Shown one piece after another: positions 1 to 64,000 of a stretch of 64,000 nt of DNA. The position numbers were made by a program, and so were the translations under genes. The DNA is taken from assembly GCA_963662795.1 (NCBI GenBank), contig OY759746.1, forward strand, positions 3,456,001 to 3,520,000, read 5' to 3'. The notes beneath the pieces are model-generated. The model worked only from the letters and a program-made list of their open reading frames with translations. It was not told where the DNA came from and made no database searches. This DNA comes from Spirochaetia bacterium. GTDB taxonomy: Bacteria; Spirochaetota; Spirochaetia; CADAEX01. How positions within the stretch are numbered: the first letter of the stretch is position 1; every line of letters starts with the position of its first letter.

Positions 1-2388
1 ATTGTCGAATATCTGTGCGGAAGAATTCTTGATTACGGAGAAAATAAATTTGCGCTCAGAACTCTTGCAGACTGTTATGAAAATGAAGGCGAGTTAGAGA
101 ACAAAATCGCAATCCAGGAAAGACTGATAAAAGTTGACTACGATGAAGCGGATATAGTCAAACATCTTGCTGAAAAATATGATTCAGACGGTAACAGGGA
201 TAAGGCTGTTGAATATTATAAAAAAGCTGTGCACCGGTATGCCAATAAAAAAATGTTTTCCAATGTAAAGGAACTCTGGACTAAACTTCTTGATTACTGC
301 CCCGATGAAATTGATTTTTTCTATCACCTTAATAAAAAAATTGCAAAATATATAAGCGAAGACAGAGCGGTACAGCTGCTTGAAGAATTGTATGAACATT
401 ATAAGAAAAAACAGAATTGGGATTATGCGATAGATATCTTAAAAAACATTCTTTTAATGGATCCTTCAAATAACGATATAAGAAGTGAAATAATCTACTG
501 CTTCAGACAGAAATACAGTTACCACAGCCAGCTTGAAGAATATATCAAGGTTTCAAATCTTACACAGAAATGGCGCAATATTCATGAAGCAATTGCAGAT
601 TTCGAAAAACATATTTCATTTGAAAGCAATAACTTTGTTTTTCACCGCTCCTGGGGAATCGGACTGATTACAAGCATAAAAGGGGATAATGTTGTTATTG
701 ATTTCATAAACAAGAAAAAACACAGCATGTCGCTTAAGATGGCTGTCAACGCCCTCACAATGCTTGGTAAGGATCATATATGGGTTTACAAGAGTACACA
801 CAAAAAGGATGAACTGAGAAAACTCATTAAAAAAGATATTCCATGGACACTGAAAACAATTATAAAAAGCTTTGATAATTCTGCAGATATGAAGAGAATT
901 AAAAGTGAGCTTGTTCCCGGAATACTGACTCCCGGAGAATGGACATCCTGGAGCACCGAGGCAAGAAAAATATTAAAAACTGACTCGGATTTCGGCAATT
1001 TGCCTGATAAGGTTGATTTTTTTGTGGTAAGGGATAAGCCGATTACGTTTGAAGAAAAAACATTTAACAAGTTCAAGGCAGAAAACAGTTTTTTTGCAAA
1101 ACTTAAAACTCTCCTTGATTTTGTCGATGAAGTATCGGTTGAATCGGATTTCTTTCCTGAAATGCTTCAATATTTCACAAATTACCTGAAATCATACAAT
1201 TCTGTTAATGAATATATTATTTCCAGTTATATTCTTGTAGATGAGATTTCCACGAAATTTCCCCATCTAAACCCCGGAATTAATATTACTTTTAATGAAT
1301 TATTTGAACAGACTGAAGATATAAAATCAGTATTCAATAAAATAGCTGACTCTGATCTTAAAAAAATATTTCTCGAAAAAGTTAAATTATATAATCCGCA
1401 GTGGCCGGCTGTCTATCTTGCAATATTTCCGGAATATCTTAATAAAAGCATAATTGACGCGCTTCTTATTGAAGGGCATAAAAATGAATTAACTGCACTT
1501 GCGGTTAAGATACATGAAAATTATAAGGAATACAGGGAAGCATTTATGTGGATTTTGAAAAACATGGATGAATATCCGGTTTTTCAAAAAGCTTTTCCGG
1601 GAGAAGAGAAAATTCTGGTCAATGCAATTCATCTTCTTGAAATTACTGACAGGGAAATTGCCAACAAGAGAGATGTAAGCAATAATAAAAAAATAATAAG
1701 ACAGATAAATAATTATCTGTTCAAGGATAACAGGCTTGAGAAATTTATTCTTGAAGCTGAAAAAGACAGGATTATCCGGATGGTATCCTTGATTGATGAT
1801 ATTGGAGGCGTGGACCCTCTTCTCAAGATAGATATCAAGAAAAAAGTAAAAAATATACATCCTGATATTAAATTAATCGGTATTGAGGAAGAAGTAGAGA
1901 CTGTTTCCAGAGGAATTATCGTTACAACTGAAAGCCTTGAAAACAAAAAGAAAGAGCTTAAAAACATCCTTGAGGTTGAAATCCCTGCCAATTCAAAGGA
2001 AATTGGAGCTGCAATACAGCTTGGGGATTTACGTGAAAACGCTGAGTACAAGGCAGGAAAGGAAAAACAGGAAATGCTTAATTCTGCCGTAGGCAAACTT
2101 AAAGAAGAAATTGAAAGATGTCAGATTTTTGATCCTGCAAATGTGAGGACTGATAAAGTTTCTTTCGGTACAAAGGTTGTCCTTATAAACAAACAGACAG
2201 GCGAAGAAGAAAGTTATACAATACTTGGGCCCTGGGAATCATCTCCTGAAAAAAATATTATTTCTTATCTTGCCCCGTTTGGAAATGAACTTCTTGATGC
2301 TGGTGCCGGCGATGAACTTGACTTCACTATCAATGATTCAAAATATGAATTTAAAGTTAAAGAGATATTAAAATCTGAAATAATCTGA
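1..2388 (+). CDS. greA: Transcription elongation factor GreA with long N-terminal helical/TPR-like extension (5' truncated by window edge)
   Basis: Frame is open from base 1, so the GTG at 229 is internal. C-terminal GreA motifs GDLRENAEY, VSFGTKV, YTILGP, ISYLAPFG. Long GreA is typical of spirochetes and chlamydiae. Confidence 0.93.
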   Translation: MVEYLCGRILDYGENKFALRTLADCYENEGELENKIAIQERLIKVDYDEADIVKHLAEKYDSDGNRDKAVEYYKKAVHRYANKKMFSNVKELWTKLLDYCPDEIDFFYHLNKKIAKYISEDRAVQLLEELYEHYKKKQNWDYAIDILKNILLMDPSNNDIRSEIIYCFRQKYSYHSQLEEYIKVSNLTQKWRNIHEAIADFEKHISFESNNFVFHRSWGIGLITSIKGDNVVIDFINKKKHSMSLKMAVNALTMLGKDHIWVYKSTHKKDELRKLIKKDIPWTLKTIIKSFDNSADMKRIKSELVPGILTPGEWTSWSTEARKILKTDSDFGNLPDKVDFFVVRDKPITFEEKTFNKFKAENSFFAKLKTLLDFVDEVSVESDFFPEMLQYFTNYLKSYNSVNEYIISSYILVDEISTKFPHLNPGINITFNELFEQTEDIKSVFNKIADSDLKKIFLEKVKLYNPQWPAVYLAIFPEYLNKSIIDALLIEGHKNELTALAVKIHENYKEYREAFMWILKNMDEYPVFQKAFPGEEKILVNAIHLLEITDREIANKRDVSNNKKIIRQINNYLFKDNRLEKFILEAEKDRIIRMVSLIDDIGGVDPLLKIDIKKKVKNIHPDIKLIGIEEEVETVSRGIIVTTESLENKKKELKNILEVEIPANSKEIGAAIQLGDLRENAEYKAGKEKQEMLNSAVGKLKEEIERCQIFDPANVRTDKVSFGTKVVLINKQTGEEESYTILGPWESSPEKNIISYLAPFGNELLDAGAGDELDFTINDSKYEFKVKEILKSEII

Positions 2389-2390
2389 AT

Positions 2391-4079
2391 ATGAAAAAAA
2401 ATATTTTTTTTATTGCGATATTTATACTTTCTGTATTTTTCCTGACAGCTTCCATATCAGCAGAACCTGTTGATATGGTTGTTCTGCTTGACACATCGGA
2501 AAGTGTGCTTCCCATTTATAATAATCTTGTTAACTACATTATCAAAGATGTACTTATGAATCACGTCAGGTTTGGTGATACATTCCACCTGATAAGTTTT
2601 GATTCTACGCCATCACTTATTATTTCCAGCAAGCTGAAAGATCAGGATGATATTGAATATGTATTGAATGAACTTTTTCTGCTGCATCCTCTCGGAAAAT
2701 ATACCGATATTATCATGGCCCTGAAATATTTAAGACAGTATGTATCAGAGGTTTCAAGCGACGGGAAAAGAGAAATTATAATACTTACTGACGGTATACA
2801 TGATCCTCCGCCTGAAAGTCCCTACCAGATAATAAATGATCCTGCAACAGGTATTAACCTTCTTGAACAGGAAATGAAAAAGCTGACAGAATCGAACTGG
2901 AAACTGAGTTTTGTCGAATTGCCTAAAAGCAGTGAAGATATTACAGGAGAAAATTCAGCAGTCAGTCAAGGTAAAGACGGAAGAACATCTGATAACAGCA
3001 ATCAGAATGATAAAGATAAGATCCTGTCCATAGATATAAAATCCGGAGGACAAAACGGAAATACCGGCAAAGAGCAAGCCGGGAACAGTATATTCACTTA
3101 TGTGGAAAAAAACAGCAAAATCTATAAAAGCGACTTTAATGATAATATAAACAATGAGAGCGGCGCAATTGTTACAGGGTCTCCGAGGATAACATATCCT
3201 GATAAACTTGGTAAAATAAATTATCATTTCACATTACCTCTTTTGATAGAAAATTTTTATTCATATCCTGTCTTATTAAATCTTGATAAAGTTTTAATAA
3301 ATTCTTCACAAGTCAATATTCTCGATGAACCTGAAAATATCGCAATTTCTCCCAATAAGAGTAAAAAACATTCAATAAGCCTTACCCTGCCCTATGGTTT
3401 TTCAACAGGCAAAACAAAATTAAAAATAGATCTGGAATTTACTGATGACAACAGGGCGTTCCCCGCATCTGCCGAAATAGAGCTTAATCTGAAAAGCTCG
3501 GTATTTGATATGATAATTAAAGCACGCAGTTATATTTTTAAAATATTTTTCATATTGCTTATAATTCTGACTATTGGATTTTTTATTTTATTCCTGAGAT
3601 ATTATATGGGTGTTTCTGTAAGCGAATCCTATAAAGTTGTCAAAAAGGATATTGAAACATCCATAAAGGAAGGAGCACGAAGACCTGTTGTCATGAAGGT
3701 TGAAGGACAGAACGATAATCTGATTGGGAACAGGAATGTTCATTCCTTTAAAAACGGTACAATTAAAACCATCGGCGGGGGCAGTTCCTCATATCTGATT
3801 TTTCTTTACAGAATAAAGGGCACTATTGCTGAATTACGTTTGGAAGATGATAAATATTCATTTAAACCGGTTGAAACTCTTTATTTTCCTGAGACCGGGG
3901 GAAGTGTCATTAATGATGCATTAAACGTAAAAATAAAAATAAAAACAGATAAGGGCCATATTATCAATATTAGATTTATGGAATACATATCCCCGCTTGA
4001 AAAGATAAACTCAATTATGCATCTAACTGATCATCGGGGTTTTCCTGAAGAAAGAAAAACCTGGCTGAACGCTGATTGA
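2391..4079 (+). CDS. vWA-domain membrane protein (signal peptide, MIDAS, TM helix, cytoplasmic C-terminal domain)
   Basis: Signal peptide; VVLLDTSES (DxSxS), YTDI, IIILTDG; TM segment IFFILLIILTIGFFILFL. Confidence 0.85.
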   Translation: MKKNIFFIAIFILSVFFLTASISAEPVDMVVLLDTSESVLPIYNNLVNYIIKDVLMNHVRFGDTFHLISFDSTPSLIISSKLKDQDDIEYVLNELFLLHPLGKYTDIIMALKYLRQYVSEVSSDGKREIIILTDGIHDPPPESPYQIINDPATGINLLEQEMKKLTESNWKLSFVELPKSSEDITGENSAVSQGKDGRTSDNSNQNDKDKILSIDIKSGGQNGNTGKEQAGNSIFTYVEKNSKIYKSDFNDNINNESGAIVTGSPRITYPDKLGKINYHFTLPLLIENFYSYPVLLNLDKVLINSSQVNILDEPENIAISPNKSKKHSISLTLPYGFSTGKTKLKIDLEFTDDNRAFPASAEIELNLKSSVFDMIIKARSYIFKIFFILLIILTIGFFILFLRYYMGVSVSESYKVVKKDIETSIKEGARRPVVMKVEGQNDNLIGNRNVHSFKNGTIKTIGGGSSSYLIFLYRIKGTIAELRLEDDKYSFKPVETLYFPETGGSVINDALNVKIKIKTDKGHIINIRFMEYISPLEKINSIMHLTDHRGFPEERKTWLNAD

Positions 4080-4102
4080 ATTAAAAATCAGTTTCCCTGA
4101 TG

Positions 4103-5434
4103 TTATAATTCCTCAAGCGCTGCAAGGGCGGCATTCCTTACAGACAGAGATTGCGATTTATCTTCAGAAATTGTTTTAATTTTATCTTTAAGACTGCTTA
4201 TTTTATTAATTCTGATACCTCGTATTCCTGATATTTTAACTACGACAGAACTGTGTCCAAGCATTCTTTCGAAAAATATTTCAAGCGAGGGATCCTCTAT
4301 TTTTGACAGCTCGCCGCAGAAACTTTCAAGCAGGGTTTTATTTGCAGAATTCCATTCTTTTTCAAGTACCTTATCTATCATTTTGATTGAATCTGAAACA
4401 TTTTTTTCAATGCTTAACATAAAGGCGAGTTTTCTGATTTTAAAGCTTGTTCGCGGGTCTTCTGTTTTGGATATGATATAATCCATTGCCTTTTTGCCGC
4501 CTGTCTCAGCAAGTGCTTTTAATGCTTCAAGGCGTATAATTTCTTCAGGGTCATTCTCTATACGATAAATAAGAATATCAACATAACTGTTGTTTTTCCG
4601 GCTGCCTGCAGCAGTTGCTGCTTCTTTTCTGATTCTCCAGTTTTCATCTTTAAGTGATTCAAGAATAATATCATCTGCTTCCTTTCTGTCATATTTGCCT
4701 ATTGCAGCTAGCGCATAAATCCTTATATACGGGTCTGTTTCACTAAAGGCAGAAAGAAGAAAATCAAAGTTTTCTTCAGCGGCAATCTGTCCCAGTGAAT
4801 TAATTGCGTATTGCCTGTATGTTTTTTCCATCTCTTTATCAGAGCCGATATTTCTTAAGAATTCAGAACTTGAAGGATCTTTTAATTTACCAATATCCAG
4901 AAGAATCTGGAGTTTTACTGCGTCTGTTTCTTCTTTTTCATATACTTCAATGAGCTTTTCCGTATATTTTTTGTCTCCTGTTTCACATATGGCTTTAACA
5001 GCTTCTATCCTGTAATCAGGTTCGTTATCATCCAGAAGTACAGGATATAGCTCTTCAGCTGAACTTTTATCAAGTACCGAAACATATCTTATAGCATTTA
5101 CCACTACAGTTTTATTTTCATCATTTCTGTTCTGAATTTTCTTGACAGCTTCATCCATTAATAAATCAGATTCAATAACTGTAAAATAATTGATTATGTC
5201 TTTTTGAATAGAGATATTCCTGGTTGTTCCAAACAGCTTTATTAATTCAGCGTTATAGGTAGTGTCCTTTTCTTCTGTAAGTTCTTTTATAAGTTCTGAT
5301 ATTTCACTGTTCAGCCCGTATGCAAGCTTATCCTCTCTGGTTTTCCTTAGTGACGGGATATCATCATTATCCTGCGGAATTATGAGATGAACAGGTAATA
5401 TTAACAAAACAAGCAGCAGCACGGATGGTCTCAT
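4103..5434 (-). CDS. Exported HEAT-repeat protein
   Basis: Signal peptide; repeated HEAT/PBS-like motifs (DPYIRIYALAAIG, ENWRIRKEAATAAG, EEIIRLEALKALA, VRNAALAALEEL). Confidence 0.8.
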   Translation of the reverse strand: MRPSVLLLVLLILPVHLIIPQDNDDIPSLRKTREDKLAYGLNSEISELIKELTEEKDTTYNAELIKLFGTTRNISIQKDIINYFTVIESDLLMDEAVKKIQNRNDENKTVVVNAIRYVSVLDKSSAEELYPVLLDDNEPDYRIEAVKAICETGDKKYTEKLIEVYEKEETDAVKLQILLDIGKLKDPSSSEFLRNIGSDKEMEKTYRQYAINSLGQIAAEENFDFLLSAFSETDPYIRIYALAAIGKYDRKEADDIILESLKDENWRIRKEAATAAGSRKNNSYVDILIYRIENDPEEIIRLEALKALAETGGKKAMDYIISKTEDPRTSFKIRKLAFMLSIEKNVSDSIKMIDKVLEKEWNSANKTLLESFCGELSKIEDPSLEIFFERMLGHSSVVVKISGIRGIRINKISSLKDKIKTISEDKSQSLSVRNAALAALEEL

Positions 5435-6993
5435 TCAAACCTCCTTTTCCTGAAGAAAATAAAATCTACTTTGAGAATAGCATAAATAACAAGTACTGAC
5501 GCTGTAAAAATTATTGCTGCAAAAATAAAATAAAACAGAAGCTCAATGCTTAAGCCTTTTCTCCATATCTCTCCCAGATAAATGCGTGAGTATAATAGTG
5601 CTGCGGAAGGAATAAAAACCGAGACAGTAATTTTCAATTTATTTATAATCATTTTTCTGAAATTATAGTCCCTGTATGAAGATTTAATATCTAAAAGCAT
5701 TAAAAAAGCCCCGGCGCTGAAAGCAAGAGAATTCGCAACTGCAAGACCGCAGACTCTAAGAGGTGTTTCTTTTAGTATAAGCGAGAGAACTACATCAAAA
5801 ATACATACAATTAAGGCATATATAAAAGGTTTTCTGTAATTATGGACCGAATAATAAAATCTCTGCATAAAATTAAAAAAACCAATAATAAAAAGCCCGG
5901 GAGCAAAACCTTTTAATACAAAAGAGGTAAGATAGGTATTTTCTGGAGTAAATGAACCTCTCTGCATCGCTATCGAAACAAGCTCAGGCCCCATAATAAA
6001 AATAAAAAGACTTGAAGGAAGGAGCAGCGAAAAAAGGTTTATTACACCTGTATTCATTGTTTCAAGAAGTTCCGGCCTTTTCCCTGCTGCGGCAAATTTG
6101 CTCATTCTTGGGAATAAAACAGTAATTATTGATGCTGAAAATATTCCAAAGGGAAGCTGCCAGAAAACAATTGCATAACTTAAAGCGGATGAACTTCCGG
6201 TTTCAAGACCGGAAGCAAACCGCATTGCAATCTGATGACTAATGGCAAAAATTGAGGCAGTTGCTACAACCGGAAACCAGTTTTTCATAATTTTTTTAAA
6301 ATAATTATTGCTGAAATCTGTATCCGGTTTGAAGTCAAAACCTTCCCTGAGATAGACGGGAAGCTGAAATACAATTTGCAGAATACCGCCGGTCAATACT
6401 CCGACAACCATCGAAAAAATTCCCATGCTCCTGTAAAAGAAAACAACGCTTGTAATAACAGTTATTGAAAAAAGAATCGGTGTTATGGAAGGAATAAAAA
6501 AGTAATTTTTTGAATTCAGTACAGCCATTATTACAGCGCTTATGCTGATGAGAAGCAGATAACTGATAAACCATTTAAAAAGAGAAACTGCAAGATTCTG
6601 CAGATACGGGTCTGTAAATTCGAACAGTATTCTGTTAATTAAAAAATCAGAAAAAATAATAGAAAGAATGCAAACCGGAACAAGTATTAAAACCTGAAAA
6701 GTAAGAATATTTCTTACAAGTTTTTTTGTTGATGACGTCTCTTTTTCTTTTACCAGGGATTCTGTAAGAACAGGGATGAAAGCTGATGAAAGGGCCCCCT
6801 CTGCCATCAGTTTCCTTAAATTATTGGGGACTGAAAAAACAGAGTTAAGTACATCCGCCTCACCTGTTGCGCCGAAATAAGCTCCGATAACGGCAACCCT
6901 TAGAAATCCGAGTATGCGTGATATAAAAGTGCATATCATAACTAAAATAGCAGATAAAGATGTTTTTTGTATATTAGCAGAGTTTGTTTTCAT
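5431..6993 (-). CDS. murJ: Lipid II flippase MurJ (MviN)
   Basis: SRILGFLR, PNNLRKLMAEGALSSAFIP, multiple TM helices. Start set at ATG 6993, which follows an AGGTGA RBS. Confidence 0.93.
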   Translation of the reverse strand: MKTNSANIQKTSLSAILVMICTFISRILGFLRVAVIGAYFGATGEADVLNSVFSVPNNLRKLMAEGALSSAFIPVLTESLVKEKETSSTKKLVRNILTFQVLILVPVCILSIIFSDFLINRILFEFTDPYLQNLAVSLFKWFISYLLLISISAVIMAVLNSKNYFFIPSITPILFSITVITSVVFFYRSMGIFSMVVGVLTGGILQIVFQLPVYLREGFDFKPDTDFSNNYFKKIMKNWFPVVATASIFAISHQIAMRFASGLETGSSSALSYAIVFWQLPFGIFSASIITVLFPRMSKFAAAGKRPELLETMNTGVINLFSLLLPSSLFIFIMGPELVSIAMQRGSFTPENTYLTSFVLKGFAPGLFIIGFFNFMQRFYYSVHNYRKPFIYALIVCIFDVVLSLILKETPLRVCGLAVANSLAFSAGAFLMLLDIKSSYRDYNFRKMIINKLKITVSVFIPSAALLYSRIYLGEIWRKGLSIELLFYFIFAAIIFTASVLVIYAILKVDFIFFRKRRFE

Positions 6994-8098
6994 AATCACC
7001 TGAAAAGCTTTTTTTAAAATCATTAAATGTATCTGTTAATATGCTTTCCCTTATTTTTTCCACAAAATCCCTGATAAAAGAAAGGTTGTGTTCTGTTGCA
7101 AGCATAGGTCCCAGTATTTCATTTGTTTTAAACAGATGGCGCAGGAATGCTCTGGAATAGTTAGTGCAGGTAAAACATCTGCATTTTTTCTCAACAGGAT
7201 TGAAATCATCAGCAAATATTTCTTTTTTAATTGATATTTTACCATTCCATGTAAAAAGTGTCCCGTTTCGGGCAATTCTTGTCGGATAAACACAATCAAA
7301 CATGTCTATTCCGTTTTCTACTGCCTCAAGAATATATTCAGGGGTACCAATTCCCATGAGATAATGAGGTTTATTTTTATCAATTACTGATGCTGTTTCA
7401 GAAAGATGTTCTTTGAAAACATCGAATGATTCTCCGACAGACAAACCGCCTATTGCGATTCCCGGAAAATCAAGGCTGCTTATATATTCCGCGCTTTCCT
7501 TTCTGAGATCTTTAAAAAAATTACCCTGTACTATGCCGAATAAATTACCGCCCCATTCATCCCGGCAGCCAAGCCAGTATTCCCTGCTTTTTAAGGCCCA
7601 GTCATGAGTAGTTTTCATTGCGCTGTAAGCTTTTTTCCAGGTTATGTCGGGGGGTGTGCATACGTCAAGCGGCATAAGTACATCGCTTTTGAATGTTTTC
7701 TGAAGATCAACAACATTTTCCGGGGTCAGGGTATGGTATGATCCGTCTATATGGGATCTGAAATAAATACCTTCTTTTTTTATTTTTCTGAAAGGTGCAA
7801 GTGAAAATATCTGGAATCCTCCGGAATCAGTCAGAATATTGTGTTCCCAGGAGATGAATTCATGAAGACCTCCGGCTTTTTTTATTATCTCAGCCCCGGG
7901 CCTGAGATAAAGGTGGTAAGTGTTGCCAAGTATAAGATTTACTCCTGAATTAGAAAGGGTCTTATGTTTTACTGCCTTGACAGAACCGTTGGTTCCTACC
8001 GGCATAAAAACCGGTGTGCTTATTTTACCGTGCGGCAGATCAAATTCAGTAACTCTTGCCGAACTGTTGCTGCAATTTTTTAGTATCTTGAAATTCAT
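6974..8098 (-). CDS. tgt: tRNA-guanine transglycosylase
   Basis: TPVFMPVGT, NTYHLYLRPG, LTDSGGFQ, GGLSVGE, DMFDCVYPTR, CxCxxC Zn site. Start at MNFKILK (8098). Confidence 0.97.
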   Translation of the reverse strand: MNFKILKNCSNSSARVTEFDLPHGKISTPVFMPVGTNGSVKAVKHKTLSNSGVNLILGNTYHLYLRPGAEIIKKAGGLHEFISWEHNILTDSGGFQIFSLAPFRKIKKEGIYFRSHIDGSYHTLTPENVVDLQKTFKSDVLMPLDVCTPPDITWKKAYSAMKTTHDWALKSREYWLGCRDEWGGNLFGIVQGNFFKDLRKESAEYISSLDFPGIAIGGLSVGESFDVFKEHLSETASVIDKNKPHYLMGIGTPEYILEAVENGIDMFDCVYPTRIARNGTLFTWNGKISIKKEIFADDFNPVEKKCRCFTCTNYSRAFLRHLFKTNEILGPMLATEHNLSFIRDFVEKIRESILTDTFNDFKKSFSGDYENKLC

Positions 8099-8118
8099 TC
8101 GGTTATTGTCCTGTAATA

Positions 8119-9204
8119 TCAGGTTTTTGCATATCTGAACATTGCTATGCTCATAAAAATAAAAAAAACAAATGTTCCCCATGCTCCGGCGAAAGGAGGA
8201 ATATATCCAATTTTTGCAAAGAGCATCAAAACCATCTGCATTATATAATAAAATACAGATAATAACAGGCTTGAAAGAAGACTCATGAGAAGAATGTTTT
8301 TTCTTAAATTCCCTCCGATCGATGATGCAATAATTGAAACAATCAGGCAGGTAAATGGAAATGAGAAACGTTTATAGTACTCAGCAAGCTGGCTCTTGTG
8401 TGGAAGTCCGGCACTTTTGAGTGTTTTAATCCATTTTGCCGCCTGAATATAATTCATTTCATCAATGTTTTTTACAATTCTTCGAAATGTAGATGGTGGA
8501 AGATTGTATGATTTATCTTCAATTATTGAAATATTTTCAAGTTTGTATTCACTTGTCAGCTGATCAAAAGTATATTTCCTGCAGTCAGTTAATACCCAGT
8601 ATTCATTTTTTTCATTCCATTCTGCCCATTTGCAGTCTATCCTTTCCGGATTTCTGATATTTGCACTTCTGTCTATTATCATAAGGGATGTCAGGGTTTT
8701 AGCAGAATCATTATAAAAATCTGCGCTATAAATAATTTCACGGCTGTTGTTCATGACTGTAATGTTATTATTACTGAATGTAGTTTTTGTTCTCAGAAGT
8801 TCTGAAGTCAGCTCATTTTTACGGCTGTATGTATTTATAACAACAGTCTCGTGAAAAAAAAATGTAAATATACTAAGAAAAAGTCCGCATATAATAAGCG
8901 GTATTGTAAATCGATAAATTGAGATACCTGATCCAAAAACAGCTATGAGTTCATTTCTGGAATAAAATGTACCCAGAGTATAAGATACGGAAAAAAGAAC
9001 AGATACCGGCAGTGCATAAAATATGCATTTGGGTGCATACAAAAGAGAAACCTTCAGTATTTCGATAAGGGGAACATTGTTGTTTATATAACGCCAGAGA
9101 TTGGAGAATAAATCAAGAAGTTCAATAATCATCAGGAAAAAAAGAATCGAAACAATAAAAGTTTCAAAAAAAGATTTTAATGTCATTCTGTCCAGTAAGT
9201 TCAT
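8119..9204 (-). CDS. lptG: LptF/LptG family permease (LptG-like)
   Basis: NELIAVFGSGIS motif, 3+3 TM layout. ATG at 9204 overlaps the upstream stop (ATGA). Confidence 0.85.
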   Translation of the reverse strand: MNLLDRMTLKSFFETFIVSILFFLMIIELLDLFSNLWRYINNNVPLIEILKVSLLYAPKCIFYALPVSVLFSVSYTLGTFYSRNELIAVFGSGISIYRFTIPLIICGLFLSIFTFFFHETVVINTYSRKNELTSELLRTKTTFSNNNITVMNNSREIIYSADFYNDSAKTLTSLMIIDRSANIRNPERIDCKWAEWNEKNEYWVLTDCRKYTFDQLTSEYKLENISIIEDKSYNLPPSTFRRIVKNIDEMNYIQAAKWIKTLKSAGLPHKSQLAEYYKRFSFPFTCLIVSIIASSIGGNLRKNILLMSLLSSLLLSVFYYIMQMVLMLFAKIGYIPPFAGAWGTFVFFIFMSIAMFRYAKT

Positions 9205-10481
9205 CTTGTAAATCTCATAAAGAAAACTCCCGAAGATAACAGCAGAATTACCATGTTTGGAAACCACATTGCAATAAGCGGGGGAAAATTGCTTCTTACC
9301 CCGAGTGTATGGGCGGCAAAAAGCATACACCAGTAAAAAACAGAAACAATCAATCCAATCCCGAAACCTACAGATCTGCCACTTCTTTTGGAGAAAAGCC
9401 CTGCAGGATATGAGAACAGAACAAAGAGCAGACATGCCGCAGGAAGAGAAAATTTCTTGTTGTATTCGAGTTTGTAAATCTGAAGCTGTCTGTCTCTTAT
9501 TATTTCCTTTCCTGTATTTGAATAATTTGTGAAATTACGGATAAGTTCGTCCTGTGCCTTTTTTTTCTTTTCTGCAACAGTTTTTAGCGATGATAATTCA
9601 ACAAGATTTTCTGTGTATTTAATATAATTTTGATTATTTGAATATTTGATATTAAATAGTTTTTCATCAAGATTTTTTTCTTTTTCTTTAATTGATTTGT
9701 AAACATCAAAGGAACTCATCTCCCGCGGACCAGGGTTTCTTACCGCAAGACTTAAGTCACTAAGCAGAATATTATAGATCATTTTTTCCGCTGTAAACCA
9801 GTTGTAATCATACTCTTTTTTCTGATCTGAAAAATGGCTGAAAATATCAGACAAGGTAAGTGAAATTATTCCACGCCCCTCTTTGTCATCTTCAATATAG
9901 GCTTTTCGGGCAGTAATAAATCTCTTGTCTCCTTCATTTGTTCTGTCAATAATTATTATATCATCAATATTTTTACCTTTGACCTGTCCCGTAATAAGGA
10001 CGGTATCCATATACCGTTTAGCTGTAAATGATTCAAGTTCAAGTTCAGGATTGGAATATATCAGTTTCCGGTAGAGTTTTGTATAGTTCATTGTACCGAC
10101 AGGAAGGAGATAATCATTTATCATAAAAGATGCAAGCGTCAACAGCAGCCCTATAAGGATCAAAGGGGTAAATATCTGCTTATGGCTTATCCCTGATGAC
10201 TGCATGGATAATATTTCATTATCTGATGCCATTCTGGAAACAGCCATAAGACAGCCGACAAGTGAAGCAAAAGGAAATGTAAGGGAAAGCATTGTGGGCA
10301 TAAAATATATCAAAAGCAGCAATACATCTATAGCAGGTATTTTTTTGGATAAAATATATTCTGCAAGCAGCAGTATCTGATTGGCAAAAAAAATAAAAAA
10401 GAAAAAAACAAAGCATACAAAAAAAGAGAGTAGAAATTCATATGAAATGTATCTGAAATAGATTGGAATATATTTCTTCAT
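9201..10481 (-). CDS. lptF: LptF/LptG family permease (LptF-like)
   Basis: RMASDNEILSMQSSGIS, KKFSLPAACL, AMWFPN; paired with lptG. Confidence 0.85.
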   Translation of the reverse strand: MKKYIPIYFRYISYEFLLSFFVCFVFFFFIFFANQILLLAEYILSKKIPAIDVLLLLIYFMPTMLSLTFPFASLVGCLMAVSRMASDNEILSMQSSGISHKQIFTPLILIGLLLTLASFMINDYLLPVGTMNYTKLYRKLIYSNPELELESFTAKRYMDTVLITGQVKGKNIDDIIIIDRTNEGDKRFITARKAYIEDDKEGRGIISLTLSDIFSHFSDQKKEYDYNWFTAEKMIYNILLSDLSLAVRNPGPREMSSFDVYKSIKEKEKNLDEKLFNIKYSNNQNYIKYTENLVELSSLKTVAEKKKKAQDELIRNFTNYSNTGKEIIRDRQLQIYKLEYNKKFSLPAACLLFVLFSYPAGLFSKRSGRSVGFGIGLIVSVFYWCMLFAAHTLGVRSNFPPLIAMWFPNMVILLLSSGVFFMRFTR

Positions 10482-10517
10482 GATGTTTTTCCGGTCTGAT
10501 TTTTTTGTCGTTCCCTG

Positions 10518-10961
10518 TCAAACTCCGGTAGATCCGAATCCTCCGTCCCCTCTTTCTGTCCGGTTTAGAGATACTTCATGAGTGAAAAGAGCTGTAACTA
10601 CCGGAGCAATAATCATCTGGGCAATCCTGTCTCCTCTTCTGATAATGAAATTTTCTTTTCCAAGGTTGATCATTATTATCTTTATTTCTCCCCTGTAATC
10701 AGAATCTATGGTTCCGGGTGTGTTAACCAGTGTTATGCCGTATTTTACCGCAAGACCGGATCTGGGACGGATCTGGGCTTCATAGCCATCCGGTATTTCG
10801 ATTCTAATACCTGAAGGGATTAATTTTCTTTCTCCCGGAGAAATTATTTCATCTTCTTCCACTGCAGCAAAAAGGTCTGCCCCTGCTGAACCGGCTGTTG
10901 CATAATGAGGGATTAAATCCGGTGATTGACAAAAGCATTTAATTGAAACCTGTTCAGCCAT
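10518..10961 (-). CDS. dut: dUTPase (trimeric type)
   Basis: [41 protein letters not shown]. Confidence 0.98.
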
Positions 10962-10965
10962 ATAT

Positions 10966-12243
10966 TTATCCTTTGATAGCTATATTATAGTCATTGTTTT
11001 TAATTTTTCCAGCATCACCGTAAACAAGTACATTAAATTCCTTATTTATGAGGTTAGCGCTGATAAACTGGTTAATATCTTCTCTCGTAACGCTGTAGAG
11101 CATCTCCATTGATTCTGTAAAATCAAAGCATCTCCCGCTGAAAATGTAATGGCGGGCAAGTCTTTTCATTCTAAGTTCCATATCTTCCTGGGAGAGGATA
11201 AGCCCCCCTTCAAGGTGGGTTCTTGCGTCTGCAATCTCGGAAATTGAAATTGAATCAATAAGAATATTATTAAGTTCTATATTCAATTTATCCATAAAAT
11301 CCGGCAACAATTTTGGTATTGTGTTTGCATAGATATTCCACATGGAATAATAATTATAAATTGATCTGAAAGAATATATTGTATAGCAGTATCCGTTTTC
11401 TTCGCGCAGTTTTTGAAACAGACGGGAACTCATTGATTCCCCCATAATTGTGCTGAAAAACAGGAGATTATAATAATCCTTCATCCCTGCCGGAGACGGA
11501 AATGCAGCTCCGGCATGAAGATGTATCTGTTTTGACGGATATTTATGGTATTCATTATTATATCTGTATTCGGGTTTTGTCCGTCTGGACAGTACATCTG
11601 CAGAGTTCAGCTTTGAATTGGAAGAAGGAAGTGAAACATTAAGCAGATTGACAAGCAGTACTTCATCAATGGAACCGGCAGCAGATATTACAAGATTAGC
11701 AGGAATATATCTTTCAGAGTAATACTTATATAAAGATTTTTTTTTGATATTTTTAATATCTTTGACTTCGCCTGTTATCTTGTAGCCTATCGGGTGAGGC
11801 AGCCACATATTTTCAATAAAGAGATCATAACTGTTTTCTTCCGGCAGTTCCAGGTATTCATTTATTTCACTGATTACTACATTTTTTTCTTTATTAATTT
11901 CCTTGTTATCAAACAAAGGTTTAAAAATAATTTCTGTTAAAAGGTCAATTACATATTTGATGTGCTTGGTAGGAAATGTGCAGTAAAAACAGGTTAATTC
12001 TTTTTCTGTGAATGCATTAAAATTGCTTCCAATACGGTCAAATGATTTGGCTATCTCGGAAGTTGATCTGGATGCAGTTCCTTTAAAAAGAATATGCTCG
12101 ATAAAATGGGCATACCCTTTTTCTTCTGAATTTTCATCTACTGAACCGTTCAGGAACCAGAATCCTATAGAGCATACAGATGTATGCTCTATTTTTTCAG
12201 AAACAAACCTGGCGCCTGAATCCAGTTCAATATAGTTTATCAA
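10966..12243 (-). CDS. M16 family (pitrilysin-like) zinc peptidase
   Basis: Inverted zinc motif [24 protein letters not shown]; usual position after pnp. Confidence 0.92.
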
Positions 12244-14468
12244 TTATTTCTCCGGGAAAAGCCACCCCCTGGGCTGTTTCTTCTCCCGGAATTTCCGTGG
12301 AAATCACGTTTTTCTCTATGATCCCTTGAATCACCGTCTCCCTGCGGATGCGGAGCTGCCAGTCTTCTTTTACTTGCTGCTTCCGGATCAACTGCATCAA
12401 TATGGCTGAGGTTAAGTCTGCCCATTCTGTCAACTTCCATAAGCTTAACCAGAAGTTCCTGGTTTTCACTTACTACATCGGTTACAGCATTTACATGATC
12501 AAAAGAGAGCTTGGAAATATGACAAAGCCCTTCTTTGCCGGGAAGTATTTCAACAAAAGCGCCGAATTCCATAATTTTCTTGACTATACCGTTATATATC
12601 TTACCCGGTTCAGGTTCTTCTATTACTGACAGGATAAGCTGTTTTGCTTCTTCAGCCTTTTCTTTATTTTTACCGAAAATTATGATTTTACCCTTATCGT
12701 CAATATTAACTGTGGATTCTGATTTTTCTGAAATACCTTTTATTGTTTTCCCGCCTGTACCTATTACAGCGCCTATTTTGTCAGCATCTACTGTCATGGT
12801 AAGGATTTGAGGAGCAAGTTCAGAAATTTCTGTTCTTGCTTTTGACAGGGTCGCGTTCATTATGCCAAGTATATGGAGACGGCCGACTCTGGCCTGCTCA
12901 AGGGCTCTTTTCATTAGATCTGATGTTACATTGGATATTTTGATATCCATCTGGAAAGCGGTTATACCGTCTTCTGTTCCTGCAACTTTAAAATCCATAT
13001 CCCCAAAATGGTCTTCTTCTCCAAGAATATCGCTTAAGATTTCAGTTTTGCCATCTTCAGAGATAAGTCCCATTGCAATACCTGCAACCGGTTTTTTTAT
13101 CGGAACTCCTGCATCAAGTAAGGCAAGAGTACTTCCGCAGACTGTCGCCATTGAAGATGACCCGTTGGATTCAAGTATTTCAGATACTACCCTGATAGTG
13201 TATGGGAACTTTTCTTTTTCAGGAATAACTGCGGAAATTGCCCTCATTGCAAGATGGCCATGGCCAATTTCCCTTCTTCCTGTAGAAAGGTTTCCCTTTT
13301 CTCCTACGCTGAAAGGAGGAAAATTATAATGGAGCATAAAATTATTATAATGCTTGTCCCCGTCTATATCGTCAAACATCTGTTCGTCGGAAACTGTACC
13401 AAGCGTTGTTACAGCCAGGGCTTGTGTTTCTCCCCTTGTAAAAAGGGCAGAACCGTGTGTTCTTGAAAGAACTCCTACTTCACATTCAATTGGTCTTATC
13501 TGATCAGTTTTTCTGCCGTCAGATCTTTTATTTTCTTTTATAATTGCCTCACGCAGAATTTTATATTCAAGATCTTCAATTACTTTTGAAACACCTGATT
13601 TAAGCGTTGCCTGTTCATCTGGATATTTATCTTCAAAATATTTCAGCGTTGTACTTTTTACTGCGCTTTTAGCTTTGTTCCTCTCAATTTTACCCGCAAG
13701 AAAACATGCTGCAAGATACTGCTCATAAGCATAATCCCATACTTCACTGTATAAAGGAAAATCATTTTTTTCTGATTTCAACAGTGCCTTTTCCTTGCCG
13801 GCTATTGAAGCAAGTTCTTTCTGCATATCGCATATAATCTTTATATATTCACTGGCTTTATCAATAGCCTGAATCATTATATCTTCAGAAACTTCGTGTG
13901 CTCCGCCTTCAACCATGGTAATACCGTCAGAAGTGCCTGCAACAATAATTTCAAGCTTGCTTTCTGCTATCTGCTGAAAGGTAGGATTGACAATAAATTC
14001 ATCATTTAAATAACACATTCTTACAGAACCGACAGGCCCGTTAAACGGTATATCTGAAACAACAACAGCCGCAGAAGCAGCAATCATTGCAACAATGTCT
14101 GGAGGATTTATCTGATCAGATGAAAGTACGGTCGGGACTATCTGAATATCCCTTTTGAATTCCTTGTAAAAGAGTGGTCTCATCGGTCTGTCAATCAATC
14201 TTGATACAAGTATTTCCTTATCCTTCGGCCTTCCTTCCCTTTTCAGAAATCCACCTGGTATTTTACCTGCTGCATAGTATTTTTCGTTATATTCTACCTG
14301 CAGCGGTACATAATCCAGTCCATCGATTTCATTTTCTGAATAGCAGACAGTTGCAAGAACTGTTGACCCTTCAAATGTTGCCATAACTGAACCGCTTGCC
14401 TGTTTAGCGACTTTTCCTGTTTCTATAATTAATTCTTTTTCACCTATCGGTATTGTAATTTTAGGCAT
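12240..14468 (-). CDS. pnp: Polyribonucleotide nucleotidyltransferase
   Basis: [43 protein letters not shown] and S1 domains. Confidence 0.98.
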
Positions 14469-14485
14469 CTATAAATTTCCTTTCC

Positions 14486-14755
14486 TTATTTTCTGAGATT
14501 TAACTGCTGAAGAATTGTTCTATATTTTTCAATATCAATTCTTTTCAGGTATTTAAGGAGTTTTCTTCTTTGCCCTACAAGCTGCAGAAGGCCCCTTCTT
14601 GAATTATGATCTTTTTTGTGCACCTGAAAATGTTCAGTTAATTGATTTATTCTTTTTGTAAGCAGCGCAATCTGAACTTCACTCGATCCTGTATCTTTTT
14701 CATTTGCTCCAAATTTTTCGACAATTTCCAGTTTTTCTTCTTTTTTCAAAGACAT
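14486..14755 (-). CDS. rpsO: 30S ribosomal protein S15
   Basis: [25 protein letters not shown]. Confidence 0.98.
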
Positions 14756-14768
14756 TGTTATTCTCCTT

Positions 14769-15533
14769 TCACAATAACAGTTGCTGTTCAGCTGTTTTCA
14801 ACCATTTAAAAATATTTTTATCAATAATCACTTCCGTTTTGAAAGTTTTATCGCCTAATAATATGGACATGTTATATTTTCCTGCATCAGGCAGAACCTG
14901 CCTTATCGCATTCTTATAAATATAGCAGTAATATTCATCCTGAAAAATTTCAGGAATGTTCAAATCGACTGCGTGTCCGAATTCAAGATATTCATAAGCC
15001 TGATCCAGTTTTCCATCCTTGATCAGATCTCTTATTGCTGTACTGCTCACCGAAAATCCGTAAAACGACTGTCTTTTTACTATTTCGTAAATTCCAGTCC
15101 CTTTAAAATAATTTTCTTCAAGGTCAGCTGCAGTAGTGTCATTATTGTTCCCGCATTTAAAATCTTCACCGCTTACCATTTTTACAAGATTCAAATGTTT
15201 TCTTATGCAGGAAATAAAATAATTACCTGTCAGTTTACTAAAATCGCTGGAAAAGTCAATCAGTACGGTAGTTGTAACTCCCGCCATTTTAAGTGAATCA
15301 ATTTTCTGTTTCAGCGTATATATATCACCGGGATAATTTTCTTTATGATAATACCATGCCGGATTCTTAATAAAAGTAAAAACCACTTTTTCTACGCTTT
15401 TTTCGGTAAAAAGCTTATTTATCAGGAATCTGTGACCCAGATGCATCCCGTCAAAAACTCCAACCGTAACAGCTGACGGAGAAGAAATATAATAATCCTT
15501 ATCAGTAAAATCTTTCCAGTTAACTACTTTCAT
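14769..15533 (-). CDS. ribF: FAD synthetase (FMN adenylyltransferase) with degenerate riboflavin-kinase half
   Basis: [24 protein letters not shown]; located between truB and rpsO. Kinase motif PTAN not seen. Confidence 0.8.
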
Positions 15534-16416
15534 TACAGGCACTCTTATCCGAAGAAACAAATAAATATCTCATTTCTGCAATACTGTTGTCAATAAGTGC
15601 TAAAAAAATCCCTTTTTCAGAAAAAAATGAAAATATTCCTGCCGGAAATTGATTTTCAGCGCCTTTTTCAGAAAGCTTTTTACCATTTAATATTTTTTCT
15701 GTTAATATTTTATCAGCTGTAATTACAGGTATTCCGCATCTTTTAAGTCCCTCCCCCGGAGCAATAACATCTATTTCAGTTATTTCATCCGGCAGTTTTG
15801 CCTCTTCAAGATGAAAATCGCCAATTTCAGTTCTAATGAGTTTTTTCAAAAATGCTGCTGAAACGCACTTTTTGGCAAGATCAGATGCAAGTGTTCTGAT
15901 ATAAGTGCCTGATGAGCAGTTTACAGTGAAATCAAGAATATTTTCTTCAAAACTGTTGATTTTAATAGATTTAACAGTAACTTTCTTTTCTTTCAGGTCG
16001 GCAGTTATCCCTTTTCGCGCAAGTTCATAGGCCCTTACTCCGTTTACATGGACTGCAGAATATAAAGGCGGCCGCTGTTTTATGATTCCTGTAAAATACT
16101 TCAGATTGTCTTTAATTAACTCATATTCAGGAATGGCAGCTTCTTCTGTAAAAGTTCCTGTAATATCAAGTGTATCAGTCGATTTACCGAATTCTGCAAA
16201 AGCCCTGTACGTTTTCGGGAAAGAGGAAAACAGGTTGAACACCCGGGTCATCTGTCCTGTAAGTATTATTACAAGTCCTTCAGCAAAAGGATCAAGAGTT
16301 CCCGAATGGCCAAGTTTCTTAATTCCAGTTCTTTTTTTTATTATTCTTATTATATCAAAAGTAGATATGCCAGCCGGTTTATTTACTAATAAAAAGCCGG
16401 AAATCTGTTCATTCAA
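15520..16416 (-). CDS. truB: tRNA pseudouridine(55) synthase
   Basis: GHSGTLDPFAEG, PPLYSAV, CSSGTYIRTL. Confidence 0.96.
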   Translation of the reverse strand: MNEQISGFLLVNKPAGISTFDIIRIIKKRTGIKKLGHSGTLDPFAEGLVIILTGQMTRVFNLFSSFPKTYRAFAEFGKSTDTLDITGTFTEEAAIPEYELIKDNLKYFTGIIKQRPPLYSAVHVNGVRAYELARKGITADLKEKKVTVKSIKINSFEENILDFTVNCSSGTYIRTLASDLAKKCVSAAFLKKLIRTEIGDFHLEEAKLPDEITEIDVIAPGEGLKRCGIPVITADKILTEKILNGKKLSEKGAENQFPAGIFSFFSEKGIFLALIDNSIAEMRYLFVSSDKSACNESS

Positions 16417-16760
16417 TGCAGATTATCCTCGATAAACCTGTTCATCTCAAATCCGTCTTTCAATGAAGAGTCATAAAAAAACCTGAGTTTTGGAGTTAAT
16501 CTTGTTTTAAGTTTTTTCCCTATCAGGCCCTGTATGAAGCCGGCTCCATGATTCAATGCTTCTATACTATTAAGGGCCTGTTTTTCCGGACAGTAACCTG
16601 ATACTGAAATTCTGGCAAAGCTCATATCAGGAGAGAGTTTTACATTTGAAATATAGATAAGTTTATTTATTCTGGGATCTTTGATTTTGTCCTGCAGAAT
16701 AAGTTTCCCCAGCTCTTCCTGTATTATTTTTTCGGCCCTTTGAAGCCTGAATTCACCCAT
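16413..16760 (-). CDS. rbfA: Ribosome-binding factor A
   Basis: IKDPRI, LSPDM, TPKLRFFYD; follows infB. Confidence 0.95.
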   Translation of the reverse strand: MGEFRLQRAEKIIQEELGKLILQDKIKDPRINKLIYISNVKLSPDMSFARISVSGYCPEKQALNSIEALNHGAGFIQGLIGKKLKTRLTPKLRFFYDSSLKDGFEMNRFIEDNLH

Positions 16761-19490
16761 TTATCCTTCCAGTTTTTTGAATACTTCTTTCATTTCATAT
16801 ACTTCAATAATATCGCCAACCTGTATATCGTTGAAATTTTCAAGTCCTATACCGCATTCGTAGTTTTTCTCTACTTCCTTGACATCATCCTTAAACCTTT
16901 TCAATGATGATATCTTACCGGAAAATATTTCAACACCTTCACGGAACAGATGGACAATTCCGTTCCTTTTTACTTTCCCGCCTGTAATGTAGCATCCTGC
17001 AATTGCGCCTATCTTCGGCACTTTAAATACATCGCGTACTTCCGCTGTTCCAAGTGACTCTTCCTTTAAATCAGGAGCAAGTAGGCCTTCCATGGCAGTT
17101 TTTATATCTTCTACAGCATCATAGATAATATTGTATTTTCGTATTTCTACCTTTTCCTGTTCAGCCAGCATCTGCGCTTTGGCAGTAGGTCTCACATGAA
17201 AACCAACTATAATTGCATTTGATGCTGATGCTAGATTTACATCGTTTTCTACGATCGCACCGGCAGAAGAGTGAATTACATTAAGTCTTATTTCTGAAGT
17301 AGAAAGTTTTTCAAGGGCAATTTTCAGTGCTTCAACTGACCCCTGTACATCTCCCTTTATTATTGTTTTAAGCTCCTGTATGGCCCCTTCGCTGATTGAA
17401 TCGTAAAGATTATCCAGGGTAACTTTTTTGACATTTTTGGCTACGCCGATTTTTTCGAGTTCCTGTCTTTTTGTCCCGATCATTCTTGCGGTTTTTTCCG
17501 AATCTGTTACCTGAAAAGGATCGCCTGCATTAGGCATACCTGTAAACCCCAGTATTTCTATCGGTGTTGAAGGAGGAGCACTGTCAATTTTTTCGCCCCT
17601 ATCGTTAAATATAGCCCTTACTTTACCGGCATATACACCGGCAATAAAAGCATCACCGACATTAAGTGTTCCTCTTTCAATCAGAACTGTAGATACAATT
17701 CCCCTTCCGTGATCAACGCGGGATTCAATTATTTTACCTTCTGCGCGGCAGTTCGGGTTTGCTTTTAATTCAAGCACTTCGGATTGTATAAGTATATTTT
17801 CCAAAAGATTATCTATACCAATCTTTTTAAGGGCAGAGATCTCGCAAAAAATTGTATTTCCTCCCCAATCTTCAGGTATAAGATCATAGGTTGAAAGCTG
17901 ATGCTTGACCCTGTCTACATTTGCTTCAACAACATCAATTTTATTTATTGCAACAATAATCGGAACTCCAGCCTCTTTTGCATGGTTAATTGCCTCAATT
18001 GTCTGCGGCATTACACCGTCATTTGCAGCAACAACAAGAACTACAATATCTGTAAGCTGTGCACCGCGTGCCCTCATAAGGGTAAACGCTTCATGTCCGG
18101 GTGTATCAAGGAAAACAATATTTCTGTTGTTGGACTGGACTTTATATGCTCCGATATGCTGTGTTATACCGCCGTGTTCTGATGCGGCAATATCAGTAGA
18201 TCTTATCGCATCAAGAAGTTTTGTTTTACCATGATCGACATGTCCCATTACAGTTACAACAGGAGGTCTTTCAATTATATCGCTATCATCACCTTTTTCT
18301 GTCTCTACAAGTGTTTCATCATACAGCGATACAATATTTACTTTACAATTGTATTCAGAAGCTATAATTTCTACTGTTTCAGCGTCAATCTGCTGATTGA
18401 TGCTGACCATCATTCCCATAGACATAAATCTGGAAATAAGCTCAGAAGCCTTTAGATTCATTTTTTTTGCGAGTTCAGAAACTGTGATAACTTCCATTAT
18501 GTCAATTTCTTTTGGAACAGGATTGATCTTTTGAATTGATTTTTTCTTTACCTGAAAATTCTTTTCAAGATCATGTTCCTTCTTTGTTTTCTGGTAAACA
18601 GTCTTTTTCTTTGCCTTGAAAAATTTCTTTGCTGCCGGTTTGGTTGCAGATGATTCGCCTTTTAAATCATCCTTTCCGCCAGGCCGTTGAGGAGAAGAAC
18701 CAAATCTTGGCGGTCCGCCGCCAGGCCTTCTGTTATCAAAACTACGGGGTCCCCCAGGGGTAAATCTCTGTGCCCCTCCCTGTGCTCCAGGTGCGCCGTA
18801 TCTGGGAGGACCGCCCGGCCTCTGCGGAGAAGAACCATATCTCTGCGGAGTACCTCCTGGACGCGATTGTGAACCGTACCTGGGCGGCTGATCCGATCGC
18901 TGCTGTCCGTATCCCGGATAGGTGCCCTGTCTCTGGTTGTCGGTTCTGGGAGTATAAGGTCTGCTTACCGGCTGGCTACCGGCAGGATTTGGACGATCTC
19001 CGTCAAACCGCTGTTTTGTTCTGTATGTTCTTTCATGACCGGCCGTTTGAGGAGACGATTCCCTGTTTTCAGTATTCCTGGCTTTTGCCCCCCCCTGGAA
19101 AGTTCTTGAAGGAACCTTTCCCCTGCTTACAGGTTTTTCCTCATTCGCAGAAGACTCTTTTTCAGGAGATTCTTTTGCAGAAGTTTCTTTAACAGAAGAT
19201 GCAGCATCTGCTGAAGTATTATCTGTTCCCATAGGTTCTTTATGAGGTTTTCTGATTTCTGTATTTAAATCAGCTGTATTGTCTGAAGACGATTCTTTGT
19301 TCTCTTCGTGGTCCCTGCTCTTTCCTGTTTTTTTAACAACAACTACCCTTTTTTTAACAACAACTACTTTCTTCCTGTTATCAGTCTGCTCCTGCTTGTC
19401 TTTTGCTTCCTGATTTTCCGAAGATATTTTTCGCTGTTTTATCAAAGCTGTTTTGGGTTTTTCTGTTGTCTTTTCCTGATCTTCAGTCAT
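16761..19490 (-). CDS. infB: Translation initiation factor IF-2
   Basis: [36 protein letters not shown]. Confidence 0.98.
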
Positions 19491-19533
19491 TTATAAATTC
19501 CTCTCCTGTACCTGGGACATAACTTTTAATTTT

Positions 19534-21111
19534 TCATTTTTCTGAAACTTCTTCATTGTCATCATTAATTTCGTCTTCATTTTCATCATCATCTTCTTCA
19601 AAACTAAGACCTACCCCGCAGTTAGGACACACTGTCATTTCAACAGTTATTTTACTGCCGCAATCCGGACATAAATATGAATCTTCATCAGTTTCCTCAT
19701 CAGAAATATTGTCCGAATCTGCAAGGTCCTTTTCCTCAATCCCATTATTATAGGAATCTGATTCACCGTCATTTTCAGGAATGTAGTCATCAGAATTCTG
19801 ATCATTCTCTTCTATAATTTCAACATTTTCATCAATAATTGCCTTGATTGATTCAATATCCTGCTGGGTTATTCCATCAAGGGCGGCAATTTTTTCAATA
19901 TCTATTGCAAGAAATGTTTCAATCAATTCTATACCATGCTGACGCAATAGTTCAACAAGTCTTTCATGAATTCCCGGTAATTCTTCAATTCTGGTAATTT
20001 CTTCAGTTTTTTCTTCAATTTCATCCCGGAACAGGGCAGATACAGCTTTTTTGGTATCAGCCGAAATATCCATCTGATCAAACTGTTCAATTGTTTTTAC
20101 ATCAATGTTCCAGTCAACAAGCCTGTTGGCAAGTCTGACGTTGAGTCCCTGTTTCCCTATGGCAAGTGAAAGCTGGTTTTCGTTGACAACAGCAAGAGCC
20201 TGTCTCCTGGCTTCATCAAGTATGATTACAGATTCAACATCAGCAGGAGAAAGAGCGTTTTTTATGTAAACCCTCGGGTCAGTATCATATTTTAAAACAT
20301 CTATCTTTTCCCCTTCCATCTCCTTGACAACGGTCTGGATTCTCACCCCTTTAAGACCTACACAGGCGCCTACCGGATCAACATCATCCCTGTGCGAATA
20401 TACTGCCATCTTTGTCCTGTAACCAGGCTCACGAACTAATTTGAAAATTTCCACAGTTTTATCATAAACTTCCGGAACTTCGAGTTCAAAAAGTTTTTTT
20501 ACAAAATCTGTATGTGTTCTGGAAAGAATAATATTAAGTCCTGATTCCTGTTTTTCCACTTCATATATAATTGCCTTTATTCTGTCATTTGGCCTGTATA
20601 TCTCTCTTGGAGACTGAAATCTTTTAGGAAGGATTCCTTCTATTTTCCCAAGATCGACATAGATATTGCCGTTCTTTTCCCTCTGGTAATAGCCGATAAT
20701 CATTTCACCGGTTTTTTCAATAAACTCTGAATAAAGTGTATCTTTCTGAATTTCACGAATTTTCTGTTTTGCCCGCTGTTTTGCGCTCTGCACAGCAACA
20801 CGCTCGAAATCTTTAGGATTGATTTCTATTAAAAGTTCGTCGCCTATTTCACACTCAGCATTATAGGCAAGCGCATCTTCTATTGCAATTTCAAGAACAT
20901 CATCAATTACATCATCCACAATCTTTTTTCTGGAAAATATGGTAACTTCAGTTTCTTCCTCATTAAATCTGATTATTACATTCTCAACAGTACCATATTT
21001 TTTTTTGTAGGCTGCAATAAGAAATTCTTCAATTGTTTTAAGTACAAGCTCTCTCGGGATTCCTTTTTCCTGTTCAAACATTCTTATCGCTTCAGATAGG
21101 TCAGAAGCCAT
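19534..21111 (-). CDS. nusA: NusA with acidic C-terminal tail and Zn ribbon
   Basis: S1/KH motifs REPGYRTK, DPVGACVG, AIGKQGLNVRLA; C-terminal CPDC...CPNC. Confidence 0.97.
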   Translation of the reverse strand: MASDLSEAIRMFEQEKGIPRELVLKTIEEFLIAAYKKKYGTVENVIIRFNEEETEVTIFSRKKIVDDVIDDVLEIAIEDALAYNAECEIGDELLIEINPKDFERVAVQSAKQRAKQKIREIQKDTLYSEFIEKTGEMIIGYYQREKNGNIYVDLGKIEGILPKRFQSPREIYRPNDRIKAIIYEVEKQESGLNIILSRTHTDFVKKLFELEVPEVYDKTVEIFKLVREPGYRTKMAVYSHRDDVDPVGACVGLKGVRIQTVVKEMEGEKIDVLKYDTDPRVYIKNALSPADVESVIILDEARRQALAVVNENQLSLAIGKQGLNVRLANRLVDWNIDVKTIEQFDQMDISADTKKAVSALFRDEIEEKTEEITRIEELPGIHERLVELLRQHGIELIETFLAIDIEKIAALDGITQQDIESIKAIIDENVEIIEENDQNSDDYIPENDGESDSYNNGIEEKDLADSDNISDEETDEDSYLCPDCGSKITVEMTVCPNCGVGLSFEEDDDENEDEINDDNEEVSEK

Positions 21112-21128
21112 TTATTTGATCCTCCAAA

Positions 21129-21575
21129 TTAATAATCTAATTTTGCCTTTCTAATTTCTTCATATTTTAATTCAGTTAAAATACCATCTTCTGTCTCTAG
21201 TTTTACGCTGATTTCATCTGCATCCTTGATTAAAAACATTTCCCAGTCATCAGAATCGTTGACAATTATTTTAACCTTTTTCCCCTTGAAAACAGAGAAT
21301 TCGTCTGCAGTTTTGAGGTTTCTGCTGATTCCGGGAGAAGATACTTCAATGAAAAAATCACGATTATCAGTGTATGCCTCAATGCGTCTTTTTACAGCCT
21401 TGTGAATTTTACTGCAGTCATTGATTGATATTCCTTCCGGCGAATAAAGAACAATGTGAATATGCAATCCTTCATGGAGCATTCTGGAATTTACCTCCAA
21501 AAGGCTGAATCCGGAAGCCTCAACAACAGGAGCAATTACATCATAATTTTCATCTTTTCGTTTAATAAATTCCAT
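21129..21575 (-). CDS. rimP: Ribosome maturation factor RimP
   Basis: GISINDC, IEVSSPGISRNL; directly upstream of nusA. Confidence 0.92.
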   Translation of the reverse strand: MEFIKRKDENYDVIAPVVEASGFSLLEVNSRMLHEGLHIHIVLYSPEGISINDCSKIHKAVKRRIEAYTDNRDFFIEVSSPGISRNLKTADEFSVFKGKKVKIIVNDSDDWEMFLIKDADEISVKLETEDGILTELKYEEIRKAKLDY

Positions 21576-21605
21576 TTACCCGCCGCAATCATAAAAAAAC
21601 TGCAT

Positions 21606-21633
21606 AAAAAAAGAGCCGATTTTTTCCGACTCT
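21606..21633 (-). terminator. Intrinsic terminator hairpin in the rimP leader
   Basis: Minus strand AGAGTCGG-AAAAAA-TCGGCTCT followed by a T run; lies between a predicted promoter and rimP. Confidence 0.7.
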
Positions 21634-21664
21634 CCCCAGCATTCGAAACAATAAAACTATATAT

Positions 21665-21693
21665 AAAATAACAGAACTGATTTATTTAATCAA
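21665..21693 (-). promoter_or_regulatory. Putative sigma70 promoter of the rimP operon
   Basis: TTGATT-17 nt-TATTTT, with an extended TGn element. Confidence 0.5.
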
Positions 21694-22411
21694 GTGCAAT
21701 AGTCAATATTATAATATTTTTAAAACCATAATTAATCAGAAGTTCAGAGCAATATCCTGCTGTCGCTCCGGTTGTAAAAACATCATCAAGCAGAATAACA
21801 GTCTCTGAACACTTAAGACATGCGGCTGCATTTTTCCGCTGTATACTTATTCTCCCGCGAAGCTCGGTTTGCCGCTTTTCATAGTCAAGTTCTTTCTGCT
21901 GATGAGTTTTTCCTTTTTTGAAAAGAAAAAATGCACTGATGCCGTAATTTCGTGAAAGTATTTTACAGATATGCCTCATGTGATCCCAGCCGTATTTTTC
22001 AATACGTTTTTGGCTGCAGGGAGCCGGTACAACCGGTATATTTAAATAGTGATCATAGTAAATCCTGTAAATTGATTCCGCAAAAAACCATGATGCATGT
22101 TTTTTACCGTTGAATTTATATTCATGTATTGCTTTCCTTACAAATTTGTTTCTGTAGTCCCATAATGAAATATTGTATTTAAATAAATATTTTCTTCCCC
22201 TGCAGATAGAGCATATATCTTTTTCCGAAACAAGCCTGCGGCTGCAGATATTACAATAATTACCTGAAGCCGCAAGACTATATGCTGACGGAAATATCTG
22301 CAGACAGCTGCTGCATAGTGCTTTATTATTTTTATTGCCATTTTTAAGGAGCTCAGCGCATATAATGCACTGTCGGGGGAAAAAGAAATCGAATAGAAAA
22401 GTGAAAATCAT
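21686..22411 (-). CDS. comF: ComF family protein (Zn ribbons + phosphoribosyltransferase domain)
   Basis: FFPRQCIIC, CxxC pairs, LLDDVFTTGAT. Confidence 0.88.
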   Translation of the reverse strand: MIFTFLFDFFFPRQCIICAELLKNGNKNNKALCSSCLQIFPSAYSLAASGNYCNICSRRLVSEKDICSICRGRKYLFKYNISLWDYRNKFVRKAIHEYKFNGKKHASWFFAESIYRIYYDHYLNIPVVPAPCSQKRIEKYGWDHMRHICKILSRNYGISAFFLFKKGKTHQQKELDYEKRQTELRGRISIQRKNAAACLKCSETVILLDDVFTTGATAGYCSELLINYGFKNIIILTIALD

Positions 22412-22440
22412 ACATGAATTTAACAGGTCGAAAAGACTTC

Positions 22441-25038
22441 CTACTTCAGTCTTTTCTGCCAGTTGTGGATATAATTCAATGCTTCAAGCGGAGTCATTTT
22501 ATTTATGTCAACTGCAGATATTTCTCTTGAGACAATATGCTCTTCTGAAAAAAGCTGGGTCTGTAATTCAGGAGATTTTCTTTTTTTGGCTGATTCAGGA
22601 TTTTCTTCACCGGATGATGGTTTTTCATAAAATTCCAGCAGTTCTTCTGCCCTCAGTATTACACTGTACGGTATACCTGCAATTTCCGCTACATTTATGC
22701 CATAGGATTTATTTGCCGGCCCTTTTTTGATTTTTTTCAAAAAAACAAGTTTCCCATCTTCCTCTACTGCGTTCATGGAAAGATTCTCCATTTCCGGCAT
22801 ATCAAGGTTTACAAGTTCGTGATAATGTGTCGCAAAAAGTGTTTTTGCCCCGATTTTTTTGATAATGTATTCGCAGATACTTCTTGCTATTGACAATCCG
22901 TCCTTGGTGCCGGTTCCCCTGCCCACTTCATCCATTATAATAAGGCTTTTATCTGTCGCGGCTCTCAGTATGTATGATGCCTCTGACATTTCTACAAGAA
23001 ATGTAGATTCGCCTCTTGCAAGATTATCAGACGCTCCCACACGACAGAATAGTTTATCTATCAGCCCTATTTCGGCGCTGTCTGCAGGCACAAAAGCGCC
23101 GGACTGTGCCATAAGAACAATCTGGGCTGTTTGTCTTAAAAAAGTGGATTTTCCAGCCATATTGGGGCCTGTCAGCAGTATGAACGTTTTTTTCCGGTCA
23201 AGAGATACATCATTAGGTATAAATTCCCCCTGGGGCAGATTGGCTTCTACAACAGGATGTCTTCCGTTTTTAATAAAAACTGAACTACTGTCATTAAGCT
23301 TAGGTCTTGTATAACCGTGTACTGTCGCCGAATATGAATATGACTGCAGGCAGTCCAGTTCTGAAAGATTCTCCGCTATATTTCTGAATAATGGAATATG
23401 TATTTTCAGTGAATCTTTTATTTCAAAAAACAACTCTTTCTCAAGTGCAGATATTTTTTCAGCGGCGTTGTTAAGCTCGTTTTCAAGTGTTCCAAGCTGT
23501 TCCGTAGTATATCTCTCAGCACCTACAAGAGACTGTCTTCTTATGAAATGGTCAGGAACCTGATCTATATAGGACTTTGTAACTTCAAGAAAATACCCGA
23601 TTATCTTGTTATACCTTATTTTCAGATTTGCGATACCCGAATTTTCTTTTTCTTCCTCAATGTATCTGTCAAGTATTTCCTGACTGTTGTCCCTTATATC
23701 CCTTAACGAATCAAGCTCGCTGCTGTAACCGGTTTTTATGAGATTCCCTTCTGTCAATATAACCGGAGGATCATCATATATTGCTTTATCAAGATCTTCC
23801 ATAATCCGGTCTGCTGCATCTGAGATTAAAGTATCTGAAAAGAACGGGAAAAGAGTTGAACCGCTGTATTGGGTAATTGTCTGCGCAATTTCATTGAATA
23901 CAATTATTGTATTTTTAAGACCCAGCAGGTCTTTTGCATTTACTTTATCGAGAGCCAGTTTTGATGTAAATCTTCCCAGATCGTTGAGCTGTGAAAGGCA
24001 GGAACGTATCTTTGTAAGAAGAAGCTGATTTTTATAAAAAAATTCAACGTTATCCAGTCTTTTATTAATCAGGTCCAAATCCTTGAGAGGATTTTGAAGC
24101 CATTTCTTGATCATTCTTCCGCCCATTGAGGTTCTGGTATAATCAAGAACGCTCAGCAGGGTGTATTTTGAAGACCCGTCATTCATGTTTTTAATAATTT
24201 CCAGGTTTTTAATTGTTTTCCCGTCTATTTCAAGCGTGTTTTTTTTATTTGTTCTTTCAATATTTGTTATATGTGATAAAAGTGAACCGGAATTTTCCCT
24301 TAAATAATCAATAATTAATCCGGCACATACTATCTCAGGCGAATCATCGTCAATACCGAATCCTTTAAGTGTAGAAACATTAAAATGCTTTTTCAGAGTA
24401 TCAAATGAATTTTCAATATTAAAATACCAGTCAGGATATCTGTTGATTGTAATATTTCCATATTCTGAGATAATTTTTTTTATACCGTTATTTGTCTCAA
24501 TTAAAGATTCCTGGATTATGATTTCACTTGGAGATATTTTAAGAAGTTCGCGTGAAATGTTTTCTTCAAGCATGCCTGAATCAGATGCAAATGATATCAC
24601 AGAAAATTCACCGGTTGAAATATCCACATATGCCATGGAAATAGTGTTTTTAACTTTACCGATTGCTGCAAGATAGTTGTTTTTTTTATTTTCAAGATAG
24701 TCTTCATTGACTATTGTGCCTGGAGTAATAATTTCAACTACTTCTCTTTCTACTATTTTTAAACCTTTCGGCGGGGTATTTGAAAGTTGTTCGCATATTG
24801 CTATTTTTCTGCCTGTTTTAAGCAGTTTTGCAATATATGACGATGCTGCATGATATGGAACACCGCACATTGGAATGTTGTGTCTCTTGGTAAGAACTAT
24901 ATCAAGAATTGAACTTACTTCTCTTGCATCACTGTCAAACATCTCATAAAAATCACCGAGTCTGAAGAAAAGAATTGAGTCCGGATGCTGACTCTTGATT
25001 CTTTTATATTGCAGCATTACAGGGGTGTCAAAAGACAT
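22441..25038 (-). CDS. mutS: DNA mismatch repair protein MutS
   Basis: FFRLGDFYEMF, TGPNMAGKST, GESTFLVEM, DEVGRGT, FATHYHEL. Confidence 0.98.
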   Translation of the reverse strand: MSFDTPVMLQYKRIKSQHPDSILFFRLGDFYEMFDSDAREVSSILDIVLTKRHNIPMCGVPYHAASSYIAKLLKTGRKIAICEQLSNTPPKGLKIVEREVVEIITPGTIVNEDYLENKKNNYLAAIGKVKNTISMAYVDISTGEFSVISFASDSGMLEENISRELLKISPSEIIIQESLIETNNGIKKIISEYGNITINRYPDWYFNIENSFDTLKKHFNVSTLKGFGIDDDSPEIVCAGLIIDYLRENSGSLLSHITNIERTNKKNTLEIDGKTIKNLEIIKNMNDGSSKYTLLSVLDYTRTSMGGRMIKKWLQNPLKDLDLINKRLDNVEFFYKNQLLLTKIRSCLSQLNDLGRFTSKLALDKVNAKDLLGLKNTIIVFNEIAQTITQYSGSTLFPFFSDTLISDAADRIMEDLDKAIYDDPPVILTEGNLIKTGYSSELDSLRDIRDNSQEILDRYIEEEKENSGIANLKIRYNKIIGYFLEVTKSYIDQVPDHFIRRQSLVGAERYTTEQLGTLENELNNAAEKISALEKELFFEIKDSLKIHIPLFRNIAENLSELDCLQSYSYSATVHGYTRPKLNDSSSVFIKNGRHPVVEANLPQGEFIPNDVSLDRKKTFILLTGPNMAGKSTFLRQTAQIVLMAQSGAFVPADSAEIGLIDKLFCRVGASDNLARGESTFLVEMSEASYILRAATDKSLIIMDEVGRGTGTKDGLSIARSICEYIIKKIGAKTLFATHYHELVNLDMPEMENLSMNAVEEDGKLVFLKKIKKGPANKSYGINVAEIAGIPYSVILRAEELLEFYEKPSSGEENPESAKKRKSPELQTQLFSEEHIVSREISAVDINKMTPLEALNYIHNWQKRLK

Positions 25039-25043
25039 CGTAT

Positions 25044-25559
25044 TTAATTTTTAGGATTCATTTTTTCTATTACCATATCTGTAATATCAACAGAATGGCT
25101 CCACCAGATAAGATCAGGATCTTTGGAATTCATTATAACAGAATATCCCTCGGTTTCAGCAATGTATTCAATTTTATCAAGTATCTCGCCAAGAAATTCA
25201 GCCGACATCATCAGCCGTTTTTTTCTTTCTTCAATATTTGCAAGTTTTAATCTGCTGTATTCTTTGAGATACTGCTGTTTTTTATTGATCTGTTCATCCA
25301 TTTTCAGGACATTCATTTCGTCATTAAGATTGGAGTAATATAGTTTCCGTTCTTCAAGTGATGTAATATCATTTTTAATTGCAGATACTCCTTCTTCATA
25401 ACTTTTTATAAGTCTTTCAATCTCCTGAAGAGCTCTTGAATCACCTGATATTGATGAAATTACTTTCGAATAGTTTATAATACCTATTTTGGTTATCTGC
25501 TGTGGGAAAACCGATAAAGCAGTGAATAAAAGCACTAAAAGTAATATATTTTTTTTCAT
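25044..25559 (-). CDS. skp: OmpH/Skp periplasmic chaperone
   Basis: Signal peptide, KIGIIN, coiled coil, VDITDMVI; follows bamA. AAGGAG RBS precedes ATG 25559. Confidence 0.85.
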   Translation of the reverse strand: MKKNILLLVLLFTALSVFPQQITKIGIINYSKVISSISGDSRALQEIERLIKSYEEGVSAIKNDITSLEERKLYYSNLNDEMNVLKMDEQINKKQQYLKEYSRLKLANIEERKKRLMMSAEFLGEILDKIEYIAETEGYSVIMNSKDPDLIWWSHSVDITDMVIEKMNPKN

Positions 25560-25582
25560 ATACGGCTCCTTATTGTTTTTCA

Positions 25583-28147
25583 TCAGAAAAAGCTGGGTGT
25601 AAAGCCAATTACAAAATCCAGCGCCATTGAATTGCTGAAAAGAGGCCCATCATACCATACAATTTCATTATCAATATATTGATATCTTTTTGTAAAGTAA
25701 AAACCAATTGGCATGCCCGGGATTGTCAGACGGAAACCTCCGCCAAGTGAAAAATAATAATCGTTTTTATCCCTGTCCTTAAAAGAATCTTTATCCGACC
25801 AGATACCTGTCCAGCTGTAAAACCAGTCCCACCAAAGAAATTTCTGGATAATCGGCATTCTAAGTTCGAGCCAGTTATCCCAAAGTACCTGCCCGTCATA
25901 GACTCTATCCCAGCCCCTGGCCATTGTGAGTCCGTCAATATAAAACATATCGTCAGTGGTAATATCAAGTGAACCGTCGAACTGTTTCCAGATACGTGAA
26001 AGTGAAGAATTGGCAGCAAAGATGGTTTTAAATTCCCAGTTTTTGAATACAGGTATAGTAAGCAGTGTTTTAAAGTACTGTCCCTTTGAAGTAGTTGAAA
26101 TATAATTTCTGGCTGAAGGCATGATGCCTCCCGTATAAGTAAGCGACTGTTTGAGATAAAAACCCCTTGTAGGGTTGTATGTTAAATCTCTTGTGTCCCA
26201 GTATGCGCTGTACCAGGTTTTATTGATTGTCTGCCAATTCTGAAAATTTTCCCGTACTGTTTCATTATACGGTCTGTATATTTCATCATTATAGTCAATC
26301 CAGGACCTTGTCAAAGTATAGCCGGTTGATGTGTTAAACCTCCCAATTGGAGTGTGCCAGGTATACCCTGTGTTGAGGCCTAAAGAAACATCCCATGATT
26401 CATATTCCATGAGAAAACTCGAAGAGACCTCCTCTCCATGCCTAAGAGCATATTCATAATCTGTAATTGCATCGGAATCTGTTGAAGGGATACCGGTATC
26501 AGGGTCTACAAGTATCCCTGTATACGGATCAGGGACATGCCCTTCATCATTATCGCTATCAGGAAAAACAGGGGCAAGAATATCCTGAAGTGCTTCCCCG
26601 GTCGTCTTGTGCTGAAGGGAAAGGGTAACCCCTCCAGTCCATCTTTTATTTGCAAGCCATTTTTCAGTAAAGCCAAGTGAAACTTTCTGTGAGTCTCCTG
26701 AAAACTCTGTACCGATGCTCAATTCCTGTCCATTCCCCAGGAAATTCCTGTCTGTCCATTTGATAAATGACATGATAGGAATATCTCCTGCAGATGCTGT
26801 AAAAGTCAGTCCGAATGACACATCAGTTGTTTTTCCTTCCTCAACATTAATTATAAGATCCATCAGACCGTCTGTACTTCCCTGCGGAGTATCGGGTTCA
26901 ATTGTGGAAAAATACTGAAGATTATAAAGACTTGACATTCCTTCCACAATTTTTTTCTTGCTGAAAACATCACCAACTTCAAGGGGAAGTTCCCTGAGAA
27001 TGACCTTGTCTTTTGTTTTATCATTACCCCGTATAGTTATATTTTCTATATGTGCCCTGCCCTGTTCAATAATCCTGACATTATAAAAAACTGTAGATTC
27101 ATCTTCATTCCTTGTTTCATCTTTTTTTATAACATTAAAAATATATCCGTCATTGTAATAAAGATCAGCAATTTTGGAAAAATCAGCTTCAAGCTGTGTT
27201 TTATCGAGTATTTCCCCTTTTTTAAGTTTTACCAGATTATTTAATTCCTCATCTTTAAATATGACATTTCCGTTGAAAATTATTCCGTCAAATTTATACT
27301 GCTTTCCTTCGCTTATAGCAAAGGTAATGACAAGATTGGTTTTATTGCCTTCCGCATCTTCTTTAAGATCCTGGAATACATCTGTAACTTTTGCATCTAT
27401 AAATCCATTTTCGCCGTAATAAGTGGCAATTTTTTGTTTGTCTTCCTGTATTTTTGATTCAAGAAAAAGACCTTTTGAAAAAAGTGATTGTTTTTTTGTA
27501 TCAATAACCCTTCTCAAGGTGCTGTCAGAAGCAAAAGCATTTCCTTTAAACTGGATTTCGCCGATTTTAGTCTGGTTTCCCTCTTCAATGTTGAATGTTA
27601 TATCAACTTCATTGTCATTGTTTTTTTCACCGATTTCTCCATTAACAACAACGTTCGGAAATCCTTTCTCTATATAAAGATTGAAAATATTTTCTTCATC
27701 AATTGTAATTTTTGTTTTATTAATAAGGTCGCCGGGTTTTAAAAGGACTGTGTCAAGAATTTGGTTTTTCCTGATGTTTTTATTTCCTTTTATCTGTAAT
27801 TTTTTGACAACAGGACGTTCTATCATATTGAATTCAATTATTACAGTATTTTGCGGATCAAATTTAGACAGATTATCATTGCCCTGTATTGCGTTTGGGA
27901 CAATATCATCAAAATAGTCAAGTGCAAAAAGCTTTCCCTGGATATCCCAGAATAGATCGTCAGTAAAGGTTTTACCGATAAACGGGGCAGTAATTGCTGT
28001 AAGTTCACTTTCTGCAATATTTTTTAATCCTTTAAACCTTATATCCTGTATAACCTTATCGGTATACCATTCAGCATAAAGCATTGAATTTAAAAGGCTG
28101 AAACAGATTAAAAAGAATATCAGAAAAGCCTTTCGATTTAATTTCAT
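25583..28147 (-). CDS. bamA: Outer membrane protein assembly factor BamA
   Basis: POTRA repeats (GNDKTKDKVILRE), RNFLGNGQ, WDTRD, ARGW, terminal Phe. Confidence 0.95.
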   Translation of the reverse strand: MKLNRKAFLIFFLICFSLLNSMLYAEWYTDKVIQDIRFKGLKNIAESELTAITAPFIGKTFTDDLFWDIQGKLFALDYFDDIVPNAIQGNDNLSKFDPQNTVIIEFNMIERPVVKKLQIKGNKNIRKNQILDTVLLKPGDLINKTKITIDEENIFNLYIEKGFPNVVVNGEIGEKNNDNEVDITFNIEEGNQTKIGEIQFKGNAFASDSTLRRVIDTKKQSLFSKGLFLESKIQEDKQKIATYYGENGFIDAKVTDVFQDLKEDAEGNKTNLVITFAISEGKQYKFDGIIFNGNVIFKDEELNNLVKLKKGEILDKTQLEADFSKIADLYYNDGYIFNVIKKDETRNEDESTVFYNVRIIEQGRAHIENITIRGNDKTKDKVILRELPLEVGDVFSKKKIVEGMSSLYNLQYFSTIEPDTPQGSTDGLMDLIINVEEGKTTDVSFGLTFTASAGDIPIMSFIKWTDRNFLGNGQELSIGTEFSGDSQKVSLGFTEKWLANKRWTGGVTLSLQHKTTGEALQDILAPVFPDSDNDEGHVPDPYTGILVDPDTGIPSTDSDAITDYEYALRHGEEVSSSFLMEYESWDVSLGLNTGYTWHTPIGRFNTSTGYTLTRSWIDYNDEIYRPYNETVRENFQNWQTINKTWYSAYWDTRDLTYNPTRGFYLKQSLTYTGGIMPSARNYISTTSKGQYFKTLLTIPVFKNWEFKTIFAANSSLSRIWKQFDGSLDITTDDMFYIDGLTMARGWDRVYDGQVLWDNWLELRMPIIQKFLWWDWFYSWTGIWSDKDSFKDRDKNDYYFSLGGGFRLTIPGMPIGFYFTKRYQYIDNEIVWYDGPLFSNSMALDFVIGFTPSFF

Positions 28148-28159
28148 AAAAACTCCTGC

Positions 28160-31100
28160 TTAGTATGAAAATCTCCAGGACAACTGGAGAGAAGTATCAA
28201 CTAAAGATTCATAAAAATCATTTATCCTTGGATATAAAGTAATATCAAGTAAAAACAGAGGAGTGTCAACTTCAAGACTTAGTTCTGTTTCCAGATATAA
28301 CCCCATAAAATCCGGTACATCATAATAATTATATTCATATGTGTCAAAATCCAGAGAGTTAAATCTCAATAAACCTTCAAGAAAAAAGTATTCTCCGAAA
28401 TATTTTCCCATAAAAATAGAAGTATTGTTAAAATAACTATTAAAACCAGACTGTGCCACCTCGGTAGTATTTTTTTCGGTAAGGACATCGTTTAAAAGAG
28501 CATTTTCTATAAACTGAGTTCTAATAAAAAAAAGATCAAGATTAAGCATGTTCCGCATCTGGTTTTCAAAAGGACGCAACAGTCCCATTAGCTGTGTACC
28601 ACTTGTCCCGGCACCCAGCAGCGCTGAACCGAATGTTATGTTTTCACCTCCGAACTGACTGTAAATACCCTGACCAAGAAGAGTATAAATATCATTTTCA
28701 TTAAGCGGAGGGGTTGATTCAAATCGTGGAGAAAAATTGCTCAAAGGATTATCATCAAGTATCAAAGCTATTTTTACTTCCTTGTTATCTGTGGTTCTTT
28801 CCCTTATTTCTGCCCGTGCGGTTATACGCGGATCAAATTCATCCTGGTTTTCATCAAATGAGATTGCTCCTTCTTTCAAAAAAAAGTTCTGGCTGAAATA
28901 AAAAATTTCCCCCCCCAGAATTTTAATATTACCGGTCATTTCAAAAGTGCCGGCAGATTTGTTGCTTTTTATCTTTAATTTTTGTCCTGCCGCCGCAAAA
29001 GTTCTTAAAACCGGAACCCTTACGGAAGGCCAGAAAAATTCCACGCCGGTGCCTGACACGATATCAAGATCAACAATGAAATTTGACCTGCTTTCTTTTT
29101 TATCTATTTTTACTTTTTTGTCTGTGAGTGTTATTATGCATCTGCTTGCAGCTACTTTACCTGTAATCTTAGTCTGACGCCTTCTGCCTTCTATCTCAAC
29201 CTGACCTGAACCATAACCGTCTACATCTACAGCGGAAAATGTATTTTTTATCCATAAACTGCTGCCGGGAGCAGTTCTTGCTTTTAATAAATATTCTCTG
29301 GGAAGCCAATGGTCAATAACAAAATCAATAGCAAGGTATATCTGTTCATTCTGAATCTGTATTAAAGTTTCAGGTATGTAAAACTGCTTTCCTTCAAATT
29401 TGATCACAGTACTGAAAGGGCCTATTGTTTCAGGCGTTATGGCAGATCTGGCAATTGCCGAGCCGGCATAAAGGTTTCCCCATATGTCAGGATCATTAAA
29501 TTTACCTGTAATATAAAGGCTTCCTGAAGCGGTTCCGTCATAAGGATTGAAAAAAGGATTATTCAAAAGGGTTCCGACTGCATTCAGCTGAATTGTAATA
29601 TCATCAAATGCAGCGCTAATATTACCGCCGCCGATATTTCCATGAAGATACCCATTCAATGGCAGAGGCTTCTGAAGTGTTATATTAAATTCACCATTGT
29701 CATAAAAATATGCCGAGATTGAATTACCAGGCCCTCCGGTAACAGTAAAAAGGTTCTCTGTATTTGAGAAATCAAGGGACCAAAAATCATAACCAAGTAA
29801 TTTATTTTTTATTTCACTTAAGGTTATATTTCCGCTTTTAATTTCTGACAACGGTATTTCAAACATTTTTCGCTGTGGCTTATTTTCATTTAATTCACCT
29901 TTAATTGTTAAATTACCTATTACGGATTCCGACGAAAATGATTTCTGTATATTTATGCCGGATTTAAATAAATAGGAGCTGTTTGCCCAGTCAATGTATC
30001 CTGATCCACTGTCAATAGTATTGAAATTATATTTAAGATCAATATTTTTTATATCAATTTTACTGTTATCAGCTTCGAACTGCAGATTGATGGAAAATGG
30101 ATATTCTTCCCAAAGACCATCTGTTACTTTTAAATTCGTAAAAAGAGAAGGATTCATTTCAGTTTTAATATATTCAGCTGTGCCTGAAATCCTTCCTGAA
30201 ATATTTTTGGATGTAAACCGCTGTAAAATGGCATCTGTGAGATTTAACGAGAAATTGAGGCGGTTGTTTTCCGAGCTTAGCCAGGAGTGATACTTTTCTT
30301 TGCCGGAAGCGCCTGACAAAGTAGTCCAGCCGTACCAGGTTGTAAGGTTTTTTACAAAAAAATCACCTCCACCAGTAAGTGTGGAGTAATTATCCTTATA
30401 ACTAAGGCGGTTTAATCTTAAATTATTACCATTAATTAACGAACTGAAAATAATTACAGATTTTTCCTTCCCGGAGGCAAAAGGGTTAATTATTTCATCA
30501 ATTCTATTACTGCGCATTATTATTTTGTATATTCCTGATTTATCAACCTGTCCTGATACACGTAATGATAATTCGGGGGTCATTCCTGTGAGCGGTACCG
30601 GGAGATTCTCTGAAAAAAGAGATATTATTGTTTTATCCTTATCTGCAAAAAAGGTTAAATAAAATCCATAATTACCGCTAATGATTACGCCGGCGCCTGG
30701 AAAAATATTGCCTTTAAAATTGTATATCTGATTATTTATGATAAACTGGGAATTCAGATCAAATTGTGATCCATATACCATGTTTATATTTATATAACCT
30801 GCACCTGTATGATTTTTATAATTTAATAATAATTCACTGATCGATATATTTTTTTCATTTGCATATAAAACGGCTGAAAAATATTCTTCTTTTGCATTAA
30901 GGTTCGAGAACCTGATGTTATCTGAAGATAAATTAAATCCATTAAAATCAGTTGAAGCTTTAATAGATCCGTCAATTAAAAAATTATGGCTGGAATATAA
31001 CTTTTTGCTTATTTCTGAATCAGGATATATGAACTCCAAAATATAATCAAAACCGAAATTATCAAGTTTTATTTCGGATTCCAATCCCGTTTTTCCTCTT

Positions 31101-32518
31101 GCGGTATAAAGTCCGGCAAGAGTTAATATGCCGCCTTCAGGTGTTTGTGCATTTAGATTAAAGGAATAGCTTCTGTAATTGTTGTATGAAACCTTTATCC
31201 GGACTGATTCAAGGGATTTGGTTCCCCAGGAAAGGTCTGCATCTGCAATTACGCTGTTACCGGAAACGGCAGTGAAAAATACGCTGCCGGTCAATCTGCC
31301 CTTGTTTGTATATTGTATATTCTGAAACTGTATTTTCCCTTCAGGCAGCAGTGATTTGATGTCGATCTTTCCGGTATATTGAATATTGCCTTTATCTGAA
31401 TAAATATTTAAACTGTTAAAATCAATATCTTTTTCATTTCCTGAAAACATAGCTGTAAATTCGTTTTTAAAAGGGAGAATATTCCTGTCCAAAGAAGTTG
31501 AGACCAAGCCGCTGTATTTTAATTTATTTTCCTGATTATCAGGAGCCCATGAAACGTTTATTTTCCCTGTGTATGATGATTTTGTTAAATATGAGATGTA
31601 TGAATTATCAGAAAGCAGGATATATCTGCCGGGAAAATAATTTTCAAAGGTTGCAGAACCGGAATATATATTGTTTATTTTGTCATATGCCAGTTCAATA
31701 TCAACAGGAGCTCTGTCTTTAACCTTCCTGATCTGAAAATTTCCATTTTGATACTGAATATTTAAATGCTGTTTTTTAAGTTGAAAATATCTGGTTTTCA
31801 GATTGCTTATCTGCAGATTATAATCATGTTTACCATAAATATTATCAATAATTCCATCAATTTTAATATCTGATGTAATTTCACTGTCCTGATCAAATGG
31901 TAATCCTTTAACAGTGATACTGGATTTCATATTGAATTCTGTAGAACCTTTATTGACAGAAAAGTCAATAAATATCCTGTTAAGTGTATAGCTTCCATTT
32001 TCAGTGGAAGTGCTTATGGAGAGATTTTTTCCGGTAAGAATAAATTTATTCAGCTTTGAATGATTATCTGATGTGTTGTCTTCCGCTGATGTTCCATAAC
32101 CTGTAAGCCTGGCGGCAAAATTGATAAAATCCCGATCAGAATTTGTATCAATGTTAATTGATGAGTTTTCCATATATATCATATGAAGGGGATTATGAAT
32201 TTTAAAGATTACTTTAATTATATTAAATGTTATCCTTAGTTTATCAACTTTCAGAATACATTTCCCGCCTGCATCTGTAATAAAAAGCTTTCTGATTTCA
32301 ATAAACTGAAATACAGATGGAGAAATACTTTCATAGGTAATTGTCCTGCTGATTTCTTTTTCCATCCCTGTTATTATTTTTTCTTTGAATCTGCCGATGC
32401 TTTTTTCAAGATAGCTGTCAAGAAAAAAAGCAGCAATAAATAGTGTGCAAAGAGAAAGAGTCAATGTCAGTGGAATGCGGTAGCGTTTCAAGGCTTTTTT
32501 CTGCAGAATATTCTCCAT
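28160..32518 (-). CDS. tamB: TamB/AsmA-like translocation/assembly module protein
   Basis: 1452 aa, N-terminal TM anchor, Gly/aromatic beta-rich repeats, C-terminal DUF490-like region ending WRFSY; directly upstream of bamA as in other spirochetes. Confidence 0.8.
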   Translation of the reverse strand: MENILQKKALKRYRIPLTLTLSLCTLFIAAFFLDSYLEKSIGRFKEKIITGMEKEISRTITYESISPSVFQFIEIRKLFITDAGGKCILKVDKLRITFNIIKVIFKIHNPLHMIYMENSSINIDTNSDRDFINFAARLTGYGTSAEDNTSDNHSKLNKFILTGKNLSISTSTENGSYTLNRIFIDFSVNKGSTEFNMKSSITVKGLPFDQDSEITSDIKIDGIIDNIYGKHDYNLQISNLKTRYFQLKKQHLNIQYQNGNFQIRKVKDRAPVDIELAYDKINNIYSGSATFENYFPGRYILLSDNSYISYLTKSSYTGKINVSWAPDNQENKLKYSGLVSTSLDRNILPFKNEFTAMFSGNEKDIDFNSLNIYSDKGNIQYTGKIDIKSLLPEGKIQFQNIQYTNKGRLTGSVFFTAVSGNSVIADADLSWGTKSLESVRIKVSYNNYRSYSFNLNAQTPEGGILTLAGLYTARGKTGLESEIKLDNFGFDYILEFIYPDSEISKKLYSSHNFLIDGSIKASTDFNGFNLSSDNIRFSNLNAKEEYFSAVLYANEKNISISELLLNYKNHTGAGYININMVYGSQFDLNSQFIINNQIYNFKGNIFPGAGVIISGNYGFYLTFFADKDKTIISLFSENLPVPLTGMTPELSLRVSGQVDKSGIYKIIMRSNRIDEIINPFASGKEKSVIIFSSLINGNNLRLNRLSYKDNYSTLTGGGDFFVKNLTTWYGWTTLSGASGKEKYHSWLSSENNRLNFSLNLTDAILQRFTSKNISGRISGTAEYIKTEMNPSLFTNLKVTDGLWEEYPFSINLQFEADNSKIDIKNIDLKYNFNTIDSGSGYIDWANSSYLFKSGINIQKSFSSESVIGNLTIKGELNENKPQRKMFEIPLSEIKSGNITLSEIKNKLLGYDFWSLDFSNTENLFTVTGGPGNSISAYFYDNGEFNITLQKPLPLNGYLHGNIGGGNISAAFDDITIQLNAVGTLLNNPFFNPYDGTASGSLYITGKFNDPDIWGNLYAGSAIARSAITPETIGPFSTVIKFEGKQFYIPETLIQIQNEQIYLAIDFVIDHWLPREYLLKARTAPGSSLWIKNTFSAVDVDGYGSGQVEIEGRRRQTKITGKVAASRCIITLTDKKVKIDKKESRSNFIVDLDIVSGTGVEFFWPSVRVPVLRTFAAAGQKLKIKSNKSAGTFEMTGNIKILGGEIFYFSQNFFLKEGAISFDENQDEFDPRITARAEIRERTTDNKEVKIALILDDNPLSNFSPRFESTPPLNENDIYTLLGQGIYSQFGGENITFGSALLGAGTSGTQLMGLLRPFENQMRNMLNLDLFFIRTQFIENALLNDVLTEKNTTEVAQSGFNSYFNNTSIFMGKYFGEYFFLEGLLRFNSLDFDTYEYNYYDVPDFMGLYLETELSLEVDTPLFLLDITLYPRINDFYESLVDTSLQLSWRFSY

Positions 32519-32655
32519 TGGTCAGTATTCAGGATATAATTATTTAAAAACATTCGCAATTATATATCATGAAAACATTAAAAATTATAATATATTACAT
32601 ATTTCGGTATATTATTTATTAAAACTGCAGCAACCCTGAACAATATGGAGCAAAA

Positions 32656-33261
32656 ATGAATTCAACAAATATATTGAAGAATTTTATTGTACTTGAAGGA
32701 CTGGACGGGTCTGGAACAACGACACAGCTGAAAATGATTTCCGAAAGGTTCCGGAAGAATGGGATGAAGTGTTTTCCCACAATGGAGCCGACTGAAAGCA
32801 GCATCGGAAAACTGATAAGGGATGCATTAAGGAAAAATATCAGCATTGACGGTAAAACGATGGCGCTTCTTTTTGCGTCTGACAGGAATGAGCACCTTTA
32901 CGGCAGGGACGGGATTATCCAGTTTATTGATAATGGATACACCGCTGTTTCAGACAGATATCTTTTTTCATCCATAGCCTATCAGTCACTTTCCTGCGGA
33001 TTTGAATGGGTTTTGGGCCTGAATGATTTTCCCCTGCCCGAATATCTTTTTTTCATTGATCTGCCTCCTGAAATATGTCAAAAAAGAATGAAGAACCGGG
33101 ACAACCGGGAATTGTTCGATGAGATAGAGATTCAGGAGAAGATTCTGATAAACTATAAAAAAGGTATAGATTACTACGTAGAGAGCGGTATGAAAGTATT
33201 TTATCTTGACGGGAATGAAACTCCTGAAATGATAAATGAAAAAATATGGAATATTATATAA
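32656..33261 (+). CDS. tmk: Thymidylate kinase
   Basis: FIVLEGLDGSGTTTQ, LLFASDR, SDRYLFSSIAYQ. Confidence 0.94.
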   Translation: MNSTNILKNFIVLEGLDGSGTTTQLKMISERFRKNGMKCFPTMEPTESSIGKLIRDALRKNISIDGKTMALLFASDRNEHLYGRDGIIQFIDNGYTAVSDRYLFSSIAYQSLSCGFEWVLGLNDFPLPEYLFFIDLPPEICQKRMKNRDNRELFDEIEIQEKILINYKKGIDYYVESGMKVFYLDGNETPEMINEKIWNII

Positions 33262-33290
33262 TCCTTACCGATAATTAAACCGTGAACAGT

Positions 33291-33887
33291 ATGAAAAAAA
33301 TTATTTTAATAATTATTCTGGCGGCAGTTCCGTCAACTTCTGTTTTCAGCTATAAAATACTTTATGCTGAACAGTTTTATAAATTATATCACAGGCATTT
33401 TTACCAATATCCGGAAGATTATCTGGAAAATATATACTACCTTGAAGAGGCACTTCGTTCAGATTTCGCAAATCCTTTAAACGCACTGGCTATTATAAAA
33501 AACAAATCAGACTGGGAAAGATACCGCAATCTATTTCGCATGCATGTAAGCCTGAAACTGACTGATTTATATCTCGGTCTTGGAAGTAAATATGACAAAA
33601 GAAGCGCTTATTTTTTTAATGCGCCATGGCAGCGGGAGAATGTTGAAAGTCTTAAAATTGCCCGAGAATCATATGAATACGCCCGTGTTTACTGGGAAGA
33701 GGCCCTGAAATGGAACGATAAAATCAAACATTCATGGGTCTGTCTTGAAGAGGTTCAAAACTGGGAAGACGAGTCCTTCAGAATAAGGGAAAAAGAACTT
33801 GATTATAGTTCAATAATAGACAGGCATATCACCCGGCTTGACAAGGTAATGGCTGATTTCTTAAAAATGGACAGCAGTACATACTAA
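33291..33887 (+). CDS. Exported helical hypothetical protein
   Basis: Signal peptide MKKIILIIILAA..., Tyr/Trp-rich helical body. Alternative GTG start at 33282. Confidence 0.7.
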   Translation: MKKIILIIILAAVPSTSVFSYKILYAEQFYKLYHRHFYQYPEDYLENIYYLEEALRSDFANPLNALAIIKNKSDWERYRNLFRMHVSLKLTDLYLGLGSKYDKRSAYFFNAPWQRENVESLKIARESYEYARVYWEEALKWNDKIKHSWVCLEEVQNWEDESFRIREKELDYSSIIDRHITRLDKVMADFLKMDSSTY

Positions 33888-33888
33888 A

Positions 33889-34905
33889 TCAGATTAAAAA
33901 CACAGCATCCCCGTAGGAAAAAAACCTGTACTCCGCATTAACGGCTTCAGAATATATTTTTTTAATCTGATCACTGCCGGCGAATGCTGATACCAGCAGA
34001 ATCAGTGATGAATCCGGTGTGTGGAAGTTGGTAAAAAGATGATCAACCATTTTGAATTTATAACCAGGATAAATAAAAAGCGATGTCGAATTTTGACCAG
34101 AAATCAGTTTGCCGCCTTCGGTTGATGATTCAAGAGCCCTGAGGGAGGTCGTCCCGATTGCAGCAATCCTGCCTCCCGACGCCCTGCATCTGTTTATTTT
34201 TTCTGCGGTATCCGGCGTAATATCATAATATTCTTCATGCATTTTGTGGTCTTCTACAAATTCACTGCGTACGGGATGAAAAGTACCCATTCCGACATGA
34301 AGGGTTATAAAACATATTTCTATCCCTTTATCCCGTATCTTCTGGATAATCTCATCAGTAAAATGAAGACCTGCAGTAGGTGCGGCTGCAGACCCTGTTG
34401 TTTTGGAATAAACAGTTTGATAACGCTCGCTGTCAGAGAGTATATCATCTCTTTTTATGTATGGTGGGAGCGGCATATGACCGTATTTTTCAAGATATTC
34501 ATCATTAACAGGATGAGAAAATTCAATTATTCTTTTTTTATCTTCAGTATCGATGATTTTCCCGGTTATACCGTCAGGAAAACTATACTTTTTGCCTGTT
34601 TTCTGTTTTTTTGTCTTGCTGCAGATAGTACTCCAGGTAGAATCTGATATTTTCAGAAGCAGGAGAAACTCGGTTTTCCCGCCGTTATCAGAAATGCCGA
34701 ATAAACGGGCTTTTCTTACCCGCGTATTGTTAAAAACAATGCATGTGTTTTTATCAAGGTAATCCGGAAAATCCTTTACATTTGTGTGAATTATTTCCGA
34801 GCTTTTTCTTTTGTAAACCAATAACCTGCTGTCTCCCCTTTTTTCAGACGGATATTGGGCAATAAGTTCAGGTGGCAGATCAAAATAAAAATCGCTGGTT
34901 TTCAA
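33889..34905 (-). CDS. queA: S-adenosylmethionine:tRNA ribosyltransferase-isomerase
   Basis: [42 protein letters not shown]. Confidence 0.97.
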
Positions 34906-35905
34906 TACTGCCTTCTTTCATAATTTCAAGATGTTCATAAGCAAGGTCTGTTGCAACTCTTCCCCGGGGTGTTCTTTTTATCATTCCTATCTGAATAAGA
35001 AAAGGTTCATAAAAATCTTCAAGTGTTTCAACTGTTTCTCCAACAGAAATTGCAAGTGTTTCTGCACCGACAGGACCGCCTGAGTATTTATTTATTATTA
35101 CATCAAGTATCTGTCTGTCAAAAGATTCAAGGCCCAGACTGTCAATATTGAGTTTTTTAAGACTGTAGACAACTATCTCTTCAGTTATTGTCCCGTCTCC
35201 TGTAATCTGAGCAAAATCGCGAATTCGCCGTAAAAGACGGTTTGCGACTCGCGGAGTTCCCCTGCAGCAGGTTGACAGAAGTTCAATGGCTTTGTCTGAA
35301 CAGGTAATATCCAGTATCCCCGATGAGCGGCGCAGTATGCTTATAATATCTTTTTTTTCATACAGGTTCATTCTGATATTAATACCGAATCTGCTGAAAA
35401 GGGGACTGGATACGTTTCCGGATTTTGTTGTAGCTCCTACCAGAGTAAATGATGGAAGAGGTATTCTTACTGATCTTGCTGACGGGCCCTGCCCTATAAT
35501 CCAGTCAAGCTCAAAGTCTTCCATCGCTATATAAAGCATTTCTTCTATAGCAGGTTTTAATCTGTGGATCTCATCAATAAAAAAAACAGTATGTTCGTTA
35601 ATCGAAGTAAGAAGTCCTGCCAGATCCTTGGGTTTATCCATGGCAGGTGCTGAAGTGACCTTGAACTCACTTCCCATTTCATTTGCAAGAATAAAGGCAA
35701 GAGTGGTTTTCCCAAGTCCAGGGGGGCCGCTTAGAAAAACATGATCGAGGCTTTCTGATCTTTCTTTCGCCGCGCTTAAAAATATTTTAAGATTATCCTT
35801 TATTTCATGTTGCCCCTGAAAATCATCAAGCCTTAAAGGACGGAGGTTTTTTTCTTTTACATCTTCTTCCGAAAATTCTCCGGACAGCATTTTTGATTTA
35901 TCCAT
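34880..35905 (-). CDS. ruvB: Holliday junction helicase RuvB
   Basis: [38 protein letters not shown]. Confidence 0.98.
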
Positions 35906-35917
35906 AATTATATTTTA

Positions 35918-36508
35918 TCATGAGCTTAAGGCAATAATTGCTTTTTTCATAATAATTTTTTCCTTTTCACTTATATCCTTTAATGAAGAAACTTCGCTGT
36001 CTTCCGCAATATCAAGTACTGTTTTTGCAGCTTTACGGTAATCAAAACCCATATCAGAGAGAGCTTTTATTATGTCAGCAAAAGGAGATGCCGCATCGCT
36101 GCTTTCCTTTAATAGTTTTCCCCTCATTGCAAGAACTATTTTCTGCGCCGTTTTCTGTCCTATTCCCGGAAGCGCTGACAGTACTGAAAGGTTTTCCGTA
36201 TCAAGGGCAGATATAAAATCATCAGCAGAAATTCCTGACATTATTTTAACTGCCTGTTTGGGTCCTATGCCGCTTATTTTGATAAGTTCAAGAAAAAGCA
36301 GTCTCTCTTTTTTATCTGCAAATCCGAAAATAGAAATATTATCTTCCCTTAAATGGAGATAAGTAAGGACTCTGACGCTATTGCCGGGTGACGGAAGCTG
36401 CATAATTGTTTTAGAAGATGCAGCTATATCCCATTCTATCCCGTTATTTTCCAGAAAAAAACTGCTGTTTCCCTTGTGTGTAATTGTACCTGTTATACTA
36501 TTAAACAT
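35918..36508 (-). CDS. ruvA: Holliday junction DNA-binding protein RuvA
   Basis: HLRED, ISGIGPK, LPGIGQKTA HhH motifs. Confidence 0.96.
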   Translation of the reverse strand: MFNSITGTITHKGNSSFFLENNGIEWDIAASSKTIMQLPSPGNSVRVLTYLHLREDNISIFGFADKKERLLFLELIKISGIGPKQAVKIMSGISADDFISALDTENLSVLSALPGIGQKTAQKIVLAMRGKLLKESSDAASPFADIIKALSDMGFDYRKAAKTVLDIAEDSEVSSLKDISEKEKIIMKKAIIALSS

Positions 36509-36986
36509 TTATAAAACCCCTGTTGTTGCAGTGGCAGATAGCTGCTGCCAGAGCATCTGACGCGTGATCCGGTTCAGGTATTTTCTCCAGTTTCAAAAGC
36601 AGTTTTACAAGAGCCTGAACCTGATTTTTTTCCGCCCTGCCGCTTCCAACGATTGATTGCTTGATTTGAAGCGGTGTATATTCAGCTGCAGATATATTTT
36701 TTTGTGCACAAAGAAGATGAATAACCCCTTTGGCATGAGCAACAGGAATTGCGCTTAATACATTACGCGCAAAAAAAATGGATTCAATACCAGCTTCTGC
36801 AGGTTTATATATATTCAATATTTTTTCAAATTCTTTATATATTGATTCAAGACGTTTTGACAGATCAGCATCAGATGAAGTCTGAACAACTCCATGACAA
36901 ACATGTGTATATCTGCAGTCTGCGTAGTCGACAATACCCCAGCCGGTTTGTGCCAGGCCTGGATCAATACCCAAAACTCTAACCAA
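36501..36986 (-). CDS. ruvC: Crossover junction endodeoxyribonuclease RuvC
   Basis: LGIDPG, EYTPLQIK, DHASDALA. Confidence 0.96.
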   Translation of the reverse strand: MVRVLGIDPGLAQTGWGIVDYADCRYTHVCHGVVQTSSDADLSKRLESIYKEFEKILNIYKPAEAGIESIFFARNVLSAIPVAHAKGVIHLLCAQKNISAAEYTPLQIKQSIVGSGRAEKNQVQALVKLLLKLEKIPEPDHASDALAAAICHCNNRGFINV

Positions 36987-36997
36987 GAAGAAGCCTG

Positions 36998-37741
36998 TTA
37001 TTCGTCAAAATCAAAATCATCAGGAATTTCAAGGTTTGTTGATACAGACTGCACATCATCAAGATCTTCCAGCCTTTCAACCAGTCTTAATGCCTTTGCA
37101 GTTTTATCCTTGTCAAGCGTTACAGTTGAATCCGGAATCATGGAAATTTCTGCCGTATCTTTTTCAAACCCGGCTTCAGCAAGGGCATTGCGTACCTTTT
37201 CAAAATCATCTGGTTCAGTAACTACTTCTACGGTATCTCCCAGAGTGCTTACATCTTCAGCTCCGGACTCAAGCGCAACTTCAATTATATCATCTTCTGA
37301 ATATTTTGATGAATCGAAACCAATTATCCCTTTTCTTTTAAAGAGATATGATACACATCCAGTTTCGCCGAGGTTGCCTCCACCCTTTGTAAGCTGGCTT
37401 CTGACATCTGCAGCTGTACGGTTTTTGTTGTCTGTAAGGGTATCAATGAGGATAGCTACTCCACCCGGTCCGTATCCCTCATATGTCAATTCTACATATG
37501 TAACGCCGTCAAGTTCGCCTATTCCCTTTTTAACTGCCCTGTCAATATTATCTTTGGGCATATTGGCATCTTTTGCTTTGAGTATTGCTGTTCTTAAACG
37601 GGGATTCAGGTTTTCATCTCCTCCTCCCATTTTGGCTGCGACTGTGATTTCTTTTATTATTTTTGTAAATATTTTTCCCCGTTTTGCATCATTTGCACCT
37701 TTTTTATGCTTTATGGAAGCCCATTTGCTGTGGCCGGACAT
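36998..37741 (-). CDS. yebC: YebC/PmpR family protein
   Basis: [28 protein letters not shown]. Confidence 0.96.
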
Positions 37742-37787
37742 ATTTTGTCTCCTTGTTAGTAATTATCTCATATAACTTTATATCAGA

Positions 37788-37817
37788 AAAGTATCATAAT
37801 GAAAAATCAGGTGTCAA
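37788..37817 (-). promoter_or_regulatory. Putative sigma70 promoter of yebC-ruvCAB-queA
   Basis: TTGACA-18 nt-TACTTT with TGn. Confidence 0.5.
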
Positions 37818-38980
37818 GTAAAGTTGCATTTTACTTTCTCCAAATATCTTAAGATATCAATCATAAATGAATTATGGAAAAACCGCCCGCTGCGGTTGAG
37901 CGCAAGATTTTTATTATCAGAAGATATATAACCTTTGTTTTTCCAGACATTAATTACAGGAAGAAGCAGTTCCCGGATGTTTAAATTGAAATATTCATTG
38001 TTTTTTTCAAGATCAACACCTTCGGATGTGCGAAGCCCCATCATCAGTGTTTCTACCAAGAGATCATATCTGCTTAATTTTTCTGATTTAGTTCCCCATT
38101 GACTGTCAGAACCTTCCAGAAAAATTTCAGGGACGGAAGATGCAGTCAGCCTGATCCCGCATTTGGTTTCATCATAAACAGTTGATACTGCAGACATTCC
38201 ACAGCCCATATATGGCTCCATCCGCCAGTAATTCATGTTGTGGAGAGATTCCTTGCCGGTTCTTGCAAAATTGGATATTTCATAATGATTATAACCGCTA
38301 TCGTATAGATAATCAGCAGCTTCAACCCAGCAGTTTTCGTCCTGGTCTGTGTCTGAATAATTATCAAACAATGGAGTCTTTTTTTCAAGTGTCAGATAGT
38401 AAAGTGAAATATGGTCGGGAATGAATCTTAAAGCTTTTTTTACATCATCTATTGCTTCTGAAACATTTTGTCCTGGAATTGATGAAATTAAATCCAGAGA
38501 AAGAGTTTTATTATCAAGTGCCTTAAGCATTTCCAGAGCTTTGAAATTTGCCTGCGGACTGCAGTTCCGTCCTATTATTTCAAGCATTCTGCCGCTGAAA
38601 GACTGAATGCCAATACTCATACGGGTTACAGGTATTTCGGCAAGCAGGCTGATTAAATCGTCATCTACAGTTTCAGGATTGATTTCTATTGTAAATTCTT
38701 CAGGAATGAAATCACATATTTCAAGAACCTTTTCAATAAAAGTTCCAAGTTCTGCCGTTCTTAATGATGTAGGAGTGCCTCCTCCGATATATAACGTTTT
38801 AAAATTGGATTTGCAGTATTGCTCTTTATAAATTCTGATCTGATTCAGTGTTTCTGATAAAATATTACTTACAATCGAGTCATCAGAAGAAAAAAATGAA
38901 AAAAAATCGCAATATCTGCATTTTTTAACGCAAAAAGGGATATGGATATAGAGGGACCGGGGATATGTCCTAAAAGCCAT
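37814..38980 (-). CDS. hemW: Radical SAM heme chaperone HemW (HemN-like)
   Basis: LYIHIPFCVKKCRYCDF, GGGTP, YEISNF, HNMNYW. Start may be 38992. Confidence 0.88.
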   Translation of the reverse strand: MAFRTYPRSLYIHIPFCVKKCRYCDFFSFFSSDDSIVSNILSETLNQIRIYKEQYCKSNFKTLYIGGGTPTSLRTAELGTFIEKVLEICDFIPEEFTIEINPETVDDDLISLLAEIPVTRMSIGIQSFSGRMLEIIGRNCSPQANFKALEMLKALDNKTLSLDLISSIPGQNVSEAIDDVKKALRFIPDHISLYYLTLEKKTPLFDNYSDTDQDENCWVEAADYLYDSGYNHYEISNFARTGKESLHNMNYWRMEPYMGCGMSAVSTVYDETKCGIRLTASSVPEIFLEGSDSQWGTKSEKLSRYDLLVETLMMGLRTSEGVDLEKNNEYFNLNIRELLLPVINVWKNKGYISSDNKNLALNRSGRFFHNSFMIDILRYLEKVKCNFT

Positions 38981-39719
38981 TGATACGTTCAAACGGCCAG
39001 TATCTTAAAACTGCTTTACCTTTTATTAAATCTGCAGAGACAAGTCCGCTGCTGCGGGAATCAGGGAACAACTCCCTGTTGTCGCCGATAATAAAATAGT
39101 AACCGTCTTTGATTGCTGTTTCTTCAGTATCAGAATTAAAAGGATTTTCATCAGAATTCCAGTTTTCAGGTAAAGAAGAAATATTGATATTATATCTGTT
39201 TCCTGTCAATTCAAATTCTGTCAGAAATCTCTCTCCCCCTGAAGGCTTGATTTGAACTACATTGTTTTTAATTTTTACGATATCTCCGGGAAGTCCGATT
39301 ATCCTTTTGACAGAAATATTATCATTATAAGAATGATTTGTTTTTAGATTTTTTTTCTGCAATGTAAAAAAACGGACTACTGCATTTACAGGTTTTAAAT
39401 ACCAGGGATAATTTTTAATAAATTGCTGTCTGTAAATAACTATATCGCCCCGTTTGGGATTACTTAAACCGGGAATTTTGATAAATTTATAAAATAGATA
39501 CTGACTGTAAAGAGGTTTGAAAATTAAAAGACGGTCTTCTTTTTGAATCCCGGGCAGCATTGAGGAAGATTGAACAATGACAGTAGAAATAATGTACACA
39601 GTCATAATTTCATAGAATAACAGCGCAATCAAAAGAAATCTGATTACCTTGAACAGAAAAAAACGTTTAAACGGCCCAGGTCTGTAAAGGCTGTACTGAT
39701 ATTTTTTATTAAATCCCAT
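38970..39719 (-). CDS. lepB: Signal peptidase I
   Basis: SSSMLPG (Ser), VKRIIGLPGD (Lys), GDNR...DSR. Confidence 0.9.
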   Translation of the reverse strand: MGFNKKYQYSLYRPGPFKRFFLFKVIRFLLIALLFYEIMTVYIISTVIVQSSSMLPGIQKEDRLLIFKPLYSQYLFYKFIKIPGLSNPKRGDIVIYRQQFIKNYPWYLKPVNAVVRFFTLQKKNLKTNHSYNDNISVKRIIGLPGDIVKIKNNVVQIKPSGGERFLTEFELTGNRYNINISSLPENWNSDENPFNSDTEETAIKDGYYFIIGDNRELFPDSRSSGLVSADLIKGKAVLRYWPFERINGF

Positions 39720-39727
39720 ATAAAATC

Positions 39728-40714
39728 CTATTTAATTGAACCGAATCTGCCTGGGGGCCAGTATTTAATCATAGCCTTTCCCAGCACCTTCTTCATCCGT
39801 ACAGGACCGAAATATCTTCCGTCTCTTGAGTTGTCCCGGTTATCGCCCAGCGGAAAAATCCACCCTTCCGGAATATACCATCCTGTTTCATATTTGCGCC
39901 ATATTTTCCTGACGGATAAATTGTGAGGCTGCATTGAATATTCTATTTTTGATCTGTATTCATTAAAAGTAATAGAATCCGCATAAACAGAGTTGATATT
40001 TTTCAACGCTTGTGCATCTTCACTGCTTACATCCAGATTGTGGTAACTATAAACAGACGCCCTGGCAGCTTTTAAATATAAACTATAATCCTCATCAGTA
40101 ATCAGTCTTCTTACAGGTGTTACAGCCCTGTCTATCTGTTTGAACTCAGACTCATCAATCCATGAAGATAATCCTTTCGGTTTAATCTGAAGATTTCCAT
40201 TAATATTTCTTATTCTGTCGTTTCCCACCCCAACAGCTCTTTTTATTAAAAAATGGGCTTTGGGATTGCCGTTTTGGTCTTTATCAATATCTATTAGTGA
40301 AAGAGAAAGCATGTATATTATTCGTTGTGCAATATCAAAGACAGGTCCATTTGATAAATAGGTAGGACTTTCAAAAATAATAACTTCTCCTCTTTTCGGA
40401 GAAAAAAATCCGGGAATTTTCATGATTCCAGGCATAAGTTCAGGGCCGTAGATAATTTTATTTACAAAAATTCTGTCTTTAACCAGCAATGTATTCATCA
40501 TTGAGCCGGACGGTATCTGGTATGCCTGGAAAAGGTATTGATTTATGAGCAGAACAACCATTGCAGCCCACAGGAATGCCTCAACCCAATCAAGAACAGG
40601 ATTTTTATTCTTTTGTTTTTCATATTTCCGGTATTTCCGGATATTACGCCATGTAAGGAACTTCTCAGTAATAAGTTGTATTGCAGTTAAGTATTTATTC
40701 ATATATAAGAACAT
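39728..40714 (-). CDS. lepB: Signal peptidase I
   Basis: IPSGSMMNTL, LIKRAVG, GDNRDNSRDGRYFG. Start may be 40702. Confidence 0.92.
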   Translation of the reverse strand: MFLYMNKYLTAIQLITEKFLTWRNIRKYRKYEKQKNKNPVLDWVEAFLWAAMVVLLINQYLFQAYQIPSGSMMNTLLVKDRIFVNKIIYGPELMPGIMKIPGFFSPKRGEVIIFESPTYLSNGPVFDIAQRIIYMLSLSLIDIDKDQNGNPKAHFLIKRAVGVGNDRIRNINGNLQIKPKGLSSWIDESEFKQIDRAVTPVRRLITDEDYSLYLKAARASVYSYHNLDVSSEDAQALKNINSVYADSITFNEYRSKIEYSMQPHNLSVRKIWRKYETGWYIPEGWIFPLGDNRDNSRDGRYFGPVRMKKVLGKAMIKYWPPGRFGSIK

Positions 40715-40749
40715 TTTCCCCGTATCAGCGTATCATAGATTTTATTACA

Positions 40750-40779
40750 TTGACAAGTAATAATAGTTCTCCATATAAT
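40750..40779 (+). promoter_or_regulatory. Consensus sigma70 promoter
   Basis: TTGACA (40750-55), 18 nt spacer, TATAAT (40774-79); ATG follows 9 nt later. Confidence 0.75.
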
Positions 40780-40788
40780 TCCCGCAAT

Positions 40789-42342
40789 ATGTTGAAAAAA
40801 AAGAACACAATAAATGCTGAGTATATTGATCTGAAAGTAAAGCTTAAAAGTATCATGGGAATATCTCCAGGAATTTATCTCACAATTATATATGCTGCAT
40901 TCCTTGCACTATTAATATTTTCAATTCTGTTTTTGCCTGGATTGATGAAAAAAGGAACCAGAGTTTATTTTTCAACTTCCCCGGAAGGTGCTGCAGTTTT
41001 GGTTAATAATGAATATGCAGGTTCAACACCGTTTAAAGGATTTTTATCTGCCGGTATGAATGATGTTGTTTTCAAAAAACCCGGCTTTAATGATAATGGT
41101 GAAGTAATAAATGCCAAAGGTTATGTTTTTGCAACTATTTTCAAAAAACCGGAACTTAAAATTGAAAAAAAACTGGATATCTCCGATTACCGCGAATTAT
41201 ATGAATTTGTGCTTGATGACTATCTAAGATGGGCATCAATTGAAGATTTTCATGAATCTTACCAGCCTGAAATGCTGATATCAAAAACCCTCTCCATGCT
41301 TGAAGAGGGAGGAAAAGAAAGCACATTAACCGAGCCCTTTCTTGAAAAATGCTTTAAAAATATAACAAGAGAATATCTTCTGGGTGATTTTATAAGGGGA
41401 TTATATTTATTTACAAACAGCAATAATCCTCTTCTGCCAAACGATGTATTTGAAATGGCAGCATTTGCATCTGATAAATTTTCTCAAAATCCCGATTATT
41501 TTATTCATCTTTTATCAATTGTCACAAAATCCGGTGATGAGAAATTATCAGCTACATTGCATATCGCTGATTTAATAAAAGAAAGCGAAGAAAAAAGAAT
41601 TCTTGCCCTGAAAAATAAAAAACAATATCCCAGCGCTTCTTTGAAAAAAGAATTTGAAAACAGAACTATATTATCAGGAAACTACCGTAAAATACCTTCA
41701 GGAACCTATATTCTCGGAAATCCTGATGATTCTGAAAAAATAATTAAAGATACTGCTCCTTCTCCCCAATTATTGCTTGAATTTAAAGAATATTTTATTT
41801 CAACAGAAAAAATTACAAACAGACAGTATCTGGAGTTTATAAAGGAAAAGCCATTCTGGAGCAAGAAAAACCTGTCGGAACTTACCGAAAAAAATCTTGT
41901 AGATACAAAATATCTTGAACACTGGCCGGAATATCTTCCTCTTGAAAAAGAGATGGAAAAACCTGTTATAAATATTTCCTATTTTGCTGCAGAAGCCTAT
42001 TGCGATTGGCTGACAGAAAAACTGAAGAAGCAGAATTTTAATTATACTGCAGTAATTCCTGATGAATATATGTGGGAAGCCGCATCTTTAACACAGAATG
42101 CTTTATGGGACTGGTGCTCCAACTGGTATAATACGGCAGATTACATCAATCCTGAGCAGTATCTGAACACATTAATAAACACATCAGGTAATCCATATCT
42201 AAGTGGTATTGAAAAATCTGTAAGGGGCGGCAGCGGAATTAATGAACAGGATAAAATTAACCTGTGGACACGCGCTTCCCAGCCCCCATACTGGTGTACC
42301 CCTTTTACAGGGTTCAGGACAGCACTACTGGAGAATAAATGA
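40789..42342 (+). CDS. Membrane-anchored PEGA + FGE/SUMF1-fold protein
   Basis: TM helix; STSPEGAAVLVN..GSTP (PEGA); ITNRQYLEF, PVINISYFAAEAYCDWL, RGGS, TGFR (FGE fold). ATG 40789 lies just after the promoter; the 3' end overlaps the smpB start. Confidence 0.8.
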   Translation: MLKKKNTINAEYIDLKVKLKSIMGISPGIYLTIIYAAFLALLIFSILFLPGLMKKGTRVYFSTSPEGAAVLVNNEYAGSTPFKGFLSAGMNDVVFKKPGFNDNGEVINAKGYVFATIFKKPELKIEKKLDISDYRELYEFVLDDYLRWASIEDFHESYQPEMLISKTLSMLEEGGKESTLTEPFLEKCFKNITREYLLGDFIRGLYLFTNSNNPLLPNDVFEMAAFASDKFSQNPDYFIHLLSIVTKSGDEKLSATLHIADLIKESEEKRILALKNKKQYPSASLKKEFENRTILSGNYRKIPSGTYILGNPDDSEKIIKDTAPSPQLLLEFKEYFISTEKITNRQYLEFIKEKPFWSKKNLSELTEKNLVDTKYLEHWPEYLPLEKEMEKPVINISYFAAEAYCDWLTEKLKKQNFNYTAVIPDEYMWEAASLTQNALWDWCSNWYNTADYINPEQYLNTLINTSGNPYLSGIEKSVRGGSGINEQDKINLWTRASQPPYWCTPFTGFRTALLENK

Positions 42343-42800
42343 CAACCGATCAAAAGATAAAGGTTCTTTCTGTCAACAAAAAAGCAAGATTCAACTATAT
42401 GGTTGAGGAATCGCTTGAATGCGGAATTGTACTGAAAGGAACCGAAGTTAAATCTCTGCGGATGAATAAATTCTCCTATTCAGACGCTTATTGTAAAATT
42501 GCGAATGGTGAACTTTGGCTGGCTGGGTTTCATATTTCTCCTTATGACTTTGGGAATATTAACAATCATGATCCTGACAGGGAAAGGAAGCTGCTTGCCA
42601 ATAAAATTGAAATTAAAAAACTATCCAGAAAAGTTGCAGAAAAAGGTTTTACTCTTGTTCCGCTTAAAATATATTTAAAAAATGGTAAAGTAAAACTTGA
42701 AATTGGTATTTGTAAAGGTAAAAAAGTATATGATAAGAGAGAATCCATTAAAGAACGTGATGTAAGAAGAGATACTTCCAGGGAAATGAAAAATACCTGA
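42339..42800 (+). CDS. smpB: SsrA-binding protein SmpB
   Basis: NKKARFNY, GIVLKGTEVKSLR, RKLL, KGKKVYDKRE. Confidence 0.97.
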   Translation: MTTDQKIKVLSVNKKARFNYMVEESLECGIVLKGTEVKSLRMNKFSYSDAYCKIANGELWLAGFHISPYDFGNINNHDPDRERKLLANKIEIKKLSRKVAEKGFTLVPLKIYLKNGKVKLEIGICKGKKVYDKRESIKERDVRRDTSREMKNT

Positions 42801-42836
42801 AAAAAGCAATTGCCGCCTCTTTATATAACTTTTATA

Positions 42837-42865
42837 TTGATAAAGTTATTTTTATTAGTTACTAT
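42837..42865 (+). promoter_or_regulatory. Putative ssrA promoter
   Basis: TTGATA-17 nt-TACTAT upstream of the tmRNA 5' end. Confidence 0.6.
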
Positions 42866-42892
42866 ATATATGGACTCCTTATTTTTAAAATA

Positions 42893-43240
42893 GGGGGTGA
42901 AATGGTTTCGACTGGGGATTTTTCGGATCATAGGCAGCAGGTGGAGAGCCGTCTCCTTAAACAGGCAAAAAACATAACTGCTAACGACGCAGAATACGCA
43001 TTAGCAGCTTAATTTAGCTGCTACGGACACCCAGGATGCTGTTCCTAAGCCTGGAATTGTTTGTAAGAAATAGGGACTTGCTGGTATATATGTACTGCTG
43101 TATACCGGGACACAAAGCAGACTAAGGGGGAAGTAAGGTTTGTTACCGCGCCGAACTTTTCCTGAATTCAAGCGGTGACTATGCCTGTAGAAGTTTATGG
43201 GCCTGTCTTCAGGACGGGGGTTCGACTCCCCCCACCTCCA
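42893..43240 (+). ncRNA. ssrA: tmRNA; tag peptide ANDAEYALAA* at 42980-43012
   Basis: 5' GGGGGTG pairs with CACCTCC-A (G3:U Ala identity pair); T-arm GGGGG-TTCGACT-CCCCC; resume context ATAACT-GCT; adjacent to smpB. CCA is not encoded. Confidence 0.96.
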
Positions 43241-43242
43241 AT

Positions 43243-43301
43243 AAAAAAAGACAGTTTCAGCTGAATATTTATTTTAGCAAGCTGAAACTGTCAATTTTTT
43301 T
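43243..43301. terminator. Bidirectional intrinsic terminator
   Basis: 13-bp stem GACAGTTTCAGCT/AGCTGAAACTGTC (43250-62/43280-92) flanked by an A run and a T run. Confidence 0.8.
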
Positions 43302-43308
43302 AATCTAA

Positions 43309-43404
43309 TCAGGCACCCAGAACAAAAGCAATAATACCGATACTACCAAGAATAACAACTGTGTTTAATAGAATGAATAAAATCTTTTTTACCAATTTGT
43401 TCAT
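43309..43404 (-). CDS. 31-aa single-TM small protein MNKLVKKILFILLNTVVILGSIGIIAFVLGA (below the ORF-track cutoff)
   Basis: ATG..TGA read by hand; GGAGGGG RBS 5 nt upstream; basic N-terminus followed by a hydrophobic helix; terminator directly downstream. Confidence 0.7.
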   Translation of the reverse strand: MNKLVKKILFILLNTVVILGSIGIIAFVLGA

Positions 43405-43625
43405 TTTAACCCCTCCGGTTATTTCATATTTATAAAAGACAAAAATGTCTTTGTTCACACATATTTGAAAATTTTAAATGAGTCGGTTTTATGAATTGAT
43501 TTTTATGGTATTTGATATTTTTAACACTTAACCACTAAGGAAGCAATTCATTAGTTCATTGCCCGGCTGTTTTAACCACCACAACACACTAACAAATTTG
43601 TTAAAGAACGGTTAGTAATATGTTA

Positions 43626-43655
43626 AATATACATTTAGTATTTGTGAAAAGTCAA
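43626..43655 (-). promoter_or_regulatory. Putative promoter for the small-ORF transcript
   Basis: TTGACT-18 nt-TATATT. Confidence 0.45.
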
Positions 43656-43678
43656 TATGAAAATTTACTGCAATCAAT

Positions 43679-45229
43679 TTATTCCCATTCGATAGTAGCA
43701 GGAGGTTTGCTGGATATATCATAGACAACCCTGCCAATCCCGGGCAGTGAATTTGTAATAAGAGACGATATTTCAAGCAAGTCCTTCATCGGCATGGGAA
43801 ATACATCCGCAGTCATACCGTCCCTGGACGTTACAGCTCTTAACGCAAGAACCTGTCCGTATTTTCTCGAGTCGCCCCCCACGCCTACAGATCTGACAGG
43901 CAATAGAACAGAAAAAGCCTGCCAGATTTTTTCATACAATTCTCTTTTTTTAAGTTCAGAAATATAAATATAATCTGCATCTCTTAAAAGATTGCAGTTA
44001 TCTTCTGTAACATCTCCGATTATTCTAACTGCAAGCCCCGGCCCCGGAAAAGGATGTCTGTGAATAATTTCATTTTCAAGTCCTGCAATTTTACCCAGTT
44101 CCCTTACTTCATCCTTATAAAGCCGGTCAAGAGGTTCAATAATTTCCCCTCTTTTCCTTTTTTCCTCAACTAAAGGAGATTTTACATTATGATGAGACTT
44201 GATTACATGAGCCTTGTTTCCAACTCCTTTCCCTGATTCAATCAAATCGGTATAAAGCGTTCCCTGAGCGAGAAGAGCATCTTCCGGTATTCCCAGTCTG
44301 CTTATCTCCTCCTGCTGTATTTTCATAAATAAATCACCGATTATTTTCCGTTTTGTTTCAGGGTCATCAATACCTTTAAGCGCTTTTAAAAATATACTTG
44401 ATGCATCTATGAGATGCAGATTTTCTGCTCCAAGTTTTTTAAGATTTTTTTCTACTTCAGCTGATTCATATTTTCTCATCAGTCCGGTATCAATATACAT
44501 GAGATGTATTTTTGCAGGGTCTATGGAATTAAGCAAAAGGGCCGCAACTACGGCAGAGTCGACACCGCCGGATATCAGAAGCAGTACATCACGTCCTGCT
44601 GTCTGGTTTATAATCCGTTCTTTGGCTGTTTCAAAATATATTTCCATATTCCATTCTTTTTTTGCACCGCATATCTGTGAAGCAAAATTATCCAGAATCC
44701 GGGAGCCAAATTCGCAATGCGAGACTTCCGGATGGAATTGAATACCGAAAATATTTAATTCTTTATTGACTACTGCTGCGGTGTGGTGCTCAGATACAGC
44801 TATTTTCTTAAATCCCTCTCCCGGTTTTTCCATGCTGTCGCCGTGGCTCATCCATGAAATAAAATATTCGGGAACATCTTTAAAGAGAGGAGATTCTTCC
44901 AGATATTTTACAGCAGATCTCCCGTATTCTTTTTTTTCAAGAGGGCTTACAAGACCGTTAAAGTCTGCTGTAATTCTTTGAAATCCATAGCAAATTCCCA
45001 GAATTGGTATTCCCATGCTGTAATATTTTTTATCAACCAAAGGGGCGCCGGCATCATAAACAGATTCAGGAGAACCTGAAAAAATAATTCCTTTAAGGCC
45101 TGTAGTAGATATACTGTCAGCCTTAGTTTCTCCAGGCAATACTTCGCAGTAAATCCCGGTTTCCCTTATCCTTCTTGAAATAAGCTGAGATGTCTGACTT
45201 CCAAAATCCAGTACAATTATTTTGTCCAT
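43679..45229 (-). CDS. guaA: GMP synthase (glutamine-hydrolysing)
   Basis: LDFGSQ, GICYG, QFHPEV, SGGVDS, IKSHHN, KPPATIEWE. Confidence 0.98.
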   Translation of the reverse strand: MDKIIVLDFGSQTSQLISRRIRETGIYCEVLPGETKADSISTTGLKGIIFSGSPESVYDAGAPLVDKKYYSMGIPILGICYGFQRITADFNGLVSPLEKKEYGRSAVKYLEESPLFKDVPEYFISWMSHGDSMEKPGEGFKKIAVSEHHTAAVVNKELNIFGIQFHPEVSHCEFGSRILDNFASQICGAKKEWNMEIYFETAKERIINQTAGRDVLLLISGGVDSAVVAALLLNSIDPAKIHLMYIDTGLMRKYESAEVEKNLKKLGAENLHLIDASSIFLKALKGIDDPETKRKIIGDLFMKIQQEEISRLGIPEDALLAQGTLYTDLIESGKGVGNKAHVIKSHHNVKSPLVEEKRKRGEIIEPLDRLYKDEVRELGKIAGLENEIIHRHPFPGPGLAVRIIGDVTEDNCNLLRDADYIYISELKKRELYEKIWQAFSVLLPVRSVGVGGDSRKYGQVLALRAVTSRDGMTADVFPMPMKDLLEISSLITNSLPGIGRVVYDISSKPPATIEWE

Positions 45230-46443
45230 ATATCCTTTCTTATCATTGTTTCGCTTCTCTGGTATCCCACAGAAATAATATCAACAGAAACTCCTGTAAA
45301 ATTTTCAATGAATTCTATATATTCTTTCGAAGCCGCAGGCAGATCGCTGTATTTTTTTATATCAGTAAGCTTTGTATTCCATCCTTTAAAGCTTTTAAAA
45401 ACAGGTTTTGCATTTTCAAGAGCGGTAATTGAGGATGGAAAAGCTGTAATTTCTTTATTGTTTAAATTATATGCGACGCAGGCCTTAATATCTTCCATTT
45501 CATCGTATATATCCAGATGAGTAAGGACAAGAGATGTTATTGAATTTGTATCGCAGATATACTTTAATGCCACAAGATCAAGAAAACCGCACCTCCGGGG
45601 ACGGCCTGTTGTAACTCCGTATTCCCTGCCGATTTCCCTTACCTTGTTTTCAAGTTCTCCTTCAATTTCAGGATTGAATTCTGTAGGAAAGGGTCCGTTT
45701 CCGACGCGGGTATTGTAGGCTTTAAAAACACCAAGAATTCTGTCTATGCTTTTGGGTCCAATTGCTCCTCCTGTACAGGCTCCTGCAGCTGAAGATGAGC
45801 CTGATGAAACATAGGGATAGGTTCCAAGATCCAGATCCAGAAGAGACCCCTGAGCCCCTTCAAAAAGCTTTTTTTTATCCTTGCTGTGAGCTATAAAATC
45901 TGCAAGATCAATCATCATCGGGAAAAGTTTTTCTTTATATTTTTCAATAAAATCCTTTTCATCTTTCTTTAGTGTTTTATAAACTTCATTATCAAATATA
46001 TCTATCAGGCGGATACCGTCCCTGTGTGATTTCAAGGCGTATGCTACACCTATACCGCGCCCCGTAGTACCAATAGGATTCCTCCTAGTCTTCTCCATTT
46101 CAATATCAAGTTTTTTGTATGAAGGAAAAACAAGGTGGGCCCTGTCAGATATAAAAATTCTCCCTTTCCAGTTAACGCCCTGTTTTTCAAGGGTATCGAG
46201 TTCGCTGAACAGTGATTCAATATCTATTACCATTCCTGTTCCCAGAACCACCTTTTTTTCAGGATATACTATTCCGGAAGGTACAAGATGGAGCTTGTAA
46301 GTAATGTCATCATGAACAATTGTATGTCCTGCATTGGCTCCGCCTGAGAACCTAACGACAATTTCAGCATTTTCAGCCAGATAATCAACAATTTTGCCTT
46401 TCCCTTCGTCACCCCATTGAGCACCTATCACTACTAAATTCAT
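45217..46443 (-). CDS. purA: Adenylosuccinate synthetase
   Basis: QWGDEGKGK, GGANAGHT, EGAQG, GVTTGRPRRCG. Confidence 0.98.
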   Translation of the reverse strand: MNLVVIGAQWGDEGKGKIVDYLAENAEIVVRFSGGANAGHTIVHDDITYKLHLVPSGIVYPEKKVVLGTGMVIDIESLFSELDTLEKQGVNWKGRIFISDRAHLVFPSYKKLDIEMEKTRRNPIGTTGRGIGVAYALKSHRDGIRLIDIFDNEVYKTLKKDEKDFIEKYKEKLFPMMIDLADFIAHSKDKKKLFEGAQGSLLDLDLGTYPYVSSGSSSAAGACTGGAIGPKSIDRILGVFKAYNTRVGNGPFPTEFNPEIEGELENKVREIGREYGVTTGRPRRCGFLDLVALKYICDTNSITSLVLTHLDIYDEMEDIKACVAYNLNNKEITAFPSSITALENAKPVFKSFKGWNTKLTDIKKYSDLPAASKEYIEFIENFTGVSVDIISVGYQRSETMIRKDIWTK

Positions 46444-46452
46444 TTAAAACCC

Positions 46453-47898
46453 CTATTTTGTATAATTTGGTGATTCTTTTGTAATAAAAACATCATGGAC
46501 ATGACTTTCCTTGAGTCCGGCTGCAGTTATCTTCATGAAATTTTTATAATTTTTCAATTCACTAATATCTTTACATCCGCAATATGCCATTCCCTTTCTC
46601 AAACCAGTTACCAGTTGAGCAAGAAATGGTTTTAATTCGCCTTTATACGGCACCCGTCCTTCAATTCCCTCAGGTACAGGATCTTCCCCTTCAGCCATTC
46701 TGTATCTGTCGCCTGATCCGTCATTTATGGCGCCGATTGACCCCATTCCCCTGTATTCCTTGAATATCCTTCCTTCATAGATAACCTCTTTCCCCGGCGC
46801 TTCCTTTAAACCTGCGAAGAGGTTTCCTATCATTACAATATCCGCACCGGCGCCGATTGCCTTTGTAATATCACCCGAATACTTGATACCGCCGTCGGCA
46901 ATAACAGGAATTCCAGCCTTGTCAGCTTCTTCAGCACAGTCCATAACAGCTGTAAACTGGGGTACACCGATACCGGCGACAATTCTGGTTGTGCAGATTG
47001 AACCTGGACCAATACCTACTTTTATGCAATCTGCGCCTGCATCTATCAGTCTTTTAGTTGCCCCGGCTGTTGCGGCATTGCCTCCAATTACAGGAATATT
47101 ATATCTTTTCTTGATATCATATACAGCATCAATAACGCTTTTTGTATCACCGCTTGCAGTATCCATTACAACAAAGTCAACCTTCTTATCAAGAAGCAGA
47201 GGGATCCTTTTATTATAATCAACAGGAGATATGGCAGCCCCTACTATAAGTCTTCCAAGAGCGTCCAGAGAGGCACTGGGATGACTTTTTTTCTTATCCA
47301 TATCCTTGTATGTTACAAGACCTTTTACATAACCGTCCTGATCAATGATAGGCAGCTTTTCTATCTTGTATTTGTCGAATTTTTCTCTTGCGCTTGCGAC
47401 AGTGGGAATGCCGATTTCTGATACAGGATTTCTGGTCATTACATTTTTTACAAGCAGAGAATTATCATCACAAAACCTCAAATCCCTTGAAGTTATTATT
47501 CCGCATAGTTTTTGATTAACATCAATTACAGGTATACCTGTGGCATTATAAGCTGCCATTATTTTTTTGATTGTGCCGATGGTGGTTTCTTCTGTAACAG
47601 TCTGCGGGTCCTGTATTACCCAGTTTAAAAATCTCTTTACCTTGCCAACTTCATCTGCCTGAATTTCCGGCAGATAGTTCCGGTGTATTACCCCGACCCC
47701 TCCTTCAAGCGCAATTCCAATGGCAAGGGTGGCATCTGTAACACTGTCCATTGCGGCAGAAATAATTGGCACATTTAAATATATATCTCCAGCCAGTCTT
47801 GATTTTACGCTCACATCCCCCGGTGAAACTTCTGAATAAGCTGGCAGAAATAAGATATCATCATAACTAAGTCCTTCTTTCATGGGTAGATTATCCAT
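46453..47898 (-). CDS. guaB: IMP dehydrogenase (with CBS domains)
   Basis: SAAMDSVT, KVGIGPGSICTTR, ADGGIK, YRGMGS, PEGIEG. Confidence 0.97.
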   Translation of the reverse strand: MDNLPMKEGLSYDDILFLPAYSEVSPGDVSVKSRLAGDIYLNVPIISAAMDSVTDATLAIGIALEGGVGVIHRNYLPEIQADEVGKVKRFLNWVIQDPQTVTEETTIGTIKKIMAAYNATGIPVIDVNQKLCGIITSRDLRFCDDNSLLVKNVMTRNPVSEIGIPTVASAREKFDKYKIEKLPIIDQDGYVKGLVTYKDMDKKKSHPSASLDALGRLIVGAAISPVDYNKRIPLLLDKKVDFVVMDTASGDTKSVIDAVYDIKKRYNIPVIGGNAATAGATKRLIDAGADCIKVGIGPGSICTTRIVAGIGVPQFTAVMDCAEEADKAGIPVIADGGIKYSGDITKAIGAGADIVMIGNLFAGLKEAPGKEVIYEGRIFKEYRGMGSIGAINDGSGDRYRMAEGEDPVPEGIEGRVPYKGELKPFLAQLVTGLRKGMAYCGCKDISELKNYKNFMKITAAGLKESHVHDVFITKESPNYTK

Positions 47899-49327
47899 TC
47901 ATTTTCTCCTTCAATACGAGCATTTCCCTCTGATATTTTTCAGCCAGTGATTTTGCTATGTTCACTGACTGACCTCTATATAGTTCAGGGTTGTCAAAAA
48001 AATCAGATGCATCAAGGCCTGTAGTCTTATTAAGCTGATTTGCAACCTTTTCCCATACTTCTTTGTCTTTCTTTAAAAGCGAAGATAATTTTTCTCCCTT
48101 TTTTTCGCATTCAAGCGTAATTTTCCTGATTTTCTCATGTGCATCAGGTTCACCTGAACAGGAAAGAAGAATATAAGCAGCTTCAGCCAGAACAAGATCA
48201 CCTGTCAATACAAGATTGTCCTTCATCTTTTTTTTATCAACATATAAAGTTGATAAGACTTTTCTGATTCTGTTTAATGCTGCTGCAAATCCGGCTATAT
48301 AATCTGCCACAAATCTTGAAGAGGCCGAATTTGAAAGATCCCTCTGATGTTCTGAAATCTGGTCCATGTAAAAAGTAATTACCCTTGGACAGAATGCTTT
48401 CCACAAACTTTTAACATGCTCACTGTTCCATGGATTTCTCTTTTGCGGCATTGTAGATGAGCCCACCTGTGTTTCTGTAAACATTTCCCTTATCTCTGTT
48501 ATTTCAGATCTCTGAAGATGACGAAGGTCATCTGCCAGGTTAGCTATAATGCCGAATGCTGTGTTCATTTCAAGCAGAAGCCGCAGCAGATATTCCGGTT
48601 CAATCAGCTGGGTTGAATGTTCCGACGGTTTAAGTGAAAGATAAGAGAGGGTCTCTTCTTCCATTTTGACGGGATCTTTGACTATCAGCGATGTTGAATT
48701 ATATGCACCTACGGCGCCTGCCAGTTTTCCCCTGAGATCATCAGAGGCCTCTTTTATTTTAATTATTGATTTGCCCAGTCTTGAAACATATTCCGAAATT
48801 GCAAATCCGAAAGTAATCGGCACAGCATGCTGACCGTGCGTTCTTCCTACCTGAGGAGTCCCGGCTTCCGTATCAGCAATTTTTATAAGTATTTCCTCAA
48901 TTTCCATAAGCAGCCTGAGAAGAACATTCCTTGTTGCATCACGCATTTTAAGTGATGTCGCTGTATCCAGTATATCAACAGATGTAGCTCCAAGGTGAAC
49001 ATAGGGTTTGATACTGTCTGATATATGCTCTTTTATAACATTCACCAGTGCCCTTATATTATGCTGGGTCTTTTCCTCTTCTTCATATACTTTTGCCGGA
49101 TCAATAGTATTTTCAAGAGATTCTGCTTCTTTTATCAATTCTTCGCAGTCATCATGATTATTCATGATTATGTGTGTTTTTAATAAGGCGGCTTCCACTT
49201 TTACACAATATTTTATGGATGCTTCTTCCGAGAGATAATTACTCAACTCTTCAAAAAGCTCTTTATTTGATAAAAAATACCTGTGATCAAGAGGAGAGAT
49301 GTTTAGAAAAATATTTCTGGTTATCAT
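47891..49327 (-). CDS. purB: Adenylosuccinate lyase
   Basis: ISPLDHRY, HLGATSVD, GRTHGQHA, GSSTMPQKRNP, EHQRDL. Confidence 0.94.
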   Translation of the reverse strand: MITRNIFLNISPLDHRYFLSNKELFEELSNYLSEEASIKYCVKVEAALLKTHIIMNNHDDCEELIKEAESLENTIDPAKVYEEEEKTQHNIRALVNVIKEHISDSIKPYVHLGATSVDILDTATSLKMRDATRNVLLRLLMEIEEILIKIADTEAGTPQVGRTHGQHAVPITFGFAISEYVSRLGKSIIKIKEASDDLRGKLAGAVGAYNSTSLIVKDPVKMEEETLSYLSLKPSEHSTQLIEPEYLLRLLLEMNTAFGIIANLADDLRHLQRSEITEIREMFTETQVGSSTMPQKRNPWNSEHVKSLWKAFCPRVITFYMDQISEHQRDLSNSASSRFVADYIAGFAAALNRIRKVLSTLYVDKKKMKDNLVLTGDLVLAEAAYILLSCSGEPDAHEKIRKITLECEKKGEKLSSLLKKDKEVWEKVANQLNKTTGLDASDFFDNPELYRGQSVNIAKSLAEKYQREMLVLKEKMNG

Positions 49328-49414
49328 ATGTAATATTTACAAAAAGAGAAGATTTTGTCAAACCTGTAAATTATTATCTTTCAAGTATTATAATTTTCTA
49401 TTACAATAATTATT

Positions 49415-51310
49415 GTGTCTGATAAGTATGGTTTACTGCTCTCCCAGGCAATAGAATATGGAGAAAAAAGAGAATACTCAAAAGCTGTTGAATTTTTACT
49501 GAAAATTGTTTCAGAAACCGATTCTTTGCCTGAAGCTTTTTTATTTCTGGGCAGAAGCTATCATGCTTTGGGAGAATATTACAAAGCAGTTCAGTCTTTC
49601 AAGATTTATCTTACATTTAAGAATAATTCAGCAAGGGGATACTTTTTTCTTGGAAGGACCTATCATTCTCTTGGTATTTATTCGAAAGCCCTGAAATGTT
49701 TTAAAAAAGCACTGGAAATTGCACCCGATAACCCGGAAGTTTTAAGCCTTACCGGAATGACCTACCTGAAGCTGAAAAAAGTTTCTGCTGCATTGAATTA
49801 TCTGGAACAGGCTGTGTTTGCGGCAACTGAAAATAAATCAATTTATAATGCGTATCTTAATGTTCTTTATTTAAAAGGAATTAAAGATTTCTATACAGGA
49901 AATAGTGATGAGGCAGAACAGATTTTTGAGTTTCTTATAAAAACAGAAAACAATCTCCCTTCGGTATTACTGCACCTTGCTTCTGTCAAAAAGGAAAAAG
50001 GAGAAATTGCACAGTCGCTGGATCTTTACACAAAAGTCATTAATGAAAATCCTGAGGATCATTTATTAAAAATGCATATTATCCCTCTTTTGATCCAGGT
50101 GGGAAGAACAGATGAAGCAGCTAAAATCATTTTTGAACTAACCAGCAAAAAAATACAGATAGATGATCAATACCTTAATGAAATCGATATAAACAGGATT
50201 ATTGCCATAGAAAATTACAGCAGGGGAAAATATAAAAACGCTGTATTTTACGCAAAAAAAGTATTGAAGGAAAACAATTATGATAATGAAATGCACCTTC
50301 TCATGGGGGAAGCATTCAGAGTAACTGATAATCTGGATAAAGCAGAAAATCACTTCAGACTTGTAATAAAGCGTGATGAAGCAAAAATAGAGGCAGTTTA
50401 CGGGGTAATACTGGTTTTATGGGTACAGGAGAGGTATAAAGAACTTTTTGAAGAGCTCTCAAGAGGAAAACGCCATTTTCCTTCAGATGAAATTATTGAT
50501 TATTATTATGCTTTAACTGCCGGAAAGCTCTATTATGACCCCGAACAGACAATTGCCCTTCTGGTGTCTGTGGCAGAAAAGAATGACCCGGACCCTTATC
50601 TATCAGAAGCTTTGGGAGAGCAGTATCTTCGTCTTTCAAAACCTGATATTGCAGAAAACTATTTTAAAAAAGCTATTGAACTTGGAGAAACCCTGGCTTC
50701 TGCCTACATCGGGCTTATCAAGACTTATCATCTCCTTGGTAAAAAAAACAAGATCGGAGGTATATTCCGCAGTTATCTGACCCATTTTCCAGAAGACAAC
50801 AGGATAAGAAAATATTATATCAATCATCTGTATATGACTGGAAATTTTAAAAAAACAGCCAAAGAAATTGAAAAATATGCGACAGGTAATGATTCTGACA
50901 TGACTACAGAAAGACTTCTGGCCAGATGCTACCTGAATACAGGTGATTACCAGAAAGCAATGATATTATACAGGCAACTTCTCCGTGAAAATCCCGGTGA
51001 TGACAAGTATTTATTATCCTACGTTTACTGTCTTGACAAGCTTTCAGAAACAGAAAATGCAATCAGTCTTCTTGTAAAGTCAAGAAAATATTTTAATAAT
51101 AATATATCTATTGAACTTACGATTGGAGTACTTTCAGCCCGTCTGAACAAGGAGGAGGAAGCGTTAAATGCATTTAAAAAAGCGCTTGAAATCAACGAAA
51201 AGGAATGGAGGGCATACTACAATATTTCGAGGATATATGATAAACAGGGTTTAACTGAATTTGCTCTCAAATTCAGAACTCGCGCAGAACAACTTAAAAA
51301 AAGTACTTGA
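49415..51310 (+). CDS. Tetratricopeptide repeat protein
   Basis: Multiple TPR motifs (AFLFLGRSYHALG, GYFFLGRTYHSLG, AYYNISRIY). Confidence 0.85.
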   Translation: MSDKYGLLLSQAIEYGEKREYSKAVEFLLKIVSETDSLPEAFLFLGRSYHALGEYYKAVQSFKIYLTFKNNSARGYFFLGRTYHSLGIYSKALKCFKKALEIAPDNPEVLSLTGMTYLKLKKVSAALNYLEQAVFAATENKSIYNAYLNVLYLKGIKDFYTGNSDEAEQIFEFLIKTENNLPSVLLHLASVKKEKGEIAQSLDLYTKVINENPEDHLLKMHIIPLLIQVGRTDEAAKIIFELTSKKIQIDDQYLNEIDINRIIAIENYSRGKYKNAVFYAKKVLKENNYDNEMHLLMGEAFRVTDNLDKAENHFRLVIKRDEAKIEAVYGVILVLWVQERYKELFEELSRGKRHFPSDEIIDYYYALTAGKLYYDPEQTIALLVSVAEKNDPDPYLSEALGEQYLRLSKPDIAENYFKKAIELGETLASAYIGLIKTYHLLGKKNKIGGIFRSYLTHFPEDNRIRKYYINHLYMTGNFKKTAKEIEKYATGNDSDMTTERLLARCYLNTGDYQKAMILYRQLLRENPGDDKYLLSYVYCLDKLSETENAISLLVKSRKYFNNNISIELTIGVLSARLNKEEEALNAFKKALEINEKEWRAYYNISRIYDKQGLTEFALKFRTRAEQLKKST

Positions 51311-51349
51311 TATTTTTTATTTCAATGCAATAATAATTAACAGGAGGAC

Positions 51350-51904
51350 ATGATGAACCAGCCAATAGCTTTAGATCTTTTCCAGGCTTACAATGAAAGT
51401 AAAATGCCTGATAAAGGCGGATATATAGTCTCATCGTTTTTTAATCAGAATTCAACTTATTCAATATACGAAATTGTTGCTTATGATAATGTAAAAAGTA
51501 TTTATTTCAGTGAAACAAGTTTAACATTCCAGGCAGACGGCCATAAAGTATTCGTACTTGTCGAACCTGCAAACTATGCCCACAAATACCAGGAACCTTT
51601 TACAAGGGTAAAGGGTGAATCCATACCTCATCGTTTTTCTGAACTTGATATTGTAACAGCTAAAAATCAGACAAAAGTTATGGTAAGCAAAGAGCCAGTG
51701 GTTTCTTATTCTTCTTTTACTGTATTAAAGCCAACAGGAGTAAATTTTTCACTGATATTCTACCACCAGGAAAATATTCTTAAATCGCTTGAATTTTTCT
51801 TTACACAGACTCTTAACAAGGAAGCCGGCGTACCTTCTCTGGATACTAAAAAGTCTGCGAAAGCTGTAATAGAGGGATTGAAAAAGTTCAAACTCTGGAA
51901 ATAG
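51350..51904 (+). CDS. Hypothetical cytoplasmic protein
   Basis: 184-aa ORF with AGGAGG RBS and a downstream terminator; no recognised motif. Confidence 0.75.
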   Translation: MMNQPIALDLFQAYNESKMPDKGGYIVSSFFNQNSTYSIYEIVAYDNVKSIYFSETSLTFQADGHKVFVLVEPANYAHKYQEPFTRVKGESIPHRFSELDIVTAKNQTKVMVSKEPVVSYSSFTVLKPTGVNFSLIFYHQENILKSLEFFFTQTLNKEAGVPSLDTKKSAKAVIEGLKKFKLWK

Positions 51905-51929
51905 CAGGGATTAACAATATGTACTCACA

Positions 51930-51962
51930 AAATAAAGGCTGTCAAAACGACAGCCTTTATTT
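51930..51962. terminator. Bidirectional terminator between convergent genes
   Basis: 14-bp stem AAATAAAGGCTGTC-AAAAC-GACAGCCTTTATTT. Confidence 0.85.
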
Positions 51963-51979
51963 GTTTTCAAATTTACTTC

Positions 51980-54613
51980 CTATTCCTTAATAAAGTACTG
52001 GGCAACTGCCAATGTCGCAATAGGAACTGAATAGGTAGAGCATGAAACATAATTAAGCCCGGCCCCTATACAGAATTCAATATTAACAGGAACAGCTCCC
52101 TGTTCCCCGCATAAACCCATAACTATATCAGGTCTTGTCATTTTTCCTCTTCTTACAGCTGTCTGTACAAGTTCCTGAACGTTTGGATCAAGTATTTCAA
52201 ACGGATTGGCCGGTATAATATCAAACTGGGTATAATCCGGCATAAAATTATTGAAATCATCGCGGGATAGGCCAAGAGTTGTTTGAGTGAGGTCATTTGT
52301 CCCGAAAGAGAAAAATTCTGCATACTTGGCGATATCTCCGGCGCTCAGCGCTGCTGCAGGAAGTTCTATCATTGTTCCTATTTTGTATTCAACAGGTTTA
52401 GCTTTTAATGACTCTCTGACCTGAAGTTCAACTTCCGTTAGACCTTTAATTGCTGTCCCTTCAATTTTCTTTCCGTAAACTATGGTTTTTAATTCCTCAG
52501 TATTCATAATAATTGGAATCATTATTTCAGGGTTAACCTTAACTCCCTCTTTTTGCAGTGAATACACTGATTCAAAAAGGGCTGTAACCTGCATTTCGTA
52601 TATTTCAGGATAAGAAATTGCAATTCTGCATCCCCGATGACCAAGCATTGGATTAAACTCGCTTAAACCGTCACATAACAGGGCTATCTCTTTTTGAGTT
52701 ATTTTTTGATAACCTTTCTGGGTTTTAAGATACTTAATAAAATCATCCATTTCTTTAGCATTATGCGGAAGAAATTCATGCAAAGGTGCGTCAAGAAGCC
52801 TTATTGTTACTTCTTTGCCCTCCATGATTTTTAATATTTTATAAAAATCATCTTTCTGCATATTTTTAAGCCGCAAAAGAGATTTTGCCCTTTTTTCCTT
52901 ATTGTCAGAAAGAATCATTTCACGGAAAACATTAATTCTTTTTTCATTGAAAAACATGTGTTCAGTTCTGCACAATCCGACACCTTCTGCACCGAATTTT
53001 TTTGCAAGCGAACAATCGCGCGGATTGTCTGCGTTTACCCTGACATGGAATTCCTTGTTATATTTTTTAGCAATCTGGATGAGTTTTTCAATTCCTGAGG
53101 ATGCAAAATCAGGTTCAATAAGTGTTGATTTACCGATATAAATTTCAGGACTTCCATAATGAGGAATATTCAGGGTAACATAATCACCTTCATTAAGCGT
53201 TACATCGTCAATGGTAATTTTATTTCCTTTGAATTTCATTTCAGGTTTAACAAGCGAAACTTTTCCATATTGCCGCGCAACAACAGACGCATGCGCAGCG
53301 TATCCGCCTTCTGAAGATAAAACACCGGATGCAACTTCGATGGCTTTAACATCTTCAGCAAAAGTAGCTTTCATGCAAAGTATGAAATTTGTATCAAGTC
53401 CCTGCTGCATTGCGACCTTGTTGGCATCAAGAAGAGCTTCTGTGGTAAAAAAGATCCTTCCTATTGCCGCCCCGGGAGCTCCGGTAATACCTCCGACAAG
53501 CTTTTTAAAACCTTTAGTTGAAGTGATATCAATGATTGGATGAAGTATTTCATTAAGCTGTTCAGGTTTTATTGCATTTAAAAAATATTTATCATCAATA
53601 AGTTTTCTATCGTGCAGATCAAGCAATGTAATTATCTCAGATTTAACCGATTTGTTAAGTACGTCCCTTTGATCAACAAGCCATAGTTTGCTGTTTTCAA
53701 TGGTAAAGCGGATATGTCTTATATCCTTAAAATGATCTTCCACAGTTCTGGCAATTTTATCCAGTTTAGAAAAATTCGATTTGTCAATCTTTGTAATATC
53801 TTTGCCTTTTACACCTGTAAAGTCAAAAGTATTCTGGAAATATTCTCCAAACAATACTTTATCTCCATTGATAATATTTCTTGTATAAAAGGAACCGCTG
53901 CATGATGTATTGCCTGTATTACCGTATACCATTGCAGAAACGCCAATTGCTGTATCGTTATCATTCATCTCATCAATTTTAAGCAGATAACTTACTCTTG
54001 ATATTGCATAGTCAAGCTGTTCATATGCATCTTCGAAAAAACTTTCCGGTAAAATTCCTTTTACCATCTCATAAAGTTTCTCAAGATCTTTTTCAGAAAC
54101 ACTTTTGTTGATTTTTCCGCTTATAAAATCAATTATTGTGTTGATTTTTATTGATTCCTTCTCTTTCTCTTCAATTTTTAATATTTTATCTTCAATGATG
54201 AGCAGTCCTTTTACCATAAAAAAAAGTTCGTTGTTGGAAAATTCACTGCCTACCATTTTGCTGAAACCATGAAGCGTCTTTTTTGTCAATCCGAAATTGT
54301 GCAGCGCCGGATAACTGCTTGTTATAATCAGGTTTGGGCTGATTACAATCTTTAAAGTCAAGGGTTTAGTTTCAGCGTCATATTTCTTCCCCATTTTATT
54401 TTCTACTTTGGAAATAAATGGTTTTATATATTTTATTATCTGACCGGTTTCAATAGAAGAAGCTACATCAGAGTCAATTGCGAATCCCGGAATTACAGGT
54501 AAATTCAGTTCTGCGAAATTATTTGCTTCTCTTATTCTTAACCCAATTTTTTCAAGTATTGATGAATTCTTTATAAATTCTTCTTTACAAAAAAAATGAA
54601 TATTATTTTTCAT
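51980..54613 (-). CDS. Pyruvate phosphate dikinase-like PEP-utilising protein with degenerate nucleotide-binding domain
   Basis: Retained: GGYAAH(441)ASVVAR, GLCRTEHMF, TIRLLDAPLHEFLP, NPMLGHRGCR, GTMIELP, FSFGTNDLTQ, GLCGE. N-domain catalytic motifs are altered (see findings). Confidence 0.9.
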   Translation of the reverse strand: MKNNIHFFCKEEFIKNSSILEKIGLRIREANNFAELNLPVIPGFAIDSDVASSIETGQIIKYIKPFISKVENKMGKKYDAETKPLTLKIVISPNLIITSSYPALHNFGLTKKTLHGFSKMVGSEFSNNELFFMVKGLLIIEDKILKIEEKEKESIKINTIIDFISGKINKSVSEKDLEKLYEMVKGILPESFFEDAYEQLDYAISRVSYLLKIDEMNDNDTAIGVSAMVYGNTGNTSCSGSFYTRNIINGDKVLFGEYFQNTFDFTGVKGKDITKIDKSNFSKLDKIARTVEDHFKDIRHIRFTIENSKLWLVDQRDVLNKSVKSEIITLLDLHDRKLIDDKYFLNAIKPEQLNEILHPIIDITSTKGFKKLVGGITGAPGAAIGRIFFTTEALLDANKVAMQQGLDTNFILCMKATFAEDVKAIEVASGVLSSEGGYAAHASVVARQYGKVSLVKPEMKFKGNKITIDDVTLNEGDYVTLNIPHYGSPEIYIGKSTLIEPDFASSGIEKLIQIAKKYNKEFHVRVNADNPRDCSLAKKFGAEGVGLCRTEHMFFNEKRINVFREMILSDNKEKRAKSLLRLKNMQKDDFYKILKIMEGKEVTIRLLDAPLHEFLPHNAKEMDDFIKYLKTQKGYQKITQKEIALLCDGLSEFNPMLGHRGCRIAISYPEIYEMQVTALFESVYSLQKEGVKVNPEIMIPIIMNTEELKTIVYGKKIEGTAIKGLTEVELQVRESLKAKPVEYKIGTMIELPAAALSAGDIAKYAEFFSFGTNDLTQTTLGLSRDDFNNFMPDYTQFDIIPANPFEILDPNVQELVQTAVRRGKMTRPDIVMGLCGEQGAVPVNIEFCIGAGLNYVSCSTYSVPIATLAVAQYFIKE

Positions 54614-54633
54614 TTAAAAAGCCTCTTCTTTAT

Positions 54634-55683
54634 TTAGAATAGTCTCAAAACAGTGTTAACAGGGTATTTCAAAAAATCTTCAAATCTATGACTTGCGCCC
54701 TGTCTAAAATATCTTTGAAGTTTGGCTACATCCTGAATATCTCTTCCTGATACTGCAAACATGATTGCACTGCCATGTTTAACCTTACCCCATTTGAAAA
54801 GTGTATTTATATCGTGGATTCTTTCACCTTCATAGAAAATTATGACATCTGCACCTGGATATTTTGCTTTATAACTTCCTATGATCCTTTTCCACGCTTC
54901 AACATTTCCGTTGTGAAAAAGTTCATTGGTAACAGGGACAGCATACAGAGGCGTCATTCTTACAGGTCCGCTTCCGGTTGATGCAGGGACAGGTGCTGCT
55001 GCTTTCGATGCCTGCTGTGGTGCAGAGGCCGATTCTTTTACTTCAGCTCCGGAAGATTTTTGTGCTGTTTTATTTACCGATTTTTTAGTTGTACTCTTTT
55101 TTACCTGTGCTGTATTTTTTGGTGCCGGTTTCGTTTTTAAAACTTTAACTTTATATTTCCCGTCTAAAACCTGAGCAGGAACCTTTGGTTTTTTATTTTC
55201 AAATATTTTTATTATTTCTTCGATTACTTTTAAAGAATATTTATTCCCGTTTTTACCTGAATAATCGCCTGCATAAATTGTAAGTATTTCATATTTTTTA
55301 AATTCCGAAGTCAGCTGAAGACTTTCAAGTCTTTTCGGATTAATAACAAGATATCCAATGTTGGGATTATGATAACCAAAAACAATATCTATACCCGACC
55401 ATTTGGAAACTTCTTCCTGAATCTTGCTGAAATCAGTTATGGTTTCTTTTAAATTAATTGATTTAAAGGAATAATTATATTTATCAACAAGAAGGGAGTT
55501 AATTACAGGTAAAAGCTGATGCTGTTCGAGTTCCCCTTCCTGCAGATTTTTATTCAAAATATCTGCAATATTGTTGTAATCTTCAAATTCATTTATTGCT
55601 GAAAGTACAGAATTAAAATGGTTTAACGATTTATTAAAACCATCACGCGTATAAAAGCGCTCAAATTCTTTTATATCAGTCAT
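54634..55683 (-). CDS. Hypothetical protein: N-terminal domain, K/A/P-rich linker, C-terminal putative HPr-like domain
   Basis: 349-aa ORF between cfpA and the PPDK-like gene with an AGGTG RBS. The HPr similarity is a by-eye alignment only. Confidence 0.75.
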   Translation of the reverse strand: MTDIKEFERFYTRDGFNKSLNHFNSVLSAINEFEDYNNIADILNKNLQEGELEQHQLLPVINSLLVDKYNYSFKSINLKETITDFSKIQEEVSKWSGIDIVFGYHNPNIGYLVINPKRLESLQLTSEFKKYEILTIYAGDYSGKNGNKYSLKVIEEIIKIFENKKPKVPAQVLDGKYKVKVLKTKPAPKNTAQVKKSTTKKSVNKTAQKSSGAEVKESASAPQQASKAAAPVPASTGSGPVRMTPLYAVPVTNELFHNGNVEAWKRIIGSYKAKYPGADVIIFYEGERIHDINTLFKWGKVKHGSAIMFAVSGRDIQDVAKLQRYFRQGASHRFEDFLKYPVNTVLRLF

Positions 55684-55709
55684 GGAATTTTCACCTGCCT
55701 TATGAATGG

Positions 55710-55739
55710 CCCGGAAAAGTTCTATCGAACTTTTCCGGG
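55710..55739 (-). promoter_or_regulatory. Perfect 13-bp hairpin after cfpA, no U-tract (mRNA stabiliser or partial attenuator)
   Basis: CCCGGAAAAGTTC-4 nt-GAACTTTTCCGGG, followed on the minus strand by CCATTCATAAGG. Confidence 0.65.
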
Positions 55740-55751
55740 ATTAAATTGAAA

Positions 55752-57788
55752 TTAAATTGTAGTTAATTTATTGCCTGAACGTTTTCTCGTAGTAGTTTTT
55801 TTCTTTGAATTATCAACAACGCCGGTTGATTTTCTTTTTTCCTTTGCCGGTTTTGCTTTTGTAACTGCGAGTGCAGGTGCCGGGGATTCATTGTCAATGG
55901 TACTGTTCAGAAGATCAAGATAACTTTGTCCTTTATCTTCTTCTTCGCCTTCAGCAAGTTCAGTAGAGAAAGACTGACTGATATCTCCCCTGACAGTTGA
56001 CCTTCTTCGTGAGAATGAAGCAAACGCAGCATCCTGGAATCCTTTGGAAACACCATAAAGGAATTCATTGAGGACATTTGCCATACCGTCAAGTGTAGCT
56101 TTCTTTCTTTTTACTGATGTAATATCAAGATCAAAAAGAAGACCGGGCTGAATATGATAAGGATTTATAATATAATCATAATTGTTGAATTGTGCTTCAA
56201 GCTTTTCAAGCCTTTCTTCCATAACACGGCGCTGAATCGGATACTTATAGCCGTACATATCATGGAGTCTATTCTTCATAAGAACAAATCTCTTTTTAAT
56301 TTTATCCTTTTCAAAAATATATGTTCTGTTCAGCTCTTCTACACTTGTTTCAGCAGCCCTGATAAAAGAAACTTCATCCCAGACTTTCTCAATATTTTCA
56401 TAAAGAGGATCGCCTGTTTTTGCTTTGATGGTTTTTGCTATCTTGTTTTTATATGCTTTTGCAAGATCTTCAAAATCTGTTACACCCTTGAATCTCTTGG
56501 CATCCTGATAAACCATTTCAAGGATATCCCAAAGATGCTCTACTTCAACTTCAAAAGACTTGATCTGTACATCATAAGCTTTCTGTTCTTCAATAAGCTG
56601 TGCATTATCGTAATATCTCATTCGGATCTGATATCTTTCATCAGGAAGATGTTTTGCATCAGTATCTTCATATTCCCTGATCAACAGCTCTCTTCCGTTT
56701 TTCAGGTTTTCAATATACTGATAACCCATTTTTGAAGTATCAAGAATTGAGGTTATTGAATTGATTGCAGTGTTGTAGCCTCTGTTTCTGATATTTTCTA
56801 TATCAATTATCTTTTTAAGGTTTTCACGTACATTCAGCTGATCAAAAGACTCCGGCGGAATCTCTGCCCTTAATCCGTCAATAGCATCCATAAGATTTTT
56901 AGCAACAAGATTAAATCTCTTTGATTTGGGGTTATTCTTGTCATCATCAGTAAGGGTTTCCACCTTTTTCATCTTCTCAAAGATTATTTCACTATCGGTA
57001 AACTCTTCTTTACCTTCATCAATGAGCTGGTCTTTCAGTTTTTCAATCTCTGCATCAAGAATATCTGTGATGTTTTTCGAGATCAATTCCTTGATAAGAT
57101 ATTCAACTGTAGCCTGATAATGAAAAATCGGGCTGATCAGTTCTGAATCAAGGATATTAACAGACATTTTTACATCGCAAACAGTTTTTGGTTTGTAAAT
57201 ATTGTCTTTAAATGCACATTTCACAACAGAGTATGCATTTTCACCTCTGATAAACGCACCTACATCTGTTTTCTGCCGTAAAAGTGAGTTTGTGAGGTTT
57301 TCCAGATCGTTAACACCCCTCTGGATATGTCCCTGAAGGTGTCCGTACATGTTGACGATAGATTTTTCAATCTCACCGGTATTGAACTTATCCATACCGC
57401 CAACTTCATCAAGAAGTGTTGCAATTTCCTTAGGTGTATACCTGTTAAGAACCTGCATTTCCTGTTTGTCTATAAAATTCCTGACTCTTTTTACCATTTC
57501 ATCTTCAGTAGTAACAATATATCTATTGAACATATTCTGGTAGTTCTGGTTAAAATAGTTATAGACTTTTTCTTTAAGTCCACCCATTACATCAATTTTT
57601 TCCACAACTTCAAGTGGAAGTTTTGAAGTAACATGGTTTATTACTTTGTCTACTTCTTCTGCAAGAAGTCTGTCAACTTCGGCCTGCTGATCCCTGCTTT
57701 CCTGAGCGAGAGAGTTTCTAGATCCTACAGCACTCGGCTTCTCTGGGTGGAATACCATCGGGCTTTTTGGAAGATCAATACTTGCCAT
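55752..57788 (-). CDS. cfpA: Cytoplasmic filament protein CfpA
   Basis: 678 aa coiled-coil-rich protein. N-terminus [30 protein letters not shown] and C-terminal [17 protein letters not shown] match treponemal CfpA as I recall it; AAGGAG RBS. Confidence 0.9.
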
Positions 57789-57818
57789 AATACTCTCCTT
57801 AATTATGCTTACTAATAT

Positions 57819-57867
57819 AGAATATCAATAACTTCACAAAAATGTAAAGCATGTTTTTTTTTTTTTT
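57819..57867 (-). promoter_or_regulatory. Putative cfpA promoter with an A14 tract at the UP-element position
   Basis: TTTACA-18 nt-TATTCT with TGn; T14 on the plus strand at 57854-57867. Confidence 0.5.
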
Positions 57868-58010
57868 ACTTTTTATTATTACAATAGTTTTCTATAATAA
57901 TATTAAATAACAGTTTAATATTATTTATTAAGATTATAAACAATTGAACAATATAATACAAACACATTTTTATTAAACTGCTAAAATATCTTGACAGGAA
58001 AGGAAGCGAA

Positions 58011-59441
58011 ATGAAGAAGCATATTTTTTTGTTTATGTTTATTATGCTATTTTTGCGATTTCCGGTTTTTTCCGACAACAGGGAAGAAAATATTGATGTT
58101 TTTATTGTTCTGGATAAATCCTTGTCAATGGAAGATAAAATCGGGGCTGTAAGCGGTTATATAAACACATATATAGTGGACAGAATTATAATACCCGGCG
58201 ACATGCTTTATATACTGGATTTTTATGGAAAAACAGAAATTCTGATAAATTCCGAAATAACTGATGAAAATCACAAAACAGAAATCAAGAATACTATAAA
58301 AGAGGTAAAGGCAGACGGCAGATTTACAGATATCGGCAATGCACTTGACGGTTTGTCCGAAATAATACCCAGGTATGAGAATAACGGAAGATTAAAATAT
58401 ATGCTCCTTATAACTGACGGCAAACAGGAAGCTCCTCCTGAAAGCATATATTACAGTCCGGATGGAAGTTTCAATCACAGGTTTCTTGAGCATACAAGGA
58501 CAATTGAAAAACAGGGCTGGAAAATACAGGTTCTGGGTATAGGCAATAATACAGATGCTAAGGCGATAGCGGAAAAACTTTCAGCCGCTTATTCAGAAGT
58601 CGAGGCTCCCGCCGATTCATCAGATGAAGCATCTGAGAAATTAATTAAAGATATGATATCAGAAACAGAAGATTTTCTTACCGTTTTCAGCATAACTTCA
58701 CCGCCCGAAATAATTTACAAAGGTTTTTTCCAGAAATCATTTATGGTAATAACTATTGAAACATCAAATCTTGAAACAGAGAAACTGGTTAAATTGTCAT
58801 CAATGTATCTTAAAACTGATACTTTATCTGAAACCGACATTCTTGAGACAAGAAAATCTATTGAATTTACTGAAAATGGTATCAGAGAGGTACAGATCCC
58901 TGTAATTATTCCGTCTGCCCTTGAACCTGGAAAAGTTAATGGCAGTTTACGAATTTATTATAACAGTCATGATAATTTGACACCTTCAATACTTGATATT
59001 ACTTTTAAAAACAAAGGGATTTTAAGCAGGTTTTTTCTTCATTTTTCAGCAGTCGGAATTCTGCTGATTTTTTTATTATTTTTACTGCTTAAAAAAAGAT
59101 CAACGCCGGTTCTTTCTGTCAAGAAAGAAGGCTCAGGAAAAGAAATTGCTTTTTACTGCTATGTAGACGGCAGTAAACTGCAGGAACTGCCTTTTATACT
59201 CGGGAACCAGGATAAACTGTATCTAAACCTTTCTCCTGCCGGATTCATAAATTTTACAAAACAAAAACTTGCAACAACAAAAGCGTTTCTTACGGCAAAA
59301 GGCAATATGATTTCAATGGAGGTAATCGATAAATCATTTATTGAGGGGCCCAAAAATGTATTTGATAATATTCTTGAAAAAAGCTTTAATTTTATGAAAA
59401 AAAACGGTAAACATCTATTGATCAATTTCAAGAGGAAATAA
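58011..59441 (+). CDS. vWA-domain membrane protein (Tp0750-like)
   Basis: Signal peptide, IVLDKSLS MIDAS, FTDIGNAL, LLITDGKQEAPP, TM helix; divergent from cfpA. Confidence 0.85.
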   Translation: MKKHIFLFMFIMLFLRFPVFSDNREENIDVFIVLDKSLSMEDKIGAVSGYINTYIVDRIIIPGDMLYILDFYGKTEILINSEITDENHKTEIKNTIKEVKADGRFTDIGNALDGLSEIIPRYENNGRLKYMLLITDGKQEAPPESIYYSPDGSFNHRFLEHTRTIEKQGWKIQVLGIGNNTDAKAIAEKLSAAYSEVEAPADSSDEASEKLIKDMISETEDFLTVFSITSPPEIIYKGFFQKSFMVITIETSNLETEKLVKLSSMYLKTDTLSETDILETRKSIEFTENGIREVQIPVIIPSALEPGKVNGSLRIYYNSHDNLTPSILDITFKNKGILSRFFLHFSAVGILLIFLLFLLLKKRSTPVLSVKKEGSGKEIAFYCYVDGSKLQELPFILGNQDKLYLNLSPAGFINFTKQKLATTKAFLTAKGNMISMEVIDKSFIEGPKNVFDNILEKSFNFMKKNGKHLLINFKRK

Positions 59442-60583
59442 TGCATATAACTTCTTTATTCATAGACCGGGGCTATTTTAACAAAAAAAATATTCCAGGA
59501 TTTTCATCTGAATTCTCATTATCAGCTTTTCCATTTTGGGGAGAATACAACTTTTTGGATTTTGCCTACTACAACACTATTCTGCCAATTGATAATACTG
59601 AAATCAGAAGACTTCTGCTGTGTAATAAAAATGTTAAAAAAAATGCCTTTGCATCGCTTTCCCGATGGGATGACGCTATGGCTGAAATACTTTCAATTGA
59701 TTCGGAAATGGATTTTGTTTCAGAGCTCGCTTCCCTACTTGCCGGAGATTATGTACTGCTTTACGATATTAATCATGCTTCACTGATCTCAGAAACCGGC
59801 AAAAAAAAGATTCTTGAAATAACTGAATCCCTGGATAGCGATGAAATTGTAAAATTGTCTATAAATAATGTTCCTGTTGATATTTATCTTTCGCCGGTAA
59901 ACCATTTTATAGAATTACTTGAAAAAAACCGGAATTTAATGGAAAAAGAAAAAAAGTTTATTGAAACCCTTGTAGATGAAATAATGATTGGATGTTTTGA
60001 CCAGACAATTAATGTTGAAGGTAATGTATATTTCAACAGCACAATTACACAGTTTTACGAGAACAACATTGCACTTCTATATGACGGTGAATCGAATCTT
60101 ATGAACAATTTCCTTGCTGCTGCGCCGGAACCGGCAGAAAAAGATTCATTTATCAATAAAAACAGCATGGTGATAAATTCAATTATTTCTTCAAATGTAA
60201 AAATTGAAGGGTATGTTGAAAATTCGATAATATTTTCCGATGTGGTGATAAAAAATAACGCAAAAATAATTAATTCAGTAATATTAAACGGTAATCAGAT
60301 TGGAAAAGATGTGCTGATATCCAATGCTCTTGTTTTTCCCAATTCCAAAAACCCTGGCAGTATTTCAAATATACAGGAAAAATCTGTTATCGGAGGTAAT
60401 TCGAAAAAGGCGGTGAATATTTCTTATCCTGATCAAATCTATAATGGACTTACTTTTTTGGGGGCCAATCCTAACACACCTAAAAATTTCAGTATAGAAC
60501 CGGGGGGATACATGGGTGCAGATATACCATCCGTTAAACTGAAAAAGAATAATAAAATTGCCAGAAACGGTTCATTAGAATGA
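59441..60583 (+). CDS. Degenerate GlgC/GlgD-like protein (sugar-phosphate nucleotidyltransferase fold + left-handed beta helix)
   Basis: AFPFWGEYNFLDFAYYN resembles PFGGKYRIIDF; C-terminal NSIIS..VKIEGYVENSIIFSDVVI hexapeptide repeats. No GxGxRL motif. Confidence 0.6.
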   Translation: MHITSLFIDRGYFNKKNIPGFSSEFSLSAFPFWGEYNFLDFAYYNTILPIDNTEIRRLLLCNKNVKKNAFASLSRWDDAMAEILSIDSEMDFVSELASLLAGDYVLLYDINHASLISETGKKKILEITESLDSDEIVKLSINNVPVDIYLSPVNHFIELLEKNRNLMEKEKKFIETLVDEIMIGCFDQTINVEGNVYFNSTITQFYENNIALLYDGESNLMNNFLAAAPEPAEKDSFINKNSMVINSIISSNVKIEGYVENSIIFSDVVIKNNAKIINSVILNGNQIGKDVLISNALVFPNSKNPGSISNIQEKSVIGGNSKKAVNISYPDQIYNGLTFLGANPNTPKNFSIEPGGYMGADIPSVKLKKNNKIARNGSLE

Positions 60584-61566
60584 AAAAATATAAAAAATTC
60601 TTTATGTTTCTTGATAATTTCAGAAAAATTATCATTACTTCACATGAAAACCCGGATGCTGATGCAATAGGCAGTGAATATGCCATATGCCTGCTGCTTA
60701 AGAAGCTTGGATACAATGCTGCAATTATGACATGTGAAGAAATACCGGAAAAATATAACTTTATAAACATTGGAAATTATATCAATGTTTACTCACGTGA
60801 AAATATAATTAATGAAGATCTTTCCGATGCTGCCCTGGTTGTTCTGGATACAAATACACCGACAAATACCGGGTATATTTATAATTTAATTAAGGATTTT
60901 GTTAAAGATATCTTTATAATTGACCACCATGAAATAGATGAAAATATTTTTAATAAAGAAAAAAGTATTATAGATGAAAATTCTTCATCCACATGTGAAA
61001 TTTTGTTTAATATTTTTAAATACTGCCGTGTAGATATTGATTTTCCTGCGGCCCAGGCAATTTATGCAGGGATACTCTACGATACCGGTTCTTTTATATA
61101 TCCAAAAACAAGCAGCAAGACACTGGAAATTGCTTCAATTCTGGTGAAAAAAGGGGTAATTCCAAAGAATGTTTATTCCAACCTGTATGAGATGAACAGC
61201 CTTTCATCCCTGCGGCTTCAGTCAAAAGTATTTTCAGAAATAGAGTTTTATCACTATAACAAAATTGCACTACAGGTTATGCTGAAAAAGACTTTGGAAT
61301 ATTTTAAAGCAAATTATGAAGATGGAGATAATATTATTAATCTGCCTTTGAAATGTAAAGATATTCTGGTATCAGTTTTTTTTAAAGAAAATTATAATGG
61401 GATATTAAGATGCTCTATCAGATCAAAAAATAATATTGATGTAGTTGGAATTGCTAAAAAATACGGCGGCGGCGGCCATACTACTGCAGCAGGTTTTAAA
61501 TGCAAGGAATCTCTTGAAATTGTTAAGGAAAAAGTGCTAAAAGAAATTATTCAATTGCTTGGCTAA
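60580..61566 (+). CDS. nrnA: DHH/DHHA1 phosphoesterase (NrnA/DhhP family)
   Basis: SHENPDADAIGS, VLDT, IIDHH, YDTGSF, SIRS, GGGGH. Confidence 0.9.
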   Translation: MKKYKKFFMFLDNFRKIIITSHENPDADAIGSEYAICLLLKKLGYNAAIMTCEEIPEKYNFINIGNYINVYSRENIINEDLSDAALVVLDTNTPTNTGYIYNLIKDFVKDIFIIDHHEIDENIFNKEKSIIDENSSSTCEILFNIFKYCRVDIDFPAAQAIYAGILYDTGSFIYPKTSSKTLEIASILVKKGVIPKNVYSNLYEMNSLSSLRLQSKVFSEIEFYHYNKIALQVMLKKTLEYFKANYEDGDNIINLPLKCKDILVSVFFKENYNGILRCSIRSKNNIDVVGIAKKYGGGGHTTAAGFKCKESLEIVKEKVLKEIIQLLG

Positions 61567-61570
61567 AAAA

Positions 61571-63094
61571 ATGAACAAAAACCCCGGACACATTATATTA
61601 AATTTATTATTATTATTTTTATTTATCTCCTGTGGTGAAAAAGCTGCATCCAGACATGATGGTCTGCCTAAAACAGTAATACCTGTTGTATCAAGGGATT
61701 CAGAAACAAGCGCAGAAATAAAGGATAAAAATGCCTTTAAAGGGGAGACACTTCCGCAACCCAGGATAAACATTGGAAGCGGCAATTCTGTTCTTTACAT
61801 CAAGAATATCAACCTTGACTTTGATGTTGAAGATGAACAGGTTATAGTTGCAGCCCCAAGAGATGTCAAACAGAATTTAAAAATAATGGTACTTGATTTT
61901 GATTCAGTCAGAAATAAATATATTATTACCTGGGAAACTGAAAAAACAAATATAAATCACAGGTCCATCGCTGTATCATATATTGATACTGTCGGAGACC
62001 ATAATCTTGAAATAGTTTTTTCAGCAATTTCACTGGATAATAATCATCATATTGATATTTTCAGGAAAACGCACTCTCCATCCGGAATCAGATTGTACTA
62101 TGAATCTATATGCAGCATTGAACTGAACGGGCAGATAGAATTGATTGAGAAAGAAAGAAGTCAGGCATATAATCTTGGCCAGAAAAACGGAATCAGCTTT
62201 CCCGTAATTACCTATCAGGAAAACAATATAAGTCCGGATGAGGGGCAGAAACTGCTTAAAACAACTTATATGTGGAATTATCAGGCCAATAAATACATAA
62301 ATGCCTTTCAGGAAAATATTCCGGCAGAAGTACTGGAAGAACAAAAAATAAATAAAATGTTTTTTGACGGAATTGATGCATATAAAACCTTTCTCGAAGG
62401 ACAGTGGTATAATGTCGACTCTGACGAATTAATTATACGTTTCAACAAAAATGAGAATGAAATTTCTTTCTTTACTTCTGATATCCTTGAAATATACAAG
62501 TGGTCGGAGTTCAACTATTCACGATTAAATAAAACAATAGATATTTACGCAAGAAATGATTTGATTCATTTTATTACAAAACGCATATCACTTAAAATTG
62601 AAAATATGAACCGAATTAAAATAGAGGTCAAGGACAGGGAAAACCCCAAGGACATTGACCAGATGAACGGGTTTTATGAAAGAATATCTGAAGATGTTAT
62701 CTCATCAATTTATAACAGCAGAGAAAATAAATCTGAGCAGGTGATACTTTCCGGTGAATATTCCGGCAGCAGCGGAACAATCTCATTCAATGGACATTAT
62801 TTTACCATGAATTCAGCTGATACGGTAAAAAAGGGGATTTTCTCCATTTACAATTATAATAAGGAATTAATACTTGAACTGCGCGTAATTGACGATAATT
62901 ATTTGTTAAAAGAAACCCTGCTTTTCAAGCTCTCTTATGATAAAAAGGATATGGAACAGACTATCATAAACCGTATTCTGCTTACAAAGGGAATTGTTAC
63001 TGCTGATACTTTCAAAACATCAGGTGAAGATCAGCTGCAGTTTATTCAGACTATAGAAAAAAATACAACTTCGGCAGTCAATCAAAAATCATAA
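61571..63094 (+). CDS. Lipoprotein, probably pallilysin (Tp0751)-related adhesin family
   Basis: Spirochetal lipobox LLLFLFISC; NLDFDVEDEQVIV and DTVGDHNLEIVF segments; location downstream of a Tp0750-like vWA gene. Alternative TTG start at 61559. Confidence 0.65.
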   Translation: MNKNPGHIILNLLLLFLFISCGEKAASRHDGLPKTVIPVVSRDSETSAEIKDKNAFKGETLPQPRINIGSGNSVLYIKNINLDFDVEDEQVIVAAPRDVKQNLKIMVLDFDSVRNKYIITWETEKTNINHRSIAVSYIDTVGDHNLEIVFSAISLDNNHHIDIFRKTHSPSGIRLYYESICSIELNGQIELIEKERSQAYNLGQKNGISFPVITYQENNISPDEGQKLLKTTYMWNYQANKYINAFQENIPAEVLEEQKINKMFFDGIDAYKTFLEGQWYNVDSDELIIRFNKNENEISFFTSDILEIYKWSEFNYSRLNKTIDIYARNDLIHFITKRISLKIENMNRIKIEVKDRENPKDIDQMNGFYERISEDVISSIYNSRENKSEQVILSGEYSGSSGTISFNGHYFTMNSADTVKKGIFSIYNYNKELILELRVIDDNYLLKETLLFKLSYDKKDMEQTIINRILLTKGIVTADTFKTSGEDQLQFIQTIEKNTTSAVNQKS

Positions 63095-64000
63095 AGCTTT
63101 CGATACTGTTGTGTTTTAAAATCATATTTATATTTTCAGCATCTGACTCAGTTTTGGCCGGAACAAGAACCTTGTAATATTTGGTTCCTTCTTTAATATA
63201 TTCCCTGATAATTCCGGAAAGTCCTGCTGATCCAATTTTTTTTATCATATTGGATGCGTTAGCTTCAGAATTATAGACCCCTGTCTGGATAAAGGCATAG
63301 TATTCTCTTTCTGTTTTTACCTTGCCCGTGTTTTCGAATAATACAAGCGGTGTAACCGGATATGAATAAATATCCAGTTCATCTACAGCTTTTTTGCCAT
63401 ATTTTCGGATAATTATATCTTTTGCCTTATTCTTCAGATTTTCAAGGTTATACATGAGTGATATTTTATAAACAGCAGACGCAGTAATTCCTCCTGATTT
63501 TTCATCAAGTATACCGGCAAATATTTTTTCAGCTTTAAGCGAGTCTCCGCGAATCAGGGAAATATAAGCAATAATTAATAAACCTTTCTGTTTTTCTTCA
63601 TTCTTCTTTGATTTATCAATGACAAAGTCTGCAAGATATATACTTTTTTCAATATTTCCGGTTTCAAGATTCAGAACTGCAGAATCAAGCAGGAGCGGCA
63701 GGTTTTCTTCAACAGGGTTGGTATTATAGGCAGATTCATAATAATCCCCTGCCCTGTCTATCATACCTGCCAGCTGCATCAGAAGAGCAGTTTTTTTTAT
63801 CAGAATTGTTCTTTTAACATTATCAGATATTAGCGGAATTTTTCTTTCTTCCGTATTGATTACTCTGATTATATTATTATCAAGCGATAGTATTTTATCA
63901 AGTACATTAAACAGCTCATTTTCATCTGTGGTTTTATCAGAAAGCTGATATAACATTTTAATTGATTTTTCTGTTTCTCCTTTTTTTTCCAGCTGCAAAA
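63078..64000 (-). CDS. TPR-like + C-terminal SPOR domain protein (5' end outside window)
   Basis: FIQTGVYNSEANA...YYKVLV SPOR pattern; helical repeats upstream; frame is open to the window edge. Confidence 0.75.
   Translation of the reverse strand, partial: LQLEKKGETEKSIKMLYQLSDKTTDENELFNVLDKILSLDNNIIRVINTEERKIPLISDNVKRTILIKKTALLMQLAGMIDRAGDYYESAYNTNPVEENLPLLLDSAVLNLETGNIEKSIYLADFVIDKSKKNEEKQKGLLIIAYISLIRGDSLKAEKIFAGILDEKSGGITASAVYKISLMYNLENLKNKAKDIIIRKYGKKAVDELDIYSYPVTPLVLFENTGKVKTEREYYAFIQTGVYNSEANASNMIKKIGSAGLSGIIREYIKEGTKYYKVLVPAKTESDAENINMILKHNSIESFMIFD

Follow-up and report, generated by a model that had tools for sequence, protein, structure and literature searches.

Described systems close to the locus analysed here are the ptsH-ptsI operon, a three-gene stretch of Treponema and, for the predicted fold, the HPr family. 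In the ptsH-ptsI operon, the HPr gene is followed by the Enzyme I gene, and in HPr itself His15 sits directly before helix 1. To our knowledge, enzymes of the PPDK type lack the helical subdomain with which Enzyme I binds HPr. In T. denticola, TDE0843, listed as hypothetical, lies between cfpA (TDE0842) and a putative PPDK gene (TDE0844), and Table 5 of PMC3914990 lists the three as repressed together. For the T. denticola envelope fraction, Table 2 of PMC3931704 counts TDE0844 and CfpA among the major bands; TDE0843 is absent from the 16 major bands given there. Full-text literature searches yielded a table row as the sole mention of the TP_0747/TDE0843 proteins, and no paper describing HPr-like folds in them or the gene module as such.

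The window, a 64,000-nucleotide stretch of a Spirochaetia bacterium genome (contig OY759746.1), shows the T. denticola arrangement: an ORF of 349 aa (54634..55683, minus strand; window positions throughout) lies between cfpA and a PPDK-type gene. The encoded protein is of the same family as TP_0747/TDE0843 of Treponema, with no difference in this respect. PF27497.1, named TP_0747_N in the Atlas, was assigned to the N-terminal part of the window's own protein and to all of the best 120 listed of 3188 homologues, as read from precomputed annotation. The locus resembles ptsH-ptsI in that a small gene for a predicted HPr fold immediately precedes one whose product is a PEP-utilising enzyme with a phosphohistidine domain and a PEP-binding barrel, and it differs in that the downstream enzyme is of the PPDK type and not Enzyme I. 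The same genome also has a standard HPr gene adjoining hprK, an Enzyme I encoded elsewhere and a frame of 866 aa that matches both HPr and Enzyme I. The N-terminal HPr-like fold, the module of cfpA and PPDK paralogue, and the co-occurrence with cfpA described below are new in this analysis.

Predicted layout of the TP_0747-type protein

The AlphaFold2 model (pLDDT 87.8 for the whole protein) predicted an N-terminal three-helix bundle, an HPr fold (residues 71-164), a tether, a further HPr fold (about 243-335) and a tail. Residues 1-68 (55480..55683, minus strand, as are all features of this gene) form three long helices (13-34, 39-48 and 54-68; pLDDT 74-94) and gave no separate fold match. They are followed by the first HPr-like fold (residues 69-165; 55189..55479), placed with AlphaFold2 and VIA-align, by the Lys/Ala/Pro/Ser-rich tether (166-240; 54964..55188), modelled at pLDDT 52-63 without secondary structure, and by the second, very strongly conserved HPr-like fold (241-337; 54673..54963). 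The conserved C-terminal tail (residues 338-349 and stop; 54634..54672) ends in L-F, and both L348 and F349 are near-invariant, stand-alone homologues included. The first-pass annotation had placed a cryptic HPr-like domain at residues 243-349, and the ORF translation indeed puts these residues at 54634-54957 on the minus strand, with the quoted residues present and His257, Thr294, Gly304, Gly313 and Asp315 at the positions claimed. The composition and the modelled disorder of the linker also agreed with that annotation; it spans about 75 residues (approximately 166-240) between the two ordered parts. Tether length and charge varied among 26 homologues. A nucleic-acid-binding role of the tether was considered and dropped, as its charge is not maintained among the homologues, some of which have acidic linkers.

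Structural likeness to HPr

The C-terminal domain reached a pLDDT of 92-98, with one block at 83, in the whole-protein model and 93.6 (pTM 0.87) when folded alone. Its elements were modelled as strand 247-250, helix 258-274, strands 279-284 and 287-289, helix 294-297, strand 306-313 and helices 319-329 and 332-337. The proposed HPr fold for about 243-335 was supported by this model, in which the order strand-helix-strand-strand-helix-strand-helix is that of HPr, Crh and NPr (PF00381), the best solved matches; both the order of elements and the top match point to the open-faced sheet of the HPr family. Against HPr, Z was 6.3-8.1 and rmsd 2.2-3.0 Å, with 77-84 of about 85 residues aligned; the match to 1opd gave Z 8.1 and rmsd 2.2 over 81 residues (243..332 against 1..85). 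When 998 of Foldseek's top 1000 chains were re-aligned, HPr or Crh occupied every one of rows 1-28 (Z 6.6-8.1, rmsd 1.9-2.9, 77-84 aligned), and the best non-HPr fold had Z 6.5, followed by values of 5.3 or less. An unbiased scan of 48,161 representatives returned HPr in the top four places, whether the whole protein or only the C-terminal domain served as query; ferredoxin-like and aIF2-alpha domains came next in the scans (Z 5.5-6.1). No Foldseek match of the models reached E 0.001, and Z values of 7-8 are rated "middling" by the fold tool and are common for models without clear relatives.

The N-terminal part, previously described as an unknown domain, was predicted to contain an HPr-like fold of its own at residues 71-164 (Z 6.6-7.5) behind the three-helix bundle, so that HPr is the best structural match to both ordered domains. 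It was modelled as strand 72-77, helix 86-92, strands 99-106 and 110-114, helix 119-122, strand 133-139 and helix 150-161. VIA-align gave Z 7.6 and rmsd 2.0 over 80 residues against HPr 9s8b_C (71..164 against 1..84) and Z 7.0 against 1pch_A, and seven of the top 28 HPr rows among the re-aligned Foldseek chains mapped to this domain. It has no His at the place equivalent to His15; an NPK motif is conserved at 115-117. An internal duplication is not supported, since hhalign between the two domains returned a probability of 0.4%.

The modelled protein departs from HPr in carrying two copies of the fold on one chain, separated by a disordered tether. Its C-terminal domain further differs in a helix 1 about five residues longer, in an additional helix and tail after helix 3, in a Gly at the Arg17 position, in the absence of a conserved Ser46 equivalent and in the lack of sequence similarity.

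Sequence comparison and conserved residues

Searches of Pfam and NCBIfam gave no match of the TP_0747-type protein to HPr (PF00381) at E<=1, and BLASTP gave no alignment to the same genome's own HPr at E<=100; that HPr scores 101 bits on the HPr profile. Against a profile of 28 HPr sequences, profile-profile comparison (hhalign) returned a probability of 7.9% for the first domain and 0.7% for the C-terminal one; a further hhalign comparison of the C-terminal domain with HPr gave 1.3%. When the complete set of PDB sequences was searched with a profile at E<=10, 11 matches appeared, none of them HPr; the best rows, an RxLR effector (E 0.015) and the NusA N-terminal region (E 0.03-0.06), were treated as noise. 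By these comparisons, the sequence likeness of the C-terminal domain to HPr is no greater than chance. The G-x8-G spacing and the "SLFK" motif, which had been offered as features shared with E. coli HPr, do not hold in 28 aligned spirochaete HPrs, where invariance within the motif is confined to G67 and D69. The column at position 58, numbered on the HPr of this genome, varies in that alignment, and Ser46 stands in the context KSIMG; Arg17 and Ser46 are invariant in all 28.

The earlier observation that a His stands just before the first helix was upheld by the model, in which His257 (codon 54913..54915, minus strand; translation ELFHNGN) directly precedes helix 258-274, as His15 does in HPr. 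The structural alignments start at residues 243-245 against HPr 1-2 and therefore place His257 within one residue of His15. Among 90 two-domain cluster representatives, His257 is kept in 87, the exceptions being S, Q and N. Position 259, the equivalent of Arg17, is Gly in 87 of the 90, in line with the Arg17 absence already remarked upon. Position 294 is not conserved, with T in 33, S in 30 and A in 25 representatives (position 293 is N in 70); as Ala occupies the site in 25 of 90, a Ser46-like site is not a feature of the family. G304 and G313 are conserved in 87/90 and 80/90 representatives, respectively, and position 315 is D in 24, E in 24 and N in 20. Of the features that mark the HPr family, the C-terminal domain has the predicted order of strands and helices and a His at the active-site position, and it lacks Arg17, a conserved Ser46 equivalent and a profile match. 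A two-domain homologue without His257 (P0208) was also used as a query against 401 genomes and found nothing closer than 42% identity. Conservation is highest in the C-terminal domain, which is about 75-79% identical where the whole TP_0747-type protein is about 47% and CfpA about 75% identical.

Ten stand-alone homologues were found in metagenome genomes of non-spirochaetes, and none has His in the column aligned with His257. In five of them a His follows one to three positions later, so the "loss" of the His is partly dependent on the alignment. They sit between purH-like and ubiE-like genes and, where the context was readable, had no adjoining genes for PEP-utilising enzymes.

A divergent PPDK paralogue downstream

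The gene downstream encodes a PPDK paralogue of 877 aa (51980..54613, minus strand), which scored 654 bits on TIGR01828 against a curated cut-off of 843 bits, 236 bits on PEP-utilizers_C and only 110 bits on PTS_I; PPDK_N matched with 27 bits over 50 residues. It is 34% identical to the canonical PPDK of the same genome, whose nucleotide-domain motifs GGKGANL, VRSGAAVSMPGMMDT and DIEFTIQ are replaced in the paralogue. His441 (codon 53291..53293, minus strand; translation YAAHASV) aligns with the His of the canonical GGMTSHAAVVARG, and all 60 orthologues retain it together with the motifs of the PEP/pyruvate domain. Judged from these motifs, the phosphohistidine and PEP/pyruvate domains of the paralogue are intact and its nucleotide-binding domain is remodelled. 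One genome, G347, encodes a paralogue of 586 aa from which the nucleotide-binding domain is wholly absent; its start overlaps the stop of the TP_0747-type gene by 4 nt. Most of the 120 closest listed relatives of this short protein have 850-900 aa, and most carry no PPDK_N annotation. The few relatives that measure 562-681 aa come from contigs 2.6-7.9 kb long, so that the truncation is documented in G347 only. A 1.1-Mb genome of the class (G102) has the divergent paralogue as its only PPDK. A complex prediction that paired the paralogue (877 aa, 60 rows) and the C-terminal domain (114 aa, 117 rows), run without controls, yielded scores of 0.03 and 0.02, the mark being 0.32, and carries no weight for or against a complex.

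Gene order and co-occurrence with cfpA

The cfpA gene for cytoplasmic filament protein A (55752..57788, minus strand; 1168 bits on NCBIfam NF040882, whose cut-off is 500) lies 69 nt upstream of the TP_0747-type gene on the same strand. In 80 related loci, cfpA, the TP_0747-type gene and the PPDK paralogue were found on one strand, with the paralogue directly downstream in all 80 and cfpA upstream in 76, the other four having less than 400 nt of flank. The stop of the TP_0747-type gene is separated from the start of the paralogue by 20 nt in the window and by a median of 20.5 nt in 66 loci, and no terminator-like sites were found between the three genes. A gene order common to related genomes may be a product of their shared ancestry. 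In several families the TP_0747-type gene and cfpA lie on different contigs and still co-occur, and where the two were apart the paralogue remained directly downstream of the TP_0747-type gene in four of five genomes examined. In one genome (G076), the TP_0747-type gene adjoins neither partner.

In 401 Spirochaetota genomes, the TP_0747-type gene was found in 145 and CfpA in 148. Hand comparison of the two presence lists gave 144 genomes with both, one with the TP_0747-type gene alone, four with CfpA alone and 252 with neither, i.e. five mismatches, a table that overstates the case as related genomes are not independent. In the sole genome with a TP_0747-type gene and no CfpA (G048), the contig ends just upstream of the TP_0747-type gene.

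Possible functions of the TP_0747-type protein

The position of the gene between cfpA and a divergent copy of a PEP-using enzyme suggests that its product links the two. Tentatively, and with a little less than even confidence, we favour a reading in which the protein has two heads and docks on, or regulates, both the PPDK paralogue and the CfpA filament; predicted fold, conservation, gene order and co-occurrence are results of the analysis, and the binding partners and the docking face are inferred. One head would hold the paralogue and the other the CfpA filament or a second site, while the disordered tether would give reach. The C-terminal domain would dock through its HPr-type face, made up of the loop between strand 1 and helix 1 and the start of helix 2; candidate residues of the docking loop are N253, F256, His257, G259, N260 and E262-A263-W264. 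That a His is so strictly kept where HPr has its active site is better explained by chemistry, which speaks against docking alone. Further points against this reading are the middling Z values, the relatedness of the genomes compared, the detached gene of G076 and the absence of TDE0843 from the major envelope bands; in its favour are the leading ranks of HPr among the structural matches, the three-gene module, the co-occurrence with cfpA, the high conservation of the C-terminal domain, the joint repression of TDE0842 to TDE0844 and the envelope bands of TDE0844 and CfpA.

The first-pass annotation had likened the tethered domain to a swinging phosphocarrier arm, and the gene for a PEP-utilising enzyme immediately downstream lends this circumstantial support. 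The protein would then be a true phosphocarrier: the paralogue would autophosphorylate at His441 from PEP and pass the phosphoryl group to His257, the two genes forming a ptsH-ptsI-like pair and the tether swinging the domain to an acceptor on or near the filament. The gene order is that of ptsH-ptsI, at a median gap of 20.5 nt, and His257, directly before helix 1 of the HPr-like fold, is kept in 87 of 90 representatives, as are His441 and the PEP/pyruvate motifs in every one of the 60 orthologues. Also in favour are the replacement of the canonical nucleotide-domain motifs, the lack of a PPDK_N annotation in most of the 120 listed relatives and the absence of the whole nucleotide-binding domain from the 586-aa paralogue of G347, and the ten stand-alone homologues, with no PEP-utilising neighbour where the context was readable, never have His in the aligned column. 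That last point is weakened by the nearby His in five of the ten. Further against a phosphocarrier, Gly stands in place of Arg17 in 87 of 90 representatives, three two-domain representatives have S, Q or N for His257, and near-invariance extends beyond the His region over the whole C-terminal domain. We also know of no PPDK-type enzyme that phosphorylates a protein, and in G102 the divergent paralogue, the only one present, probably still works as a PPDK. Phosphotransfer to His257 is judged unlikely, if well worth considering, and the same holds for the phosphocarrier in full.

Also rather unlikely, in our estimate, is the extended form of this scheme, a phosphorelay attached to the cytoskeleton, which would run from PEP to His441 of the PPDK-derived enzyme, then to His257 and to delivery or a signal at the CfpA filament; a complete or ongoing loss of the nucleotide half of the enzyme belongs to the same doubtful scheme. 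If true, the relay would put the HPr fold to PTS-like use a second time, with no recognisable ancestry in sequence, and would link the spirochaete cytoplasmic filament to the PEP/pyruvate state of the cell.

Docking on both partners, as preferred here, was also weighed against a role confined to the filament, in which both HPr-like folds would bind or bundle CfpA and the paralogue would merely be co-transcribed. The near-perfect co-occurrence with cfpA (five mismatches in 401 genomes), its place directly upstream in 76 of 80 loci and a C-terminal domain as conserved as CfpA all agree with such a role. We nevertheless consider it improbable, given that away from cfpA the TP_0747-type gene still adjoins the paralogue in four of five genomes, that the gaps between these two genes are very short, with an overlap in one genome, and that the T. 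denticola paralogue fractionates with CfpA according to the band table of PMC3931704. Least probable is that the resemblance to HPr merely reflects a widespread small alpha/beta arrangement irrelevant to function, for instance in a domain binding a small ligand or nucleic acid: the sequence signal is absent, the Z values of 7-8 are middling with ferredoxin-like and aIF2-alpha domains following at 5.5-6.1, and the stand-alone homologues lie in a different context between purH-like and ubiE-like genes, but HPr fills the first 28 rows with nearly all of its length covered at an rmsd of about 2.2 Å, two separate domains of one protein both match it best, and the most conserved residues lie at the location of its active site.

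The filament gene would thus be tied to two partners, a tethered protein with two predicted HPr folds and a divergent PEP-utilising enzyme, and the "PPDK" annotated beside cfpA in treponemes is, by its motifs, not the canonical enzyme.

Predicted structure of the X protein

The open reading frame of the TP_0747-type protein X occupies positions 54634..55683 (-) of the window and has 349 codons, of which the last 107 encode the C-terminal domain (residues 243-349). The first-pass annotation had described this domain as a cryptic HPr-like domain on a flexible tether, resembling a swinging phosphocarrier arm, with His257 just before its first helix. On translation, the residues it quoted were found under the same numbers, including Thr294, Gly304, Gly313 and Asp315, and the His257 codon lies at 54913-54915 (-). 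The proposed Lys/Ala/Pro/Ser-rich linker was also present, at about residues 166-240, between two ordered parts of the protein.

The AlphaFold2 model of X, calculated from a 102-row alignment, had a mean pLDDT of 87.8 and a pTM of 0.77. It comprises three N-terminal helices (13-34, 39-48 and 54-68), a first unit at residues 72-161 (strand-helix-strand-strand-helix-strand-helix), an unstructured stretch (pLDDT 52-63) and a second unit at residues 247-329, which repeats the order of elements of the first and has a short additional helix after it. His257 directly precedes helix 258-274, which agrees with the proposed position before helix 1. Residues 236-349 modelled alone (118-row alignment) gave identical elements with a pLDDT of 93.6 and a pTM of 0.87.

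When both models were compared with the PDB by Foldseek, HPr and Crh entries filled nearly all top places (best E values 0.034 and 0.02, probability up to 0.99, target-normalised TM-score up to 0.64); no match in this search reached E 0.001. In a VIA-align scan of 48,161 representatives, whole X was matched by the HPr chains 9s8b_C (Z 7.6, rmsd 2.0, 80 aligned) and 1pch_A (Z 7.0) at residues 71..164 and 72..165, and by 7ff5_A (Z 7.5, rmsd 2.5, 81 aligned) and 1kkl_H (Z 7.2) at residues 244..333 and 246..335. A phosphoglucosamine mutase domain (6.5) and aIF2-alpha (6.1) came next. With the C-terminal domain alone, HPr took the top four of the 48,161 places (Z 7.2, 7.2, 6.9 and 6.3), followed by a match at 5.8. 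After re-alignment of 998 of the 1000 chains ranked highest by Foldseek, the first 28 rows were all HPr/Crh (Z 6.6-8.1, rmsd 1.9-2.9, 77-84 aligned; the tool cautions that Z<8 may reflect a common arrangement). Twenty-one of these rows mapped to the C-terminal domain and the other seven to residues 68-165, and the best row, 1opd (Z 8.1, rmsd 2.2, 81 aligned), paired X 243..332 with residues 1..85. Since the matches span almost the whole of HPr, outscore the next fold by 1.4-1.6 Z units and are chosen by two separate domains of X, the HPr-type fold assignment, which is based on models and not on a solved structure, is probably correct. A predicted architecture of two HPr-type folds on a tether is well supported, as is the presence of a His at the HPr active-site place of the C-terminal domain.

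Sequence comparison and conservation

The same genome encodes a standard HPr (a 91-aa ORF adjoining hprK, 101 bits to PF00381); Enzyme I is encoded separately, and an 866-aa frame matches both HPr and Enzyme I. BLASTP yielded no alignment at E<=100 between the C-terminal region of X and this HPr. In profile-profile comparisons, the whole X family scored 1.3% against the same HPr and the C-terminal domain 0.7% against a 28-sequence HPr profile; residues 69-166 scored 7.9% against the latter, in a 17-column match covering the last helix only. A search of all PDB sequences with the X profile (E<=10) gave 11 matches, none of them HPr. The short motif matches from which the likeness to HPr had been read are therefore no better than chance, and neither the G-x8-G spacing nor 'SLFK' is a feature of spirochaete HPrs.

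Searches of the local Pfam and NCBIfam libraries assigned X to no family. In a large protein collection, 3188 of 4917 candidates were relatives of X at E<=0.001, and all 120 relatives among the matches listed carried a precomputed PF27497.1, named TP_0747_N in the protein Atlas; in their source records they are called 'hypothetical protein' and assigned to Spirochaetes. When residues 236-349 were compared with 1.84 billion cluster representatives in a full HMMER scan, 124 proteins matched at E<=0.001, of which 99 reached 1e-10 or better and 71 reached 1e-30 or better.

Among 26 close homologues the C-terminal domain was near-invariant and the N-terminal half far less conserved. Residue conservation was followed in an alignment of 102 sequences drawn from two homologue searches, 90 of at least 250 aa (the two-domain set) and 12 shorter. 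Position 257 was His in 87 of the 90 two-domain sequences, the exceptions being S, Q and N. Position 259, equivalent to Arg17 of HPr, was instead Gly in 87; Gly was also found at positions 304 (87/90) and 313 (80/90), while positions 294 (T33/S30/A25) and 315 (D24/E24/N20) varied. The most conserved columns (N253, F256, G259, N260, E262, A263, W264, I267, S270, Y271, L295, F296, L322, L326, A330, L348 and F349) were grouped round His257 and where helix 2 begins.

The cfpA-X-paralogue locus

The cytoplasmic filament protein A gene cfpA (55752..57788 (-); NF040882, 1168 bits) lies 69 nt upstream of X on the same strand, and a PPDK-type gene of 877 codons (51980-54613 (-)) starts 20 nt after the X stop codon. 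No terminator-like site was found between these three genes in the window. Genes for VWA-domain, hexapeptide-repeat, DHH/DHHA1 and Pallilysin beta-barrel domain proteins follow beyond cfpA (58011-63094 (+)), an order that corresponds to the one next to cfpA, around TP0746-TP0751, in T. pallidum. The C-terminal end of CfpA (55752-55900 (-)) is a Lys/Thr/Arg-rich tail beyond the 605-position family model, similar in composition to the X linker of the same genome. Beyond the paralogue, on the opposite strand, lie a 184-aa ORF without a Pfam family (51350-51904 (+)) and a 631-aa TPR protein (49415-51310 (+)), and most of the best 80 related loci have both at the corresponding position. A purine nucleotide block with consecutive guaA-, purA-, guaB- and purB-type genes occupies 43679-49327 (-).

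Related loci were taken from the best 80 of 592 confirmed X relatives, one genome per species. The paralogue was directly downstream of X in all 80 and cfpA directly upstream in 76, the remaining four having <400 nt of upstream sequence. The gap between X stop and paralogue start had a median of 20.5 nt (66 loci) and was <=36 nt in 60 of these 66.

An even sample of 401 Spirochaetota genomes contained 145 with X and 148 with CfpA; comparison of the lists by hand gave 144 genomes with both and 252 with neither. The one genome with X and no CfpA (G048) has a contig end just upstream of X; four had CfpA and no X (G338, G261, G278, G400). Most genomes had one CfpA match, and G005 had three separate full-length matches on three contigs. 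Within families the distribution was patchy, e.g. 9/9 genomes of one genus and 0/24 of another in the same family, which points to joint loss or gain of X and cfpA, although related genomes are not independent. In several families X and cfpA were on different contigs. Where X did not adjoin cfpA, the paralogue still followed it immediately in four of five genomes examined; in the fifth (G076) it was on another contig. In position, therefore, the link of X with the paralogue is closer than its link with cfpA; in occurrence, X is linked with cfpA. Its membership of a cfpA-X-paralogue module is well supported.

The PPDK-type paralogue

Judged by its sequence, the 'PPDK' adjoining cfpA is a divergent paralogue, which scored 654 bits with TIGR01828 (cut-off 843), 236 bits with PEP-utilizers_C and only 27 bits with PPDK_N. 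The canonical PPDK of the same genome (G000:C1:3435930-3438563, locus L100), which scored 1345.6 bits, is located some 20 kb ahead of the window and is 34% identical to the paralogue. Its motifs GGKGANL, VRSGAAVSMPGMMDT, DIEFTIQ and GGMTSHAAVVARG read GLRIREA, KIVISPNLIITSSYP, HIRFTIE and GGYAAHASVVARQ in the paralogue; the replaced motifs are presumably nucleotide-binding residues, as in the C. symbiosum enzyme. His441 and the PEP/pyruvate-domain motifs were invariant in 60 paralogue orthologues. PPDK-type matches occurred in 282 of the 401 genomes, mostly two in X-positive genomes and one in many X-negative genomes. In the 1.1-Mb genome G102 the sole match was low-scoring (E 2e-183) and of the divergent type.

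In genome G347 (L101, G347:C1:2403000-2413000), the X homologue (6351-7427 (-)) is followed by a paralogue (4594-6354 (-)) whose start shares a 4-nt overlap with the X stop. This paralogue, of 586 aa, starts just ahead of the phosphohistidine domain, without the nucleotide-binding domain, which shows that X and the paralogue can stay paired even where the enzyme lacks its nucleotide half. Most of its 120 closest relatives were full length, so the truncation belongs to one lineage. In G347, CfpA is matched about 160 kb from this pair, within an open frame of 2159 aa that contains one TAA.

Possible role of X

In T. denticola, cfpA (TDE0842), the conserved hypothetical gene TDE0843 and the putative PPDK gene TDE0844 are reported to be co-repressed when the organism is co-incubated with other oral species (PMC3914990). 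Among the 16 major envelope-fraction proteins of T. denticola, TDE0844 and CfpA were bands 1 and 3 and TDE0843 was absent (PMC3931704). A T. pallidum transcriptome study mentions cfpA and ppdK separately (PMC8525777). Our literature searches found no paper discussing TP0747 or TDE0843.

Because X co-occurs with CfpA, the enzyme (TDE0844) co-fractionates with CfpA in T. denticola and the whole C-terminal domain is near-invariant, we tentatively favour X as a docking or regulatory subunit that would couple the paralogue to the filament. A phosphocarrier role is less probable: His257 stands at the HPr active-site place, the X-paralogue gene order resembles ptsH-ptsI and the nucleotide domain of the paralogue is remodelled or missing, but X lacks the Arg17 equivalent, three two-domain sequences lack His257 and one genome has the paralogue as its only PPDK-type match. 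A role in the filament only, and an unrelated function with the fold likeness arising by chance, are less probable still.

Stand-alone and shorter relatives of the C-terminal domain

Ten stand-alone homologues (111-147 aa), some labelled by their sources as SAR324 or 'Deltaproteobacteria' metagenome genomes, had no His at the column aligned with position 257; in five, a His followed one to three residues later. Relatives of the stand-alone domain were located in 17 metagenome loci. One (L098) encodes a two-domain X followed by the PPDK paralogue, and no PPDK or CfpA match was found in the other sixteen. This lack of the aligned His in homologues unlinked to a PEP-utilising gene is a further point in favour of a phosphocarrier. 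In the three longest loci (L083, L091, L097) the gene lies between purH-type (AICARFT_IMPCHas) and ubiE-type methyltransferase genes, and L085 and L087, judged by eye, have such surroundings too; the stand-alone homologues at these loci measure 111-163 aa. Three shorter two-domain forms of 233-262 aa (P0211, P0220, P0373), without the N-terminal helices, were found outside Spirochaetota; they keep a His-His before helix 1, and one of them is labelled 'Candidatus Lambdaproteobacteria'.
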